In this document: one piece after another, positions 1 to 64,000 of the stretch | Layout: the number at the start of each line of letters is the position of its first letter | Numbering within the stretch: position 1 is the first letter of the stretch | From: an uncultured Nitrososphaerota archaeon | Lineage (GTDB): Archaea; Thermoproteota; EX4484-205; JAAOZP01 | DNA: 64,000 nt | Reading direction: 5' to 3' | NCBI GenBank assembly: GCA_964616835.1 | Contig: CAZTSG010000001.1 | Span: 8,830 to 72,829, forward strand | Program-made: the position numbers and the translations under genes | Notes under the pieces: model-generated | The model's input: only the letters and a program-made list of their open reading frames with translations | Databases searched by the model: none | Told to the model about the DNA's origin: nothing

Positions 1-1
1 T

Positions 2-241
2 CGTTACGAGATTCGCATTAAACCAGGCGGGGAAATACCTTTGCAGGATATAAGGTCAATATCCGGAGTGACGGAGATCATACGGAGCGAAAACCGTGTA
101 ACAGTAGTATCTATGAAAGAAATAGGTAACGAACTGCTTTCTCTTGTTGCAAGACCACCGTTCAAAGAACTTGTTGAATCTCTAACTCCCATAGAACCCT
201 CTTGGGAAGAAATATACCGTTTCTACCAGGGAGGTGGATGA
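2..241 (+). CDS. partial CDS (5' end outside window): probable C-terminal domain of an ABC transporter ATP-binding protein
   Basis: Open frame runs from the window edge (frame of the 41..241 ORF). It ends 3 nt before the ABC-2-like permease gene. The C-terminal sequence resembles the extension of ABC-2 type ATPases. Weak. Confidence 0.3.
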   Translation, partial: RYEIRIKPGGEIPLQDIRSISGVTEIIRSENRVTVVSMKEIGNELLSLVARPPFKELVESLTPIEPSWEEIYRFYQGGG

Positions 242-244
242 GAA

Positions 245-1210
245 ATGATGAGTGACGCTTTCTCGATTGCACGGAAGGAATTTGTCGATGCAGTAACTGG
301 TAAGAGGCTATGGCTGGTTGCAGGAATATTCCTATTGTTTTCAATAGCCAGCACTTATTCAACATCCTTTGGCTTCATGATGGGGATTCAGCAAGCAACA
401 AGGCAGATGGTTCAGATAGCTTCAGCAATAGCTTCGACAACAGCATACATGGCTCCATTACTAGGCATAGCATTAGCCTTCGACGCCGTGTCTGGGGAAA
501 GGGAGCGCGGAACCCTTAGGCTCCTGCTTTCAAGACCAATATACAGGGAGGATGTGATAAACGGGAAGATAATATCAGCGCTCGCCGTAATAAGTTTAAC
601 TATGGCAATATCCTCGTTGGCATCAATATCAGTCTCAATACTACTGCACAATGTTGCTGTTACGCTCGACGATACTGCAAGAATCTGTGTCTTCGTAGCT
701 TTTTCAATAATTCTCTCCTTCGCATACTATGCCTTATCGCTTTTCATCTCGACATTCTCAAGCAAATCAAGCCACTCGCTCATAATTAGCATAGGCATCT
801 GGATTTTCTTTGCATTTATACTGCCCATAATAAGTAGCCTAGTTGCATTCATTGTCTTAGGGTCCCCTCCTGCTAGGGCTATTACTGTTTTCAATATGAC
901 GCAGAGACAGCAGTTCGGAAACTTCACGTTTCCAAGAGAGTCGGAAGAATATTTAAACTACAGGAAGAGGGTAGCAGAGATCTCGAGCACAGTAGAGTCT
1001 TTTTCAATAAATTATCATTACACGCAAATAACTAGTTCGCTCTTCGGCTTTGTCACAGGGCCTCTTGAATTCGGGCAGAGGGGAAGAGCAACCGCCAGCA
1101 TTTCTACAGTGCTTTCAACACGCATAGCTGACATCGTGATACTCATAGTCTTCCCAATGGTCTTCCTATTCGCCTCCTACATGGTGTTTACGAAGAGACA
1201 GGAAAAATAG
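245..1210 (+). CDS. polytopic membrane protein, ABC-2 family permease-like
   Basis: 321 aa with several hydrophobic helices. Tightly follows the partial ATPase-like ORF, an operon-like arrangement typical of ABC-2 exporters. Confidence 0.45.
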   Translation: MMSDAFSIARKEFVDAVTGKRLWLVAGIFLLFSIASTYSTSFGFMMGIQQATRQMVQIASAIASTTAYMAPLLGIALAFDAVSGERERGTLRLLLSRPIYREDVINGKIISALAVISLTMAISSLASISVSILLHNVAVTLDDTARICVFVAFSIILSFAYYALSLFISTFSSKSSHSLIISIGIWIFFAFILPIISSLVAFIVLGSPPARAITVFNMTQRQQFGNFTFPRESEEYLNYRKRVAEISSTVESFSINYHYTQITSSLFGFVTGPLEFGQRGRATASISTVLSTRIADIVILIVFPMVFLFASYMVFTKRQEK

Positions 1211-1248
1211 ACAGATATTTTCTCTCAAATAAAACACTATTAGTTTTC

Positions 1249-2127
1249 TCAACGCTTATTTTCATACTCCATCGTTAATGCTCCAATATTGCCTGTTAGA
1301 GGTAATTTACTGGCTACGGGATCTCCATAGTAAGTCCTGACATGCACTTCTCCAATGGGTAGGAGGTGGTTTAACAGGCTGGCCAAATCTGAAGGGTTTA
1401 ATGTCGTGTAGAATGGGTTTACCTCAATTATCTTTTTCGATGCCTCGACGCCACGTAGTTTTCTGAACACGTAGTCGTTGAAAGTGTAGAACTTGTCTTC
1501 AAGAATTAATCCATGGAGTTCTTCGATAATTGCTATGGTGCTCCCATATCTCAAGACCTTGCCCTTTGTTTTTAAATCCTCAAAGGCTTCTTCCGTTATT
1601 TTGACAGGGTAATAGCCGAAGTTGATAACACCATTTCTCTCCGAGAAGCCTATAGCATTCTTCAAATCGTGCCACTCAACATCATACGTTACTTTTCGAG
1701 CCCCAGAAACATCATTAAACGGTTGCGAGATGGTGTAATAAAGCCTCCTGTAGATCTTTCTGAATCCAACTTTTTCAAAGAGGCTTACTGCTAAAGCATT
1801 ATCCTCCATGACGAAAAGATAAACATGTTTGGAATTTAGACTGTTCAAGGCTATTTTTAAAAGACTGCTCCCTATCCCTCTCCCCCTGAAAACCTTATGG
1901 ACCAGTAGGCCCCCAATATAACCGGAATCGTAAATATAGTTCAGCGAATAAATGCATCCAATAACTTCATCATTAATCTCCGCTACAAAAATTTTGAAGC
2001 TTTCTAATTGGCTTAGCGTTTTCACTATGGGAATATTCATCAGATACGTGAAGGGGATGCCCTCATGCTGTTCGAACAGCTTAACTATTTTATCCACATC
2101 CCTGCTCTCCTTGATGACAATACCCAT
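1249..2127 (-). CDS. GNAT family N-acetyltransferase
   Basis: Motif VFRGRGIGSSLLKIA matches the GNAT acetyl-CoA binding motif (Q/RxxGxG/A). 292 aa. Confidence 0.6.
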   Translation of the reverse strand: MGIVIKESRDVDKIVKLFEQHEGIPFTYLMNIPIVKTLSQLESFKIFVAEINDEVIGCIYSLNYIYDSGYIGGLLVHKVFRGRGIGSSLLKIALNSLNSKHVYLFVMEDNALAVSLFEKVGFRKIYRRLYYTISQPFNDVSGARKVTYDVEWHDLKNAIGFSERNGVINFGYYPVKITEEAFEDLKTKGKVLRYGSTIAIIEELHGLILEDKFYTFNDYVFRKLRGVEASKKIIEVNPFYTTLNPSDLASLLNHLLPIGEVHVRTYYGDPVASKLPLTGNIGALTMEYENKR

Positions 2128-2142
2128 CCTACTGCAGCTTAC

Positions 2143-3759
2143 TCAATAGTCTGACTCAAAAGTGTTTCTTAAAACTCCCTTCTTCTCCTGCTGCCTCCTG
2201 TATAATTCGCCGACTCTCTTCAAAGTATCTACTTCGGATAGTGGTTTATCGCTTCGTATCCTTGTTATTCTCGCAAACCTTAGGGCGAAGCCAGACCTGT
2301 ACTTCGGGCTCCTCTGTATTTCGCTGTAGGCTACTTCAACAACTATCTCCGGCTTAACCCAGACAGTATTATCTTCTTCACCTATCTTCAGCTCTAATAG
2401 TCTCCTCGTCATTTCTTCAAACTCCTCGTCAGTTAAACCCTTGAATGTTTTCCCTATTATCTCATAGTTTCCAGTCTCCTCGTCTAATGCTGCTAAGAAG
2501 TAATCGCTTAACCATCCTGTCCTCCTACCGTATCCCCATTGGGCACCTACAATAACCAGGTCCAAGTAGTCTGCTGTTTTCAGTTTAAACCAGAGGTTGC
2601 CTCTTGCTCCAGGTATGTAGGGGCTTTGGAGAGACTTAGCTACAACTCCCTCATGCCCTTCCTCAACAGCTTTTCTCATGAATTCCTCAGCCTCACTGAT
2701 GTTTGAAGTAATTATTCTAGGGGTTAATTCTGAAGGCTTTACGATTCTTTCAAGCTCTTCCCATCTCCTAGAATACGGCTCGTCTATTAACTGCCTGCCG
2801 TTCAGATAAATCACGTCGAAAAGATATAGTTTTAGAGGTATGCGCTTCATCTCCTCCTCGATATTCTTAACCTTAGTAAACCTCCTCATCAAGTCTTGGA
2901 ACGGCAACGGCCTGCCGTCAGCCCCTACGGCTATGGCTTCACCGTCGAGTATGGCTTCTTCAGCATCTACTCCGTTAACAACTTCTTCGACCACGTCTGG
3001 AATGCTCACAGTCACTTCCGTTAAACGCCTGCTGAAAATCTTAATCTCGCTCCCTTTCTTATGAATCTGTACCCTCGCCCCGTCAAACTTGTATTCGAGA
3101 GCAACAGCCTTATGATACTTGAATACCTCTTGAAAACTGTAGGCCATTTGCGCGAGCATCGGCTTAACCGGATGGAAAAGCGTTAGACTAATGGACTTTA
3201 AACCCTCCTTGCCTGAGGTGAGGGCGACTTCAGCAACCTTGCCAAGGTTTCCCGAGAACATTAAAGCCCTCCTGACGAGGTCTAGGCTAGTGTTGGATGC
3301 CTTAGAAATGGCTTCAAGCATTACCCCCTCTCCAACTCCATGCTGCATTTCTCCAAAAATGTTTTTCACAATATACTTTGCTTCAAGCTCTGAAGCTCTT
3401 TCAAGCATCGACCTTAACAGAAGCTCCTTATTCTCCCTGGACTTTGGTCCTGTAACCTTTGCAATCCTATCGAAATAGTCTGCAACATTTAAAATAGTGA
3501 GGGGCTTTTCGAAAAGAGTTTTCTGAGGTGTAGACTCTAAGATCCTGCTTATTGTTGCAAAGCCTATTTCAAGAGTTTTAGAAGAAGACTCCGGAAATAT
3601 TTCACCCACTATCAAGAGCACTGCTGGCGCTATTTCTTCCCTCTTAAGCTTCTTCAAGAACTCGCTTATCATCTTAACTTTCTCCAACCTCTTAGTTGTT
3701 CTGGAGAGTTTTTCACAGAGCTCCGCAAGCTTGCTGAACAACGTATACTGACCTTCCAT
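2143..3759 (-). CDS. lig: ATP-dependent DNA ligase
   Basis: 538 aa. The adenylation motif KxDG is present as EYKFDGARVQIH. The length and motif order are typical of archaeal ATP-dependent DNA ligases. Confidence 0.9.
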   Translation of the reverse strand: MEGQYTLFSKLAELCEKLSRTTKRLEKVKMISEFLKKLKREEIAPAVLLIVGEIFPESSSKTLEIGFATISRILESTPQKTLFEKPLTILNVADYFDRIAKVTGPKSRENKELLLRSMLERASELEAKYIVKNIFGEMQHGVGEGVMLEAISKASNTSLDLVRRALMFSGNLGKVAEVALTSGKEGLKSISLTLFHPVKPMLAQMAYSFQEVFKYHKAVALEYKFDGARVQIHKKGSEIKIFSRRLTEVTVSIPDVVEEVVNGVDAEEAILDGEAIAVGADGRPLPFQDLMRRFTKVKNIEEEMKRIPLKLYLFDVIYLNGRQLIDEPYSRRWEELERIVKPSELTPRIITSNISEAEEFMRKAVEEGHEGVVAKSLQSPYIPGARGNLWFKLKTADYLDLVIVGAQWGYGRRTGWLSDYFLAALDEETGNYEIIGKTFKGLTDEEFEEMTRRLLELKIGEEDNTVWVKPEIVVEVAYSEIQRSPKYRSGFALRFARITRIRSDKPLSEVDTLKRVGELYRRQQEKKGVLRNTFESDY

Positions 3760-3840
3760 TTTCCTCCGGCTCTTCGGAGGAATAATGCTTGGAAAGCTGA
3801 TAAACCTATTGTGTTTTTAAGCAGGTAAATCCTCTGCATC

Positions 3841-4248
3841 ATGAGCCCAATGGCTGTCGAGAAGCTATCACTAGCATTGGCGAGGGCGATCTTCTACTTT
3901 AAAGGGTTTATCTGGCTTCTTAAGAGGAGGAGAGCGTATTCGATGGAAGACGTTTTAAAACTCTTCTATATAGATTTCCTCAAAATAGATGAGAAGTATA
4001 TCGAAGTCGTAAAGCTGGATGAGAACGAGCTCATAACTAGGTGTAGCAATCCATGTCCTATTTTAGAGCTTGCTAAGCGTCTTAATCTAGATACTAAGTA
4101 TGTATGTAAAGAGGTCTCCGAACCGGTCTGCAAATTCGTATTGAACAAGCTTAATCCAAGGCTAGTGTTTGAGAGAAACTATGAACACGTAAGACCATAC
4201 GTTGAGAGCTGCGAAGAACGCATATATTGGAGGCAAGGTGAGAAATAA
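3841..4248 (+). CDS. hypothetical protein (Cys-containing, 135 aa)
   Basis: ORF only; contains a CSNPCP ... VCK motif. No family recognised. Confidence 0.3.
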   Translation: MSPMAVEKLSLALARAIFYFKGFIWLLKRRRAYSMEDVLKLFYIDFLKIDEKYIEVVKLDENELITRCSNPCPILELAKRLNLDTKYVCKEVSEPVCKFVLNKLNPRLVFERNYEHVRPYVESCEERIYWRQGEK

Positions 4249-4302
4249 AGTTGCCTAGAAGCTACTGGTTGCGGCGGTATTGTTAAGCATATTTTTGAAG
4301 GA

Positions 4303-5379
4303 TTAGCTAATCAGAAGTTCCTCTAGCCCAAGGGCTCTGTAATAAGCCTTTAGCGACCCTCCGTGCAGCAATACCCTCATGGCGGAGGCTAGTTTCACAG
4401 CAATCTCCTCTTCCCATCTCCTCCCAAACCTCTTCCTAGACTCCGCTGCAACACGTCTAATTGCTTCAGCATGGTTTAACCCCTTCTCTAGCAGGTTGAG
4501 AACCTCAAGAACGTCTCGGGGGATTTTTAACGCGCTAATCTCGTCTTCATAGCTTAGGGTTAAGAGCCTCAGGTATTCGCCTACTGTAACTGGTTTCCCA
4601 TTCCAGCATAGTGTTGCATTAACGCCTCTCCGAGCCGCCTCAACCCTAGACTGAAGATAGGCTTCATGCGTTAAATTGTTGCAGGCTTTACTTCCATTCA
4701 TCCAAGCTGAAGTCAAAATCCTCAGTATTGTCATCACGGTGCAAATGTACGGGGGAATGTTGCTGTCGCAAACCCTTATTTCAAGCGTAGGAGGCTTATG
4801 CTTATTCGCTGGGTTAAGATTCATCTCCCTGTAGTGGTTCTGGTTTAACTCGCCTTTGGTTACGGGTATGCAGTACCTTCCTCCAACGCGCAGCATCCTG
4901 TTAGACGAGTATCTCGTTATCCTCCTCCTCCAGACCGGTGAGTTGGAGGAAACCGCTATGAGGAAAGGAATATGGTCGTGAATATAGTTTGCTAGGCTCA
5001 GAGCCTCCTCTCTTCCCAACCCCTTCTCTTTAAAACCTATGTGGAAGTGTGCCCCTGCAAACCTGTCGTTCCACCCTCCTATTGGAAGTGGGAGAGCATT
5101 ACAGCTATTAGATGGATCAGCGTATTTCCCGAGACCTCGGTCTATAGCATATAGCGCCTCAGTTATGTTTTCAAAAGGCTTAGTAACGTATTCCGAACCT
5201 ATACTCTTATCGATGGTAAACCTTTCCCCGCCTTCCGAAGACTTTTCACTGGGAAGCAGCACGCTTCTCGATATTCTTTTCTCCCTAATCAAGATAGTGT
5301 AGCACTCTATCTCAACACCTATCGTGATAGGCTCCTTCTCCTCAACCAGCATGCAACTTGTGCTTCTCGTTTTCAGCAA
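4303..5379 (-). CDS. glutamate--cysteine ligase family 2 (YbdK-like carboxylate-amine ligase)
   Basis: 358 aa. Motifs GVEIECYTI (GxExE) and AGAHFHIGF (HxH.G) resemble the GCS2/YbdK family. Confidence 0.5.
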   Translation of the reverse strand: MLKTRSTSCMLVEEKEPITIGVEIECYTILIREKRISRSVLLPSEKSSEGGERFTIDKSIGSEYVTKPFENITEALYAIDRGLGKYADPSNSCNALPLPIGGWNDRFAGAHFHIGFKEKGLGREEALSLANYIHDHIPFLIAVSSNSPVWRRRITRYSSNRMLRVGGRYCIPVTKGELNQNHYREMNLNPANKHKPPTLEIRVCDSNIPPYICTVMTILRILTSAWMNGSKACNNLTHEAYLQSRVEAARRGVNATLCWNGKPVTVGEYLRLLTLSYEDEISALKIPRDVLEVLNLLEKGLNHAEAIRRVAAESRKRFGRRWEEEIAVKLASAMRVLLHGGSLKAYYRALGLEELLIS

Positions 5380-5479
5380 GCTACTAACGTTAAGGCGAAA
5401 TATAAAATTTATCTTATAATTAAATCTATTTTACTAAATGAATAATGGTTCTTTCCCATTATTCAACGAGGCTTTTCAA

Positions 5480-5800
5480 CGATTCCTGTTTTGAATCACG
5501 ATTCGTGTTCTTAACTGGTTTCAGTGTTTTAAACAGAGGTCTAAATCCTTTTAATCCTTCAACAGTTTTAAACAGGCTAGGAGAAACTGGAAAGATTTTT
5601 CCTAAGCCGATTATCTTTAAAAAACACGTCTTGCAGGAAAACAACTCTCTGAATAACACTGGGAAAAACTGTTTCCCAACCATAATTGAAGAATTCTCCG
5701 AAAACTGTTTGCATTAAAACAGTTAATTTCCGAGAGAGACTTCTAACATCATTGTCATTTCCAAAGCATTTTTTAACCCTTTTTCGAAAACAGATTGAAA
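5480..5800. promoter_or_regulatory. cluster of TGTTT(N)AAACA-type palindromes and half-sites in an AT-rich spacer
   Basis: Direct reading shows tgttttaaaca (~5524-5534), cagttttaaacag (~5563-5575), gggaaaaactgtttccc (~5661-5677) and aactgtttgcattaaaacagtt (~5703-5724, an 8-bp perfect inverted repeat). Further CTGTTT/AAACAG half-sites are present. Confidence 0.35.
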
Positions 5801-6233
5801 ATTGAAGATGCTTCAAATAAACCGGCTCTAGAAAGAAATGGTTTGAAATACTCTGTGTTTCTGAAAGCTATAGTATGCAAGACCAAGGAGACAAACTGGT
5901 TCCTAAAAAACCGTAAGCATGTGGAACATTGTAGCTGGCAAACCTATTTCTGGGCTTAGACGAACCTGCCTGCCATAGAAATTAATTCTAAGCGGGTTTC
6001 CCCGCCTGTTCAACACAGTTGAACCGTCTCAAATGGAGAGCTGAATATATGTTGAAACAAGAAGGGTTGCGAATAAGCATGCAGGCAACTATGGCTGAAG
6101 AATGTGTTTCTACTTGGTTTAAAACCTAGATTATTGATTCTACGATGTTGGATCAATGAAGGTTTATGGCTGTGCAAAGTTCAGGAAAACTTTATATCTA
6201 GGTATGTGATATACTTAGATAGGTGATATTAAG

Positions 6234-6644
6234 ATGTGTGGTGGAAGGAAACTGCCTGCTGGATCATGCTACCACGGTGAAGGAGGGTGCCACGGTGAAG
6301 GGGGGCACATCTATCTTAAGGAAACCCCTGTTAGAGGGCTTTTACACCTATCAATCCTGAACTTGGTTAAGAACGGGCCTGTTTACGGTGCTGAAATATA
6401 TAGGGCTTTAAAAGAAAAGTATAACATTGAGGCTCCAAAAGCCATAATCTACGGTCTACTGAGAAGAATGGAGTACGCTGGCTTCCTAGCTTCAACATGG
6501 GATGTGGAGGGTGGAGGGCCTGCGAGAAGAAAGTATAAGATTACTGAGGAAGGATTAGACTATCTTAAAGACTCGCTGGAAAACCTTAGGAAGGTTAAGG
6601 GGGTAATCGACATTCTCCTCGCTGAGGATGTTGGCAAAGCCTAA
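6234..6644 (+). CDS. PadR family transcriptional regulator with a Cys/His-rich N-terminal extension
   Basis: Winged-helix PadR signature (YGAEIYRAL ... YGLLRRMEYAGFL ... RRKYKITEEG). The N-terminus reads CGG...CYHGEGGCHGEGGH, a tandem HGEGG peptide repeat. It immediately precedes an ABC transporter operon. Confidence 0.7.
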   Translation: MCGGRKLPAGSCYHGEGGCHGEGGHIYLKETPVRGLLHLSILNLVKNGPVYGAEIYRALKEKYNIEAPKAIIYGLLRRMEYAGFLASTWDVEGGGPARRKYKITEEGLDYLKDSLENLRKVKGVIDILLAEDVGKA

Positions 6645-6658
6645 AGGCGGCGAATCCT

Positions 6659-7579
6659 GTGAAAGCTATAGATGCTTTAGACCTTTACAAAAGGTTCGGT
6701 AGCATAGTGGCTGTAGACAGTGTTAGCTTCCAGGTGGAGGAAGGCGAGATATTCGGTCTTCTAGGTCCAAACGGTGCCGGTAAGACGACGACTATCCGCA
6801 TGTTAACAGGCATACTCAAGCCTGATAGAGGAGAGGCTAGAATAATGGGGTACAATATCCATAAGGATCCTGTTAAAGCAAGAATGTTGATCGGGGTGGT
6901 TCCTGAAGAGGCTAATCCGTATCCTGACCTGTCAGCTTGGGATAACCTGATGCTGGTTGGACGCTTATATGGTCTTCCGAAACACGCAGTGGGGGACAGA
7001 GCCTCTAGTCTGCTAAGACTCTTAGACCTATACGATGCTAGGAAACGGAGGGCTGGAAACCTTTCTAAGGGGATGAGGCAGAAGCTTCTCGTGGCTATGG
7101 CTTTAATCGGAGAGCCTAAGGTACTCTTCTTAGATGAACCTACATCCGGGCTTGATGTGTTGAGCACTAGAAAGATACGTAGCCTAATCCTTGACTTGAA
7201 GAAGAATGGTGTCACCATTCTTCTGACGACGCATAACGTAGAGGAGGCTGGAACTCTATGCGACAGGATTCTCATAATAAATGGTGGGCGAGTGGTTGAG
7301 ATGGGGACTCCAGAAGACCTTAGAATTAAGTCCGGGCTGTACACTTATGTGTCTGTGACGCTTAACAGAGCAGTAGACGAGAAGGATGCAGCGGGATTCT
7401 TTGATGAGTGGGATTACAGGATTCAGGGTTCTAGGATTCTCTTTGTTTGCAGTGATCTGACAAAACTGATGGTTAGAATAGTTGAATACGCTAAGGCGAA
7501 GGGTCTCGACATAGTCAACATAAGCACAGCACCGCCAAGCTTAGAGGACGTGTTTGTAAAAGTCATTGCAGGAGGATAG
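6659..7579 (+). CDS. ABC transporter ATP-binding protein (ABC-2/DrrA type), GTG start
   Basis: Walker A GPNGAGKTT, ABC signature LSKGMRQKL and Walker B LLFLDEPTSGLD. 306 aa with a C-terminal extension. Confidence 0.85.
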   Translation: MKAIDALDLYKRFGSIVAVDSVSFQVEEGEIFGLLGPNGAGKTTTIRMLTGILKPDRGEARIMGYNIHKDPVKARMLIGVVPEEANPYPDLSAWDNLMLVGRLYGLPKHAVGDRASSLLRLLDLYDARKRRAGNLSKGMRQKLLVAMALIGEPKVLFLDEPTSGLDVLSTRKIRSLILDLKKNGVTILLTTHNVEEAGTLCDRILIINGGRVVEMGTPEDLRIKSGLYTYVSVTLNRAVDEKDAAGFFDEWDYRIQGSRILFVCSDLTKLMVRIVEYAKAKGLDIVNISTAPPSLEDVFVKVIAGG

Positions 7580-8345
7580 AAGGATGAAAACCGTATCCTT
7601 TAGGCATTTCTCGATAGGTGTATGGACAATATGCTGGAAGGACATTAAACTTTACTATGCTAAGGGACCAATAGTTGTTACAGGTGTGCTTTTCCCTCTT
7701 TTTCTTTGGGCTGCCTTCTACATGGGCAGAGGCCTAGATTTTAATGAAGGATTGGCATCACTAGTAACGTTATCAATCTTCTTCACCTCTTCTTCAGTCA
7801 CACCAATAATAGCACCATGGGAAACTAGGCAGAGAACATTGGAGATGCTTATGTCCAGACCAGTAACAGTGACTACAATACTGGTTGGTGATATCTTGGC
7901 TTCAACGATCTTCGGGTTAATCTTCATAATTCCAATATTTTTATGCGGCGTAGTCCTAGGAGCGATACCAAGCAACGTTTTACTGGCTGCACTATTAACT
8001 GTGATTACCGCCGTAGGATTCTCATCTCTTGGAGTGCTTTTCTCCGCGTTACCTACCGATACACCTGCAGACGTCGTCTTATTAGCTAGCACCGTTAAGC
8101 TGCCCTTAATATTCGTTAGCGGAGTGTTAATACCGCTTTCACAGCTTCCGGAATGGGCTCTAGCAATAGCTGTGGTCTCTCCCTTAACTTATCCCACAGA
8201 CCTTTTGAGGGGGCTTTACATAGGCAACACGTTTTTCCCAATGTTCGCAGATTTTTCAGCTACAGTTGTCTTAACAGTCATATTTACACTAGGTGCTCTA
8301 ATACTTCATAAAAGAACGCTCTTCGCTAGACTACAAAAAAGATAG
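7566..8345 (+). CDS. ABC-2 family transporter permease
   Basis: 259 aa with six predicted TM helices. Its start overlaps the end of the ATPase gene. Confidence 0.7.
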   Translation: MQEDRRMKTVSFRHFSIGVWTICWKDIKLYYAKGPIVVTGVLFPLFLWAAFYMGRGLDFNEGLASLVTLSIFFTSSSVTPIIAPWETRQRTLEMLMSRPVTVTTILVGDILASTIFGLIFIIPIFLCGVVLGAIPSNVLLAALLTVITAVGFSSLGVLFSALPTDTPADVVLLASTVKLPLIFVSGVLIPLSQLPEWALAIAVVSPLTYPTDLLRGLYIGNTFFPMFADFSATVVLTVIFTLGALILHKRTLFARLQKR

Positions 8346-8391
8346 CTAAACTTTGGGTTGCTAACAATCTCCATCCAGAATTACGTTTTTA

Positions 8392-8898
8392 CTAATGGGT
8401 TATCCCTATTTTCGTATATATTTCTCTCGGGCTTTTTGCTTCAACTACTAGATTTACAAAATCGGCTCTATTAAAAAGCTCGGGAGGTGCGTACCTGCCT
8501 GTTAAAACCACGTCAGTCTCCTCTGGAGCTTCGTCTAACAGCTTCAACACTTCTTCAACAGGCACTAGGCCAACGTAAGTTGCTAGAGCAAGCTCGTCCA
8601 GAACCAGGAGGGCAGGTTTCTCTCTAAGCTTCTCCCTAGCCAATGAAAGGCCTTTTCTCGCCGCCTCCTTATCCTCTTCGGAAGGATTCCTGAGGTCTAC
8701 CCAGCTTTCTCTGCCTGCTAGGTGGATCTCGTACTCCGGTTTTAAGCGCTCAGACACAAGGTATTCACCAGTTTTCCACCCTTTCATGAACTGTATTATC
8801 ACGACCCTAAGCCCATGGCCTACTGCTCTAACCGCTAAGCCTATAGCATTGGTGGTCTTGCCCGCCCCGGTACCGGTGTAGAGAAATACCTTACCCAC
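8392..8898 (-). CDS. cobA: cob(I)yrinic acid a,c-diamide / corrinoid adenosyltransferase (CobA/BtuR type)
   Basis: N-terminal P-loop GTGAGKTTNAIGLAVRAVGHG and IIQFMKG, characteristic of the CobA/CobO family. 168 aa. Confidence 0.65.
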   Translation of the reverse strand: MGKVFLYTGTGAGKTTNAIGLAVRAVGHGLRVVIIQFMKGWKTGEYLVSERLKPEYEIHLAGRESWVDLRNPSEEDKEAARKGLSLAREKLREKPALLVLDELALATYVGLVPVEEVLKLLDEAPEETDVVLTGRYAPPELFNRADFVNLVVEAKSPREIYTKIGITH

Positions 8899-8911
8899 CT
8901 GCTCTCACCTC

Positions 8912-11527
8912 CTAAGCTACGGGGCATATGCTCCATCCGCAGTCTAGGCAGTGGAGGCATCCCCCCTCCTTAACAAGCCTCCTGCTGCCACAGTTGGGAC
9001 ACTGAGTGTATGTGTCAGTGCTCTCACTCCTGTCGAGAATCAGAACAGGTTTCTCAATACTAGTCACTGCCCTGGATGACATGCTGCTCGAGGTTTCTTC
9101 AAACCCTTTAATTTCGACTCCAAGCGATTTGGCAAGCTCTATCGTAGAGTTGCTGACTATCCTAGCATATTCCCCCGACTTAGAGGATGGTGCTACTAAC
9201 ACCTGCGAGGGGAGAGACCCCTCCCTATATATCGTAACGCCTTTCACACCCATTGCATGTGCCAGCATGAATGCTTTCTGAACGTCCTCCACAGTAACCC
9301 AGCTAGGCATGTTTATTGTTTTGCTTACTGCAGCACATATCCACTTAGTGAACTCTGCCTGCGCCCTAACGTGATCCCACCACGGTATGTCGTAGGCTAC
9401 TAGGAAGACTCTTGTTAACTCGCCGGGTAGGTCTAGTCCTATGAGCGAACCTCCGTTGTCTGAAACCATTTTAAGAACCCTCTCATCATACAGACCGTTC
9501 TCTCTTAGTGCTTTCTCAAACTCGACGTCAACATAGTAGAAGGTTCCTACAGTAACCCTTTTCTCATATATGAGTGCGAACTGCGGTTCTATTCCTGAAG
9601 AAACGTCTACTAGCATGGATATGGAGCCTGTTGGCGCTATGGTTGTGACTTCAGCATTCCTAATCCCGAACCTAATTATCTCGTGCTGTAGCTCGCGCCA
9701 CGGAAGGGTCTGCCAATCCTCATGGTAGAATCCCTCAATAGGCATCCCGCCTTCGGGGTATGAAGAGTTGGGGTACAGGGGAAACGGGCCGCGCTCCTTA
9801 GAGAGTTGACATGATTCCTTCATAGCGTGGAAAGTCAAGTGTTCCGCGATCCTGTTCATCATCCTGAAGCCTTCCTCACTGTTATACGGTATTCTGAGCG
9901 CGAAAAGCGTGTCTGCAAGACCCATGACTCCGAGGCCGACTTTCCTCGTCAGCTTTGTCTCACGTTCTATCTCCGGTATTGGAAACTTGTTAACATCTAT
10001 AACGTTGTCAAGAAACCTTAATGCAATTCTAATCGTTCTATCATATTCATCCCAATCAAAATACGTCTTTCCTCCTTCGTTTCTTATGAAAGCGTAGAGG
10101 TTTACTGAACCAAGGTTGCATGACTCATAAGGATACAATGGCTCTTCTCCGCAGGGGTTTGTCGATTTTATTAGCCCCTTATGCTTTGCAAGAATGTTTC
10201 TCCTGTTAATATTGTCGAGGAATACGACTCCAGGGTCTCCGGTTCTCCAAGCCATTTCAGCAATCTTCCAGAAGATATCGCGCGCATCCATGGTTTTCCA
10301 AACACTGCCGTTTCTAGGGTTTACCAACGGGTATTTGCCATCCTTCTTCAGATAATCCCAGAATTCTTCTTTAATCATAACGGATATGTTGAAGTTCTCT
10401 AGTCTTCCCCGCTCAGACTTTGACGTTATGAAAGCCTCTATGTCGGGATGGTCTATTTCCAGGATCCCCATGTTGGCTCCTCTTCTCTTTCCCCCCTGCT
10501 TCACAACTTCGGTAACAGTGTCTATTATCCTCATGAAGGAGACTGGGCCGCTTGCAACGCCGGAGGTGCTTGAAACAATGTCCCCAGCTGGCCTTAGCTT
10601 AGAGTAGTTTATCCCCACTCCACCGCCTGATTTGAAGATTATAGCTGCCTGAGTGGCTGCGTTCATTATGGATTCAATATTATCATCTATATCTAGGACG
10701 AAGCATGCTGAAAGCTGACCCAGCCTTGTCCCCGCATTGAAGAGCGTGGGCGAGTTAGGCATAAACCTTTTAGAGACCATGAGACTATAATATGCTTGAA
10801 AATTCTCGTAATAGTTGTCGAACTCGCCTGAGCTCAGCATCTTCAGGAAATCGCTCCAAGAAACCCTCATTCTACCCTGTGAGTTAAGCTCGTCGTAAAG
10901 CGTCTTCATACGCTCCAAATGATGCTCGTTCCAAGTTACGGAATAGCCCCCGCCACTCTTCCCGAGACCCAGCTTTCCAGCATAAGACTTGGCGTCGAAA
11001 TCCTCCTTTGGGAAAACGGGCAAACCCCCCTCCTTGTGGAAAACCCTCGGATCATAGAGTATATCCGGTATTACTATGGTCATCGCAACCCTCTGAAACA
11101 TCTGCTTAGGAGTTTCTATCAGCCTCCCGTTCTCATCCTTGAGCAGGTAGCGGTTGACCATGAGCCTGAGAGCGTTTACTGAGAACTCTTTCTCAACCTC
11201 GTCTATGAAATCCTTCTGGAGGAGCGCCTTCTTCTCCTCCCTTATACGCTCCCTCTCCTTCCTGTAGAGAATATACGCTTTAGCAACCTCGTAAAGGTCG
11301 AATTTCACGAGAGCAAGTTCAACAACATCCTGTATCTCTTCAACATGGGGAATCTTCCCTTCTTCATACTTCTTGCTTAGAACTTCAAGAACATAGTTGA
11401 CAACCTTATCCAATACCTTCTCATCATACTGTTTCACGCTCACCATGGCTTTCATAACAGCATTCCTAATTCTCTCAGGATTGAAATCAACAATCCTACC
11501 GTCCCTCTTCACAACCTTCTTATCCAT
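8912..11527 (-). CDS. nrdJ: class II (adenosylcobalamin-dependent) ribonucleoside reductase with N-terminal ATP-cone and C-terminal zinc ribbon
   Basis: 871 aa. ATP-cone VVKRDGRIVDFNPERIRNAV. Active-site region STNPCGEEPLY ... CNLGS. C-terminal CPNCG...CLHCLDCG zinc ribbon. No intein-sized insertion. Confidence 0.8.
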   Translation of the reverse strand: MDKKVVKRDGRIVDFNPERIRNAVMKAMVSVKQYDEKVLDKVVNYVLEVLSKKYEEGKIPHVEEIQDVVELALVKFDLYEVAKAYILYRKERERIREEKKALLQKDFIDEVEKEFSVNALRLMVNRYLLKDENGRLIETPKQMFQRVAMTIVIPDILYDPRVFHKEGGLPVFPKEDFDAKSYAGKLGLGKSGGGYSVTWNEHHLERMKTLYDELNSQGRMRVSWSDFLKMLSSGEFDNYYENFQAYYSLMVSKRFMPNSPTLFNAGTRLGQLSACFVLDIDDNIESIMNAATQAAIIFKSGGGVGINYSKLRPAGDIVSSTSGVASGPVSFMRIIDTVTEVVKQGGKRRGANMGILEIDHPDIEAFITSKSERGRLENFNISVMIKEEFWDYLKKDGKYPLVNPRNGSVWKTMDARDIFWKIAEMAWRTGDPGVVFLDNINRRNILAKHKGLIKSTNPCGEEPLYPYESCNLGSVNLYAFIRNEGGKTYFDWDEYDRTIRIALRFLDNVIDVNKFPIPEIERETKLTRKVGLGVMGLADTLFALRIPYNSEEGFRMMNRIAEHLTFHAMKESCQLSKERGPFPLYPNSSYPEGGMPIEGFYHEDWQTLPWRELQHEIIRFGIRNAEVTTIAPTGSISMLVDVSSGIEPQFALIYEKRVTVGTFYYVDVEFEKALRENGLYDERVLKMVSDNGGSLIGLDLPGELTRVFLVAYDIPWWDHVRAQAEFTKWICAAVSKTINMPSWVTVEDVQKAFMLAHAMGVKGVTIYREGSLPSQVLVAPSSKSGEYARIVSNSTIELAKSLGVEIKGFEETSSSMSSRAVTSIEKPVLILDRSESTDTYTQCPNCGSRRLVKEGGCLHCLDCGWSICPVA

Positions 11528-11607
11528 ACTGGTTCTCTAAACACATTCAAAGTATTATAAGGATTAAGCGAAATAAGAATAGAAGACTCGTTTACCAAAT
11601 GAGAAAG

Positions 11608-11694
11608 CGTCGGGGGCGGGATTTGAACCCGCACGGCGCGTGGGCGCCACTGGCTTAGCAGGCCAGCGCCTTAACCAGGTTTGGCTACCCCGAC
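11608..11694 (-). tRNA. tRNA-Ser (anticodon GCU)
   Basis: The reverse complement folds with acceptor GTCGGGG/CCCCGAC, a D-arm, an anticodon stem CTGGC/GCCAG with loop CTGCTAA, a long variable arm and T-arm GCGGG-TTCAAAT-CCCGC. Confidence 0.8.
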
Positions 11695-11893
11695 TCATTA
11701 GATGAGAACGATTCGTGGCTAAATAAAGATTTTCCTAAGCGTGTGGGAGGAGGGAAAGCAGTGTTAAGAGAGTGACTGCTTGCTCTACTAGCGGAAACAC
11801 GAGTTTGAAATATAGCGTATACGTTACAGATGCTTAAGGGTTGGCATAATGCTTAATTATGCTTAGAGCACCTATACTACTGGTGAATAGAAA

Positions 11894-12244
11894 ATGAGCT
11901 TGGAATCATTATTAATACAGATTATAGTTGAAACCATAGTTGTTGCTCCGGTTCTGTGGATTGCTGGGAGGATTATGGTGGGGGAGAAGAAGGCTAAGTT
12001 CACAGACGCTGTTTGGATCGTCGTCCTAGGTGTTATTCTGGGTGCGGTTATAGGTGCTTTCCTACACGGCTTAGTAGCGCGCGCGCTTATCAGTTTCATA
12101 GTTTGGCTGGCTTTGATCAAGCATTTCTTCGACTGCGGCTGGTTGAAGGCTTTCGTCATAGCTGTTTTCGCAGCGATACTCTTCGTAATCATAGCTGTAA
12201 TAATAGGAGTAATACTTGGAGTTGCATTGATTGCACTACTATAA
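11894..12244 (+). CDS. small hydrophobic membrane protein (hypothetical)
   Basis: 116 aa, almost entirely hydrophobic, three to four predicted TM helices. Confidence 0.35.
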   Translation: MSLESLLIQIIVETIVVAPVLWIAGRIMVGEKKAKFTDAVWIVVLGVILGAVIGAFLHGLVARALISFIVWLALIKHFFDCGWLKAFVIAVFAAILFVIIAVIIGVILGVALIALL

Positions 12245-12273
12245 GTATGTGCTCGATCCTTTTTACATGGTTC

Positions 12274-12672
12274 TTATCCCAGTAAGACTATAATCTCTAC
12301 TTCATCGCCATCACTGAGATTGAGTTTTTTGCGCAGATTTATTGGCGCTATTATTTCCACGATGTCTCTAGGATAAGATGGGACTTGAGGGATTACGATT
12401 GCACCCTCGACCTTGCCAGCTACTACTGCTTTGAAGCATTTTCCAGGGTAGAAGCCTTCTCTAGGAACTATTTCTATCCCGTGGTAACTGTCTAGTATTT
12501 CCCTTACGGCTCTAAACTCTGGAGGCAGTTGAATGTTAAGAGTTCCAGGATACGGTTTGAACCCCAGTTTTTCTACGAATTGATCCATAGCCCAAGGGAT
12601 GCTTACGAAAAAACTTCCCCTACTTTTGCCGCTGAAAACAATACCTTCCAAAATTATCTGATTCTTGGTCAT
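12274..12672 (-). CDS. ribK: CTP-dependent riboflavin kinase, archaeal type (stand-alone kinase domain)
   Basis: Archaeal RibK signature GFKPYPGTLNIQL. 132 aa. Overlaps the upstream xylanase gene by 4 nt (ATGA). Confidence 0.65.
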   Translation of the reverse strand: MTKNQIILEGIVFSGKSRGSFFVSIPWAMDQFVEKLGFKPYPGTLNIQLPPEFRAVREILDSYHGIEIVPREGFYPGKCFKAVVAGKVEGAIVIPQVPSYPRDIVEIIAPINLRKKLNLSDGDEVEIIVLLG

Positions 12673-13790
12673 CGGATTGTACCTATTTTTTCCAGCATGG
12701 CTTCGATTAAGGCGTAGTACGCCGGCTTAGGATTGTAGTTCTCGTCGAAAATTAGGGCTGCGCCATATCCTGGGAAAGCATGGGGTACCCAAGAATGTTT
12801 GTCTGTGAAGCCCCACATGATGAAGGCCTGTGGGCTATCGCTGTCCAAATACGCTTTGAAGATCTTCTTATATATTTCTGCCTGTTTAGTAAGTTCTTCT
12901 TCTGAAACAGGGAGCCTAATAGCGACATCCATCTCCGTTATCTCCACCTTTAGGCCGAGCTCTCTGAACCTCCTTATATTCTCTGCAATGCTTTGAGGAT
13001 CAGGGTGCCATTCAACTCTGATATGCATCTGCAATCCTATTCCATGTATTGGAACCCCTTTTTCCAGAAGGTTCTTAATCAAGTTGTATATTGCGTTGGA
13101 CTTCCTGTTTATGCCTTCTGCACCATAATCGTTATAGAAGAGCAATGCATTAGGGTCAGCTTCATGCGCCCACCTGAAGGCGAGCTCAATGTATTCTGGG
13201 CCTATGTTTCTAAGCCAGACAGTATCTCTTAAAGTACCATCGTCGTTGAAAGCCTCGTTAACAACATCCCAAGCATATATCTTGCCCCGATAGTATCCGA
13301 CAACCGTGAAAATATGGTCTCGAAGAATATTAATCCACCCCTCCCTTGTAAAATTCCCGTTAACCACCCAATCCGGTAGCTGATTGTGCCAGACAAGAGT
13401 GTGACCACGAACCTTCATTCCATGTTCCTCGGCGAATGAAACTATTGAATCTGCCATCGAAAAATCATAAACCATCCTATGGGGATGAATCATATAAAAC
13501 TTCATCTCGTTCTCTGGAGTAATAACATTAAATTCACGAGCGAGAATGCTTGCATACTTTTCCTCGCTCAAGGGGAAATAGCTTACGGCCGTTCCAATCA
13601 TTATGCCGCAAGACTCAGCGAGCTCTCTCAAAGTATGGTTTTGAAACAAGGAATAATCATGGTTCGCCATATCCTCGTTATTTTTCACCTTCGTTTTAAA
13701 CACCTGCCAGATTATGAAGGAGGCTAAAATAAGCATTGTTGTTCCGAAGATTACCGCAGTTTTCAATCTGCCTGTTTGCAACCTGTCCAT
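12669..13790 (-). CDS. glycoside hydrolase family 10 endo-1,4-beta-xylanase, N-terminal membrane anchor/signal
   Basis: GH10 motifs GHTLVWHNQLPDWV, acid/base WDVVNEA and nucleophile motif EITEMD. N-terminal hydrophobic segment MLILASFIIWQVF. 373 aa. Confidence 0.8.
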   Translation of the reverse strand: MDRLQTGRLKTAVIFGTTMLILASFIIWQVFKTKVKNNEDMANHDYSLFQNHTLRELAESCGIMIGTAVSYFPLSEEKYASILAREFNVITPENEMKFYMIHPHRMVYDFSMADSIVSFAEEHGMKVRGHTLVWHNQLPDWVVNGNFTREGWINILRDHIFTVVGYYRGKIYAWDVVNEAFNDDGTLRDTVWLRNIGPEYIELAFRWAHEADPNALLFYNDYGAEGINRKSNAIYNLIKNLLEKGVPIHGIGLQMHIRVEWHPDPQSIAENIRRFRELGLKVEITEMDVAIRLPVSEEELTKQAEIYKKIFKAYLDSDSPQAFIMWGFTDKHSWVPHAFPGYGAALIFDENYNPKPAYYALIEAMLEKIGTIR

Positions 13791-13821
13791 GGAGATTAGA
13801 GCTCAATATTTTTAAGACTTT

Positions 13822-14268
13822 ATGGCTTGGGAAAGTCCGGGGAATATTCTTACGCAAATATTCATAACACTAGTAATGATTACATTCGGCTACCCAGTAT
13901 TCGGAGTAGTTGCAATACCTGATGTACCCGCCATAATTATAATACTTGCAGGGGGTGGCGGCGTTCTCCGGGCTGGGCATGATATTCGGCGGGTCTTCAA
14001 AAACGTTGAAGCCTCATCCGCTCTCGGTAATGCCGTTGCGTTTCCCATGATGTTTCTCTCAGGGTCCTTCTGGTCTGTTGAAATAATGCCTCCCATACTA
14101 CAGTCGCTTGCAAAAATCATGCCTCTAACATACTTCTTCAACGCGCTTCGGAGTGCCATAATATACAAGGAGCCACTAAATGCCTTATACAACCTTGCAA
14201 TACTACCGGTGTTAGCAGTAGTCTTCATCACTATCGGAACAATACTCATCAGGTGGGAAGAAGATTAG
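13822..14268 (+). pseudogene. C-terminal fragment of an ABC-2 family permease (probable gene remnant)
   Basis: 148 aa covering only about three TM helices, with an ABC-2 permease-like C-terminal region (FPMMFLSGSFWSVEIMPPILQSL...). No N-terminal half upstream, where the xylanase gene begins. Confidence 0.35.
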
Positions 14269-14370
14269 GACGGTGCTAATACCAGTGTCAGCTACAAGTT
14301 GAAGCTGCAACAGCCTCTACGTAGACCAAGATGGGAATAGGCCTTCTCCTCCTTAATCCCGAATTAATGC

Positions 14371-14443
14371 GGGCCCGGAGGGATTTGAACCCTCGGCCAT
14401 CAGGTTAAGAGCCTGCCGCTCTACCATGCTGAGCTACGGGCCC
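14371..14443 (-). tRNA. tRNA-Lys (anticodon CUU)
   Basis: The reverse complement gives GGGCCCG-TA-GCTC-AGCATGGTA-GAGC, anticodon loop CTCTTAA and T-arm GAGGG-TTCAAAT-CCCTC with acceptor CGGGCCC. One non-Watson-Crick 27-43 pair. Confidence 0.75.
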
Positions 14444-14515
14444 TAAGCTTCCTTTTCGCCAGGGATTTTAAAAACTTTTAACTGATGTTCTTCATGGCTC
14501 TGGTGAGAATCCGGT

Positions 14516-14959
14516 ATGGGTAAGAGCGGTAAGATTGTTCTCACCACTGGTGTGTTCGACATCATTCACCCTGGTCACATAAGGTTCTTGGAAGAGGCTA
14601 AGAGGCTGGCCGGCAAGGATGGTAGGCTTATAGTTATCGTCGCCTGCGACAGCGTTGTTAGGAAGAGTAAGGGGAGAAGCCCCATGTTCAGAGCTAGAGA
14701 TAGAGCTCTCATGATTTCTAGGCTTAAGCCTGTTGACGCTGTGTATGTTGGCAGGCGGGGGAGGCTTGAGAAAAACATCTCGTGGTTTCTTAAGAAGATT
14801 AGGCCTGATATTCTTGTGTTCGGCTACGACCAAGAGTCAGTTATGAAGAATACTCTTAAAGTTATGGGTGAGCTTGGGCTTAGAATTAGAGTTGTAAAGA
14901 TGAGAAAGTTCTACGACATCAGCAGTAGCAAGATAATAAGGAGGATTAAGAAATCTTGA
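14516..14959 (+). CDS. ribL: FAD synthetase (FMN adenylyltransferase), archaeal RibL type
   Basis: Cytidylyltransferase fold motif TTGVFDIIHPGHIRFL. 147 aa, the size of archaeal RibL. Divergent from the HTH-RibK gene. Confidence 0.75.
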   Translation: MGKSGKIVLTTGVFDIIHPGHIRFLEEAKRLAGKDGRLIVIVACDSVVRKSKGRSPMFRARDRALMISRLKPVDAVYVGRRGRLEKNISWFLKKIRPDILVFGYDQESVMKNTLKVMGELGLRIRVVKMRKFYDISSSKIIRRIKKS

Positions 14960-14967
14960 GGGGGAGC

Positions 14968-15666
14968 TTATTCACGGGTTGTTGTTTTGAAAAAGAACAT
15001 TACCTTGTCCCCGTCTTCCAACCCCAGTTCCTTCCTCAAGTTGTAGCGTGAGATTATTTCAACCACGGAGCTATCGTATATTGTTCTCAACGCTTTTATC
15101 ACTGCCCCATCGTATTTCTCGTTTACAACGACCGGGTAGCAATATACCTCTCCAAAAGTTCTCTCCTGGTCTGAGAAGCCGTGTATAACTATGGGTGGCT
15201 TAGACATTTTCTCGGCGAGTATCAACTGGTCCATGTAGTTCTCTATCTTAAGGTTTAGAGTACCCGGATAGGGGTAGAAGCCCAGCCTCGTGTGAAACTG
15301 GTCGAGATAAGGTTTCCTAGAAACGTAGTATGCTCCCTCCCCCAGCCCCGTGAAAACCCTGCCGGTGAAGACATGAGTCACATAGACCTTGTTTACTATC
15401 GACATTATCGACCCAACGTGGAGCTTAATCTGGTTAATACCCTTGTCTGAGAGCCTTACCACTCTCCCTTTGGGGGACATCATTGTCTCAATCAGCTTCT
15501 CTTTTTCAAGCTCCTTCAGGTACCTAGAAGCTGATTGGTGCGAAACGTCAATAGCCTTGGACAATTCTCTAGTGGAGATGTAGGTCTTGCCTTCTTGTAT
15601 CAGCTTGGCGATTGCAAGCAGCATATATGTCTTCTTATACTCTTTCATCTTATACTTTTCCGACAT
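14968..15666 (-). CDS. ribK: HTH transcriptional regulator fused to CTP-dependent riboflavin kinase (COG1339-type riboflavin/FAD operon regulator)
   Basis: N-terminal HTH (ISTRELSKAIDVSHQSASRYLKELE) plus a C-terminal RibK domain with GFYPYPGTLNLKI. 232 aa. Confidence 0.75.
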   Translation of the reverse strand: MSEKYKMKEYKKTYMLLAIAKLIQEGKTYISTRELSKAIDVSHQSASRYLKELEKEKLIETMMSPKGRVVRLSDKGINQIKLHVGSIMSIVNKVYVTHVFTGRVFTGLGEGAYYVSRKPYLDQFHTRLGFYPYPGTLNLKIENYMDQLILAEKMSKPPIVIHGFSDQERTFGEVYCYPVVVNEKYDGAVIKALRTIYDSSVVEIISRYNLRKELGLEDGDKVMFFFKTTTRE

Positions 15667-16294
15667 CTCCAGTAATTGCCTCCAGCATCTTCACGGAGAG
15701 CCTGTGCGCCACCTCCAGTGGAATAGGCAGTTTGAAACCCTCCGGCGTAATTCTTCTTAGAACGCTATACGCTCCTTCGAGAGTAATCATGTTGCCAACA
15801 CTGTAATAAAACTTGTCCTTAAACATCCTTAAATTGTTAACGTTATGCTCCGCCTCAAGCCCTCCTAAGGGTTTCTTCGCGATACCTATCGTCGGCTTCT
15901 TAAGAATAACCCCCAAATAGGTTGCAAGACCACACTTCCTCGGATGCGCTAGACCATGACCGTTGACTATGAGGACATCATACTCGTCGATGAATTTCCT
16001 AAGCGTTTTGAGAACCACAGGCCCCTCTCTGAAGGAGAGGAGGGTTGAAACATAGGGCATTTTAACAAGCGTCCTTGAAACGCTTAAGAGCACTATGTTC
16101 TCCTTCGAAGCGTCAAATACTGAAAACCCGACTGCTGCAGATTCCCCTTTGTAAGAAGCATCCACTCCGCCAATCCTCTGGATTTTCTCCAATGATTCAT
16201 CAGAGACTGAAACCTTCTTCGAGAGGAGTTCCTGAATCCTGCAAAGCCTGTGGTAAAGAGACTGGTCTATCCCGTGGTTACGGGCTGCACACAT
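15650..16294 (-). CDS. nfi: endonuclease V
   Basis: Motifs GGVDASY and LSFREGP, matching Endo V catalytic signatures. 214 aa. Confidence 0.7.
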   Translation of the reverse strand: MCAARNHGIDQSLYHRLCRIQELLSKKVSVSDESLEKIQRIGGVDASYKGESAAVGFSVFDASKENIVLLSVSRTLVKMPYVSTLLSFREGPVVLKTLRKFIDEYDVLIVNGHGLAHPRKCGLATYLGVILKKPTIGIAKKPLGGLEAEHNVNNLRMFKDKFYYSVGNMITLEGAYSVLRRITPEGFKLPIPLEVAHRLSVKMLEAITGDVGKV

Positions 16295-16296
16295 TT

Positions 16297-16932
16297 CTAG
16301 AGCTTTTCTAAACGTTTTTCCATCGAGGATAGGAAGGCTTTTCTTCTAAGCTCCTCGTTCAGGATGGTGAAGGCTGATTCCACCGAGGCCCTGTTAACAT
16401 CTATCTTCCTCTTGAACCCGGGTAATACTGCGTCTCCCAGCGCTATCGTCGAGATGTTTTCATAGAGCTGGGTCATCATGCTGTATGTTTCCTCAGCCTC
16501 GTCCAACTGCCCCCTCCTGAGCTTCTCCATCATCACCCTCTTCAGCTCCCCTATAAGATCCGATGCTGCGTACAGTATCGAAGCCGGAGGAGGTCTTACC
16601 CTCAGCCTATATTCTTTTCCAGAGGCGAACCAGTATATGAATACGGCTTCCAGAAGCTCTTGGTATGTCTGCACTATCGGCGGCCAAGTATTGTAAACCC
16701 CCTTCTTAGAAGCTGTCTTCACGATCCTACCTATTTCACGCTGTACTTCGTCAAGCAGCTTCTTCGCAGCCTTAAAATCCTGAGCGTAGGATGCTTTAAC
16801 CGATTGCCTACACTTCTTCAAGACCACGCTTATATCCTTGAGGAGCTCGTACTTCGCATCCTCCTGTTTCCTAAGGAACTCGTAAGAGTCTTTAACTAGC
16901 AGGTTTATCCTGGTTTGAAAATCCCTCGGCAA
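16297..16932 (-). CDS. hypothetical alpha-helical protein (possibly translin-like)
   Basis: 211 aa, all-helical composition. Size and Glu/Asp spacing are loosely reminiscent of archaeal translin; not verified. Confidence 0.3.
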   Translation of the reverse strand: MPRDFQTRINLLVKDSYEFLRKQEDAKYELLKDISVVLKKCRQSVKASYAQDFKAAKKLLDEVQREIGRIVKTASKKGVYNTWPPIVQTYQELLEAVFIYWFASGKEYRLRVRPPPASILYAASDLIGELKRVMMEKLRRGQLDEAEETYSMMTQLYENISTIALGDAVLPGFKRKIDVNRASVESAFTILNEELRRKAFLSSMEKRLEKL

Positions 16933-16935
16933 GAC

Positions 16936-17136
16936 CTACACTATCCTAGCGGTTCTTTGAAGAGGCTTAGTCTGCCACGTGTATTTCCTAATCTTAGAAG
17001 TCCTTCCGAAACCGCATGCAGCGCAATACTTCTTCCTCACGTTGAAAGACCTTCTCCCGCATCTCCTGCATATCTTGTGAGTCGCCTTCTTATGGAGTCT
17101 TCCAAAGGCTGTTGTGCCAGCCGAGGTCTTACCCAA
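16936..17136 (-). CDS. rpl37e: 50S ribosomal protein L37e
   Basis: 66 aa basic protein with a C4 zinc finger (CRRCGRRSF...CAACG). Forms the conserved L37e-Sm gene pair. Confidence 0.8.
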   Translation of the reverse strand: MGKTSAGTTAFGRLHKKATHKICRRCGRRSFNVRKKYCAACGFGRTSKIRKYTWQTKPLQRTARIV

Positions 17137-17143
17137 TTCTCAA

Positions 17144-17437
17144 CTACCTCTTCTCCTCAGATTTGTACTCGATGGGTGGCGATATCAGTATCACATTGTC
17201 TCCCCTTATCACGATGAGGCCTAGCTTGGTTGTCTCATTACCCTTCAGCTCCTCCGCATCGGACAGGACTATGTTGAGATGAGGATCGTAGCCGTCCAGT
17301 ATGCCACGTATCTTCGCTCCGCCTTTCAGTTTTACTATTATGCTTTTCCCGAGCGATGCTTGAAGCAGCTCCATCGTAGTGTCTGTAGACAATTCCCGAG
17401 GATTCTGTAAACCGCCTAAATAAATCTTTTTCTCCAC
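17144..17437 (-). CDS. Sm-like (LSm/SmAP) RNA-binding protein; true start possibly the internal Met (MELLQ...)
   Basis: Sm1/Sm2 motifs IIVKLKGGAKIRGILDGYDPHLNIVLSDAEE ... IRGDNVILI. Confidence 0.8.
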   Translation of the reverse strand: MEKKIYLGGLQNPRELSTDTTMELLQASLGKSIIVKLKGGAKIRGILDGYDPHLNIVLSDAEELKGNETTKLGLIVIRGDNVILISPPIEYKSEEKR

Positions 17438-17482
17438 TCACAGTGATGGAGGAAGTATGAGTAATATCGAGCAGCTCTCGTT

Positions 17483-19384
17483 TTAAAGGGCTCTATAAGT
17501 CTCTAAAAGCCTCGGAGAATACACAGGGTCGCCGTAGAGCCTGCTGAGTATTCTCTTCATATTCTGTATTTTCTTAGCTTCCCCGTGAACTAGGAACAGA
17601 GGCCCCCTCTTAGTGTATACGCGCCTTACGTAGTTTAACAACTGGTTTCTGTCGGAATGCCCTGAGAACCCGTCCACTTTCTCAACAGTGCTCCTTATGG
17701 TGAGTGCCTCAACCTTCCCGCTGGAATTCTGGAAGGTAAGCTCTCTAAGCCCGTTTAAAACCCTGTTGCCCAGCGTCCCCTCTATCTGATAGTTTACGAA
17801 TATTATTGTAGACTCTTCTTGAGGTGCGACCAGTTTGAAGTATTCGAGCACCGGCCCGCCTTCCAGCATGCCGGAGGGCGAGAGTATTATGTTCCTTCTG
17901 CTCTCAGTTATCTCCTCTTTCGAGACAGAGTTCTTAACAGGTATTACATACTCGGATTTGAACGGGTTTAAACCATTGTTCATGAGGTTCCTAAGGTCTT
18001 TCGACAGATAGTTGGGGAATGAAGCGTGTATTGCAGTGACTTCTGAAATCATGCCGTCCACGTATATCGGTACCTCTGGTATTTTCTTGTTCCGTATAGC
18101 GTTGTCGAGTATTAGCATTATCTCCTGGGCTCTCCCGACGGCGAGCGTGGGGATGAGCACATTCCCGTTCTTGTCGAGCGTCGAGTTGACTAGGCTTATA
18201 AGCCGGTTCTCCACTTCTTCTCTCGGAGGCATTACGTCGTTCTGCCCCCCGTAGGTGCATTCCGTGATGAGCGTCTCAACCCTGGGAAACGTCGTAGAGG
18301 CATGTTCGAGAAGTATTGAACGGTCGTACTTCAAGTCTCCTGTGAAAACAATGTTGTGAAGCCCCTCCCCTATGTGAAGGTGTATTATTGCTGAGCCAAG
18401 TATGTGGCCGGCGTTTCTGAAAGTAAGCTTTATGTCGGGCGCGATATCCACCACTACACCGAATTTTACGGGGATAGTGTGTTGAAGTATCGTCCTAAGG
18501 TCTTTCAATTCGAAGAACGGTGTCACACCGTTCTTCTGAAGAACATCGTAGAGATCATTTAGGAGGAGGAACATTAAGTATACTGTGGGCTCAGTCATGT
18601 AGACCGGGCCCCGGTAGCCGTATTTGAAGAGCAGCGGGAGCCCTCCCATGTGGTCAAGGTGAGCATGCGATATGACTACGGCATCTATGTTTTCAACGGA
18701 GATCGGAACCCTATCGATCCTTGGGAAGGCGTCTGAGAAAATGTTTGCCGCAGGGTTCATTCCGAAATCCATGAGCACGTTGCTCTCGTCGGTTGAGACG
18801 AGTATGCTCGACCTCCCAACTTGTTCAGCGCCGCCGAGGAAGGTTAGAGTAATGCTCTCGGTTTTGAAAAGCGTTCTCCTGAAGATTCTTTCCCCAACCT
18901 CCCGGAGTATTTTGAACCTTTCTTCAGCGCTCTGGTTGAACACGTACATTACCTGCGGGATAATCGTTGTGCTCAGGGGCGGGATCCTTATCACAACCGG
19001 TTTCCATCCTGTTTTAACCAGTATCTCGTTAAGAATCTTCTCGCCAAGCTCTTCAACAGCATCGGGATTTCTCACTGAGATAAGTACTTCTCCAAAAACT
19101 TCGTTGAACACTACTGCCTCTAGGCCCGCCTTCTGGGGAACTATCTGCCTAATAGCCTTCTCAGTCTCCTCCTTAGGCAGCCTGACCGATGCGGCGGGCC
19201 TTACGATTATCCTCTTCCTAAGCTGTTTCGCAACCTCCGCCAGTACTTGCTGCCCCCTAGCTAGGAAATCAAGATTCTCAATGTAAACAGCTATAGTGGG
19301 CCCCTCCATCTCTATGCTGACTATCTTCGCATCCCTAGGAATCTTCTCGAAGATGACTTCCTTAATGCTGTTTTCAGAGCTCAT
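17483..19384 (-). CDS. fttA: beta-CASP RNase aCPSF1 / transcription termination factor FttA (KH domains + metallo-beta-lactamase + beta-CASP)
   Basis: 633 aa. MBL motif VISHAHLDHMGG. N-terminal KH-like region. Conserved linkage with the proteasome beta gene, whose stop overlaps this gene's start. Confidence 0.85.
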   Translation of the reverse strand: MSSENSIKEVIFEKIPRDAKIVSIEMEGPTIAVYIENLDFLARGQQVLAEVAKQLRKRIIVRPAASVRLPKEETEKAIRQIVPQKAGLEAVVFNEVFGEVLISVRNPDAVEELGEKILNEILVKTGWKPVVIRIPPLSTTIIPQVMYVFNQSAEERFKILREVGERIFRRTLFKTESITLTFLGGAEQVGRSSILVSTDESNVLMDFGMNPAANIFSDAFPRIDRVPISVENIDAVVISHAHLDHMGGLPLLFKYGYRGPVYMTEPTVYLMFLLLNDLYDVLQKNGVTPFFELKDLRTILQHTIPVKFGVVVDIAPDIKLTFRNAGHILGSAIIHLHIGEGLHNIVFTGDLKYDRSILLEHASTTFPRVETLITECTYGGQNDVMPPREEVENRLISLVNSTLDKNGNVLIPTLAVGRAQEIMLILDNAIRNKKIPEVPIYVDGMISEVTAIHASFPNYLSKDLRNLMNNGLNPFKSEYVIPVKNSVSKEEITESRRNIILSPSGMLEGGPVLEYFKLVAPQEESTIIFVNYQIEGTLGNRVLNGLRELTFQNSSGKVEALTIRSTVEKVDGFSGHSDRNQLLNYVRRVYTKRGPLFLVHGEAKKIQNMKRILSRLYGDPVYSPRLLETYRAL

Positions 19385-20145
19385 GCTGGCTTTACGTACC
19401 TCGCCTTCTCCTCCGGACTAAGCTCCCTGCAGCCCTTTGAGTCAACCACCATGACTTCGAAGTCATTACCGGTTGCAGTATCCCTCTGCATAGCCGCCAG
19501 TATTGCTTTGATCGCTGTGGGTATGGCTGACGAAGTGTCTATTGGAGTCTTGAGCTCCGCCTCCAGGTAGCCTAGGGCAACCGGGGAGCCTGACCCAGAG
19601 CCTGCGAAAACTTCTTTCGAAAACCCTCCGAGGGGGTCGAGCACGTAGAGGCTGGCGCCATCCCTATCGTAGCCGCCTATCATCAATTGTATGTAGAGCG
19701 GCGCCATCCGCGTGGAGGAGAGTATTATTGAAGCTATGTTTGCAGCGGCCTTAACAGGCATGTTTATGCCTCTCTCAAGCTTGTAAGTCCTCGCCTCCCA
19801 TTGAAGCGCCGCTATGAGTGCCTGCGCGTCAGCAACTCCTCCGGAGATGGTTGCAGCTATGTAATCGTCTATTTTAAGGATCTTCTTACCCCTTTTATGA
19901 GCTATGAAATAGTAGCCTTGCACGACCCTGGTGTCGGAGGCAAATATAACGCCGTCTCTACAGGATATTCCGACTGTAGTAGTCCCCCAGACGGGGGAAA
20001 CGCTTCCTGCTTTACCAAACCTTTTAGTAATGTTCTCCAAATCTCTTAACACCTCTAGAACCTTAGACCGAATCCTTAGGGAAAGGCTTAAAGATAAACC
20101 TTTCCCTGAAAACCTGTCAGGCTGTTGAAAGACAAGAGTAGGCAC
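19381..20145 (-). CDS. psmB: proteasome subunit beta (catalytically competent; propeptide then TTTVG)
   Basis: VWG|TTTVGISCRDGVIFASDTRV with Thr1, Asp17 and Lys33 conserved. The annotated start overlaps the divergent egsA start, so the real start is probably downstream (non-ATG). Confidence 0.8.
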   Translation of the reverse strand: MPTLVFQQPDRFSGKGLSLSLSLRIRSKVLEVLRDLENITKRFGKAGSVSPVWGTTTVGISCRDGVIFASDTRVVQGYYFIAHKRGKKILKIDDYIAATISGGVADAQALIAALQWEARTYKLERGINMPVKAAANIASIILSSTRMAPLYIQLMIGGYDRDGASLYVLDPLGGFSKEVFAGSGSGSPVALGYLEAELKTPIDTSSAIPTAIKAILAAMQRDTATGNDFEVMVVDSKGCRELSPEEKARYVKPA

Positions 20146-21189
20146 GTGATAAGTCTTCCCCGGCGCATAATACTTGGGGACGGGGCTGTAGACGACCTTG
20201 ACTCAAGCATAAGGGAGACGGGTGTGAAGAAAATCATTGTTCTGATGAGCAAAACCCCTTTAAAGATACTTGGTGACAGGATAAGGAAGATACTTGCTGG
20301 AAACGGCCTTCCGTTTAAAATAGTGCTCGTAGGGGGCGGGGACTCTTTCTCAGAGGCTAAGAGGATTGAAAAACTTTTCCTCCGTAGCAAGAGGGATAAG
20401 GCTGTTATCGTCAGCGTCGGAGGAGGTAGGGTAATAGATGCAGGCAAGATCATCGCGTGGAGGAGAGGCTTAGAATTCATAAGCGTCCCAACGGTTCCTT
20501 CTCACGACGGGATTGCAAGCCCCCTGGCCTCGGCCCCCAGGGGGAAGAGAAGATATTCTTTCTACACAGTCATGCCCTCTGTGATAATAGGGGACGTGTC
20601 TATTCTCGCTGCCGCACCCGACAGGTACTTCGGCTCGGGAGTGGGCGACCTCGTGGCTAAGTATACTGCGGTGAGAGACTGGCGTCTCTCCCACTCGCTC
20701 AGAGGAGAGTATTACGGCGAGTACGCTGCAAGCCTCGCGGAAAACATTGCGGACAGGATTATGAAATGCGCAGACATTATTGCGAGCGACAAGTTTGAGG
20801 GGGCGAGCATACTGATAGAGGCGCTCATACACTGCGGTGTCCTAATAGGCATAGCTGGGAGCAGCAGGCCCTGCAGCGGCTCGGAGCATCTCTTCAGCCA
20901 CGCGCTGGACCTCGTCGCTGGATACCCTGCTCTCCACGGTGAGCAAGTGGGTATTGGAACGATAATGATGAGCAAGCTTCACAACTGCGACTGGGAAAGA
21001 GTGAGGGAAACATTGTTAACAGTCAAGGCTCCTGTCTCAGCTAAGGACATCAACGTTCAAGAGAAGAAGGTAATCGAAGCACTAACCATAGCGCACACGA
21101 TAAGGCCTGAGAGATACACTATCCTGGGCGACAAGGGTTTGACGAGGAAGGCGGCTGAAGAGCTTGCCAGAAGCACCATGGTAATATGA
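20125..21189 (+). CDS. egsA: glycerol-1-phosphate dehydrogenase [NAD(P)+]
   Basis: 354 aa with TTG start. Strong similarity to archaeal EgsA throughout: SVGGGRVIDAGK, PSHDGIASP, AGSSRPCSGSEHLFSHALD, HGEQVGIGTIMM and ALTIAHTIRPERYTILGD. Confidence 0.8.
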   Translation: MKDKSRHVISLPRRIILGDGAVDDLDSSIRETGVKKIIVLMSKTPLKILGDRIRKILAGNGLPFKIVLVGGGDSFSEAKRIEKLFLRSKRDKAVIVSVGGGRVIDAGKIIAWRRGLEFISVPTVPSHDGIASPLASAPRGKRRYSFYTVMPSVIIGDVSILAAAPDRYFGSGVGDLVAKYTAVRDWRLSHSLRGEYYGEYAASLAENIADRIMKCADIIASDKFEGASILIEALIHCGVLIGIAGSSRPCSGSEHLFSHALDLVAGYPALHGEQVGIGTIMMSKLHNCDWERVRETLLTVKAPVSAKDINVQEKKVIEALTIAHTIRPERYTILGDKGLTRKAAEELARSTMVI

Positions 21190-21641
21190 TCCTGAAAATG
21201 GCGAAGTACATCTACTTAAGCCGGGGGATCAGGCCTGGGAGCGTCTTCACATACGTGGGTGAAGCATACGAGTGTATGCAGTGCAGCAACAGGGGGCGTT
21301 GCCACGGCGCATTAAGCATGGGCTTCGCATACAGGGTTGAGAGGACAACGGAGGGGGAGGGCGTGTACTGCATTCTCAGGGGTGACGAAGTAGTCCCGTA
21401 CGAGGCTTCCCTGGAACCACTGGTTCTTCTAGCGCCCTCGGGGAGGGTTAAAGAGGGGGCTGTGATGGAGCTTAGGCTCGACGACGCGTTCTGCAAGACG
21501 GATTGCGAGAGAATAGGGGAGTGCCCCATCCTGTTCAACGTTCTCATCGCGGGCCGTAGGGTTAAGGTTCTGGAGAGGCTCGGCGGCTTCGACTGCCCGG
21601 AGAGGAAACTAGTCCTGATTAAGGCTGAAATCCTTGATTAG
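21186..21641 (+). CDS. Cys-rich hypothetical protein (UPF0179-like?)
   Basis: 151 aa with multiple Cys (CMQCSNRGRCHG ... CKTDCERIGECP ... C). Start overlaps the egsA stop (ATGA). Confidence 0.3.
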   Translation: MILKMAKYIYLSRGIRPGSVFTYVGEAYECMQCSNRGRCHGALSMGFAYRVERTTEGEGVYCILRGDEVVPYEASLEPLVLLAPSGRVKEGAVMELRLDDAFCKTDCERIGECPILFNVLIAGRRVKVLERLGGFDCPERKLVLIKAEILD

Positions 21642-21647
21642 AGCGTT

Positions 21648-22367
21648 TTAAGAAGCCGTCCTCTCCTCTAGAGTTTTCTCAGCCGGCTCCCCGGGTGTTG
21701 CGAAAACATCCATGAACCTTACAGTCTTAACCCCCTTAATAATGCTCGTAACATCCTCGAAAACAGCCTTCTTGATTTGCTGAATGCCTTCTGAAAACAA
21801 AACCTTGTCTGGGAGCCTTACAGTAACAATATCCCCCTCCTTATCCACCTGCACCTCTTCTACGGAAGCCTCTGGGAGACGCCTGTTAACCAGGTACTTT
21901 ACCTTCTCCACATCGTCCTCCAGAACCCTCACTATCTTAAACCTGTAGATGAGCGTCTTACCGGCTAGCGGCGGGTTGAAATCAACCTGAACCCGCCCGC
22001 CGCTAATGTTTCTCACAATGCCTATTCTCCCATCCACCTCAACCAACGTACCCGGGGAAAGCTCCTGGGGTCTTGCAAACCTTCTCGCAGCGTAGGTCTT
22101 AACCTTGTTAGGGTCTCTGAAGCCGTATGCTTTCTCCGGGGGTATTTCAACAGTCCTCTCGACGCCGACTTCGCTCCTCAGCAATTCCTCCTCCCAACTC
22201 TCTAGGACCCATTTCCCCCCTAGGTAAACCAGCTTGGGAGAATACTTTTCACCCTCCTTGTATATCGATGCTTTCTTCGCCTCCTCCTCTATCGTCGTCT
22301 CTATGACGCTGCCTGTCTCCTTCACCGTGAGCGTGTAATCCACTAGTATTAGAGACCCTGTTTCCAT
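21648..22367 (-). CDS. FKBP-type peptidyl-prolyl cis-trans isomerase (long archaeal type)
   Basis: N-terminal FKBP fold signature LVDYTLTVKETGSVIETTIEEEAKKASIY, then an IF/insert domain and C-terminal domain. 239 aa. Confidence 0.65.
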   Translation of the reverse strand: METGSLILVDYTLTVKETGSVIETTIEEEAKKASIYKEGEKYSPKLVYLGGKWVLESWEEELLRSEVGVERTVEIPPEKAYGFRDPNKVKTYAARRFARPQELSPGTLVEVDGRIGIVRNISGGRVQVDFNPPLAGKTLIYRFKIVRVLEDDVEKVKYLVNRRLPEASVEEVQVDKEGDIVTVRLPDKVLFSEGIQQIKKAVFEDVTSIIKGVKTVRFMDVFATPGEPAEKTLEERTAS

Positions 22368-22413
22368 TCCTTGGGGACTGGCCTGCGGAACCGCTTATAA
22401 ATACTCTCCCGGC

Positions 22414-22971
22414 TTAAAAAGCCTCGTCGGAAGACGTTAAAGCCCTTATCCTCTCAACACCCTGTATGCTCCCTATGTACTCGAATACCTTCTTAGGAAC
22501 CAGTTGGCTCCAGTCCTCGCCCGATAGTATTCTCCTCCTTATCTCTACGCCGGAGTATTTCTCGCGCTCAAGGTACGGTATAGGCCTAACTTCGTAGCCT
22601 GCCTCGGTGAAAAGCCTCTTGGTGAAAGGCTGGTTGGTATACACTATTTCGAAGGGCGGCGACATGGCTTCAACAATCTTTACCCATAGGAAGTGCATAG
22701 CCGGCACATCGGGGACACCGGTTACGATGCACCTCCCACTATCTATGCCAGTTTCTTCGAAGGCGAGACGCAGCATCTGGAGCCTTTCCCCGAACGTGAA
22801 TGGATTATCCTTCTCATGGCTCGTCAGAGAGCTTCCCACAGCTATGATGACGCAGCCGTGGTTTGAAAGAATGTGCTTTATAGCGTGCACGTGACCGTTG
22901 TGAACAGGCTGGAAGCGGCCGATGTAGAGAGGGTTCCTCCCCATTCCGAACCCTTTAGCTCGCTGGAGCAT
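22414..22971 (-). CDS. nadM: nicotinamide-nucleotide adenylyltransferase (archaeal NMNAT)
   Basis: Signature YIGRFQPVHNGHVHAI (GRFQPxHxGH). 185 aa. Confidence 0.8.
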   Translation of the reverse strand: MLQRAKGFGMGRNPLYIGRFQPVHNGHVHAIKHILSNHGCVIIAVGSSLTSHEKDNPFTFGERLQMLRLAFEETGIDSGRCIVTGVPDVPAMHFLWVKIVEAMSPPFEIVYTNQPFTKRLFTEAGYEVRPIPYLEREKYSGVEIRRRILSGEDWSQLVPKKVFEYIGSIQGVERIRALTSSDEAF

Positions 22972-22994
22972 TGATAAACATTAGCCTGCTCCGA

Positions 22995-24083
22995 TTAACG
23001 CTTAAAACCTGCTCCACTAACCCTGTAGCCCCCGGGCGAGCCTACTTCACCGTATACTTTGAACCTTACCGGTAGGAAGAGCTCTACGAGACTTATTGTC
23101 GTCAGAGTATGCAGCGTAACCTCATGCGTCCTCAAGGCTGAAACCCCGTCTGCGAGAGCCGCGTAGACAACAAGCTGGTCGGCAAGGTTCCTGTCTGCAG
23201 GAGCCCTTTGCTCAACCTGTCTGATGAACTCTGAAACCGCCTCGCCGCCAACCTTCTCAGAAGGCTTACCCCTCTCCCCCAGCGCGCTTGATGCGAAAAC
23301 CGTGCCGTCCCCAAGCGTCCCGATTATCAATACTCCGCAGCCAGGGTCTAGGGAGGCATTAGGCTCCTCCCCGCTCAGAACCTCGTACTCTACCGTCGGC
23401 TCAACCCCGAGCCTGCTCCTTATCTGGGAGGAGGCTGAGCCCGCGATCCTCTCGGCCACGTGCCTCGGCAGCTTGGAGCTGTAGACGAAAACCCTAACGC
23501 TCTTCAAGCCTGGGAAATCGGTGATTTGAAAAGGCTTTAGGCGCTCGACAGGCCTTGACCTAAACCGCACTATCCCCCCGCCCCTCGGGTAGAAACCTCT
23601 CCGCTCAACGCTTAAGTCGACTACGTAACCCGTTCTCGAAAGATTCCTCGCCAAGACTTCTCTAACATAGTCTATGGGGGGTGCCCTAGGGTTGTCAGTA
23701 CCCCCTTTGAGAACCAGCGTAACCTCTCTCCCGGAGAAAGCTAGGACGGGCATCATTGCTTGAAGAACAAGAGATATGCTTCCGGCGGTGCCGACGTCAA
23801 GCTCGATGTCTGAAGCCTTGACTTCTCCGGGGTAGAAGAGTATCTGGCTGGAGCCAACGCTCAGCCCTTCAACCCTGGCCCCGGTTAGACTCGCCACAGC
23901 CTTCACGGCGGCGAGGTGCTGAGGCCTTAACCCAGGGTTTGAACGCTTAGCCCTGATGTTGAACACTCTAACCGGTTTCTTCAAGAGTGCTGAAAGAGCC
24001 ACGGCTGTCCTTAAGACCTGCCCGCCGCCCTCGCCCATGGAGCCGTCTATTTCAAGCGTTTCAACCATGCTGAGGCTTCCCAC
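22995..24083 (-). CDS. rtcA: RNA 3'-terminal phosphate cyclase
   Basis: N-terminal GSMGEGGGQVLRTAVALSAL, matching the RtcA signature. 362 aa. Confidence 0.8.
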   Translation of the reverse strand: MGSLSMVETLEIDGSMGEGGGQVLRTAVALSALLKKPVRVFNIRAKRSNPGLRPQHLAAVKAVASLTGARVEGLSVGSSQILFYPGEVKASDIELDVGTAGSISLVLQAMMPVLAFSGREVTLVLKGGTDNPRAPPIDYVREVLARNLSRTGYVVDLSVERRGFYPRGGGIVRFRSRPVERLKPFQITDFPGLKSVRVFVYSSKLPRHVAERIAGSASSQIRSRLGVEPTVEYEVLSGEEPNASLDPGCGVLIIGTLGDGTVFASSALGERGKPSEKVGGEAVSEFIRQVEQRAPADRNLADQLVVYAALADGVSALRTHEVTLHTLTTISLVELFLPVRFKVYGEVGSPGGYRVSGAGFKR

Positions 24084-24119
24084 GCCCAGTCATAAAAGCT
24101 TATTTCCGACCCCGGCCGT

Positions 24120-24743
24120 ATGTGGAGCAAAGGTGAATTGCTGGGTATGGGTGAAATAGTGCCGGGTGCAACCGTCGTCGGGATAGTGTACGATAACGGT
24201 GTCATACTTGGTGCTGATAGGAGGGCGGCGTACGGCACTTTCGTAATCGGGAAATCGGTTAAGAAGATTTTTCAAATAACACCGCGGATAGGTCTCGCCT
24301 CAGCCGGATTGATCTCGGACGTCCAGACGATAGTGAGGGAGCTCAATTACCATGCTAGAATGTTCAAGTACAATACCTCTAGGGAGATAACTGCTAAAGC
24401 CCTTTCAAAACTATTGTCAAATATCCTCTTCGCGAACAGGCTTTTTCCACTCATAACTCAGACGCTCATAGGAGGGTTTACTTTCGACGCTCACGGAATA
24501 TACGTGCTGGACGCGCTGGGCTCAGTAATAGAGGACAAGTATGCTGCAGCGGGGAGCGGAACCGAGATAGCGCTCGGAATACTGGAGGCAGAGTACAGGG
24601 ATGGCATGAACAAGAGCGAAGCCAAGAACCTTGCGCTGAAAGCAATAAGAACAGCCCTGGAGAGGGATTCTGCAAGCGGGAACGGTATAGACCTCCTGAT
24701 AATAGATAGGGCTGGGACTGTGGAAGAGAACTACCCTGGTTAA
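24120..24743 (+). CDS. psmB: proteasome subunit beta paralog with Ala at the Thr1 position (probably non-catalytic)
   Basis: Aligns to beta subunits (G|ATVVGIVYDNGVILGADRRA ... GKSVKK) with Asp17 and Lys33 conserved. The nucleophile position reads Ala. Confidence 0.7.
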   Translation: MWSKGELLGMGEIVPGATVVGIVYDNGVILGADRRAAYGTFVIGKSVKKIFQITPRIGLASAGLISDVQTIVRELNYHARMFKYNTSREITAKALSKLLSNILFANRLFPLITQTLIGGFTFDAHGIYVLDALGSVIEDKYAAAGSGTEIALGILEAEYRDGMNKSEAKNLALKAIRTALERDSASGNGIDLLIIDRAGTVEENYPG

Positions 24744-24871
24744 ACCCCTTTTAAACGAATAATCCAAACTGGTTTCCTCGTCTTCATCCACCCTCTGCTC
24801 GGGAACATCGACCAATACCAAGACTTGAACGAGCTCGGAGCTTAAAAGACGATTGGAGAAAACCCAAGAGG

Positions 24872-25198
24872 ATGAGCGAGCGGCTCGAGGAATTAAAGAT
24901 TCTCGCGAGACACTACGGTGAGCTGAGGCACCAAGTAATAGCCAGCGTGAAGAAAATAAACGATTACTCCCTAATACTCTTCAAAGCATTCCTAGAGTAC
25001 GCGGAGAAAAGAAAAGGGGAGAACCTGGAGCCCCATGCTCTTCTAAACGAGTTTCTCAACACGCTGGCCCTAGACAGGGATGAGGACAGGGGGACAAGAG
25101 CCTCCCTAGCCAGAAGATTCTACAAGCTTGCTGAAAAACATGTTCGAAACCCCTGCGAGCAAAAAAGCCTCCTGCAATACCTTAAGCACCAACCATAG
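24872..25198 (+). CDS. hypothetical protein
   Basis: 108-aa ORF between the beta subunit gene and tuf. No family recognised. Confidence 0.3.
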   Translation: MSERLEELKILARHYGELRHQVIASVKKINDYSLILFKAFLEYAEKRKGENLEPHALLNEFLNTLALDRDEDRGTRASLARRFYKLAEKHVRNPCEQKSLLQYLKHQP

Positions 25199-25289
25199 AA
25201 CACCACTGTCTCCCGATCCCATTAAATCAAACCATTATCTTACAGTGAAAAACCGTCGAAAGATATTTGGGTCTATCGCTTTAGAGAAA

Positions 25290-25305
25290 ACATTGAAAAA
25301 ACAAG
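25290..25305 (-). terminator. oligo-T tract just downstream of tuf
   Basis: The plus-strand A7 run (gaaaaaac, ~25295-25301) is a T7 run on the tuf transcript, about 16 nt past the stop. Confidence 0.35.
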
Positions 25306-25316
25306 TTGCGGGGAAA

Positions 25317-26642
25317 CTACTTGGCTTCGAAAGGAACCTTCTCAGGAATCTCAGTCACGATGCCGGCGGCGACCGTCATACCCATGTCTCTGATCGCAAA
25401 CCTGCCGAGCTGCGGAAACTCAGAGTAAACCTCGATGGCAATCGGCCTCAGGGGCCTGAACTTGACGATAGCAGCGTCACCAGTCTTCAAGAAGTCAGGC
25501 TTCTCCTGAATAACCGCGCCAGTACGAGGGTCAATCTTCTTCAGAAGCTCCTCGAAGGTGCAGGCAACCTGCTCAGTATGCACGTGAAGCACAGGAGTAT
25601 AGCCCGCAGCAATAGCAGTAGGATGCCTGATAACGATAATCCTGCCTACGAAAGCCTTCGCGACAGTCGGCGGGTTCTCAGGATACCCCATAACCATACC
25701 TCTCCTCAACTCCTGCTTGGAAACACCCTTGACAGCCATGCCGACATTGTCACCGGGCTCAGCCTTCTCAAGCTGCGTATGATGCATCTCAATAGTCTTC
25801 AGCTCAACAATCTTATCCAGAGGCCTAATGACAACCCTAGTGTTAGGCTTCAACACACCGGTCTCAACCCTGCCCGCGGGAACAGTGCCAACACCCGGAA
25901 TAGTGAAAACCTGCTGAAGAGGAATCCTCAAAGGCTTGTCAACAGGCCTAGGCGGAGGCTGAAACGCGTCGAGAGCCTCAATCAAAGTAGGACCCTTATA
26001 CCAAGGCATCTTATCACTAGGCTTAACAAGATTATCACCAGTCCAGCCGCTGATAGGAATAATCGGAATCGGGTTCTTCTCAAGGTTAAAGCCGATACGC
26101 CTCAGCAAATCCTCAATGTTCTTCTTAACCTCGTTAAACCTGTCCTCGCCCCAATTAACAGAAGGATCATCCATCTTGTTAACGCCAATAACAATCTGTC
26201 TAACACCCAAAGTGAAAAGCAGAAAAGCATGCTCAGTAGTCTGGCCCTCAGGACTCACACCAGCCTCGAACTCACCCTTCTTCGCAGACACAATCAGCAA
26301 AGCACTATCAGCCTGACTAGCACCAGTAATCATATTCTTCACAAAATCACGGTGGCCAGGCGCATCAATGATCGTATAGTAATATTTCTTTGTTTCAAAC
26401 TTCACGTACGCAGCATCAATAGTAACACCACGCTCACGCTCCTCCTTCAACTTATCCAGCACCCACGCAAACTTGAAAGTATCCCCGAGACCAGTCTTAG
26501 CAGACTCAGCCTCCAGCTCCCTCATCTTCCTCTCATCAACGTAACCAGTCAAGTAAAGCAAGTGACCAGTAGTAGTACTCTTGCCGTGGTCCACATGTCC
26601 GCAAACGACGAGATTTAGGTGTGGTTTGCTTGACGAACTCAT
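25317..26642 (-). CDS. tuf: translation elongation factor 1-alpha (aEF-1A)
   Basis: G-domain motifs GHVDHGKST, DAPGH and NKMD. 441 aa. Confidence 0.95.
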   Translation of the reverse strand: MSSSSKPHLNLVVCGHVDHGKSTTTGHLLYLTGYVDERKMRELEAESAKTGLGDTFKFAWVLDKLKEERERGVTIDAAYVKFETKKYYYTIIDAPGHRDFVKNMITGASQADSALLIVSAKKGEFEAGVSPEGQTTEHAFLLFTLGVRQIVIGVNKMDDPSVNWGEDRFNEVKKNIEDLLRRIGFNLEKNPIPIIPISGWTGDNLVKPSDKMPWYKGPTLIEALDAFQPPPRPVDKPLRIPLQQVFTIPGVGTVPAGRVETGVLKPNTRVVIRPLDKIVELKTIEMHHTQLEKAEPGDNVGMAVKGVSKQELRRGMVMGYPENPPTVAKAFVGRIIVIRHPTAIAAGYTPVLHVHTEQVACTFEELLKKIDPRTGAVIQEKPDFLKTGDAAIVKFRPLRPIAIEVYSEFPQLGRFAIRDMGMTVAAGIVTEIPEKVPFEAK

Positions 26643-26649
26643 TTTTCTT

Positions 26650-26700
26650 TCCTCCCTTGCTGTTTCATTAGCCTGATGGGGGGCTATTTAAGGTTTAAGG
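26650..26700 (-). promoter_or_regulatory. putative tuf promoter (TATA-like TTAAATA) and Shine-Dalgarno GGGAGG
   Basis: The reverse complement of 26643-26700 reads ccTTAAATAgcccccc...gcaagGGAGGaaagaaaaATG, with SD at -12 and a TATA-like element upstream. Confidence 0.3.
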
Positions 26701-27123
26701 TTTCATTATGGCAGTGATTTTTTACTGAGTGCTTTTTTTAGTTGTTTTTCCTGAGGGTGGTTGGGCGATGTGTTTAGCGTTGCTTTCTTTTCAAGATTCT
26801 CTATAAGTAAAATTTGGACAGTGGGGCTCTTCAAGCAAGCCTTCAGGCTGGCTTTCTTTCATACTAACGTTTATGTAAATCGTAAATCCGACTAAGACTC
26901 GGAGGCAGTTATGCTTAAAAGAATATTCGCATCTTATTGTTAGTGGATGGGCGTTAGGGAGCGCTTCATAAGCTCGATAGAGTACCTCCGCAAACTAGGG
27001 TTCTTCGAAGAATTGCTGGAAACGATTGAGGTTATGCAGGATGAGGATCTGAGTGGTTGAAAAAACAGGCTAGCATTTCTTTTCACCATAGTTCAAAAAT
27101 GGCTGGGTTGCTAGTGTCGCAAA

Positions 27124-27155
27124 AGTTTATAAATTATAATTCATAATTCATAATT
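27124..27155 (+). promoter_or_regulatory. direct-repeat operator/TATA region upstream of vapB
   Basis: tttataaattataattcataattcataatt contains the tandem unit ataattc/ataattcataatt directly abutting the vapB start. Confidence 0.35.
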
Positions 27156-27356
27156 ATGAGTACCATACCCGTGAGTAAGGAGACGAAGAAAAGATTGGAG
27201 AGCCTTAAGGGGGAGAAAGCATGGGATGAGTTTCTGAACGAGCTTGCGAACATAGCTCTAAGTGAAAACAGGCTTAAAAATAGGAAAAGAATGCAGAAAC
27301 TTCTGGAAATTGGGTATGATGAAGTCAGGGTTAAAAAATGGGCGAGAGAATACTAG
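27156..27356 (+). CDS. vapB: antitoxin (VapB-like small DNA-binding protein)
   Basis: 66-aa charged protein immediately upstream of a PIN-domain gene that it overlaps by 19 nt. Confidence 0.55.
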   Translation: MSTIPVSKETKKRLESLKGEKAWDEFLNELANIALSENRLKNRKRMQKLLEIGYDEVRVKKWAREY

Positions 27357-27700
27357 TGGATACAGATTGTCTAATCGATTACTATAGGGGGGAACTAGAG
27401 TTAAACCCGGAGGATTCACACCATGTTTCGGAAATAACTGTCTACGAGTTCATCAGGGGGACGAGGAATGTGAAGGAAGCTAAGAGGATACTGGAGAGAT
27501 CTTTCAGCATTGTTTGGCTCGACAACGAGATTCTGGAGAAAGCCTCGGAAATATGGAGGAGACTCAAGGCCTCAGGCAGGCTTGTTGAAGACAGGAACCT
27601 AATAATAGGGAGCACGGCAGTAGTGAAGAGGCTCAAGCTGTTAACGAGAAACATTAAGCATTACGAGGGGCTGAAAACATACGGGTTAGTTTTTTATTGA
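27338..27700 (+). CDS. vapC: PIN-domain ribonuclease toxin VapC
   Basis: N-terminal ILVDTDCLIDYY acidic motif typical of PIN. 120 aa. Confidence 0.75.
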   Translation: MGERILVDTDCLIDYYRGELELNPEDSHHVSEITVYEFIRGTRNVKEAKRILERSFSIVWLDNEILEKASEIWRRLKASGRLVEDRNLIIGSTAVVKRLKLLTRNIKHYEGLKTYGLVFY

Positions 27701-27837
27701 AAAATCTTCTTCGACTCTTTATGCATTTTTTCGTAGCAGTATATGGGTGTCTAACAGTTTTATCTTAAACCGCGGTGAAAACATAACTGTGGAAGCGGTT
27801 AAAAAACAGGATTGTTGCAGCAAGAAGTAGCGTAACA

Positions 27838-27985
27838 ACAGCTTTTCTCCTTAATTCGCTCCACCGGTAAGGCGAATAAGGCGGTGGTTGAAATATTGGC
27901 AGACTATTTCAAAGTGAAGAAGAGCGCGGTCGGAATGGTTAAGGGTGAAGCATCAAGAGAGAAAGTCTTTCAGCGTGGAGAATGA
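27838..27985 (+). pseudogene. C-terminal fragment of a DUF167 (UPF0235/YggU-like) gene with no start codon
   Basis: A 49-codon frame reads ...STGKANKAVVEILADYFKVKKSAVGMVKGEASREKVFQRGE*, matching the conserved GKAN...SR.K C-terminal half of DUF167 proteins. A TAA lies immediately upstream in frame and the N-terminal half is absent. Confidence 0.4.
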
Positions 27986-28060
27986 TTGCTGAATAAGCCG
28001 GTTTTCCTGAGGCTTGTTAGGTTTTTGCTATGAAATCATAGACGAGTTGGCGTGCACCAC

Positions 28061-28447
28061 TTAGAGACAGAAAATGAGGTCAGGTACCTTGATGTCTCCT
28101 AAGAGGACGTGAGCAGCTTCCCTGCATCCTCCTTTACATTTTTCCAGCATCGAGTAGCCTTCGCACATTTTAGGAGTATAACGTAGATTTATGAATCCTC
28201 TTATGTATTCAGATTTCTCGTAGAGTTCTTGGGGGTCTGATTCCACGCAGTTTCTGACCACTGTTGGAGAATGATTGCAGACTTTTAGTCCTCCTGAAGG
28301 ATCTATGGCGCAATGAATGTTTTTACCGGCCATACATCCTTCTTTCAACATGAACATTGTATACTTAAATTTTTCGGCTACCGAACGCGAGTTCCAGTGA
28401 TGTAAAAACCCCAAGATTACTCGCCTAGAGCGGTCTGAATGATACAC
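28061..28447 (-). CDS. orphan Cys-rich protein resembling the C-terminal SPASM/twitch domain of radical SAM maturases (no radical SAM core)
   Basis: 128 aa. A Cys pattern ending ...CEGYSMLEKCKGGCREAAHVL resembles the end of a SPASM domain. No CxxxCxxC radical SAM motif in the ORF or upstream. Confidence 0.35.
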   Translation of the reverse strand: MYHSDRSRRVILGFLHHWNSRSVAEKFKYTMFMLKEGCMAGKNIHCAIDPSGGLKVCNHSPTVVRNCVESDPQELYEKSEYIRGFINLRYTPKMCEGYSMLEKCKGGCREAAHVLLGDIKVPDLIFCL

Positions 28448-28657
28448 TCGGCGGGGTCGGGCTCCGATGGAAGATTAACGAATTTAAATGCTAATTGGCT
28501 TCTGGTTTTCAAGGTGTTTTAACTGGGTTAACCTGTTAACCAGAAACACTAAGGATTATGGTTTGCTTAAAGCAATACTAGCCAGTTTTCATCAAGTTAT
28601 CTTAAGGATGATTATTGATTCAAGAATGAGGTTGCTTCGCTTAGTGTAGACTTAGAT

Positions 28658-30094
28658 TTATAAGAGCGTGCTCTGGCTTACGGTGCTTTTCTCCTTGTGT
28701 GAAATGATTTTCACAACCCTTCCCTTTTTTCTTAACTCTTCAACGCTGGAGGCTCCGGCGTAGCCCATTGCAGCCCTTATGCCTGAAGTGAACTCGCCTA
28801 TAACTGATGATGCATCTCCGCGATACGGCACCCATATCTCGGTTCCCTCAGGTATTTCCTTCGCGAACGTTGCGTACCTGTCTAGAGCCATTCTCTTCTG
28901 CCTCGCGGACTGGCTGCCCATGCCCCTGTGTAGCTTGAAGTATTTGCCGTTTATTATGGTCATGGGGCTCGGGCTCTCTTTGCAGCCTGCTAAAACATAC
29001 CCGAGCATGGCGCATGATGCTCCCAATGCTATTGCTAACGCGACGTCTCCCGGGTTCCTGACTCCGCCGTCTGCTATCACCGGTATTTTCAAACCTAGTT
29101 CTTCAAGAGCGTCTGCAGCCTGGGCTACTGCGAAGAGTGTGGGCGCTCCCGCCCTAGTGATCTCTGTCGTTATGCATACTGAGCCGCTTCCTATCCCTAC
29201 TCTGAGCCCTGCGACGTCTTCTATTTTAGAAACCGAGTCAAGCACCCCCTGCTTAGTCCCCAGGTTCCCGATTACAATGTCTACGTCTACTTCTTTCACA
29301 AGCCTCCGCGTTGCTTCTATCACGTTCCTGTTGTGGAAGTGTGCGACATCTATCACTAGGGCGTCCGCGTGCTTCGCCAGCATCCTGGCTCTTTCGATGT
29401 CGAATGGGGATACTGCAGCGGCGACCCTAAGCCTGCCCTCAGAGTCTCTAGTGGCCTCCTTATACTCTCCTCTAAGCGCCACATCCTTGTAGGTTATTAG
29501 TCCGACGAGCCTCTTGTTATCGTCTACAACCGGCAGCTTCTCAACCCTGTGCTTCTTCATGAGCTCCACTGCTTCCTCGGGAGTGATGCTTGGGCTTGCT
29601 ACTACGACGTCCTTAGTCATAGCTTCCTCAACCCTTATCGAGGGGTTTGCGAACCTCACGTCCCTCCCAGTTATTATCCCGATCAGTCTGTTGTCTTCAA
29701 CAACTGGGAGACCCGATATCTTGTGTCTCCTCATTATTTCAGCAGCCTCTCCGACAGTAGCATCCTTGTTTATCGTTATCACGTCTCTGATTATGAAAGA
29801 CTCTGCTCTCTTCACTGCTTTAACCATCTCCAGCTCTTCCTCTGCGGAGCAGTTCCTGTGCACGACGCCTATTCCACCGTGTCTCGCGAGCGCTATCGCC
29901 ATTTCAGACTCGGTTACGGTATCCATCGGCGAAGATACTAAGGGGATGTTTATCGGGATGTTTTTCGAAAAACTTGTTCTCAGATCTATATCCCTAGGCT
30001 CGATCTCGGAGAAGCCGGGTAGCAGGATAACGTCTTCAAAATTGAAGGCCGTCTCAGCCTTTTCAAATTTCTCCTGGAACGCCCCCATATTCAA
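28658..30094 (-). CDS. guaB: inosine-5'-monophosphate dehydrogenase with tandem CBS domains
   Basis: GGIGVVHRN, two CBS domains, catalytic loop IGIGSGSVCITT. 478 aa. Confidence 0.9.
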   Translation of the reverse strand: MNMGAFQEKFEKAETAFNFEDVILLPGFSEIEPRDIDLRTSFSKNIPINIPLVSSPMDTVTESEMAIALARHGGIGVVHRNCSAEEELEMVKAVKRAESFIIRDVITINKDATVGEAAEIMRRHKISGLPVVEDNRLIGIITGRDVRFANPSIRVEEAMTKDVVVASPSITPEEAVELMKKHRVEKLPVVDDNKRLVGLITYKDVALRGEYKEATRDSEGRLRVAAAVSPFDIERARMLAKHADALVIDVAHFHNRNVIEATRRLVKEVDVDIVIGNLGTKQGVLDSVSKIEDVAGLRVGIGSGSVCITTEITRAGAPTLFAVAQAADALEELGLKIPVIADGGVRNPGDVALAIALGASCAMLGYVLAGCKESPSPMTIINGKYFKLHRGMGSQSARQKRMALDRYATFAKEIPEGTEIWVPYRGDASSVIGEFTSGIRAAMGYAGASSVEELRKKGRVVKIISHKEKSTVSQSTLL

Positions 30095-30171
30095 TTATTC
30101 CAGGGCTCCGATTATAAGTCTTTCACCACGGGATGCCGGAGTCTTAGAATGCTGGAGGGTCGCCCTACGGC

Positions 30172-30750
30172 TTAACGCGAGGCCTCTGCGTGTCTCTCCA
30201 GCTCCTTCTTTCTGGAGACCGCGTAGCTGGAGTCCTCGTTATTGGCAGCGTTGATTATTTCTTCGGCAAGCGCCTCAGCTATCGTCTTCCTGTTTTTAAA
30301 GCTCTTCATCTTAGCCCCGTCCACGATGTTTCTTACTGCAAGGTCTATCCTCCTACCCGGCGAGATGTCTACAGACTGATAGTAGACTATGCCGCCGTAG
30401 CTTACCCTGGTGGTGTCCTCCCTCGGGGCAGAGTTTACGAGTGCTTCTACGAGGGCCTCTACAGGGTTCCTGCCCGTTTGGAGGGCTATTATTTCGAAAG
30501 CATCCTTAACTATGTTTATCGCCTTAGCCTTCCTGCCTCCTGCTCTAGCTGTCTGGGCAACCCTGTTCGTTAAGCGTTCAACAATATTTACATTGTACTT
30601 CCAGAATTTCCTTTTCTCATGCCTCCCGCCCGAATGAGGGATCCTGACGGGTTTAAGGCTTATCACTTGGGCTAGCCCGGGGTCCCTCACCTCGATTCCT
30701 TCGAAGCTCCACTTGTCGAATAGTTTACACTCTATGCTCGGCTTAGCCAA
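30172..30750 (-). CDS. rps7: 30S ribosomal protein S7
   Basis: 192 aa; universal S7 fold sequence and position downstream of S12. Confidence 0.9.
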   Translation of the reverse strand: MAKPSIECKLFDKWSFEGIEVRDPGLAQVISLKPVRIPHSGGRHEKRKFWKYNVNIVERLTNRVAQTARAGGRKAKAINIVKDAFEIIALQTGRNPVEALVEALVNSAPREDTTRVSYGGIVYYQSVDISPGRRIDLAVRNIVDGAKMKSFKNRKTIAEALAEEIINAANNEDSSYAVSRKKELERHAEASR

Positions 30751-30787
30751 GCTGGGTGGTGCTGCGCTGCTAAGCTTATAAAAGTTT

Positions 30788-31216
30788 TTACCTCGTGGGC
30801 TTCTGCTTCTTACCCTTCAGAAGCGCATCCAGCGATACGCCGTTGACGCTTATAACCTTGTACCTTACCCCGGGGATGTCCCCCATAGACCTTCCAAGCG
30901 TGCCCCCTATGCCCGCGATAATTACCTCGTCCCTCTCGTTTATGAAGTTTAGAGCCCCGTCCTTGGGCACGAATGCGGTAACCTCCTTCCCGTTCTTTAT
31001 CAACTGGACTCTGACGCATTTCCTCACAGCACTGTTGGGTTGCTTGCTAGCTATCCCGACCTTCTCCAAAACTATGCCCCTCGCCATGGGGGCTCCTTCA
31101 AGCGGGTCGTAAAGCTCCTTGAGCCTCAGAACCCTCTTAGTATAGTATCTAGAGCTCCACCTGAACTTCTTGCGAACAAGTATCAGTTTCCTGGCTGCGA
31201 ATTCTCCTCTACCCAA
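30788..31216 (-). CDS. rps12: 30S ribosomal protein S12
   Basis: [27 protein letters not shown], characteristic of S12. 142 aa. Confidence 0.9.
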
Positions 31217-31258
31217 TCCTGGGGGATTGTTGGAGAAGCACCTTATTAAGCTTCTTGC

Positions 31259-31714
31259 CTAACGTATTTTAACGTCGCTTACTCCAAAATGCCTTTTTGC
31301 GAACTCCCTTATTCCCTGTATTCTGAAGCCGTTCCTACCTATTGCCTTGCCCTTATCCATTTCGCTAACCGTTACGTAGACTACTCTCCCACCCTTGGCC
31401 CCGTTTTCAACCTGTACGTTGAGCACTCTCGCGGGATAGAGGGCTTGCCTGAGGAAGGTTTCAAGGTCTTCGTTAAAACCCATCACATGCACCTCCTTAC
31501 CTATTCTTTTAGAGAAGTGTTGGAGTAGAATCTTGCAACTGTTTTTAATCCTTTCAAAATCCTCTGGTTTAAGCAGGAAGAAGACCGTCTTATCATTATT
31601 GGTTATCAAACAGTCGACTACTCTCGCCCCAGTAGCGTTCTCGAAGAAGCCGATGTAGCTCAGCTCCTGGTTTGACCAGCTTACTTTCACATCGCTCTTG
31701 CTCGACATGTTCAC
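31259..31714 (-). CDS. nusA: archaeal NusA-like protein (two KH domains)
   Basis: 151 aa. KH GXXG motif GKAIGRNG. Conserved position between L30e and S12. Confidence 0.8.
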   Translation of the reverse strand: MNMSSKSDVKVSWSNQELSYIGFFENATGARVVDCLITNNDKTVFFLLKPEDFERIKNSCKILLQHFSKRIGKEVHVMGFNEDLETFLRQALYPARVLNVQVENGAKGGRVVYVTVSEMDKGKAIGRNGFRIQGIREFAKRHFGVSDVKIR

Positions 31715-32022
31715 TTATGGTCCTCCAGTATGTTGGATTCCCCTTGGTCCACTATTCCTATAACAGCAACTGGGTATTTTAAGCTTAACGCCTTCCCTAA
31801 CGCTACGCGAGAACCCTCATAGACTATTGACGGAGTCTTTGAGAGGTCCAGGGCGTTTTTAAGCATCCCGAGATACGGCTCCGGCAGCTTTGAGACGTAT
31901 ATTACTCCCTCCAGCTTACCCCGTAGCACAAGCCTATAGACCTCGTTGAAACCAGTTACGAAGCTACCTGTCTTAGCAAGGAGCTCAAGCCTGCTGCTTA
32001 GAGACGCTTTCTCCTCCGACAT
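31711..32022 (-). CDS. rpl30e: 50S ribosomal protein L30e
   Basis: 103-aa L30e/L7Ae-fold sequence (GKLEGVIYVSKLPEPY...VAVIGIVDQG). Conserved position after rpoA. Confidence 0.85.
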   Translation of the reverse strand: MSEEKASLSSRLELLAKTGSFVTGFNEVYRLVLRGKLEGVIYVSKLPEPYLGMLKNALDLSKTPSIVYEGSRVALGKALSLKYPVAVIGIVDQGESNILEDHK

Positions 32023-35000
32023 CTCCCGAATCCACCTTGCTCTTCGTAAAGCCCTCTATATCAACGTATACCTTGACCATGCCTGTTCCAGCATATATCT
32101 CTGAGCCTGCAAGCACTCTCTCAGTCATGCCGAGAAGCTTATCCTCCATGCCTGCTACAGCCCCCTCCACTAGGACTTGGACGGCTCTTTCGAAAGCTGC
32201 CTTGGCGAGGACGCTCTGCTTGCTCCCGCTTACCCCGTGCCTGCCTATCTGTTTCACAGTCCCGTCTTGAGTCATAGCGCTCGCGACGAGCGATAGGTGC
32301 CTCCAGTCAACGTCCAAGCCCTGCTCGTTCAAAGTCTTCCACATTTCGTTTATTAAAGCAGCCCTAGCCGCCTCTATGCCAAGCACCTCGGCTATCTCAT
32401 GGATATCGTTGGTAACTGTCCTCGTGTAGTCAACCTCCGGAATGTTGAAGACCTCTGCGAGGTTGCTTCCCTCCGTTATTATGCAGTACTCCTTGTTCTC
32501 CTCCTTTAACAAGACTCCCTTAACTCCGGTTATTCCGCTTACAGGCGTCTTCCTTATCTTTGATTCAAACTTCTCAGCATCGTTCTTAATGGGTATTTCG
32601 ATGGTGCCGTCGCTCTTAACGTTGAACCTTACGTTGAGCGTCTTAAAGACCTTCTGCACATCTTCTTCTGAAAGACCTCTTTCAGCCAACCATTCTTTAA
32701 CCGGATATATGACGAGATAGTCGTATGCCGTGGTTGATTTCAAACCTATTCTAGCCACGTCCTCTATCGTCGTGTAAACCATTTTCTTAGCGACTCTGAG
32801 CGCTCTACTATAGTCCTCGTTGTACGGTTTCTTCAAATAGACAGTCATCATCGGCGTCTTCGGCGTCTTCCTCGCGTCGAGCAGTTCGATAAGCCTCGGC
32901 AGCCCTAGGGTTACGTTCGCCTCCCTTACGCCGGCGTAGTGGAAGGTTCTCAGAGTCATCTGGGTACCGGGTTCCCCTATGGATTGCGCTGCAACAATCC
33001 CCACGCTTTCCCCAGCTTCTACAAGCGCCCGCTTATACTCTTCAACCACCCTCTCCACAACTTTCCTAGCGGCTGAAGCTGGGAGACGCTTAGAGATTAT
33101 CGCGTGGAAAGTCTCCTTCTTAACGTTGAGCGGGAGTATCCTGCCGTGCTCCTCGATCATCTTCTTAACGGTCTGCCTGCTTGCTGGACTACCCTTCTTA
33201 GGTATGGACAGCAAGTATTCTTCAACTATTCTGAAAGCATCGACAGACTTCCCATGGTCGCTCTTAGATGGGTCTACACCATCCTCGCCGTATATTATGT
33301 CAACTATGTTCCCGTAGGAGTCTCTCACAGTCCCATCGTACTCTACTCTAAGAGATTCCAACGCGTGTATTAGTCTGCGCTGCAAGTATCCGCTCTGCTG
33401 GGTTCTAACTGCGGTGTCCACGAGGGATTCGCGCCCACTCATAGAGTGGTAGAAGAGCTCTATGGGTGAAAGCCCCATGTAATAATTAGCTTTTATGAAT
33501 CCTCTCGCAAGGGGACCGAGGTCTCCTCTTCGGAAATGCGGCAGAGGCCTCTCAAAGTACCCTTTGAATATTCTCTTACCCCTCAGAGCCTGCTGCCCCA
33601 GGCAGCCGGATATCTGTCCTACGTTAAGGTCTGAGCCCCTCGCACCAGTCTTAGTCATCACGACCATGCTGTTGTCCAGCCCTAGGGTTGACGAGACTAG
33701 GTTTCCAACTCTGCTCCTAACGTTTGAAAGAGCGTCCATTATGTAGGCCTCTAGGCTCTCCTCCTCGCTCATCCCGGGGATCCTCTTTATCTTGCCCTTC
33801 TTCCACTCCTCAAGCAGCTTCTCAACCTCGGCATCAGCCTGGTCCACTTCTCTACTGACTCTTTCCTGAACGTTCTTAGGCAGCTCCACATCCCTGTAGC
33901 TGAAGCTGAAGCCTCTTAGAAGAAGGAATTCTCTAACCATTTTCTCGAATGCTGAGATAAACCTGTGGCCTTCCTCGGCTCCGTACTTCTTTATTATCCT
34001 GTGTAGGATGGTGTCCGCCTTCTCAGCGCCTATGGAGGCCTTGTCGATAACCCCGGATATTATCTTCCCGTTCTTTATGACTATCTCCGCCTCCTCCTTG
34101 CTCGCAGCGTCTCCCACGCTAGTCTTATTCACGTAGTTAAAGTCCTTCCTCAGCAACAGGCTGACTGCCTGCCGGCCTGACCACAGGGGTTCCGGCGTCT
34201 TAACCTCCGGCTCAGGAAGCTCGCCCTCATAGCCCGCGGCATACACTATTCTCGCAAACTCCTCCTTAGTAAGATAAGTGTCTTTCCTAGTGAGGAGGTA
34301 GGCTCCTGTTATGAAGTCTCTTATCGCACCCATGATGGGTGCGCCATACCTCGGAGTAAGGTAGTGGTTCTTAACACCTAGGAGCATGCTCGTCTCTACG
34401 GAGGCCTCTAGGCTCTGCGGCACGTGCAGGTTCATTTCGTCGCCGTCGAAGTCCGCGTTGTAAGGCGGGCAGACGCTCGGGTTGAGTCTAAAAGTCTTCC
34501 CCGGAAGCACTTTCACCCTGTGCCCGAGCATTGAGAGACGGTGGAGCGAGGGCTGCCTGTTGAAAATCACGAAATCACCGTCCAGCAAGTGTCTTTCGAC
34601 AACGAAACCTATGTCGAGTGCTTCAGCGAGGGTATCCCTGTTCTCAACAAACTGGAGCTTATGCTTAGCGCCGCCGGGCCTAATTATGTACTCTGAACCA
34701 GGGTGTGTGAAAGGCCCGTTTCTGACGAGCTGCATCAACCAGTCCCTATTCCAGTACGTGACTCTCTCAGGTACTGTGAGTATTTTAGCAACCTCCACCG
34801 GGACGCCGACTTCATCAATATCGAGATAGGGGTCGGGAGATATTACTGTCCTAGCGGAGAAGTCGACCCTCTTTCCTGAGAGGTTCTTCCTGAAACGGCC
34901 CTCCTTCCCCTTCAGCCTTTGCGCGAGCGTCCTAAGCGTCTTACGCGTCCTGTGCTGTGCCGGGAGTACCCCAACGGCCTCGTTGTCGAAATAAGTCGTC

Positions 35001-35833
35001 ACGTGATACTGTAGAAGATCCTCATGGTCCTGTATTATTAAGGGGGAGGCTCCGGACTCTATGTACTCCCTTATTCTGCGCGCTGTCCTTATTATGTCGA
35101 CAAGCTTATGCGTTAAATCGTCTTCAGACCTCTCGCCGGTTTCAAGTATTATCGAGGGTCTAACCTGTATGGGTGGAACCGGCAGGACTTCTATAACGTA
35201 CCACGCTGGATGAGCAACCTCAGGGTCTATGTTCAGAAGCCTAAGGTCATCGTTAGGGATCGAGTTTAAACGCTCCCTTATTATCCGGGAGTTTAGAAGC
35301 CTAAGGGCTCCGTCAGGATCCCTCTCGTAGAACTTCGTAGGTCTCTCAAGCCTGATCTGGTATTTCTCAGCCCCGCAGTGCGGGCACCTGTTTGCCCTCC
35401 TAACCTCGTCCTTTATCTGGTCGAAAATCTGCTCGGGCACGATGCCGTACAGCTCCTCGTACTCCCTCATCTTCTCCCTGTAATGGCTTATCCTATCGTT
35501 CGGCAGCAGTATTCTGCCGCATTGCCTGCAGGTTGATTGCAGAACGCGTTCGATCTCCCGCGCGAACGAAACATGTATCACTGGGACGGGCAGCTCTATG
35601 TGTCCGAAGTGTCCCGGACATTTGTCGGGCAGGTTGCCGCAAGTCTTGCACCTCTGCCTAGGCTCTATGGTTCCTAGGCGCGTATCCATTATCCCGCCTG
35701 GGACGGAGAGACCGTCCTGGTCATACGTCTCGTCAGTCGTCACTTCCATCACGGAGAGCTTCCTGATCTCAGCTGGGGATAGTACTCCGAACTTTATCGA
35801 ATCCAGCTGCTTTATCTCAACTTCCTGACTCAT
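31985..35833 (-). CDS. rpoA: DNA-directed RNA polymerase subunit A encoded as one continuous ORF (A' and A'' portions in frame, 1282 aa)
   Basis: N-terminal zinc motifs, NADFDGDEMN catalytic loop, then no stop, and the A''-type region begins (KKMIEEHG... VGIVAAQSIGEPGTQMTLRTFHYAGV bridge/trigger loop). Junction codons verified at ~33150-33200. Confidence 0.85.
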   Translation of the reverse strand: MSQEVEIKQLDSIKFGVLSPAEIRKLSVMEVTTDETYDQDGLSVPGGIMDTRLGTIEPRQRCKTCGNLPDKCPGHFGHIELPVPVIHVSFAREIERVLQSTCRQCGRILLPNDRISHYREKMREYEELYGIVPEQIFDQIKDEVRRANRCPHCGAEKYQIRLERPTKFYERDPDGALRLLNSRIIRERLNSIPNDDLRLLNIDPEVAHPAWYVIEVLPVPPIQVRPSIILETGERSEDDLTHKLVDIIRTARRIREYIESGASPLIIQDHEDLLQYHVTTYFDNEAVGVLPAQHRTRKTLRTLAQRLKGKEGRFRKNLSGKRVDFSARTVISPDPYLDIDEVGVPVEVAKILTVPERVTYWNRDWLMQLVRNGPFTHPGSEYIIRPGGAKHKLQFVENRDTLAEALDIGFVVERHLLDGDFVIFNRQPSLHRLSMLGHRVKVLPGKTFRLNPSVCPPYNADFDGDEMNLHVPQSLEASVETSMLLGVKNHYLTPRYGAPIMGAIRDFITGAYLLTRKDTYLTKEEFARIVYAAGYEGELPEPEVKTPEPLWSGRQAVSLLLRKDFNYVNKTSVGDAASKEEAEIVIKNGKIISGVIDKASIGAEKADTILHRIIKKYGAEEGHRFISAFEKMVREFLLLRGFSFSYRDVELPKNVQERVSREVDQADAEVEKLLEEWKKGKIKRIPGMSEEESLEAYIMDALSNVRSRVGNLVSSTLGLDNSMVVMTKTGARGSDLNVGQISGCLGQQALRGKRIFKGYFERPLPHFRRGDLGPLARGFIKANYYMGLSPIELFYHSMSGRESLVDTAVRTQQSGYLQRRLIHALESLRVEYDGTVRDSYGNIVDIIYGEDGVDPSKSDHGKSVDAFRIVEEYLLSIPKKGSPASRQTVKKMIEEHGRILPLNVKKETFHAIISKRLPASAARKVVERVVEEYKRALVEAGESVGIVAAQSIGEPGTQMTLRTFHYAGVREANVTLGLPRLIELLDARKTPKTPMMTVYLKKPYNEDYSRALRVAKKMVYTTIEDVARIGLKSTTAYDYLVIYPVKEWLAERGLSEEDVQKVFKTLNVRFNVKSDGTIEIPIKNDAEKFESKIRKTPVSGITGVKGVLLKEENKEYCIITEGSNLAEVFNIPEVDYTRTVTNDIHEIAEVLGIEAARAALINEMWKTLNEQGLDVDWRHLSLVASAMTQDGTVKQIGRHGVSGSKQSVLAKAAFERAVQVLVEGAVAGMEDKLLGMTERVLAGSEIYAGTGMVKVYVDIEGFTKSKVDSGDVGGESVSKQQA

Positions 35834-35837
35834 TCCC

Positions 35838-38800
35838 CTACACCCTCTCCCTAACCCTCAGCCTCGGAAATATTCCTAGGCTCATCAACTCTTGGAGCAG
35901 GAGCTTGAACGCGTAAGACATTTCTACGCCGCTGACGTCCTTCCCCTTCTCGCAGAGCGGGCAGACATGCTTCTTCTGCTTAGCATCGTAGTAAGCAAAG
36001 GTACCGCACTTCTCGCAAACATACACTATAGTCCTGTCCGACTCTTCTAAAAGCCTGTCTTGGAGAAGCCTGGCTGCGCCATGCCCTACTAGACAGTCTC
36101 TCTCCATCTCTCCAAACCTTAAGCCGCCGCCCCTGGACCTTCCTTCAGTAGGCTGGTGCGTAAGCATCTGGACTTGCCCTCTAGCCCTTGCATGCATCTT
36201 GTCCTTAACCATGTGGTGGAGCCTCTGATAGTAAATTATGCCCATGAAAACCTTTGCTCTGAAGCGTTTCCCAGTGATCCCATCTATGAAATCAAACTCG
36301 CCGTACGGCGAGAAGCCGTGTACTTCAAGAATCTTTTGAACCTCCTGCTCCGGAGCATGTATGAAAGTAGTGCCATCCATCCGCCTTCCCTCAAGTGCTG
36401 CGGCAATACCAAACAACGACTCGAGGAAGTGGCTTATCGTCATCCTAGACGGGATTGCATGCGGGTTTATCAAGAGGTCCGGAACCAAACCGTCCTCGGT
36501 GAAAGGCATATCTGTCTGGGGGACGAGCATTCCGATAACCCCCTTCTGACCAGACCTGGAGGCAAACTTGTCCCCTATCTCCGGAATCCTGTGATCTCTA
36601 ATCCTAACTTTTATCAACCGGTTGTTCTCCAAGTCCTCTGTTATCATCACACTATCCACGTAGCCGCTTTCAGACGGTTTAAGAGCGACAGAAGAGTCTC
36701 TCCGAGCAGGTGCTTGGAAAACAAGCTCCTTATATTCTTCGAAGAACCTCGGTGGGCTTGACCTGCCGACTATAACCTCCCCGCCCTTGACCTCTGCCTC
36801 AACCGAGACTATGCCGTCCTCCTCTATCTTAGCATAGGCCTCGTCCCCCCTGTATCCTCTGACCTGCGAATCAGGCTTCTCTATCCTATCAACCTCGCCC
36901 ATCGGGTACCTCCTGGCTTCAACCTCGTAAGACTTGTAGGTGGTTGATCTCGCTAGGCCGCGCTGAATCGACGCTGCGTTCAAAACTATGGCGTCCTCCA
37001 TGTTGTACGGGTGGGACAGTACCGCAACCATGAAATTCTGACCGATAGGCCTCTTATCCAAGCCTATGATCGGGTCGACTCTAGAGGCTACTAGTGGCGT
37101 CTGAGGATATGTCATAACGTGGAAAGTAGTGTAGAAAGAATTGCTGATGTTAGCGAACGGGAGCCCAAGCGCCTGCTTAGCCATCGCCGCCTCGTAAGTG
37201 TTCCTGGGCGAGTGGTTGTGCTCTGCGAAGGGGACGGTTGACGAGACGACGCCGAACATGAGTATCGGGCTTATCTCCAGATGCGTTGTTTCACTCGTAA
37301 CATCTTTCAAGGATACTGCTATAACAGCATTCTCCTCTTCATCGGCGTCTAGAAATTCAACCACTCCATTATTAACAAGGTCTTCGAAACTTATCTTGCC
37401 GAGGGCGAGCTTCGAAACATGGTCCTTGGTGAGCTTAACCTGCCCCTCTTCAACGACTATGAGGGGCCTCCTAACCCTTCCGGGGTCGGCGTTGAAATAA
37501 ACCTCCTTAACAATCCTGCCGCCGTAGTTAAACTCGTAATATGCTACGTTTATCTCCTGCGGTATTACTCCCCTCCTCCTCAGCCCCCTGATCTCCTTAA
37601 CCAGAGCCTCTCCAGAGTGGGAATAGCCGACTAGGACACCGTCTATGAATATTTTCGCAGCCGTGGAACGCGTCTCCGGATCAGCCTTGGTCACAGGTAC
37701 TAAGCCGAATTTTGAAAGAATCTTGTCGAGCATAGACTTGTCTGCCGATACGGAGACCTGTGCGCCTATGCTCATATTCTTCACGAGCCCACAATTCACG
37801 CCCTCAGGCGTCTCGTTCGGGTCTAGCTTGCCCCATTGAGTAGGATGCAGGTCTCTGGCGTCAAAGTTAGACTGGCTCCTGCTCAGTGGCGATTGGATTC
37901 TCCGCAGGTGGCTTAGGACGGAGAGATAATTAGTCCTGTCCAGTAGTTGAGTGACGCCGACAAGCCTCTTCCCCCAGTTTCCAGTAGCCATAGCTTGGTT
38001 GATGGAGTCTGTGATAAGACTGGTAGTGATCAGGTTTGAGAAAGAGTATATTGCTCTGTGCCTGAGGCTGAACTTTTCAAGCTGGTACCTGAAGTCTCTA
38101 ACCATCCTCCTGAATGATGTTCTGAAAAGCTCTGCGAGAAGCCCGCCGGCAAGCCTGATCCTCTTATTCTTATAATGGTCCTTGTCGTCGGGGGGACGCC
38201 AGCCGAGCTTCATTGCTAGGATCCTCTCAGCCATCTCGCAGAGGAAAAGCGCCTTACTGTATCTGGAAGACTCATCCATACCGATGTGGGGCAGTAGGAT
38301 CTTGTCTAGAACGTTCTGAGTCTTGTTTAAACGAACCCTATCAGACTGGCCGTAGGCAACCCTGTTACCTATGTACATTATAGCGTCCTCCTTGCTCATA
38401 ATATTCTGCGCAGCGTCGAAAGACGGTGCCAGCAATTCCTGGATCTCGGGGAACGGTGAAACATGTTCCGCTATCTCCTTGTCCGAAGTCATTCCCAAAG
38501 CCTTCAGCATTATTACGAATGGGATCTCCTGCCCGACACCGGGGAGATAGACCTTAAGCTCGTTGCTCTGCCCCTTCAGCCTCACCTCAACCCTGGTCCT
38601 ATAGCCTACTGTGGTGGAGAACACGCGTGCAATGTAGAAGGAGTAGGGCCCTATCTTCTTCTCCTCGAGAATTATCCTGTTCGGAGCAAGGTCTTCAACA
38701 CCGACAATGATCCTCTCGGAGCCGTTTATTATGAAGTAGCCACCGGGGTCATAGGGGTCTTCCCCAAGCCTAATCCTCGCCTCCGGACTGAGGCCGGCGA

Positions 38801-39200
38801 GTGCGCAATACCTCGAGTTAACCATGATCGGTATCTCCCCTATAAGGACTTCCTGCCTCGTCTCCCTACCGTCCCTCAGCTCCTTAACCTCTAGGTAAAC
38901 TGGGGCGGAGTATGTGAAGTTCCTCATCCTCGCCTCCATGGGGTATACGTTTCTCACAGCACCGCTCGGCTCTATGATCCTCGGAACGTGAACACGTATT
39001 TCTCCAAACTCTACGCGGATAGTCTTATCCTCTACAGTAACCTCTATATTCTTAACCTCGTCCACTATCTTCTGCATATCCTTGTCTACGAACTCGTTGA
39101 ACGAGTCTATATGGTGCCTCGCCAACCCAATGCTCCTTATATGGTGCTCGGCAACCACCCACAGGTCTGCTTCACTAAGCTCCTCAGCCATGTTGCTCAA
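35838..39200 (-). CDS. rpoB: DNA-directed RNA polymerase subunit B (unsplit)
   Basis: 1120 aa. Conserved B-subunit blocks ([11 protein letters not shown]-like [11 protein letters not shown]-terminal zinc motif CEKCG...CPLC). Confidence 0.95.
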
Positions 39201-39454
39201 CCCTCTACCACTACGCGGTACGCCAGAGTTTCCCCAGCAACCGGGCTCTTCCTCACTACCTCGACAATATCCCCCGGCTTAGCTCCTATTGCTATCGCAA
39301 CAGGATCGCTGTTAAGCATCTTAGGCAACTGGGAGGGCTTAATATCGTACTTCTTGAGAAGGGCTTCCTTCTCCTCAGTAGATAAAATCCGGTGACGGGG
39401 CACTAAAACATGGTCGAGTATGTTCACTTTACTAATGTTTTTCTTACTAACCAA
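39197..39454 (-). CDS. rpoH: DNA-directed RNA polymerase subunit H (Rpb5-like)
   Basis: 85 aa, [14 protein letters not shown]...[10 protein letters not shown]. Stop overlaps the rpoB start. Confidence 0.85.
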
Positions 39455-39750
39455 GCAGCGTCGAGTGGGGTAGGGAAAAGGTGGTAATAAACGTTTCCCC
39501 TTTAAAAGAAGCCGGGAAGCTGGTTTTCAACCTCGGAAACACAGGGGGCAGCCGATTAAACCTCAAGTCCGCAGCACGACGCTTCGTCGAAGCCAGCGTC
39601 TTCTACACAATATCCCGCCCGCCGGCATTTTAACACCTTAATTGAGCTTTGGAAACAACGCCACCTGAAGAATGAAGAATTAATCAAACAGGGGCTTAAA
39701 ACCCTTGGGAGAAAAGTTAAATAAGGACATTGGGCTTAAAAGAGAAATGT

Positions 39751-39892
39751 CCCGCGGTAGCTCAGCCTGGTAGAGCTTCCGGCTGTAGTCCTCCACCGCG
39801 GGTGGGGGCGTTCAGCCTACCGGGCGAACAGAAACCGGAGAGCCGCGCGTGCCGCGCCTGGAGTGTCGCTGGTTCAAATCCAGCCCGCGGGA
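39751..39892 (+). tRNA. tRNA-Tyr (anticodon GUA) with an approximately 68-nt intron at the canonical 37/38 position
   Basis: Acceptor CCCGCGG/CCGCGGG with C1-G72 and A73 (archaeal Tyr identity). D-arm GCTC...GAGC. Anticodon stem TCCGG/CTGGA (one G-U) with loop CTGTAG|intron|C. T-arm GCTGG-TTCAAAT-CCAGC. Confidence 0.65.
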
Positions 39893-40088
39893 CTTCTAGA
39901 AAGCTCAAAAGTTTGTGTCTCATATGCAACAATATGTCTTAATTCGTCTTGAAGATTTATTAACATAAATCTCTTGCTTATCCTTCCCATCTATCTTCCA
40001 TCTATCTTGTTTTAGAAACCGCTTTTTAATTTAAAGGCTCTAATTAATTTTTGTTATTTTTTCTTATTAACAGTGAATACTTAAATAT

Positions 40089-40436
40089 ATGTACTCTCAT
40101 AATACTGGAGCCATGAAGCAAGCGGGGAAGAAGCCAGAGGTATTCAAGGCAAAAGTGTTTAAGGCTTTAAGCGATCCTGCTAGACTGGAGATCATTGAGC
40201 TACTTAAGGGAGGAGGAAAGTATGTCAGCGATATTGTTAAGAAGACCGGTGTTGTTCAGCCAGCGGTTTCACGCCACTTGAAGATACTTAAGGAGTGCGG
40301 TGTGGTTGAGGAAAGTAAAGTTGGGAATAAGAGGCTTTACAAGGTTACTGACGCAAGGATATTCAAAGTCATTAACTCGCTCGATCCAAACTTGATAGAG
40401 GGTCTGAAAAAGCACGTGCTTGAGCGCATGGTTTAA
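40089..40436 (+). CDS. ArsR/SmtB family transcriptional regulator
   Basis: HTH region LSDPARLEIIELLKGGGKYVSDIVKKTGVVQPAVSRHLKILKECGVV. 115 aa. Confidence 0.7.
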   Translation: MYSHNTGAMKQAGKKPEVFKAKVFKALSDPARLEIIELLKGGGKYVSDIVKKTGVVQPAVSRHLKILKECGVVEESKVGNKRLYKVTDARIFKVINSLDPNLIEGLKKHVLERMV

Positions 40437-40490
40437 AGCTCGGATTAATCTGGAAAAACTTCAGCGAGACAGCCGCTCGATTAGTATTTT

Positions 40491-41054
40491 CTATGCTTTC
40501 CACCATTTAGATACTAGATACTTTACATCATCATTCTTCACATCGGCGATCGCAAAAACAAACAGTTTTTTCACAGATGTTGCAAGCCTTCCCGCGCGGA
40601 CGAAGTCCGGCGCGTCTATCTTGTCACTAACCTTCTTGACTTCAAGTATTGCTGGCGCATGGTCTATCCCTGGGCCATGTTCGTAGATCGCAAAGTCGCA
40701 TCCGAATTTTATTCCCGGTGTGACTACGAACCCTCTGTTCCTAAGGTCCCTGTAAACTATGAATTTGCTTTTAAAATCCTCGTGGATTCTCGAGGCTATT
40801 CTCAGTAATTGTTCGGAAGTAACTTCCTTCCCCTCTCTGTCAACGACTCTTATCACCCTTTTTTCCAAGAGGTATAGTCCCTCGAACAAGTCTAGCGTTA
40901 GGGGGGCGTTGAAATTAAAATCCTTGGGTTTCGGAATGCCGACGGGCTTGCCGAAGAAACCCATTTTGTATACTTCTTGCGAGTGTGCAATATCCCATAT
41001 TATCAAGCGGTCTCCTACGAGTTCAGCGATTATTTCAGCCGGTGTACTGCTCAT
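40491..41054 (-). CDS. endA: tRNA-splicing endonuclease (catalytic subunit type)
   Basis: C-terminal catalytic domain motif VVTPGIKFGCDFAIYEHGPGIDHAPAILEVKK (G.KFG.DF.Y...H...). 187 aa. Confidence 0.75.
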   Translation of the reverse strand: MSSTPAEIIAELVGDRLIIWDIAHSQEVYKMGFFGKPVGIPKPKDFNFNAPLTLDLFEGLYLLEKRVIRVVDREGKEVTSEQLLRIASRIHEDFKSKFIVYRDLRNRGFVVTPGIKFGCDFAIYEHGPGIDHAPAILEVKKVSDKIDAPDFVRAGRLATSVKKLFVFAIADVKNDDVKYLVSKWWKA

Positions 41055-41069
41055 TTCTCAAACACTCTT

Positions 41070-41729
41070 TTAGAAAACGCTTAGAGATAATACTCTTGCC
41101 GCGTCTGCCGCGTCTGCAGCCCTGTCTACGACCTCCTCTATGAGGTTTGCAACATCCTTTAGAAGTAAGATCGTGGGGGTGTCCGTTTTTGAAAATATTA
41201 TCTTTATCTCAAGGGATCTGAAGAGGCTGTCAACCTCCTTCTCGCACGTTTCAACGTTCCTTGCGAATTCCTGTATTTTTGAAGTTTCAAAGCCTAGTGT
41301 GAATATTGCCTCCCTCATCTTAACGACAGCATCCAGAGCCTTTACCGTCAACTCTTTAAAATGCTCCTTCAAACCCTTCTCCACAGTCTTCTTCCTGAGG
41401 AAGAACTCTCTGAGCCTATATATTATTCCTTCGCAGAGATCTGGTATTCCAGTTAGCGGTGATGCTAGTCTGAGAAAATCCTCCCTGCTTACCATTATGG
41501 CTCCCGCTTCAATAAGATCGTTCGAAAGGCTTCTCTTAGTCTCTATAGACTTGTTTTTAAGGGCAACTACATTGTTTAAAGACTCATCCAGTTTAGAAAG
41601 GTCGTCGTCGAAACATGCTAGGACAAGATTGTGGACTTCTCTAACCGAGTCTACAGCGTACCTCGCAAGCTCCTGGCATGTTTGCAGGAGCTGTCGTTTA
41701 AGCCGTAGTGTTGTCTCGGTGGGATACAT
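41070..41729 (-). CDS. PhoU-like / DUF47 family protein (putative phosphate-transport regulator related)
   Basis: 219 aa, all-helical with repeated ExxxD-type acidic helix motifs. Weak recollection of the DUF47/PhoU_div family. Confidence 0.3.
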   Translation of the reverse strand: MYPTETTLRLKRQLLQTCQELARYAVDSVREVHNLVLACFDDDLSKLDESLNNVVALKNKSIETKRSLSNDLIEAGAIMVSREDFLRLASPLTGIPDLCEGIIYRLREFFLRKKTVEKGLKEHFKELTVKALDAVVKMREAIFTLGFETSKIQEFARNVETCEKEVDSLFRSLEIKIIFSKTDTPTILLLKDVANLIEEVVDRAADAADAARVLSLSVF

Positions 41730-41832
41730 TTCTCAACTATCCTGTTTTCCCTCATTATCGATAGTGGTGTTCAGAGTTTTAAGCTTTTTCCGAGGAGTAC
41801 TGACTTATTCGAGTTTTTATAACCGTTTAATT

Positions 41833-43353
41833 TTAAACCGAGGGCCTGGGTGTTGAAAGCAGTCTGTTAAGCTCAGTAGGCAGGCTGGCTATGCTTATCC
41901 TCTTCTGCTCCCTGGTGTCTCTAAACCTCAGCGTTACAGTATCGTCTGAAAAAGTCTGGTGGTCTATGGTTATTGCAAACGGTATTCCTATTTCGTCGGC
42001 TCTAGCATACCTGCGGCCGATGCTTCCAGAATCGTCAAAGTTCACTTTGAAATCGCTCAGATAATCTGCTACCTCCCTGGCCTTAGCTATGAAATCCGGC
42101 TTTGAAAGCAGTGGGAAAACAGAGACATCGAACGGCGAGAGATAGGGAGGTATGGAGAGGTATGTCCGCCCGTCTTCGTCAACTCTCAGGCTGTACTCTA
42201 GGAGAGCGTAGAGGAGCCTCTCTGCGCCGAAGCTGGGCTCCACCACATGGGGAACTATCTTCCTATTGGTTGAAGAAATGAAAACACTCATGTCCTCGCC
42301 GCTAACCCTCATGTGTCCAGAAAGATCATAATCGGTTCTGTAAGCGAATCCCGCTACCTCCGTCCACCCCCATGACTCTAGAAGAACCTCGCAGTCGAAG
42401 AGTTGCTTAGCGTAATGAGCCCTCTCGTTCGGAAGCTTCTCCCTAAACCTGTAGGAGCCATCCGGTATCCCCAGGGCCTTGAGAAAGCTCTTCGTCAGAA
42501 CCAGGAAGAAGGGTATCCAGTTGTTGCTGAAAAACCCTTTTTCAACAGCATCTCTTACCTTGATGCTTCGCAATCCTGAGAACCCCTTCTCCTGTTCCTC
42601 CGCGGTCAACACGGGTATTGTTTCCTCCAAATACTTCTCGTCCAGTGGCCCAGTGTTAGTGTCCGGGTCGAAGAAGAACTCGACTTCCATTATGGTGAAT
42701 TCCCTGAGCCGAATAGGGCCCTGCCTCGGCGAGATCTCGTTCCTGAAGACCTTTCCCACTTGAGCGATTCCCAGCGGCAGGCTTGACCTGCCGTGGACAT
42801 AGAGCCTCTTGAACTCTGTGAATATTCCTTGAGCAGTCTCGGGACGTAGGTAGCCGGGGTCGCCCACTCCTATCTCTGTCTTAAACATTAAAAGCCATTG
42901 GAAAGACTTTGAAAAGCTCTCGCCGCAATTGGGGCACTTAACCTTGTTGCGTGCAACCAGCTTATCTATATGTTCTAAAGATGCTCCTTCAGGAACGTTA
43001 ATGCCGGCCTCGCTTAACAGATGGTCGGCGCGGAAGACTGAGCCGCACTTCTCGCACTTCAAAGCCTTATCTGTAAACTGGGTTTCATGACCTGAGGCCA
43101 CGTAGACTGGTCTAGGACCTATTACCGGGGACTCTATTATTTGAAAATTCCTAGAGTACACAAAGTATTTTATCCAAAGGTTTTCTAAACGCCTTTTTAT
43201 CTCGAAACCCAGGTTCCCCAGGGTTAATAGGCCCTTAACTCCACCATATATCTCGTAAGAAGGCCAGAATATTCCGCGACGCTTAGCCAACTCTATGAGA
43301 ACATCCGTTTTCTTCTGCTTCATTGCAGACAAGACGTTTCCGCTAACGAACAT
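41833..43353 (-). CDS. glyS: glycine--tRNA ligase (archaeal/eukaryotic alpha2 type)
   Basis: N-terminal SYEIYGGVKGLLTLGNLGFEIKRRLENLW and class II motif GIAQVGKVFRNEISPRQGPIRLREF. 506 aa. Confidence 0.85.
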   Translation of the reverse strand: MFVSGNVLSAMKQKKTDVLIELAKRRGIFWPSYEIYGGVKGLLTLGNLGFEIKRRLENLWIKYFVYSRNFQIIESPVIGPRPVYVASGHETQFTDKALKCEKCGSVFRADHLLSEAGINVPEGASLEHIDKLVARNKVKCPNCGESFSKSFQWLLMFKTEIGVGDPGYLRPETAQGIFTEFKRLYVHGRSSLPLGIAQVGKVFRNEISPRQGPIRLREFTIMEVEFFFDPDTNTGPLDEKYLEETIPVLTAEEQEKGFSGLRSIKVRDAVEKGFFSNNWIPFFLVLTKSFLKALGIPDGSYRFREKLPNERAHYAKQLFDCEVLLESWGWTEVAGFAYRTDYDLSGHMRVSGEDMSVFISSTNRKIVPHVVEPSFGAERLLYALLEYSLRVDEDGRTYLSIPPYLSPFDVSVFPLLSKPDFIAKAREVADYLSDFKVNFDDSGSIGRRYARADEIGIPFAITIDHQTFSDDTVTLRFRDTREQKRISIASLPTELNRLLSTPRPSV

Positions 43354-43381
43354 AACCTAATAAACCTTAGTGCCAGAATAT

Positions 43382-43744
43382 TTACAATAAGGGTAATCCC
43401 CCAGTAATCTTATTCATCAACTCTTCTGGAGCCGGGCCCAAGCCCAGACAGGTCACTGTGCCGGGGGGCAGCTCAGTAAGACCCATGTCGGAAATTAGGC
43501 AGGCCGCAACCCCCTCTTTTAAAGCCTCATCCCTGATCTTGAACAGCTCCTCTAGGGATTTGACTCTCAGGACGATTTTCCTCTGCCCCTCCTTAAACCA
43601 TTCTTCAAACCAATCGGGTTTAAGCCTTCGGGTTTCCTCGGCTGCTGAGACTGCTGCGTGTGCGACTTGGGCGCAGGCCTTGCCCAATGACATTTTCAAA
43701 TCCTCTCTAACCACTATGCATTGCTTAAACCTGAAGCTACTCAT
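43382..43744 (-). CDS. pth: peptidyl-tRNA hydrolase, archaeal PTH2 type
   Basis: 120 aa. CIVVREDLKMSLGKACAQVAHAAV ... GLGP motif typical of PTH2. Confidence 0.8.
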   Translation of the reverse strand: MSSFRFKQCIVVREDLKMSLGKACAQVAHAAVSAAEETRRLKPDWFEEWFKEGQRKIVLRVKSLEELFKIRDEALKEGVAACLISDMGLTELPPGTVTCLGLGPAPEELMNKITGGLPLL

Positions 43745-43835
43745 CCGGCTTTAGAATCGTGATAAAGGCTTAAGCTTTTCCCAAATCCTCTACCGCTAAG
43801 CTTATTAATACAGCTGGTTCATACCGGTGCGCAAA

Positions 43836-43997
43836 ATGGTAGTATGCATGTCGTGCAATAGGCCGATAGACCCCTACGAGAGATACGTGAAGTTCACATG
43901 CTTTAACTGCGGCGAAGTAACCATATGGCGTTGCGAGAAATGTAGAACGTTCTCTAGAGAAGTTAAGTGCCCGAAATGCGGTTACACGATGCCCTAG
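43836..43997 (+). CDS. small zinc-ribbon protein (four CxxC pairs, 53 aa), below the ORF-track size cut-off
   Basis: Translated directly: MVVCMSCNRPIDPYERYVKFTCFNCGEVTIWRCEKCRTFSREVKCPKCGYTMP*. Confidence 0.45.
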   Translation: MVVCMSCNRPIDPYERYVKFTCFNCGEVTIWRCEKCRTFSREVKCPKCGYTMP

Positions 43998-44139
43998 CTC
44001 CTTAAAATAGTTCCCAAGGTAATCGCTTACTGAACGCTTGAGAAAAGCTTTATATAGTTTTTGAAGAATCGTGGGTCGTGTTGTTGCGTGGAAACATCAA
44101 GTTGGTTGCTTCGAATCCACGGGCTGGAGGAGAAGAGTG

Positions 44140-44427
44140 ATGAAGCAAATAATCTATACTCTGAGGATTTTCCCCGACGAGAACACTACGGATTTAGACG
44201 GGCTCCTTAAGAGGATAGAAGAGAATCTGAAGAGCGGTAGGATAATTGCTCATCAAGTGGCAGAACACTTCTTCGGCATGAAGATCCTCCTAGTGAATGT
44301 AGAGGCTCCTGAAGTAGACGGGGTTTCTGACAGGATTGAGGAGGAGATCAGGAATACGAACGGGGTCTCTGAGATGGAAATTTTAAACGTAACTAGGAAA
44401 GTGGAGGTTTGGAAAGAGGGTGGTTAG
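44140..44427 (+). CDS. ef1b: translation elongation factor 1-beta (aEF-1B); likely start at the internal ATG 44140 of the 44071 ORF
   Basis: About 96 aa from MKQIIYTLRIFPDE... with the conserved EF-1B pattern (ILLVNVEAPEVDGVSDRIEEEIRN...VSEMEI). A TATA-like TTTATATA lies at ~44042-44049. Confidence 0.7.
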   Translation: MKQIIYTLRIFPDENTTDLDGLLKRIEENLKSGRIIAHQVAEHFFGMKILLVNVEAPEVDGVSDRIEEEIRNTNGVSEMEILNVTRKVEVWKEGG

Positions 44428-44665
44428 GACATCCGAAGAGGACAGGAGGATAATCCCGCTTAGAAACTATATTTTCGACATCCTTGAGAAGAAAAAGAGC
44501 ATTACTCTCTCGGAGCTTTTAAGAGGTTTGGAGAAGGACGTGGGGAGAGTAAGCATCTCCGAGGTCGAGAGAGAGCTGATGGCGATGGAGATAAGAGGGA
44601 TACTCCGGGTCTTCGCCTCGGGGAAGAAGGATCAAAGGCTGGAGCTCGTGAGCCCCGGCGGTTGA
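44420..44665 (+). CDS. hypothetical small protein (possible winged-helix)
   Basis: 81-aa ORF overlapping the ef1b stop by 8 nt. No family recognised. Confidence 0.3.
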   Translation: MVRTSEEDRRIIPLRNYIFDILEKKKSITLSELLRGLEKDVGRVSISEVERELMAMEIRGILRVFASGKKDQRLELVSPGG

Positions 44666-44719
44666 ACCGGCTTCCAAACCCGAAACCGTTAATAGCTTCC
44701 CGAGCTCTACATACTTGTA

Positions 44720-45742
44720 ATGGGTGTTCAACTGGGAGACATAATTCCGGCGAGGGAGATAAGGCTGGAGAGCCTTTATAACAAGAGGATTGCGATAGAC
44801 ATGTATAACACGCTCTACCAGTTTCTCACTATAATAAGGGGGGCTGACGGAAGGCCTCTAATGGATGCTAAGGGAAGGATCACGAGCCACCTTTCGGGAA
44901 TATTCTATAGGACGTGCAACTTTCTCTCTGCGGGGCTTAAGCCGATTTACGTCTTCGACGGCGAGCCTCCGAAGATTAAGAGGGAGGAATCGGAGAGAAG
45001 AAGGATGCTGCGTGAGGAAGCCTCTAGGAAATACGAGGAGGCCTTAGCAACCGGGAGGATTGAGGAGGCTCGTAAGTACGCACAGATGTCCGCGACCCTA
45101 GACGAGTATCTTATTCAATCGGCTGAGAAGCTAATCAGCCTAATGGGCATACCTGTCGTACACGCGCCGTCGGAGGGGGAGGCTCAGGCTGCGCACATGG
45201 TTTCTACGGGCGTGGCAGACTATGTTGGCAGCCAGGATTTCGACTCCCTCCTATTCGGGGGGAAGATGCTCGTGAGAAACCTTGCGATAACGGGTAGAAG
45301 GAAGCTCCCAGGTAAGAAAGCGTACGTGGAGGTTAATCCAGAGGAGATCTCTCTGGAAGAGACTTTGAAGACGCTTGCGATCACTAGGGAGCAGTTGATA
45401 GATATTGCTCTGCTCGTAGGCACTGATTACACTGAGGGTATAAAGGGCATTGGACCCAAGAGGGCGCTGGAGCTCGTTAGAAGCGGGTTGAGCCTGGAAG
45501 ATGTTTTCAAGAAGTACGGAGAAGACTTGTCTAAGATCTCGAGATATTACGAGGCTAAGGAATTCTTCCTGCATCCGCAGGTTAAGGACTTGGGCGAGCT
45601 GGAGTGGAGAGATATAGATGAGGATGGTGTTATAAGATTCCTGCACGACGAGCATGACTTCTCCTTGGACAGGGTTGCAAAAGCCATTGAAGAGGTTAAG
45701 AAGAAAAAGCCTGCGGAAGGAGCCTTATCAAAGTGGTTTTAA
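44720..45742 (+). CDS. fen: flap endonuclease 1
   Basis: N-terminal MGVQLGDIIPAREIRLESLYNKRIAIDMYNTLYQFL and 340 aa, a classic FEN-1. Confidence 0.9.
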   Translation: MGVQLGDIIPAREIRLESLYNKRIAIDMYNTLYQFLTIIRGADGRPLMDAKGRITSHLSGIFYRTCNFLSAGLKPIYVFDGEPPKIKREESERRRMLREEASRKYEEALATGRIEEARKYAQMSATLDEYLIQSAEKLISLMGIPVVHAPSEGEAQAAHMVSTGVADYVGSQDFDSLLFGGKMLVRNLAITGRRKLPGKKAYVEVNPEEISLEETLKTLAITREQLIDIALLVGTDYTEGIKGIGPKRALELVRSGLSLEDVFKKYGEDLSKISRYYEAKEFFLHPQVKDLGELEWRDIDEDGVIRFLHDEHDFSLDRVAKAIEEVKKKKPAEGALSKWF

Positions 45743-45743
45743 A

Positions 45744-46430
45744 CTAGAAGCCGTATTCTCCTCTCAGCGGGACAAATATCACCGGCCCCATGTTAATTGT
45801 GCTCACCCTCCCCTTCTCATCCTTCTTGACGAGCATTAGGTTCTGCTCAAAAAACTCTGATTGGACGGGTATTACCATTCTTCCATTCGGCTTCAACTGC
45901 TCTATGAGCGGCTCAGGGATTCTTGGCGCTGCAGCAGTTACCGAAATACAGTCGTATGGCGCTTCCTCCCAATAGCCCTTTGACCCGTCTCCCTCTATTA
46001 CTTTAACAACCTTGTCAAACCCGAGCCTGGAGAGGTTTCTTCTTGCAAACTCGACCAGCCTATGGTTTATTTCAATCGTGAAGACCAAGGGCTTTGAAGA
46101 ATCCAGATTAGGACAGGTTAAAACAGCTAGAGTAGCTGCATGATACCCCCCGCCGGTACCTACTTCAAGGATTTTCTCACCCACTTGAACATTCAGAAGC
46201 TCATTCATTATCGCAACCATGTGGGGTGCCGATATGGTCTGGTTAGTATCCCCTAGGGGCAGGGGGATATCGTCGTAAGCATGCTTCAACTGGTCTGGCC
46301 ACACAAACTCGTGCCTAGGCACCCTCAGCATAGCGTTCTTCACTTTTTCTGTTTTTATCACCCCCTCTTCAACGAGTTGCTCCACAAGCCTTCTCCTCTT
46401 TTCAAAATACGGATCTGAACTCTTCTCCAT
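45744..46430 (-). CDS. pcm: protein-L-isoaspartate O-methyltransferase
   Basis: SAM-binding motif ILEVGTGGGYHAATLAVL. 228 aa. Confidence 0.85.
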   Translation of the reverse strand: MEKSSDPYFEKRRRLVEQLVEEGVIKTEKVKNAMLRVPRHEFVWPDQLKHAYDDIPLPLGDTNQTISAPHMVAIMNELLNVQVGEKILEVGTGGGYHAATLAVLTCPNLDSSKPLVFTIEINHRLVEFARRNLSRLGFDKVVKVIEGDGSKGYWEEAPYDCISVTAAAPRIPEPLIEQLKPNGRMVIPVQSEFFEQNLMLVKKDEKGRVSTINMGPVIFVPLRGEYGF

Positions 46431-46478
46431 CCTTCTCCTAAACGATATTTCTTAAATCTGGGATAAAACCGTTTTTTA

Positions 46479-46907
46479 TTGATTATGGATGCGGTGATAG
46501 AGACGGTTCATGGAAGGGGGCATAGGAACATAAGGGCTACGCACCCGACTACGCTGGCTGTTACTAGAGATGTTGAAGTGGGGAGGACTGGAGACTGTTT
46601 TCTCATCGTCTCCGCAGACAAGTCTCCGCGAACCCTGTCGGAGGATTTTAAAAACGCTGCTAGAAAACCCGTTAAGATAAGCGTTGAAATAATAGTTGGA
46701 GACCTTGTGGACGAGTTCTACTGCTACGGCGACCCTGCTCTTACGTTTAAAGATGATCGTACAATGGTGTTCAGGAAAAGCTCGTACGTTTGCGACAAGA
46801 CTGTCGGAATCAGGAGCAATAAGAGCGCAATAGATATAGACCGAAGAATAGTTGAAAGGTTGAGAAACGGTTGCGAGGCTGTTGTAAAGCTCAGGATCAA
46901 CCCGTGA
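46479..46907 (+). CDS. hypothetical protein (DUF371-like?)
   Basis: 142-aa ORF. Family assignment is from memory only. Confidence 0.3.
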   Translation: MIMDAVIETVHGRGHRNIRATHPTTLAVTRDVEVGRTGDCFLIVSADKSPRTLSEDFKNAARKPVKISVEIIVGDLVDEFYCYGDPALTFKDDRTMVFRKSSYVCDKTVGIRSNKSAIDIDRRIVERLRNGCEAVVKLRINP

Positions 46908-46941
46908 TTGAAGCAGCTCTGCAACAAATGCTAGTGCTAAG

Positions 46942-48069
46942 CTATCTTTCGCGCTCTCCTCTTATAAACTCTTCAAACCTTCTCTTAGCCTCTTCGTAAG
47001 GCATTTGGACCGGAGGATGCTTGAAGCAGTATGCGGACACGCTTATCAAAGGCCCGCTTACACCCCTGTCCAAAGCTACTTTAACCCCTCTTAAAGCGTC
47101 TATTATGACTCCCGCACTATTCGGAGAATCTATTACCGAGAGCTTAAGGTCTATAGTTAGGGGCGCGCCCCCGAAGTATCTTCCTTTAATCCATATGTAG
47201 CATATCTTCTCGTTTTCTAGGAACGGAATATAGTCGCTGGGGCCTATTCTAAGGGGCATCTCGTAGGGAGACATCGCTCTGACTGCTGAGGTCTTGCTTT
47301 CTCTTTTAGAGACGAGCCTCTGCTGCTCCAGCATATTCAGGAAGTCTGTGTCCCCACCTATGTTGAGCTGGTACGACTCATCAACTTTAACCCCTCTGTC
47401 TACAAGCAGTTTGATCAGAGTCTTGTGCAAGACTGTTGCGCCAAGCTGGCTCATCACGTCGTCCCCGGCTATCGGCAACCCTTTTTCCTCGAACCTCTTC
47501 TGCCAATCCTCAGAAGACGCTATGAAAGTCGGCATAGCGTTGATGAATGCTACACCCGCCTCCAAGGCTGATTGAGCATAGAAACGGCTTCCCTTCTCGC
47601 TCCCCACGGGGAGATAGTTTATTAAGACTTCTGCCCCAGAAGACTTCAACTCCTCAACAACGTCAACATCCCTATCTTCAGAGAACCTTATAACCTCCCT
47701 TAAGTATCTGCCCACCCCGTCTAGAACAGGGCCTTTCTTCACGGTTACTCCAAGCTTAGGGACTTCTTGAAACCTGATCGTGTTATTCGGCTTCTCGAAT
47801 ATTGCTTCACTCAAATCCTTACCGACCTTTCTACGGTCAACGTCGAATGCTGCTACAAACTCTATATCCTCCGGTCGGTACCCTCCTACATCGGGGTGTG
47901 CTAATCCTGTTTGCTCCCCCGCCTCTTTATAGTATTGGATCCCTTGGACTAGGGCTGATGCGCAATTACCCACTCCAGCTATTGCTACCTTTATTCTTCC
48001 CAATTCCTGATATGAGAATTGTTTTACCCTTATAAAATTAACTCGATTCACTTCAGTTTTAAACCGCAC
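46942..48069 (-). CDS. ino1: myo-inositol-1-phosphate synthase (archaeal short form)
   Basis: N-terminal Rossmann IAGVGNCASALVQGIQYY characteristic of archaeal MIPS. 375 aa. Confidence 0.8.
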   Translation of the reverse strand: MRFKTEVNRVNFIRVKQFSYQELGRIKVAIAGVGNCASALVQGIQYYKEAGEQTGLAHPDVGGYRPEDIEFVAAFDVDRRKVGKDLSEAIFEKPNNTIRFQEVPKLGVTVKKGPVLDGVGRYLREVIRFSEDRDVDVVEELKSSGAEVLINYLPVGSEKGSRFYAQSALEAGVAFINAMPTFIASSEDWQKRFEEKGLPIAGDDVMSQLGATVLHKTLIKLLVDRGVKVDESYQLNIGGDTDFLNMLEQQRLVSKRESKTSAVRAMSPYEMPLRIGPSDYIPFLENEKICYIWIKGRYFGGAPLTIDLKLSVIDSPNSAGVIIDALRGVKVALDRGVSGPLISVSAYCFKHPPVQMPYEEAKRRFEEFIRGERER

Positions 48070-48542
48070 TTCCTACAGTATCTTATCCCCTCCGTGACAG
48101 GGGCTCCGCACCTTGGGCAGAAGCCGACTACTTCACCCAGCTTCTTAGGCTTCTCCTCCTCTTCCTCCTCCCTGAAGGATTCCTCCGGCGCTTCTTCAAC
48201 AACCTCCTCCGGCGCAGTTTCCTCGTACGCTTGCTCAGTCTCCACTCCGCCCGCCTCCACCTCCTCCTGGACCCCGTAGGAATCCTCTTCGACTCTTTTC
48301 CGAGGAGCCTCTTCAACAGCTTCTGCAGGAATTAGTATTTTCTTCCTCTTCGGTTTAATCAATATCGAAATTATCACCACTATGAAGCCGATCCAGAAAA
48401 GGATGGTTGTAAGCGATATGAACGTGTTTTCACCACCAATATTACTTATTATGGTTTCCCTAATCATTCCCTGAGTGCTTTGAAGATATAGTCCAAGTGC
48501 TATGAGTAACACGCCTACTGCTAAGACGTTCGATTTATTCAA
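48048..48542 (-). CDS. membrane protein with acidic linker and C-terminal zinc ribbon
   Basis: Two N-terminal TM helices, a Glu-rich linker, and a C-terminal CPRCG...CRKCG. Confidence 0.4.
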   Translation of the reverse strand: MNKSNVLAVGVLLIALGLYLQSTQGMIRETIISNIGGENTFISLTTILFWIGFIVVIISILIKPKRKKILIPAEAVEEAPRKRVEEDSYGVQEEVEAGGVETEQAYEETAPEEVVEEAPEESFREEEEEEKPKKLGEVVGFCPRCGAPVTEGIRYCRKCGLKLK

Positions 48543-48615
48543 TTCCCATAGATAACGGGATCAGGTAGTAATTAACTTTTTTCTATAATCACGGCGATGA
48601 CTGGTGGACTGTTTT

Positions 48616-49026
48616 TCAGAGCACGTTTTGACGCCTGATTATGACGAGGCTTATTACAGTCAGGATGATGCAGATTATGCTTAAGATTAGTTCCATCGAA
48701 GAAACCATTCCTTGGGCAATAGCGAAATACAACGGCGGGGAAACTCCGGCAACCCCCATCACTATTCCTGTTAAAAACATGTAGCGCACAGCCCGCTTAA
48801 ATGCTGTATCGGAAATACACCTTACGCATAGGGAGGCGCCTATTAGCGCTCCTGCAACGGTCAAATTGTACGCCTCGCCTGCTGTAAAAATGCTTGTCGA
48901 AAAATATGCTACTGCAAGAATCATCCCCGGCAGTAGGTTGAGCAGCTTGCCTCCTGAGACAAGTTTCTTTTTTGGAGTCGTTTCTCCAGCGTTCTCTTCC
49001 GAGCTCAATACTACGCCCACCTTCAA
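48616..49026 (-). CDS. hypothetical polytopic membrane protein
   Basis: 136 aa, four hydrophobic segments. Confidence 0.35.
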   Translation of the reverse strand: MKVGVVLSSEENAGETTPKKKLVSGGKLLNLLPGMILAVAYFSTSIFTAGEAYNLTVAGALIGASLCVRCISDTAFKRAVRYMFLTGIVMGVAGVSPPLYFAIAQGMVSSMELILSIICIILTVISLVIIRRQNVL

Positions 49027-49043
49027 ACAGCTTTTTAAAAAGG

Positions 49044-50000
49044 TTACGTGCCAATATCTACGGAATTACCGGTTGCGGAGGATTTTAAACTGGCTTCGAT
49101 TATTTTAAGGGCTTCTACAGCATCCTCCTCCCCGGGACTGGGGTTTGCGTCACTAACTATGCATTCTATGAAATGTTTCAACTCGTAACGCAGAGGCTCG
49201 CTCCACTCGGAGAACGGGGTTATCCTATCATCCTTAGAGCTTAGGGTTACTTGCTGCGTAACCAAGTCGGCTTCAACCATTCCTTCAGACCCTATTACTT
49301 CTATGCTCCTTATCTTGTACGGGGTCAGCCAGTTCGCCTTGATTATGGCCATTCTCCCACTGGGGAAGGTTAAGACTATCGTAGCATAGTCCTCGTGAAC
49401 CCTGTGCATGGATCTCCCCGTCTTGGCGTATACCTTAACCGGGTCCTCTGAGAAAAAGTATCTCATCAAATCTATGTCGTGTATTGCAGTATCTAAGAGG
49501 ACTCCTGAATCAGTGATTCTCTCAGGCCACCTTCTGACTCTTGTTGCTGAAGCCATGATCACCTCGCCCAGAGCCCCTTCCTCAATGTATCTCTTGACCA
49601 TTCTCGCAGCAGGGTTGAACCTTTCAATAAACCCGACCATAATCTTAACTTTTCTGTTTTTCAGAAAGCTGATGAGTTCAAGCGCGTCCTTTACGGTTGG
49701 TGTGAAAGGTTTCTCGACGAGAAGGTGCTTCACGTTTTTCAATGCTAGCTGCATCGCCACCTCCTTGTGCGTGGAAGTTGGCGTGGAAACAACTGCTCCG
49801 TCATACATGTTTTCAGGAATCTCGGAGACATCTACGTAATAAGGGACGTTGTAAAGCTTACCGTAGGCGCTAGCTCTCTCCCTATCTATGTCGCACACGC
49901 CTCCGAGGCTCCCGAGTTCTGCAAGAACCCTTACATGATTTTTCCCGAAGCCTCCTGCCCCAACGACTATGATGCTTGGCTTTCCCACCATGCTTAACAC
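49044..50000 (-). CDS. Gfo/Idh/MocA family NAD(P)-dependent oxidoreductase
   Basis: N-terminal Rossmann IIVVGAGGFGKNHVRVL. 318 aa, with the C-terminal alpha/beta domain typical of the family. Confidence 0.7.
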   Translation of the reverse strand: MLSMVGKPSIIVVGAGGFGKNHVRVLAELGSLGGVCDIDRERASAYGKLYNVPYYVDVSEIPENMYDGAVVSTPTSTHKEVAMQLALKNVKHLLVEKPFTPTVKDALELISFLKNRKVKIMVGFIERFNPAARMVKRYIEEGALGEVIMASATRVRRWPERITDSGVLLDTAIHDIDLMRYFFSEDPVKVYAKTGRSMHRVHEDYATIVLTFPSGRMAIIKANWLTPYKIRSIEVIGSEGMVEADLVTQQVTLSSKDDRITPFSEWSEPLRYELKHFIECIVSDANPSPGEEDAVEALKIIEASLKSSATGNSVDIGT

Positions 50001-50012
50001 TCCCCGTTATTT

Positions 50013-52466
50013 TCACATGAAGTCTTTAAGCTTTAGGCTCTTCCTAGGAGGCTCTATCTCTATACCCAGCGGGTCGAGAACCTGTTCGAAAGTAGCTTTC
50101 ATGACTTCCAGATACTTATCCAAGTCTATCTCTTCTATCCGAGCTAGTTTAACAGGCTTAACGCCGTTCTTAACCTTAACGTAGGATATTATGTCGCCAG
50201 CCCTAGCTTTGACTCCCAACTCCCTCTCAAGCTGTTTCGCTGCTTTAACGTGTTGCGGCGTGCTCTTCTCATAGTCGTTTAAAGGCTTGCTTAGCATTAC
50301 GTCGAAAGCAAGCTCCTCGAGGCTAAGCTGCCGGTTGACAAGCTTCTCAACATACTCGTTTATCATGTTCTTTATGCTGGCGACAGCCGTGTTAAACTCC
50401 TCCTCGTTCCTAACCTTGCTGAGCACGTTAATCATATCGTGAAAAGCCTGTTTCACGAACTTTGGTGTTGAGCTCTTCTTCCCGACAAGACCCTTTATAT
50501 CTACATTGCCGTCCTCAGTAACTCCCAAATAGTTCTTCTTACGCTGGCTGAAAACCCCATACCTGTAAACCTTGTCGATGTTAAGCTCAATATTATATTT
50601 TTTCCTCACGAATTCGATGAGCTTCTCAACCTCCTCGGGCTTGGGGTCTCTCAGGAAGATGGAATCAGTATCTCCGTAGACGACCTCTATGCCAAGGTTG
50701 TTCGCCGTTTCAACAAGCTCGGTGAAGATCCCCCTACCTATCCAGGTTACTGTCTCGGCTGCTGAAGGAGCGTAGAAATGAAAAGTGTCTGCTCCCATAA
50801 CTCCGTAACTAGCGTTTATGAAAACCTTTATCGCCCTCTGTACAACGTCGTAGAAAGCACGCTTCTCCACGGTTTCAGCCTTCTTGGAAAGGGGCTGGTA
50901 GTATTTTACACGGAGCTCTCTCAAGGCGCCTATTATGGAGCTCTCTATGCCTCTTCTCTTCACGCATATCCAGTGCGGAGAATTCATTGGAGTATTGCTT
51001 TTACACTCTTCATGCCTACACCTGACGGTCTCGTAACTTATGTTGAAATTCATTATTATGCTCGGATATAGGGATGCGAAGTCAAGTATCACTAGGTTAA
51101 AGTACAGTCCCGGCTTTGGCTCAAGCACTATCGCCCCTCTATACTTCTTACCCTTTATGATTGCTTCGGACTTCTTCTCGCTCTTGAGCTGTAAAATATC
51201 CTCCTGCCTCGGTATCAGGTAATTGTTTCTCCTATGTAAACTTAAGAGCATGCTTTTAATCCACGTGGAGACACCGTGCCTGACAACATCCTCCATGGGC
51301 AGCCTGCTTATCCTCATGAAGAGTATGAGGAGCTTGAGTAGAAGATAGTCCCTATTGGCGATCAAGTCGAAGGTTATCTCAGCGTCTCTGAAACAGTATT
51401 CAGCAAGCTCCCTCGGCTTCAGCATCCAAATATCTTCAGTCAGAGCTATCTTCCCCTTGCCGAGTAAAGCCCTGCCTATGGCGTCTAAGGTCACCTCCTT
51501 GTAAATACCTCCGTAAGCGTAGTTTTGTATCGATTTGTTGAAGAAAACCCTGTAAAGGTCTATGTGAACCCCTTCGGTGAGGTCGACATAGTCCTTGCCT
51601 TTTTCCAATGGGGCTTCCTCGTCTAGCGATAGCTTGCTAGCCCTATTGTACAGGTAGAGAAGGTCGAATTTATCGCCGTTGAAGGTCACTAGGAACGGGT
51701 ATTTCCTTATTTCCTTAAACACTTCTTTCAAAAGTTTCTCTTCGCTTGAAACATGGATTATTTTCTTAACCCCGTCGTACTCCTCCCCGTCGAAATCGTC
51801 AAGAACATAAACCTTGTTTTCCCCCGCGTTGGATTTGAAGGCGACGGAAATTATCGGGTCCTCCGCCTTACTAGCATCAGGAACATGATTGGGGCCGGGG
51901 GGCTTTACTTCTATGTCGAGTGAGGAAAGCTTCATGAAAGGTATCGGCTGGTTCAGCATCTCGATGAGTTCTCTCATCTCCGGGTATTCGGATTCTGGCG
52001 GCTTGACAGCTTCCTCAAGCGTCGTTTCCAAACGTCTTTCAACAAGCTTCCCATCTACTATGTCGTAATAGAACCCCGGCTTCTTGTCAGTATCGTATAT
52101 GTAGCACCAGGTGTAGTGAATATCCGCTTCCCAAGCTCTCCCCAATATCTCCCTTATCGAGGTTGCGGACCCTCCTATGGACAAAGGGTCCTTTGCAACG
52201 ACTTTTCTGAAAACCCTCTCCCTATCTTCCAGCAGATCATACTTCTTAACTTCCTCAATCCTATCAAAGCCGTGATGATTAATCAACTGCTGGTTGCTCA
52301 TCAATTCCTCTATGCTTAAATCGGTTAGCAAATACGGCTGATGAGCCTCGTTAGACGGGATAATCACCATCTCCCGCTTCTCCGGATCGTATAGTTTAAG
52401 CAAAACCCTTCTGTTGTCTCCATCGTAGGAGGCGGAGACTAGTATCAGCCCCTTCCTTTCTTCCAT
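50013..52466 (-). CDS. polB: DNA polymerase, family B
   Basis: 817 aa. Exo I region LDIEV, motif B KVFINASYGVMG (KxxxNSxYG), motif C VVYGDTDSIFL. No intein-sized insert. Confidence 0.85.
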   Translation of the reverse strand: MEERKGLILVSASYDGDNRRVLLKLYDPEKREMVIIPSNEAHQPYLLTDLSIEELMSNQQLINHHGFDRIEEVKKYDLLEDRERVFRKVVAKDPLSIGGSATSIREILGRAWEADIHYTWCYIYDTDKKPGFYYDIVDGKLVERRLETTLEEAVKPPESEYPEMRELIEMLNQPIPFMKLSSLDIEVKPPGPNHVPDASKAEDPIISVAFKSNAGENKVYVLDDFDGEEYDGVKKIIHVSSEEKLLKEVFKEIRKYPFLVTFNGDKFDLLYLYNRASKLSLDEEAPLEKGKDYVDLTEGVHIDLYRVFFNKSIQNYAYGGIYKEVTLDAIGRALLGKGKIALTEDIWMLKPRELAEYCFRDAEITFDLIANRDYLLLKLLILFMRISRLPMEDVVRHGVSTWIKSMLLSLHRRNNYLIPRQEDILQLKSEKKSEAIIKGKKYRGAIVLEPKPGLYFNLVILDFASLYPSIIMNFNISYETVRCRHEECKSNTPMNSPHWICVKRRGIESSIIGALRELRVKYYQPLSKKAETVEKRAFYDVVQRAIKVFINASYGVMGADTFHFYAPSAAETVTWIGRGIFTELVETANNLGIEVVYGDTDSIFLRDPKPEEVEKLIEFVRKKYNIELNIDKVYRYGVFSQRKKNYLGVTEDGNVDIKGLVGKKSSTPKFVKQAFHDMINVLSKVRNEEEFNTAVASIKNMINEYVEKLVNRQLSLEELAFDVMLSKPLNDYEKSTPQHVKAAKQLERELGVKARAGDIISYVKVKNGVKPVKLARIEEIDLDKYLEVMKATFEQVLDPLGIEIEPPRKSLKLKDFM

Positions 52467-52548
52467 TTCTCTTTTCTTACTCGACGTTGATTCTCATTCT
52501 CGCTATATAGGTTTATCTCCTTGGGTTAGGAACAAATACTGTAGGATT

Positions 52549-52869
52549 ATGCCGGTAAAAGAGTATAAAACAAGATACGTAGTGTTCGAGGTTAAGAACC
52601 GCGAGGAATTGATTAAGACGCTTAAAAACGCTCAAAACACCCAGCCGGGCTTCCGTTTTAAAATAGTCCGCGAGTACGACGGGCTCGTTGTCGTAAAGTG
52701 CCCGCACAAGGCTGTTCCGATTCTCAGAGAAATAGTGGACAGCCTTGTTAAACCCCCGCTCACTCCAAGTTTGAGAATAATAGGTGTCTCGGGCACCTTG
52801 AGGAAGGCTGTCAACAAATTCTGTATTACGAGGATTCCGCAGGGCAAAGATTATAAGGCTTGGGAATAA
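52549..52869 (+). CDS. RNase P protein component Pop5 (Rpp14-like)
   Basis: 106 aa, KTRYVVFEV...GLVVVKCPH pattern. Conserved position immediately upstream of psmA in the archaeal exosome superoperon. Confidence 0.55.
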   Translation: MPVKEYKTRYVVFEVKNREELIKTLKNAQNTQPGFRFKIVREYDGLVVVKCPHKAVPILREIVDSLVKPPLTPSLRIIGVSGTLRKAVNKFCITRIPQGKDYKAWE

Positions 52870-52884
52870 TAACTTGAAAGAGTC

Positions 52885-53589
52885 ATGATACCCGGTTACG
52901 AGCGGATATACGGTTTCTCGCCCGACGGAAGGATTCTCCAAGTAGACTACGCTATGGTTATGGTTAACAATAGTCCTACGGCATGGGGTATTCAGGTAGA
53001 GGAGGGTATTGTGCTCGCAGGCATAGAGAAGAGGATAGATATGCTTCAGGACAGGACTTTCAGCCAGAAGCTCTTTCAGATAGATGAGCACATAGCAACT
53101 GTTGTGGCAGGCTTTAACTCCGATGCTAGGCTTCTCGTGGAATACGCTAGGAACGAGGCGCAGGTGAACAGGCTCCTGTACGATGAGCCTATGGACGTGG
53201 AGTATCTTGTGAGGAAGCTGAGCAATACTGTTCAAGCGTATACTCAGCACGCTGGAATGAGGCCATTCGGCATTTCGATGCTCATAGGCGGTGTCGACAT
53301 GCTTGGCGCCAGCCTCTACCAGTTAGACCCCACTGGTATATACTTCAAGTATTTCGCGTCGGCAATCGGCATTGGCAGAGAGGACATACTCAAATACTTT
53401 AGGAACAACTACTCGATAAACGCAAGCCTGGAAGAGGCTATAACAATGGGTATTAAGGGCAGTATCGAGGTTTTGAAAGAGGAAGTGGCTCCTGATAGGC
53501 TTAGGATTGGAATAATCAGGACGGATGACAAGAAGTTCAGGGTACTGAGCTATGATGAAGTGAGGAAATATTACGAGAAAGCGAAGTAG
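52885..53589 (+). CDS. psmA: proteasome subunit alpha
   Basis: N-terminal YERIYGFSPDGRILQVDYA alpha-subunit signature. 234 aa. Confidence 0.9.
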   Translation: MIPGYERIYGFSPDGRILQVDYAMVMVNNSPTAWGIQVEEGIVLAGIEKRIDMLQDRTFSQKLFQIDEHIATVVAGFNSDARLLVEYARNEAQVNRLLYDEPMDVEYLVRKLSNTVQAYTQHAGMRPFGISMLIGGVDMLGASLYQLDPTGIYFKYFASAIGIGREDILKYFRNNYSINASLEEAITMGIKGSIEVLKEEVAPDRLRIGIIRTDDKKFRVLSYDEVRKYYEKAK

Positions 53590-53596
53590 ATGAGAA

Positions 53597-54286
53597 TTGA
53601 GCAGGCCTTCAACCATAAGCAGGCTTTCACTGAAGGGCGAGAAGTTTGAGATAATCGTTGCTCCAGACCCCGCGTTAAACTTCAAGCTTACTGGTAAGGG
53701 GGACATAAGGAAGATCCTTTTGGTGGACGAGGTCTACTCAGACTCTAAGAAGGGGCTCCGAGTGTCTTCGGAGAAACTTAGGAAATTCTTCGGGACAACC
53801 GATGTTTTCAAGATAGCTGAGAAAATCCTCCTCGAGGGCGAGCTCCAGCTCACGAGCGAGCAGAGACGTAGGATGATTGAGAGCAAGAGGCAGCGGATAA
53901 TAGCAATACTCTCCAAGATTCTTATAGACCCTTCTCTCGGGAACCCGATTCCCTCGCTTAGGATTGAGCAGGCTCTCAACCAGGTTGGTGTCTCGATAGA
54001 CCCTCTCAAACCCTCGGAGGAGCAGGTTAAGAACGTTGTTAAAGCTTTGAGGCAAATGTTGCAGTTTAAGGTTAACGAGGTTTCTCTGACACTAACCTGC
54101 CAACAGGAGGAGTCTACTGACTTATATGGCTTCGTAAACTCCTTCGGCGAAGTGGACCAGACTAAGACTCAGAAGGATAAGAGTGTGAAGCTAATGGCCA
54201 GAATACCGGCTGTCCTCACGTCGTATTTCCTTGAAAAACTGAACAGTAAATACGGGGACCGGGTAAAAGTTGATATAGGGGCGTGA
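53597..54286 (+). CDS. sdo1: SBDS/Sdo1 family ribosome maturation protein
   Basis: 229 aa; FYSH-like N-terminal domain LKGEKFEIIVAPD. Conserved superoperon position. Confidence 0.75.
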   Translation: MSRPSTISRLSLKGEKFEIIVAPDPALNFKLTGKGDIRKILLVDEVYSDSKKGLRVSSEKLRKFFGTTDVFKIAEKILLEGELQLTSEQRRRMIESKRQRIIAILSKILIDPSLGNPIPSLRIEQALNQVGVSIDPLKPSEEQVKNVVKALRQMLQFKVNEVSLTLTCQQEESTDLYGFVNSFGEVDQTKTQKDKSVKLMARIPAVLTSYFLEKLNSKYGDRVKVDIGA

Positions 54287-54332
54287 GGGCAGGCTTAACA
54301 CGCTAAGGAATGCTGTTTAAGGAGGATTAGAA

Positions 54333-55031
54333 TTGTCACAGGGTAATGAGCAACAGAGGCAGAGGCCTATAGTTGTTCCGGGAGAGCCCTTAGGGGATAG
54401 TAAGTTCTATATCCCGGGTATGAATACGCTGAAAATCTCAGACAGGTTTTTCGCAACCACTGTTGGAATAGTCAGGGTAGATGGGAAGCGTTTAGACGTT
54501 ATATCGTTAAAATCTTTCTACCAGCCTAGGATAGGGGACCTTGTAATCGGGATTGTTAAGGAGCCTAATGTAGCAGGCTGGACCGTTGATATAAACTCTC
54601 CTTTCCTCGCCTTCCTACCCCTCTCGGAGTATCCTGAGAAGAGAATACGTTTGTCAAGGGATAATATAAGTAGGATTCTGGAGACCGGGACAGTTATAAC
54701 AGGGGTCATAAAGGACGCGTCAATATTCTCCTCTCCAGTAATAACGTTGAAGGGTAAGGGGCTTGGAGTTGTCTCAAGCGGCACCCTGCTGAACATAACT
54801 GCTTCTAAAGTACCCCGTCTAATAGGTAAGAAGGGCTCTATGCTGTCTGTTATAGAGCGGGCAACCGGAGTTAGGCTTACAGTGGGCCAGAACGGTCGTA
54901 TAATAGTGCATTCTGAAGACAGCGATATTATCGCCAAGATCAGGAATGTGATAGAAATGGTTGAGAGGGAATCACATATATACGGGCTGACGGAGAGGGT
55001 TGAGGCATTGCTAGTGGGAAGGAAGTCGTAG
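54333..55031 (+). CDS. rrp4: exosome complex RNA-binding protein Rrp4 (S1 + KH)
   Basis: 232 aa with N-terminal domain, S1 and KH regions. Precedes rrp41. Confidence 0.8.
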   Translation: MSQGNEQQRQRPIVVPGEPLGDSKFYIPGMNTLKISDRFFATTVGIVRVDGKRLDVISLKSFYQPRIGDLVIGIVKEPNVAGWTVDINSPFLAFLPLSEYPEKRIRLSRDNISRILETGTVITGVIKDASIFSSPVITLKGKGLGVVSSGTLLNITASKVPRLIGKKGSMLSVIERATGVRLTVGQNGRIIVHSEDSDIIAKIRNVIEMVERESHIYGLTERVEALLVGRKS

Positions 55032-55035
55032 AAAC

Positions 55036-55764
55036 ATGGGGGAAAAGATAAGTCTGTTTAAGGAAGACGGTAGGAGGACGGACGGTAGGGCTCCGGATGA
55101 GCTTAGGCCGATTAAGATTAAGGTAGGCGTATTATCCAATGCTCAAGGCTCCGCCTACATCGAGCAGGGTAAGAACAAGATACTTGCAGCAGTCTACGGC
55201 CCTAAGGAAGCGCTTCCAAAGCACATTTCACTACCAGACAGGTGTATCCTAAGATGCAGGTATCATATGGCTCCTTTCTCAACACCCGAGAGGAAGAGCC
55301 CTGCCCCCAGCAGGAGGGAAATAGAGCTTTCAATGGTTATTAGAAATGCTCTTGAACCGCTTGTCATGACTTCCCTCTTCCCCAGGACTGTGATAGACAT
55401 TTTCATAGAGGTTCTGCAGGCTGACGGGGGCACTCGCTGCGCCGGGTTGACGGCAGCAGTCCTAGCACTCGCAGACGCTGGCATACCTTTGAGAGGGCTG
55501 ACTGCAGCCTGTGCAGTTGGAAAGGCTGAGGGCAAGGTGATAGTGGACCTTAACGATATCGAGGACAAGTATGGCGAGGCTGATATGCCCATAGCTTACA
55601 ATCCGACCCTAGACGGGATCACATTGATTCAGATGGACGGTATAATGTCGAAGGAGGAGATTGAGCAAGCGCTATCCTTAGCTATAACTGCTACTCAAAA
55701 AATTCACAAGATGCAAGTTGACGCGTTGAAAGAGAGGTTTTCGCTTTCACGGAGGGAGGTTTAA
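55036..55764 (+). CDS. rrp41: exosome complex exonuclease Rrp41 (RNase PH family)
   Basis: RTDGRAPDELRPIKIKVGVLSNAQGSAYIEQG RNase PH motif. 242 aa. Confidence 0.85.
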   Translation: MGEKISLFKEDGRRTDGRAPDELRPIKIKVGVLSNAQGSAYIEQGKNKILAAVYGPKEALPKHISLPDRCILRCRYHMAPFSTPERKSPAPSRREIELSMVIRNALEPLVMTSLFPRTVIDIFIEVLQADGGTRCAGLTAAVLALADAGIPLRGLTAACAVGKAEGKVIVDLNDIEDKYGEADMPIAYNPTLDGITLIQMDGIMSKEEIEQALSLAITATQKIHKMQVDALKERFSLSRREV

Positions 55765-56588
55765 TGTCGGTGACTGAGCAGAGGCCGATTATCTCTAAGC
55801 TCGAGAAACAGGAGCTTTACCGCCTCCTAGCTGAGGGTAAGAGGGTTGACGGTCGGAGCCTCTTCCAACACAGGAATCTAAGCGTGCAACTCGGGTACAT
55901 TGAGAAGGCAGAGGGCTCGGCGCTTGTGGAGCTTGGCAACACTAAGATTCTGGCTGCTGTTAAAGTTGGCGTGGCACTGCCTTTTGCAGACACTCCTAAC
56001 GAGGGTATTTTGATCGTGAACGCTGAACTCGTTCCCCTAGCATCCCCCGTTTTCGAACCGGGTCCCCCATCGGAGGAGTCTATTTCTCTAGCGCGGTACG
56101 TTGACAGGAGCATCAGGGAATCTAAGACTGTTGACCTTTCTTCACTATGCATAGTTCCAGGCAGGTCTGTTTACTCACTGTACATCGACCTCTATATTCT
56201 TGACTACGACGGTAATCTGATAGATGCTTCAGTAATAGCGAGCGTAAACGCTCTCGGTACTACGATGCTTCCTAAGTATAGTGTGGAAGGGCAGAACATT
56301 AAAAAGCTTGACGAAAGCTTTAAGCTTGAGCTTAAGGATTACCCTGTCTCACTGACGTACGCGTTTCTCGGCGACAAGTATGTTGTTGACCCCTGTCTGA
56401 ACGAGGAGTATGCCTCTGACTTCACCGTCTCAATAACGGTTAAGTCCGATGACAGGTTCTGCGCAATACAGAAGAACGGCGGGGGGATGCTTTCTCCCAA
56501 GAGCTTTCTAGACCTCTTGGAGAAATCCATAACGCTGGGGAAAGAGTTAAGAAGAGTAGCGTACAGCCAGCTCGTTAAAAATGACTAA
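55764..56588 (+). CDS. rrp42: exosome complex subunit Rrp42 (RNase PH-like, inactive)
   Basis: 274-aa RNase PH-like fold. Start overlaps the rrp41 stop. Confidence 0.8.
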   Translation: MSVTEQRPIISKLEKQELYRLLAEGKRVDGRSLFQHRNLSVQLGYIEKAEGSALVELGNTKILAAVKVGVALPFADTPNEGILIVNAELVPLASPVFEPGPPSEESISLARYVDRSIRESKTVDLSSLCIVPGRSVYSLYIDLYILDYDGNLIDASVIASVNALGTTMLPKYSVEGQNIKKLDESFKLELKDYPVSLTYAFLGDKYVVDPCLNEEYASDFTVSITVKSDDRFCAIQKNGGGMLSPKSFLDLLEKSITLGKELRRVAYSQLVKND

Positions 56589-56841
56589 GAGAAGGAAGGA
56601 ATCCGGAGCCTTAGGAGTGAAATACGGCTTCTCCCTCAGAGAGAGATACATGCAGGTTTTAAAGAGGAGGAGGGCGGTTTACAACTGCCCCAGGTGTGGA
56701 ACAGGGATTCTTAAGAGGCTTAGCGTAGGTGTCTGGAGCTGCAGGAAATGCGAATACACTTTTGCAGGAGGAGCGTACGAGCCCTCTACTAAAATAGGCG
56801 AGGCCGCTGCAAGGGCTGCGGGCGTCAAGACTGTGCTTTAG
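56581..56841 (+). CDS. rpl37ae: 50S ribosomal protein L37ae (L43e)
   Basis: C4 zinc ribbon CPRCG...CRKCEYTFAGGAY. 86 aa. Confidence 0.85.
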   Translation: MTKRRKESGALGVKYGFSLRERYMQVLKRRRAVYNCPRCGTGILKRLSVGVWSCRKCEYTFAGGAYEPSTKIGEAAARAAGVKTVL

Positions 56842-57081
56842 ATGATAAGAGTTAAACTGATTTTGAAGTACGGGGATGAATGGGTTCCAAGTGCAATCTA
56901 CAGGGCTTGCCTTCAAGAGGTGGTTTCGGAGCCTAAAAGCGGGGTTAATGCGAAGGTCGTCGGCAATAAGCTGCTTCTTTTATTCAAAGGAAGCAAGCCT
57001 TCTAAGGTGGCTGAAAGACTGAGGAATACCTTGCACCTGATCAGCTTGATGGAGCGTTCCATAGCCCTCCTGGAGACCTAG
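56842..57081 (+). CDS. small conserved protein, possibly KEOPS subunit Pcc1-like
   Basis: 79 aa in the superoperon slot where Pcc1/RpoP-type small genes occur. The C-terminus (LRNTLHLISLMERSIALL) is loosely Pcc1-like. Confidence 0.3.
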   Translation: MIRVKLILKYGDEWVPSAIYRACLQEVVSEPKSGVNAKVVGNKLLLLFKGSKPSKVAERLRNTLHLISLMERSIALLET

Positions 57082-57140
57082 CTCTCATTACGCTGGAAGC
57101 ATATGTTTTTAAGCATCCTGGATTATGGGAATTAGGAGCA

Positions 57141-57506
57141 ATGTCTCAGGAACTGCCTCTTCAACTGCAAGAGAAGCTGTCTAGGCTTCAACAGCTTCAG
57201 CAAACCCTAGAATCTCTCTACATCCAGAAGGAGCAGGCTAAGCTTGAAGCCAGGGAGCTGGAATCTGCTCTTCAAGAACTGTCTTCTGTCGATGAAAACA
57301 CTCCGGTTTACAGGATAACCGGTAGGATTCTTATTAGGAAGAGCAAGGCAGACTTGATAAACGAGTTGAATGAGCAGAGGGAGCTTATTAAAGTCAGGAT
57401 AAGCGCGATCGAAAGGCAGGAGAGCAAGGTTAGGGAAAGGGTTAGCGAGCTTGAAAACGAGTTGAAAGCAGCTCTTTCTACTGGCAAGGGCAATCTACCT
57501 GCTTAA
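57141..57506 (+). CDS. pfdB: prefoldin subunit beta
   Basis: 121-aa coiled-coil protein with a central beta-hairpin region (VYRITGRILIRKSK). Confidence 0.75.
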   Translation: MSQELPLQLQEKLSRLQQLQQTLESLYIQKEQAKLEARELESALQELSSVDENTPVYRITGRILIRKSKADLINELNEQRELIKVRISAIERQESKVRERVSELENELKAALSTGKGNLPA

Positions 57507-57572
57507 GAAATAAGCAGGCTGCTTGTCTAAAGACTTTTTAAATCACCCCCTGTTTCTGAGACAAAACTGAGG

Positions 57573-58424
57573 ATGAACATAGTAGAGCTGAGAAACGTGA
57601 GCTTCCGATACGCGGGCTCCGAGAGAAACGTTTTATCAAATCTTAATCTTAAGATTGAGGAAGGAGAGAGTGTACTCATAACGGGTCCCTCGGGTTGCGG
57701 GAAGTCTACGATAGCTAGAGTCATCACGGGCTTGATACCGCATAGTTATCCCGGGGATTTCAGTGGCGAAGCATATGTCTTAGGCATGAACGTTTTGGAG
57801 AACCCGGTTAGCAGAATTGCGACGAGTTGCGGGATCGTGTTTCAAAACCCCGAAAACCAACTGTTCACTTTCAGCGTGGAGGATGATGTCGCATTCGGAC
57901 CTGAAAACCTCGCCCTCCCCCCTGACGAGATTTGTAGGAGAGTCGACGAATCTCTTAGGCTTGTTGGAATAGAACATCTCAGACGTGCTTCTCCAAACAG
58001 TATTTCAGGCGGGGAGCAGCAGAAGGCGGCTATCGCATCCATACTCTCCATGCATCCGTCCTTGATAATTTTTGACGAGCCTACTTCTATGCTGGACCCC
58101 TCGTCGTCAGCTAGTCTGATTCAAAGCATCTTCAGGCTTAAGGAGAGTCTTAGAAGGATGGGGAAGGAGATAACGCTGATAATTATAGAGCATAGGATTA
58201 GTCTACTTATTGACCATATCTCAAGGATGATTGTTGTGTCAGACGGTAGAATAGTTCTCGACGGAGACCCTATGATGGTTCTCAACGAGAGCTTTAAAAG
58301 AAGGATTCCGATCAACATCCCCCCGGTTCTTCAAATATACTTCAGGATTAAGGATAGGTGCGGCTTAGAGAAGCCTCCGAGAAGCCTCAAAGAGCTCCTC
58401 TCTCATTTAAGGGAGGCGGGTTGA
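57573..58424 (+). CDS. ecfA: ECF (energy-coupling factor) transporter ATPase EcfA1/CbiO
   Basis: Walker A GPSGCGKST, signature ISGGEQQKAAIAS, Walker B LIIFDEPTSMLD. 283 aa. Confidence 0.8.
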   Translation: MNIVELRNVSFRYAGSERNVLSNLNLKIEEGESVLITGPSGCGKSTIARVITGLIPHSYPGDFSGEAYVLGMNVLENPVSRIATSCGIVFQNPENQLFTFSVEDDVAFGPENLALPPDEICRRVDESLRLVGIEHLRRASPNSISGGEQQKAAIASILSMHPSLIIFDEPTSMLDPSSSASLIQSIFRLKESLRRMGKEITLIIIEHRISLLIDHISRMIVVSDGRIVLDGDPMMVLNESFKRRIPINIPPVLQIYFRIKDRCGLEKPPRSLKELLSHLREAG

Positions 58425-58430
58425 TGAGAA

Positions 58431-59255
58431 ATGGTTGAAATAGTTGTCGAGAACCTTTTCTTCAAATATCCGGAAGCTGAGGACTATGCTTTGAAAAGCG
58501 TTAATCTCGTCATTAAAGAAGGTGAGAGTATTGCGATACTTGGTGAAAACGGCGCTGGCAAGACAACGCTTGCTAAAAACCTTAACGGCCTGCTCAAGCC
58601 AACCCGGGGAAGCGTTAGGATCGAAGGCGTGGATACGAGGAGCCTCTCGGTTGCGAAGATAGCTAGGAAAATAGGCTTCGTATGCCATAACCCCGACCAC
58701 CAGTTTTTTGCAGAAACGGTTGAGGAAGAGATCCGGTTTGGACTGAGGAACTTCGGTTTCCCTGAGGACGAGGCTGAGAAGAGCGTCCAGGAGGCTCTGA
58801 AAACATTCGGATTGGAGGAGTATAGGTCTAGAAACCCTTTCCAACTGAGCGGTGGAGAGAAGAAGAGACTGGCCATGGCTTCGATAATGGTTTGGCACCC
58901 GGAGTTACTGATCTTGGACGAGCCGACAATAGGCATGGACTATGCTCAGAGGCTGAATATTCAAAGAGTTCTTAAAAACCTGGTTTCAGAAGGCAGGAGC
59001 ATAGTTGTGATAACTCACGACGTTGATTTTGCTGCAAGCCTGTGCGAGAGAGCAATAATCCTAAGCAGGGGTGAAGTAATTGGAGACGGATGCTTACGCA
59101 AGCTTCTTTCAGATAGTGAAGTTGTTGAGAAAGCCTCCTTGAGAAAGCCCTTCTTGATCGAGCTTGAGGAAGAGGCTGGTTTCTCAAAGATGGAGGAGGA
59201 TTTCGACGAGATATGCGATTTTCTGACGAGGGTGTTTCCTAAATGTCGTTCCTAA
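58431..59255 (+). CDS. ecfA: ECF transporter ATPase EcfA2/CbiO
   Basis: Walker A GENGAGKTT, signature LSGGEKKRLAMAS, Walker B LLILDEPTIGMD. 274 aa. Confidence 0.8.
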   Translation: MVEIVVENLFFKYPEAEDYALKSVNLVIKEGESIAILGENGAGKTTLAKNLNGLLKPTRGSVRIEGVDTRSLSVAKIARKIGFVCHNPDHQFFAETVEEEIRFGLRNFGFPEDEAEKSVQEALKTFGLEEYRSRNPFQLSGGEKKRLAMASIMVWHPELLILDEPTIGMDYAQRLNIQRVLKNLVSEGRSIVVITHDVDFAASLCERAIILSRGEVIGDGCLRKLLSDSEVVEKASLRKPFLIELEEEAGFSKMEEDFDEICDFLTRVFPKCRS

Positions 59256-59977
59256 GAGCATTCAAATACAAGAGGAAGGATTCTTTAATACATAGGCTGG
59301 ATCCCAGGTCTAAGTTTCTTCTCTCAATAGTGTTAATGTCTTTTTCAATAGTGTTTCTTGATTTGCGCATACTCTTTGCAATCCTAATTTTTCAAATAAC
59401 CCTATTAGGCTTGGCGAAGACTCTTAGAGAATGGGTTTATTCACTCAGGGGGTTAATCTTCTTTTTCATAATAATATTCATCACGCAAATACTATTCGGC
59501 GGGAGCCTTTTCACAGGATTCATACTCTCCTTAAGGCTTATAGTATTATCATCGTCGATGTCCTGGTTTTTCCTTTCCTCTACTCCCGAGGATATTGGTA
59601 GAGCTATGAGCGCTGCGCGAATCCCCATAGAGCTTACTTTCTCCTTCATAATGGCCATCCGTTTCATACCTGTTATCTACGACGAGTTCCAATCCATATA
59701 CGATGCGCAGCGTTCACGTGGGCTGGAGCTTGAAAAAGGAGGCTTCAGGACGAGAATAAGAAACCTTATGCCGATTCTAATCCCCCTTCTCGTCGGGACA
59801 ATAAGGAGGACTTATGAGATCGCCGACGCGATGGAGGTTAGGGCCTTCGGGGCCTCGCCCAAGAGAACAAGCTACAAGCCTTTAAAGTTTGGAAGGGGAG
59901 ACTATTTTATCTGCTTAGCCGCAGCAATACTGGCTCTACTCATTTTCTACCTTAAACTGTTTTTAGGGCTGGAGTAG
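59243..59977 (+). CDS. ecfT: ECF transporter transmembrane component EcfT/CbiQ
   Basis: 244-aa polytopic protein with the EcfT C-terminal motif region (EIADAMEVRAFG). Confidence 0.75.
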   Translation: MSFLRAFKYKRKDSLIHRLDPRSKFLLSIVLMSFSIVFLDLRILFAILIFQITLLGLAKTLREWVYSLRGLIFFFIIIFITQILFGGSLFTGFILSLRLIVLSSSMSWFFLSSTPEDIGRAMSAARIPIELTFSFIMAIRFIPVIYDEFQSIYDAQRSRGLELEKGGFRTRIRNLMPILIPLLVGTIRRTYEIADAMEVRAFGASPKRTSYKPLKFGRGDYFICLAAAILALLIFYLKLFLGLE

Positions 59978-59979
59978 GC

Positions 59980-61458
59980 TTAAGCGAATCTTATTTGAGA
60001 AACCATTCCGTTCTTAAGCATGAGCACTGCAGCAATATTCGGAGTCGGCATTATTCCAAGCTGCTCTTGATACTTGGTTCTCTCCTGCCACGTACCGCTG
60101 TTTATTAGCTTAATTTCCCTATAAACCCCGTTTCTGAAAACATGTACGTGACCTGTATGAAACACATCCGGAACCTCATCTATGACAAGATCGTCTTGAC
60201 CCTGTGCTAGTAAAGGTGTTCTATAACCGTACACTGGAGCTAGGTGCCTGAGTTGAAGCATTATCTCCATAGCGTTCTCAGGCCTATCGTAACTCGCGTT
60301 CTTGGCGAAGGTTGCAATATCCTCCATGCTTGTGCCATGATACACTAGGAACTTAACACCGTGCAGCGACACCATGCAGGGATTGCTAAGAGATAATAGG
60401 TTTCCACTACTATCGAGCTTCTCCAGATACTCGTCAAATATCGGGGGCTGCGGGATAGCTCTTAGGGTAGCGTCATGATTGCCAGGTATAACTATGATCT
60501 TGATATACTCAGGTATTTGACTCAGAAGAGTTGAAAGACCAACATACTGTTCTTCCACACTTCTCGCTTTCAGTTCTTTTTCTTGCTGAGGATAGACTCC
60601 AACGCCGTCTACAAGGTCTCCAGCTATGATTATGTACTTAACCCTGGAAGATACTTCCTTCTCCCTCCCAGTAAGACCCCCCTCCCTAAGCCACCGTATC
60701 ATTCTTAAGAAGGCTTTCTCAGAGAATTTCTGGCTCCCATAATGGATGTCGGAGGTTAAGATGACCGACACGTCTTCTTCAGCCGGCTTAAACCTCTTTA
60801 TCGGCACGTCTGGAAAAATCAGCGACCTGCAGAAAAGCCTAGAGTTAGAGACGTAAAAGGACACTCCGACCACCGAGTCAGGTAAGAGCCTGCCTATTTT
60901 TTCCCTCAAATCTCTGTCACAATCCTTAGGGATCATTATCTTCGTAGTGAAATCAATATCCTCCACTACAAGGTAGTTTTCACGCTTCTCATACACCATG
61001 GCTATGGTTTTCCCCTCTGAGCGGTCTGGGAGGCTGCATGCTTTTCTCAACGGGTAATACGGAGCCATGTCCACTCTGCTCCTTAATATTGAAGAGATCT
61101 TTGAATACCTGTCTGCAAAATACCTTCTCCTAGCCTCCAGATCATCCGATGCCTGCCTAGCCTCGTAGGACTTTAAAACCTTGATTCTTTCCTCAATGTC
61201 TTTAGCTAAAACCTGATTGTGCACGCCCAACGACACCTCTGTCTTCATAGTGCTACCTATAACTCGTTCAACAGCCTCTTTCGAGACAACAACCCCCTCT
61301 TTCCCGGTTTCTTCAACCAGTTTACTAAGGATCGTGTGAATCGATTTTTCATCGTAGTTTTCAACAAGAATTGAAAGTGCCTCCGGGTTTAGAAGCATCC
61401 CCAAGCGCGTTGCTTCTGCTAGTATCTTCCTCTTGACAACCTCCTTATTCTGACTCAA
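59980..61458 (-). CDS. polB: DNA polymerase II (PolD) small subunit DP1-like calcineurin-type phosphoesterase
   Basis: Phosphoesterase motifs SDIHYGS, IIAGDLVDGVGVYPQQEKEL, VIPGNHD and HTGHVH. The GDxVDGxGxYP motif II is DP1-like rather than Mre11-like. 492 aa. Confidence 0.55.
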   Translation of the reverse strand: MSQNKEVVKRKILAEATRLGMLLNPEALSILVENYDEKSIHTILSKLVEETGKEGVVVSKEAVERVIGSTMKTEVSLGVHNQVLAKDIEERIKVLKSYEARQASDDLEARRRYFADRYSKISSILRSRVDMAPYYPLRKACSLPDRSEGKTIAMVYEKRENYLVVEDIDFTTKIMIPKDCDRDLREKIGRLLPDSVVGVSFYVSNSRLFCRSLIFPDVPIKRFKPAEEDVSVILTSDIHYGSQKFSEKAFLRMIRWLREGGLTGREKEVSSRVKYIIIAGDLVDGVGVYPQQEKELKARSVEEQYVGLSTLLSQIPEYIKIIVIPGNHDATLRAIPQPPIFDEYLEKLDSSGNLLSLSNPCMVSLHGVKFLVYHGTSMEDIATFAKNASYDRPENAMEIMLQLRHLAPVYGYRTPLLAQGQDDLVIDEVPDVFHTGHVHVFRNGVYREIKLINSGTWQERTKYQEQLGIMPTPNIAAVLMLKNGMVSQIRFA

Positions 61459-61549
61459 CCGTTAGAAATTGAACAGTAGAGTTTTTATTCTTTTCAAAGC
61501 CGATAAAGGATAAGTTTATTTACCTTGAGTAGAAAAATAACTGTTGTAA

Positions 61550-61735
61550 ATGTCTGAAGAACGTTCTAAGAAAAAAGGAGGACGTAGGTCTGCCCGCCTC
61601 CCTGCGGGAACCGCGGGACTATTCAGCACCCTGGGTGAAAAAGGTAAAGGTTTTCAGATTAAGCCCATAATAGTAATCGCTCTATCGATAATCTTTGTAG
61701 CACTCAGCGTACTAATGCTTGTGTTGAGAATATAA
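61550..61735 (+). CDS. secG: preprotein translocase subunit Sec61beta (SecG archaeal type)
   Basis: 61 aa. Basic N-terminus, PAGTAGLFSTLGE (cf. SAGLxRYxDE) and a single C-terminal TM helix. Confidence 0.55.
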   Translation: MSEERSKKKGGRRSARLPAGTAGLFSTLGEKGKGFQIKPIIVIALSIIFVALSVLMLVLRI

Positions 61736-61739
61736 AAGA

Positions 61740-63509
61740 TTGTCCTCCAGAGACGCATCTCGTTATGCCAAGTTCCTCCTTTCATTTCCATCTTTACACG
61801 TATTAGCGCCTGTAAACCTCTTGCTAGAGGTAACTATTTCAATATTTATATTGGTTTCGTGTCCTATTCTCAGAGGGATTCCTCAAACTTTAATCCTATT
61901 TTTCTCACCAACGCTATACTCAGTATTCATCTATGAGGTTTTTCTTCGGGGAGATAAAATCCTAACCTTAAGGAGACTGCTGGCGCTTCAATCTATCCAA
62001 GAGGTTCTTTACATACTGCTTGTTTCAATCGGATTTTTACTTGCTCTAGTTTTTGGTCAAAGTTCCTGCTCTACAATATTCTTCATGGTTTCAATAGGTG
62101 TGTCCTTGTCATCCTTCACCTCTACACTAGTAATGCTCGGCTTCCTGAGGAGAAAAACTCCTATTGTCCTCGCAATATCTTTGCTATACGCGTTTTTACA
62201 ATCATCCCGCTGGCTCATATTAAGTCTAATACTGGTTGGATCGTGGGTCAAAACAATTCTGCCACTTTCAATATCTTTTTCCGCATGTCTACTCTTCTTG
62301 TTTACTATACGTCTTAAATGGGAGAAATACTCTTCGAAGAATCCGTTAGAGATTTTCAAAGCATACTTGGAATACTACTTAAACAAGAATCCTGAGCCGT
62401 TTGAAACCATCCTTGAGGAAATGAGTAGGAAAGAGGACCTAGCACTGTCCCTGTTGTTCCTAACACCTCGGGCTGGAGAAAGCCTGTCAATCTTCGGCTT
62501 ATCCGCTCACTTCGGGCCATTTGGCACGGTTGGCAGCAGTTCACTGCCGAGTCGTTTAATCGAGGAGTTTGAAAACAATGGTTTTCGAATAGTTCTGCTC
62601 CGTAATCTTTCAGACCACCGTTTTAACCTCCCCTCATGGAGACAAGTCGAGAAGATTAGGGAGAAGATGTTGGAAGCGTTAAGTTCCGCTGAACCCTTGG
62701 GAGAGTGTCGGGCAAGCATAATTCAAAAAGAGGCTGAGGGGTATTGCATCACCGCTATCCGTATCTGTTCCTATTGTATTGTTTTATTATCATGCCCAGG
62801 GCATTCTGTGGAAGACCTTCCTCCGGAATGGTTGCCAGTGTTTTCGGATATTGTGAGCAACCACGGCTTAACTGCGCTAATAGTTACTGATGCGCATAAC
62901 TCGATAGATTCTTCAAATTGGAAAATGTCGGAACCTAATAGGGAAACCTTCTCAAGGCTCTTGCATAGTGCGTTGGGAAACCTAAAGGAAATGCCTCAAA
63001 AAGATTTGAAAATCGGGTTTAACAGGCTTCTGCCCACCATTCTTCCTAGAGACGAAATAGGGCCTGGGGGAATATCTACCGTAGTTTTCAATACTGGGGA
63101 TGAGAATCATGTCCTCGTATTAATTGACGGGAACAATATGGTTAGCGGATTACGTAATTACCTCGTTAACAACCTTAAAAGCATACTCGGTTTATCAACG
63201 CTTGAGGTCGTTACGACAGACACTCACCTCCTAACCGGTGTTAGGAAGTCTAGGAAGGGATATTTCCCAATAGGCTCTAAGACAGGTAGAGAGCTTATTC
63301 TTCAATCCTGCATGGAGTCTATTAATAGTGCTATGAAGAGTCTTTCCCCATGCTCAGTGAATGCTTGGACCGGGAGAGTTGATGGGGTCAAGGTTACTGG
63401 GGAGGTTTTCGATAGGTTTATGAACTTCGTGGAGTATTGTGACAGAGTGATACGTGTTCTATTTCTTGCTATAACACTACTGAATACTTTGTTGCTTGGC
63501 TTCCTTTAA
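61740..63509 (+). CDS. large membrane protein (N-terminal ~250-aa polytopic domain + soluble domain + C-terminal TM), DUF2070-like?
   Basis: 589 aa. Starts 4 nt after the Sec61beta stop. Family assignment not verifiable here. Confidence 0.35.
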   Translation: MSSRDASRYAKFLLSFPSLHVLAPVNLLLEVTISIFILVSCPILRGIPQTLILFFSPTLYSVFIYEVFLRGDKILTLRRLLALQSIQEVLYILLVSIGFLLALVFGQSSCSTIFFMVSIGVSLSSFTSTLVMLGFLRRKTPIVLAISLLYAFLQSSRWLILSLILVGSWVKTILPLSISFSACLLFLFTIRLKWEKYSSKNPLEIFKAYLEYYLNKNPEPFETILEEMSRKEDLALSLLFLTPRAGESLSIFGLSAHFGPFGTVGSSSLPSRLIEEFENNGFRIVLLRNLSDHRFNLPSWRQVEKIREKMLEALSSAEPLGECRASIIQKEAEGYCITAIRICSYCIVLLSCPGHSVEDLPPEWLPVFSDIVSNHGLTALIVTDAHNSIDSSNWKMSEPNRETFSRLLHSALGNLKEMPQKDLKIGFNRLLPTILPRDEIGPGGISTVVFNTGDENHVLVLIDGNNMVSGLRNYLVNNLKSILGLSTLEVVTTDTHLLTGVRKSRKGYFPIGSKTGRELILQSCMESINSAMKSLSPCSVNAWTGRVDGVKVTGEVFDRFMNFVEYCDRVIRVLFLAITLLNTLLLGFL

Positions 63510-63773
63510 GTGAGGATTCTCCACAACTATTTCTATCACAGGCACTATTCTTGAAGAGCCTTCCCCGCTTTCCTCTAGAATCCTTACTTCAATTATCTGC
63601 ATGCCCGCTATATTCCTCCGCAGAAGATTGGCAACGTCAACAGCTCTAGAAATGTTCTCCCCCCTACCTCTTATGATGAGGGTTTTGCTCCCGCTATTAA
63701 ACACGGTGATGCATGCGGTAACATAGTTCCAAGGCTTCTTCCTCCCCACTATAACCACAGCCTCGCTAGCCAA
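63477..63773 (-). CDS. albA: Alba (Sso10b-type) DNA/RNA-binding protein, TTG start
   Basis: VVIVGRKKPWNYVTACITVFNSGSKTLIIRGRGENISRAVDVANLLRR matches the Alba family. 98 aa. Confidence 0.85.
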   Translation of the reverse strand: MASEAVVIVGRKKPWNYVTACITVFNSGSKTLIIRGRGENISRAVDVANLLRRNIAGMQIIEVRILEESGEGSSRIVPVIEIVVENPHLKEAKQQSIQ

Positions 63774-64000
63774 TATTCATCATCTCCACTTCACTGTCGC
63801 CAGTAACCTCAACGCATAATCTACCTATACCCCTTTCCCTAACGTTGCACCATTTAATTCTTAACCCCATCCCGGGCCGTAGACCAAGTATTTTACTAGT
63901 GTTTTCGCGCCAAGCCACTACCTCCACCATCCCCGTGTCATCCATTATGTTTAGGCGGCATGCTCTTATCTTTTCACCAGATGCTAAAACAACTTCTTGC
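63765..64000 (-). CDS. partial CDS (N-terminus outside window), possible OB-fold nucleic-acid-binding protein
   Basis: A minus-strand frame is open to the window edge and reads ...IMDDTGMVEVVAWRENTSKILGLRPGMGLRIKWCNVRERGIGRLCVEVTGDSEVEMMNIG*. Its stop overlaps the albA start. Confidence 0.25.

What the first reader, a model, noticed from the sequence alone, without database searches (positions are those of the whole stretch)
26643..28657. Accessory island between tuf and guaB: VapBC pair plus two decayed gene fragments in 2 kb of mostly non-coding DNA
This segment interrupts an otherwise tightly packed core region. It holds a 513-bp gene-free stretch, a vapBC toxin-antitoxin pair, a start-less C-terminal DUF167 fragment, and an orphan SPASM-like Cys-rich ORF lacking its radical SAM core. 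Coding density is far below the surroundings, and a ggttaacctgttaacc palindrome lies at ~28527-28542. That pattern fits a degraded integrated element or a hotspot of gene decay.
Basis: partly seen in the sequence, partly recalled or inferred. Interest (0 to 1): 0.5.

Follow-up and report, generated by a model that had tools for sequence, protein, structure and literature searches.

The report
Gene-decay patch with one VapBC module
This 2-kb stretch of an uncultured hot-spring archaeon holds one toxin-antitoxin gene pair, still under purifying selection, and the wreckage of four other genes at a spot where related genomes are rearranged; it is an ordinary piece of genome turnover, not a new system.

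Summary
In a Brockarchaeota-like archaeon, window 26643-28657 lies between the aEF-1alpha gene ("tuf") and the IMP dehydrogenase gene ("guaB"). Only 27% of it is intact coding sequence, against 94-98% in the flanks, and its GC is 40-42% against 50-55%.

It contains:
- an intact-length vapBC pair under purifying selection, although VapC has Asn where PIN toxins have their third catalytic Asp;
- a DUF167 pseudogene made by three deletions; the orthologue is intact in the closest relative, L174;
- the last 104 of about 332 codons of a radical SAM/SPASM gene;

The reported palindrome is real but lies one base off, at 28526-28541. It simply encodes V-N-L-L-T of that vapC relic, and such palindromes are not enriched here.

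Synteny with relatives breaks at about 26704 and 28633, and every relative carries different DNA there. The roughly 950-bp vapBC-DUF167 block has dS about 0.1-0.2 against a relative whose core genes are saturated (dS 1.6-1.9), which suggests lateral exchange. There is no integrase, no att repeats and no tRNA.

Verdict: a gene-decay and rearrangement hotspot. Ordinary; low interest.

The parts
26643..26703 (-). Upstream region of the aEF-1alpha gene (promoter and 5' leader). This is the last stretch colinear with the relative L086.
   Evidence: The blastn match to L086 runs to window 26703. Identity to L174 is 90%. The TTAAATA-like box on the minus strand is read from the sequence; its function is inferred.
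26704..26946 (.). Anonymous non-coding DNA that appears to evolve neutrally.
   Evidence: It matches only L174, at 85% identity with several indels. That is close to the synonymous divergence of neighbouring genes (dS 0.2-0.3). There is no Rfam hit.
26947..27015 (+). Relic of the first 22-23 codons of a 197-aa gene of unknown function (inside ORF 26947-27060).
   Evidence: Identity is 86% over residues 2-23 of the intact 197-aa protein at L003 4536-5129. A longer, frameshifted copy lies next to EF1a in L083/L086. No Pfam or NCBIfam family matches it.
27040..27992 (+). The vapB-vapC-DUF167 block, shared as a unit with L174 and L170.
   Evidence: Identity to L170 6824-7572 is 88%, and to L170 8103-8234 is 89%. 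Against L170, dS is 0.21 (vapB), 0.19 (vapC) and 0.10 (DUF167). For S7, S12 and NusA it is 1.6-1.9.
27126..27158 (+). A/T-rich box (TTTATAAATT) and a 7-3-7 palindrome (CATAATTCATAATTATG) overlapping the vapB start. Putative promoter and operator.
   Evidence: (I14). The stretch 27061-27155 is 98% identical to L174, which makes it the best-conserved non-coding piece. The function is inferred.
27156..27356 (+). vapB antitoxin, 66 aa, intact.
   Evidence: DUF7557 E 5.6e-7 (29.3 bits, cut-off 25); VAPB_antitox E 3e-4, below its cut-off. dN/dS against L174 is 0.08.
27338..27700 (+). vapC PIN-domain toxin, 120 aa, intact in length, with Asn87 (27596-27598) in place of the third catalytic Asp.
   Evidence: PIN E 1.7e-6. 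PDB matches are 1y82, 7by2 (VapC) and 1v96 (VapC4). dN/dS against L174 is 0.13. The alignment shows N where L174, three L170 PIN proteins and 7by2 all have D.
27858..27992 (+). DUF167 (YggU-family) pseudogene: codons of about residues 30-77 only, with two frameshifting deletions.
   Evidence: Compared with the intact L174 and L170 genes, 246 nt are missing at 27860, taking the promoter and about 29-33 codons. A further 7 nt are lost after APPV and 5 nt at 27969. PF02594 E 1e-13 for the frame-corrected piece. Identity to the intact proteins P0011 and P0012 is 88-90%.
28061..28375 (-). 3' relic (104 of about 332 codons) of a radical SAM/SPASM gene. CX2CX5CX3C has become CX2YX5CX3C.
   Evidence: tblastn of the reconstructed L088 protein matches residues 229-332, E 5e-42. 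The full-length reconstruction aligns end to end with TIGR04303, NirJ2 and PqqE models, below their cut-offs. The window copy carries changes of its own at otherwise conserved sites (G to R, E to N, C to Y, A to V, P to L).
28358..28462 (.). Relic of the intergenic region of a toxin-antitoxin locus. It supplies the N-terminal 25 codons of the chimeric 128-aa ORF.
   Evidence: Identity is 73.6% over 110 nt to L170 3908-4016, E 3e-7. That L170 stretch lies between two divergent TA pairs.
28524..28589 (+). 3'-end relic of a second vapC (inside ORF 28488-28649). It contains the reported palindrome at 28526-28541, which encodes V-N-L-L-T.
   Evidence: Direct repeat D1. The local DNA alignment to vapC 27629-27693 scores 27, against 9.9 +/- 1.3 in 1000 shuffles. 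The peptide VNLLTRNTKDY matches the canonical VapC C-terminal motif, as in 7by2 LITRNTKDF.
28634..28657 (-). 3' flank of the IMPDH gene; the right-hand limit of the variable DNA.
   Evidence: L163 is 97% identical across the IMPDH 3' end. Homology ends at window 28634, after which L163 carries an unrelated 194-aa gene.

Best explanation
The segment is a small variable region at a synteny breakpoint of a Brockarchaeota-like genome. It lies between the S12-S7-IMPDH cluster and the aEF-1alpha gene. Accessory genes are gained there, rearranged and then lost by deletion.

What remains is one type II toxin-antitoxin pair and four gene relics.
- vapBC has been kept under purifying selection. Its toxin now carries an Asp-to-Asn change at a catalytic position, so it is probably weakened or inactive (inferred).
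- The relics are the 5' end of a 197-aa gene, a DUF167 gene cut by three deletions, the 3' third of a radical SAM/SPASM gene, and the 3' end plus promoter region of a second vapBC.

Shown: the homologies, the deletions, the breakpoints and the selection signatures.

Inferred: that the relics have no function; that the roughly 950-bp vapBC-DUF167 block was exchanged laterally between lineages; and that the losses of DUF167 and the rSAM gene are recent and independent in each lineage.
For: Organism and reality of the sequence
- The EF1a protein is 90% identical to Brockarchaeota MAGs.
- Two further independent assemblies of the same species carry the same island.

Boundaries
- L086 is colinear with window 17608-26703 and then differs: psi-197, psi-rSAM, EF2, thermosome.
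- L163, 97% identical in IMPDH, diverges at 28634.
- L090 has S12-S7-IMPDH followed by other genes.
- L003 shares nothing but EF1a with the window.

DUF167
- It is intact in L174 and L170. Three deletions in the window are mapped base by base.
- The remaining codons are barely changed (Nd 2/83), so the loss is recent.

rSAM/SPASM
- The relic equals residues 229-332 of the parent protein.
- Against L174: dN 0.039, dS 0.47 over 45 codons. L174's copy is cut at a different point, has an in-frame stop immediately upstream of the retained codons, and has a 1-nt deletion. The two inactivations are therefore recent and independent.
- Against L086: pN 0.096, pS 0.93.
- Copies in L083/L086, L084, L088 and L089 each carry different lesions.

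Second vapC relic.

vapBC is alive at the sequence level: dN/dS 0.08 and 0.13. The D87N change.

Cassette exchange: dS is 0.1-0.2 against 1.6-1.9 for core genes on the same L170 contig.

No RNA gene or stable structure was found.
Against: - The low dN/dS of the SPASM C-terminal codons (0.08 against L174) could also mean that a short C-terminal peptide is still used.
- The lateral-exchange inference rests on one relative. Its long contig is seen in two assemblies that may derive from the same reads, so a chimeric contig cannot be fully excluded.
- Only 64 kb of the genome is visible. A second intact DUF167 or rSAM copy elsewhere cannot be ruled out.
- No expression data exist.
- The order of the rearrangements that produced the present arrangement could not be reconstructed. 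The 197-aa and rSAM relics are both inverted relative to EF1a compared with L086.
Confidence: 0.8

Rival explanations
1. The whole 2 kb is the degraded remnant of a single integrated mobile element, such as a provirus or integrative element, that once inserted between the EF1a and IMPDH genes.
For: - GC is low relative to the flanks.
- A TA module is present, which is common on mobile elements.
- The content is absent at this position in L086, L163 and L090.
- The vapBC-DUF167 block shows a much younger divergence than core genes.
Against: - There is no integrase, no recombinase and no capsid or replication gene remnant.
- There are no flanking direct repeats and no adjacent tRNA.
- The pieces have different histories. 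The 197-aa and rSAM relics are also next to EF1a in L086, where vapBC and DUF167 are absent. The vapBC-DUF167 block sits in a different context in L170.
- The two flanks are not contiguous in any relative, so there is no empty site.
Confidence: 0.08
2. Some 'relics' are functional small genes. In particular, the roughly 90-aa C-terminal SPASM ORF (P0001, called as a gene by JGI) would act as a stand-alone Cys-rich, Fe-S-binding mini-protein.
For: - Its codons show purifying selection: dN/dS 0.08 against L174, with 10 synonymous and 4 non-synonymous changes; pN 0.096 against L086.
- ORFs of 90-91 aa covering this part exist in two species.
Against: - The closest relative's copy is cut to about 45 homologous codons, with a stop codon immediately upstream of them and a terminal frameshift.
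- The window copy has lost one Cys of the CX2CX5CX3C motif and has four other changes of its own at conserved sites.
- The N-terminal 25 codons of the 128-aa ORF derive from unrelated TA intergenic DNA.
- The start of the 91-aa ORF in L083/L086 is out-of-frame sequence.
- The selection signal is equally explained by recent, independent inactivation.
Confidence: 0.05
3. The low-density patch is an assembly or binning artefact, for example a chimeric join between the EF1a and IMPDH contigs.
For: The window comes from a metagenome-derived sequence. The synteny on the two sides differs among relatives.
Against: - The JGI contig L001 carries the whole EF1a-island-IMPDH stretch at 99.9% identity, with 0 differences in the island.
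- The ENA contig L002 carries EF1a and the island up to window 28607, with 2 differences.
- L174 independently confirms the EF1a-vapBC-DUF167-SPASM order.
Confidence: 0.02

Closest known systems
VapBC type II toxin-antitoxin systems (PIN-domain toxin, small DNA-binding antitoxin), abundant in archaeal genomes
   Same: Two small overlapping genes with the antitoxin first. The toxin matches the PIN domain and PDB VapC structures. The antitoxin matches DUF7557/VapB. A palindrome lies at the promoter. Both genes are under purifying selection. The module sits in variable DNA, and a degraded paralogue lies nearby.
   Different: The toxin has Asn instead of the third catalytic Asp and His at the fourth acidic position, so RNase activity is doubtful. 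The NCBIfam VapC equivalog scores are far below their cut-offs.
DUF167 / YggU family (PF02594, TIGR00251), small proteins of unknown function
   Same: The retained 41 residues are 88-90% identical to intact 77-aa family members in relatives and match the C-terminal half of the profile.
   Different: The window copy lacks its promoter, its start and about 29-33 codons, and has two frameshifting deletions. It is a pseudogene.
Radical SAM enzymes with a C-terminal SPASM domain (PqqE, AhbD/NirJ, GeoRSP and peptide-maturase type)
   Same: The relic aligns with the C-terminal 85-90 positions of several such models. The reconstructed parent from a relative aligns end to end with them, including the CxxxCxxC motif.
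   Different: Only 31% of the gene is left and there is no radical SAM core. One auxiliary-cluster Cys is replaced by Tyr. The parent does not reach the cut-off of any named subfamily.
Prokaryotic genomic islands, integration hotspots and regions of genome plasticity
   Same: Deviant GC, low coding density, TA modules, different content in every relative, and location at a synteny breakpoint.
   Different: No recombinase, no att repeats, no tRNA target. At 2 kb it is a residue rather than an island. In L170 the equivalent region is larger, with at least four TA pairs.

Membership tests
VapBC type II toxin-antitoxin | Two adjacent small genes in one operon, antitoxin upstream, with stop and start overlapping or abutting | tested here: met
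   vapB 27156-27356 and vapC 27338-27700 are on the same strand and overlap by 19 nt.
VapBC type II toxin-antitoxin | Toxin has a PIN domain | tested here: met
   PF01850: 29.0 bits against a cut-off of 23.6, covering profile positions 1-113 of 120. PDB VapC matches.
VapBC type II toxin-antitoxin | Conserved acidic active-site residues of the PIN domain (Asp, Glu, Asp, plus a less conserved fourth) | tested here: not met
   D8 and E37 are present. The third position is N87, where L174 VapC, three L170 PIN proteins and 7by2 have D. The fourth is H107.
VapBC type II toxin-antitoxin | Antitoxin of a recognised VapB or DNA-binding family | tested here: met
   DUF7557: 29.3 bits against a cut-off of 25. 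VAPB_antitox: 22 bits, below its cut-off of 27.9.
VapBC type II toxin-antitoxin | Growth inhibition by the toxin and neutralisation by the antitoxin | not testable with these tools
   Needs expression experiments.
DUF167 / YggU | Complete domain of about 75 residues in an intact ORF | tested here: not met
   Only profile positions 34-73 of 76 are matched. There is no start codon, and three deletions separate it from the intact orthologues.
Radical SAM / SPASM enzymes | N-terminal CxxxCxxC motif and radical SAM core | tested here: not met
   Absent. Homology to the parent starts at residue 229 of 332. There is no PF04055 hit.
Radical SAM / SPASM enzymes | SPASM domain with the full Cys pattern, including CX2CX5CX3C | tested here: not met
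   TIGR04085 scores 23.6 bits, below its cut-off of 27. The motif reads C-EG-Y-SMLEK-C-KGG-C; relatives have Cys at that position.
Integrated mobile element / genomic island | Recombinase or integrase gene, or a remnant of one | tested here: not met
   No such family appears among the Pfam or NCBIfam hits for any ORF of the island.
Integrated mobile element / genomic island | Flanking direct repeats (att) and/or a tRNA target | tested here: not met
   No flanking repeat pair was found. The nearest tRNAs are more than 11 kb away.
Integrated mobile element / genomic island | Deviant composition and variable presence among relatives | tested here: met
   GC 0.39-0.46 against 0.50-0.56. The content differs in L086, L163, L090, L174 and L170.

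The most novel reading that the evidence does not exclude
The roughly 950-bp vapB-vapC-DUF167 block (27040-27992) is a self-contained cassette that moves between Brockarchaeota species without a recombinase of its own. It would land in the variable slot between the S7 cluster and the EF1a gene. DUF167, whose function is unknown, would travel with the toxin-antitoxin pair because it is functionally tied to it.
Probability: 0.12. Interest if true: 0.45.

Novelty: new member of a known kind. Interest (0 to 1): 0.2.

Why it matters
This matters mainly as a clean worked example. Comparison with three or four related metagenomic contigs lets the decay of a small accessory region be read almost base by base: the deletions in DUF167, independent truncations of the same rSAM gene in sister lineages, and a toxin losing a catalytic residue in one lineage and its reading frame in another.

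It is useful for annotation. The 90-128-aa Cys-rich ORF, ORF 26947-27060 and ORF 28488-28649 should not be called genes. It also gives a modest hint that vapBC cassettes are exchanged among Brockarchaeota.

It does not reveal a new system and does not bear on a long-standing question.

Tried and rejected
- Non-coding RNA in the gene-free parts. Rfam at gathering threshold on the window, Rfam at E<=1 on 26500-28800, and ARAGORN gave nothing in the island.
- Folding of the well-conserved spacer 27701-27865. The z-scores were +0.28 and -0.62 on the two strands, so there is no sign of structure.
- Flanking direct repeats or att sites: none. The bacterial-type promoter and terminator scan gave no more sites than shuffles did.
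- A decayed N-terminal half of DUF167. I first read 27760-27855 as this, with in-frame stops. The alignment with L174 and L170 refutes that reading. The DNA there is the conserved spacer upstream of DUF167, and the N-terminal codons were removed by a 246-nt deletion. Only the A-P-P-V codons just before the 7-nt deletion are genuine.
- PDB sequence search with the SPASM ORF: no hit.
- Pfam and NCBIfam for ORF 26947-27060, ORF 28488-28649, the 197-aa L003 protein and other neighbours: no family.
- A single inversion to explain the orientation differences from L086. This does not work, because both relics are inverted but keep their order.
- L087 as evidence of rSAM decay. I discounted it because the contig looks like an error-prone long-read assembly, with many frameshifts in neighbouring genes too.
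- The palindrome as a signal. I rejected this because such palindromes occur at the background rate and this one is explained by coding sequence.
Full report
**Source and reality of the sequence.** The flanking genes are the archaeal aEF-1alpha gene (25317-26642, minus strand) and an IMP dehydrogenase gene with CBS domains (28658-30094, minus strand). S7, S12, NusA, L30e and the RNA polymerase subunits lie beyond IMPDH. The EF-1alpha protein is 90% identical to two Candidatus Brockarchaeota MAGs and at most 75% identical to anything else in the GTDB species set. That phylum was described from hot-spring and vent MAGs (PMC8065059, found). Two other assemblies of the same species cover this locus at 99.9% identity. 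L001 (JGI 3300022546) spans the whole island with no difference inside it. L002 (ENA) ends at window 28607 and has two differences in the island. The island is therefore not an assembly artefact.

**The observation.**
- Intact coding sequence covers 545 of 2015 nt (27%). The JGI gene calls give about 94.5% and 98% coding on the two sides.
- GC drops to 0.39-0.46, from 0.50-0.56 outside.
- The 16-nt palindrome is at 28526-28541, one base off from the reported position.
- There are 33 palindromes with 7-nt arms and 0-4 nt spacers in the 64-kb window and two in the island, which is the background rate.

**vapBC.**
- vapB (66 aa) matches DUF7557 above its cut-off and VapB_antitox below its cut-off.
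- vapC (120 aa) matches the PIN domain above its cut-off and the PDB entries 1y82, 7by2 (VapC) and 1v96 (VapC4).
- The genes overlap by 19 nt.
- A 7-3-7 palindrome overlaps the vapB start. The 95 nt upstream are the best-conserved non-coding DNA of the island, at 98% identity to L174.
- Against the closest relative, L174, dN/dS is 0.08 for vapB and 0.13 for vapC. Both have therefore been kept by selection.
- The window's VapC has Asn87 where L174's VapC, three other PIN proteins and the VapC of 7by2 have the third catalytic Asp. It has His at the fourth acidic position.
- From established knowledge of PIN-domain nucleases, which depend on these acidic residues for metal binding, I infer that the toxin is weakened or inactive. 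This is not shown.
- In L170 the same vapC is frameshifted to 82 aa.

**DUF167.** The fragment matches TIGR00251 and PF02594. It is 88-90% identical to intact 77-aa proteins in relatives. In L174 the order EF1a(-), vapB, vapC, DUF167 is the same as in the window, and DUF167 is intact. The three-way alignment shows three deletions in the window:
- 246 nt at 27860, removing the promoter and about 29-33 codons, with a GCT microhomology at the junction;
- 7 nt just after the A-P-P-V codons;
- 5 nt at 27969.

The surviving codons have hardly changed (2 non-synonymous and 4 synonymous differences in 35 codons). The loss is therefore recent. No second DUF167 copy lies in the window.

**The SPASM ORF.**
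- It hits SPASM and the C-terminal ends of several radical SAM/SPASM models, all below their cut-offs.
- Database relatives (P0002-P0010) are longer fragments of one gene.
- A 332-aa reconstruction from L088 bridges a frameshift and includes CxxxCxxC. It aligns end to end with the GeoRSP, NirJ2, PqqE and mycofactocin maturase models.
- The window keeps residues 229-332 only, at 28375-28064.
- The 25 N-terminal codons of the 128-aa ORF are not from this gene. They match the intergenic DNA of a TA locus in L170.
- The window copy has changes of its own at conserved positions, including Cys to Tyr in CX2CX5CX3C.
- Its codons nevertheless bear the mark of purifying selection. Against L174 there are 10 synonymous and 4 non-synonymous differences in 45 codons. 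Against L086, pN is 0.096 and pS is 0.93.
- L174's copy is cut at a different point. A stop codon lies immediately upstream of the codons it retains, and it has a 1-nt deletion near the end.
- The simplest reading is that the gene was alive until recently and was inactivated independently in each lineage.
- The copies in L083/L086, L084, L088 and L089 each have different lesions. I discounted L087 as a noisy long-read contig.

- The start of a 197-aa gene. ORF 26947-27060 begins with 22 codons that are 86% identical to the start of an intact 197-aa protein in L003. A longer, frameshifted copy sits next to EF1a in L083/L086.
- The 3' end of a second vapC. Window 28524-28589 is homologous to the last 65 nt of the resident vapC (local score 27, against 9.9 +/- 1.3 in shuffles). 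It encodes VNLLTRNTKDY, the canonical VapC C-terminal motif. The palindrome is the V-N-L-L-T codons.
- Together with the TA intergenic relic at 28358-28462, this looks like a second vapBC locus gutted by a deletion.

**Context in relatives.**
- L086 (EF1a 87% nt identity) is colinear with window 17608-26703. It then carries psi-197, psi-rSAM, EF2 and a thermosome gene.
- L163 (97% nt identity in IMPDH) diverges at 28634 into an unrelated gene.
- L090 has S12-S7-IMPDH followed by other genes.
- L174 shares 25310-28215 and then continues with a beta-propeller gene.
- L003 shares only EF1a.
- The island therefore sits on a rearrangement breakpoint with edges at about 26704 and 28633.
- I could not derive the present order from the L086 order by one inversion.

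**Mobility.**
- There is no integrase, no att-like repeat and no tRNA.
- However, the block 27040-27992 recurs in L170 inside a TA-rich region about 5.6 kb from S7.
- Against L170, dS for vapB, vapC and DUF167 is 0.21, 0.19 and 0.10. For S7, S12 and NusA on the same contig it is 1.93, 1.60 and 1.78.
- That tenfold gap indicates lateral exchange of the block, with the caveat that it rests on one relative's contig.

**Negative searches.** No RNA family, tRNA or stable fold was found in the non-coding parts.

**Verdict.** The finding is correct as an observation, and its gene-decay interpretation is supported. It is an ordinary small region of genome plasticity: one VapBC module with a probably crippled toxin, plus four gene relics. 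Interest is low.

Noticed in passing
window 27596-27598 (VapC codon 87): The resident VapC has Asn where PIN toxins, including the orthologue in L174, have the third catalytic Asp. The same gene is frameshifted in L170. The toxin seems to be decaying before the antitoxin.
   Followed up: partly
L083/L086, L084, L088, L089, L174 and the window (rSAM/SPASM homologues): Every copy of this radical SAM/SPASM gene that could be examined on its contig is disrupted, each by different lesions. No recovered homologue is full length (P0004-P0006 were not examined). Yet the protein sequence is well conserved (59-81% identity). This suggests parallel recent loss across lineages. One of the lesions, the single frameshift in L088, could be a sequencing error.
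   Followed up: partly
window 24744-25314 (ORF 24872-25198, 108 aa, no family): The other side of the EF1a gene is also variable. This stretch has no counterpart in L086, and L174 diverges from the window right after the EF1a stop (25310). EF1a is thus a lone conserved gene between two variable spots.
   Followed up: partly
window about 31985-35833 (minus strand): The RNA polymerase largest subunit is called as one 1282-aa protein carrying Rpb1 domains 1-5. It is not split into A' and A'' as in most archaea.
   Followed up: no
window 39751-39892 (+): Rfam finds a 142-nt tRNA match (46.9 bits) that ARAGORN does not report. This is presumably an intron-containing archaeal tRNA.
   Followed up: no
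L170 3261-7373: In this relative the vapBC-DUF167 block lies in a TA-rich region. That region holds at least four toxin-antitoxin pairs (PIN with MazE-like or other antitoxins) and a pyrimidine-dimer glycosylase gene.
   Followed up: no
window 27701-27860: The spacer between vapC and DUF167 is 95% identical to L174 and is also conserved in L170. That is better than neutral DNA nearby (83-85%). It has no ORF family, no Rfam hit and no significant fold.
   Followed up: partly
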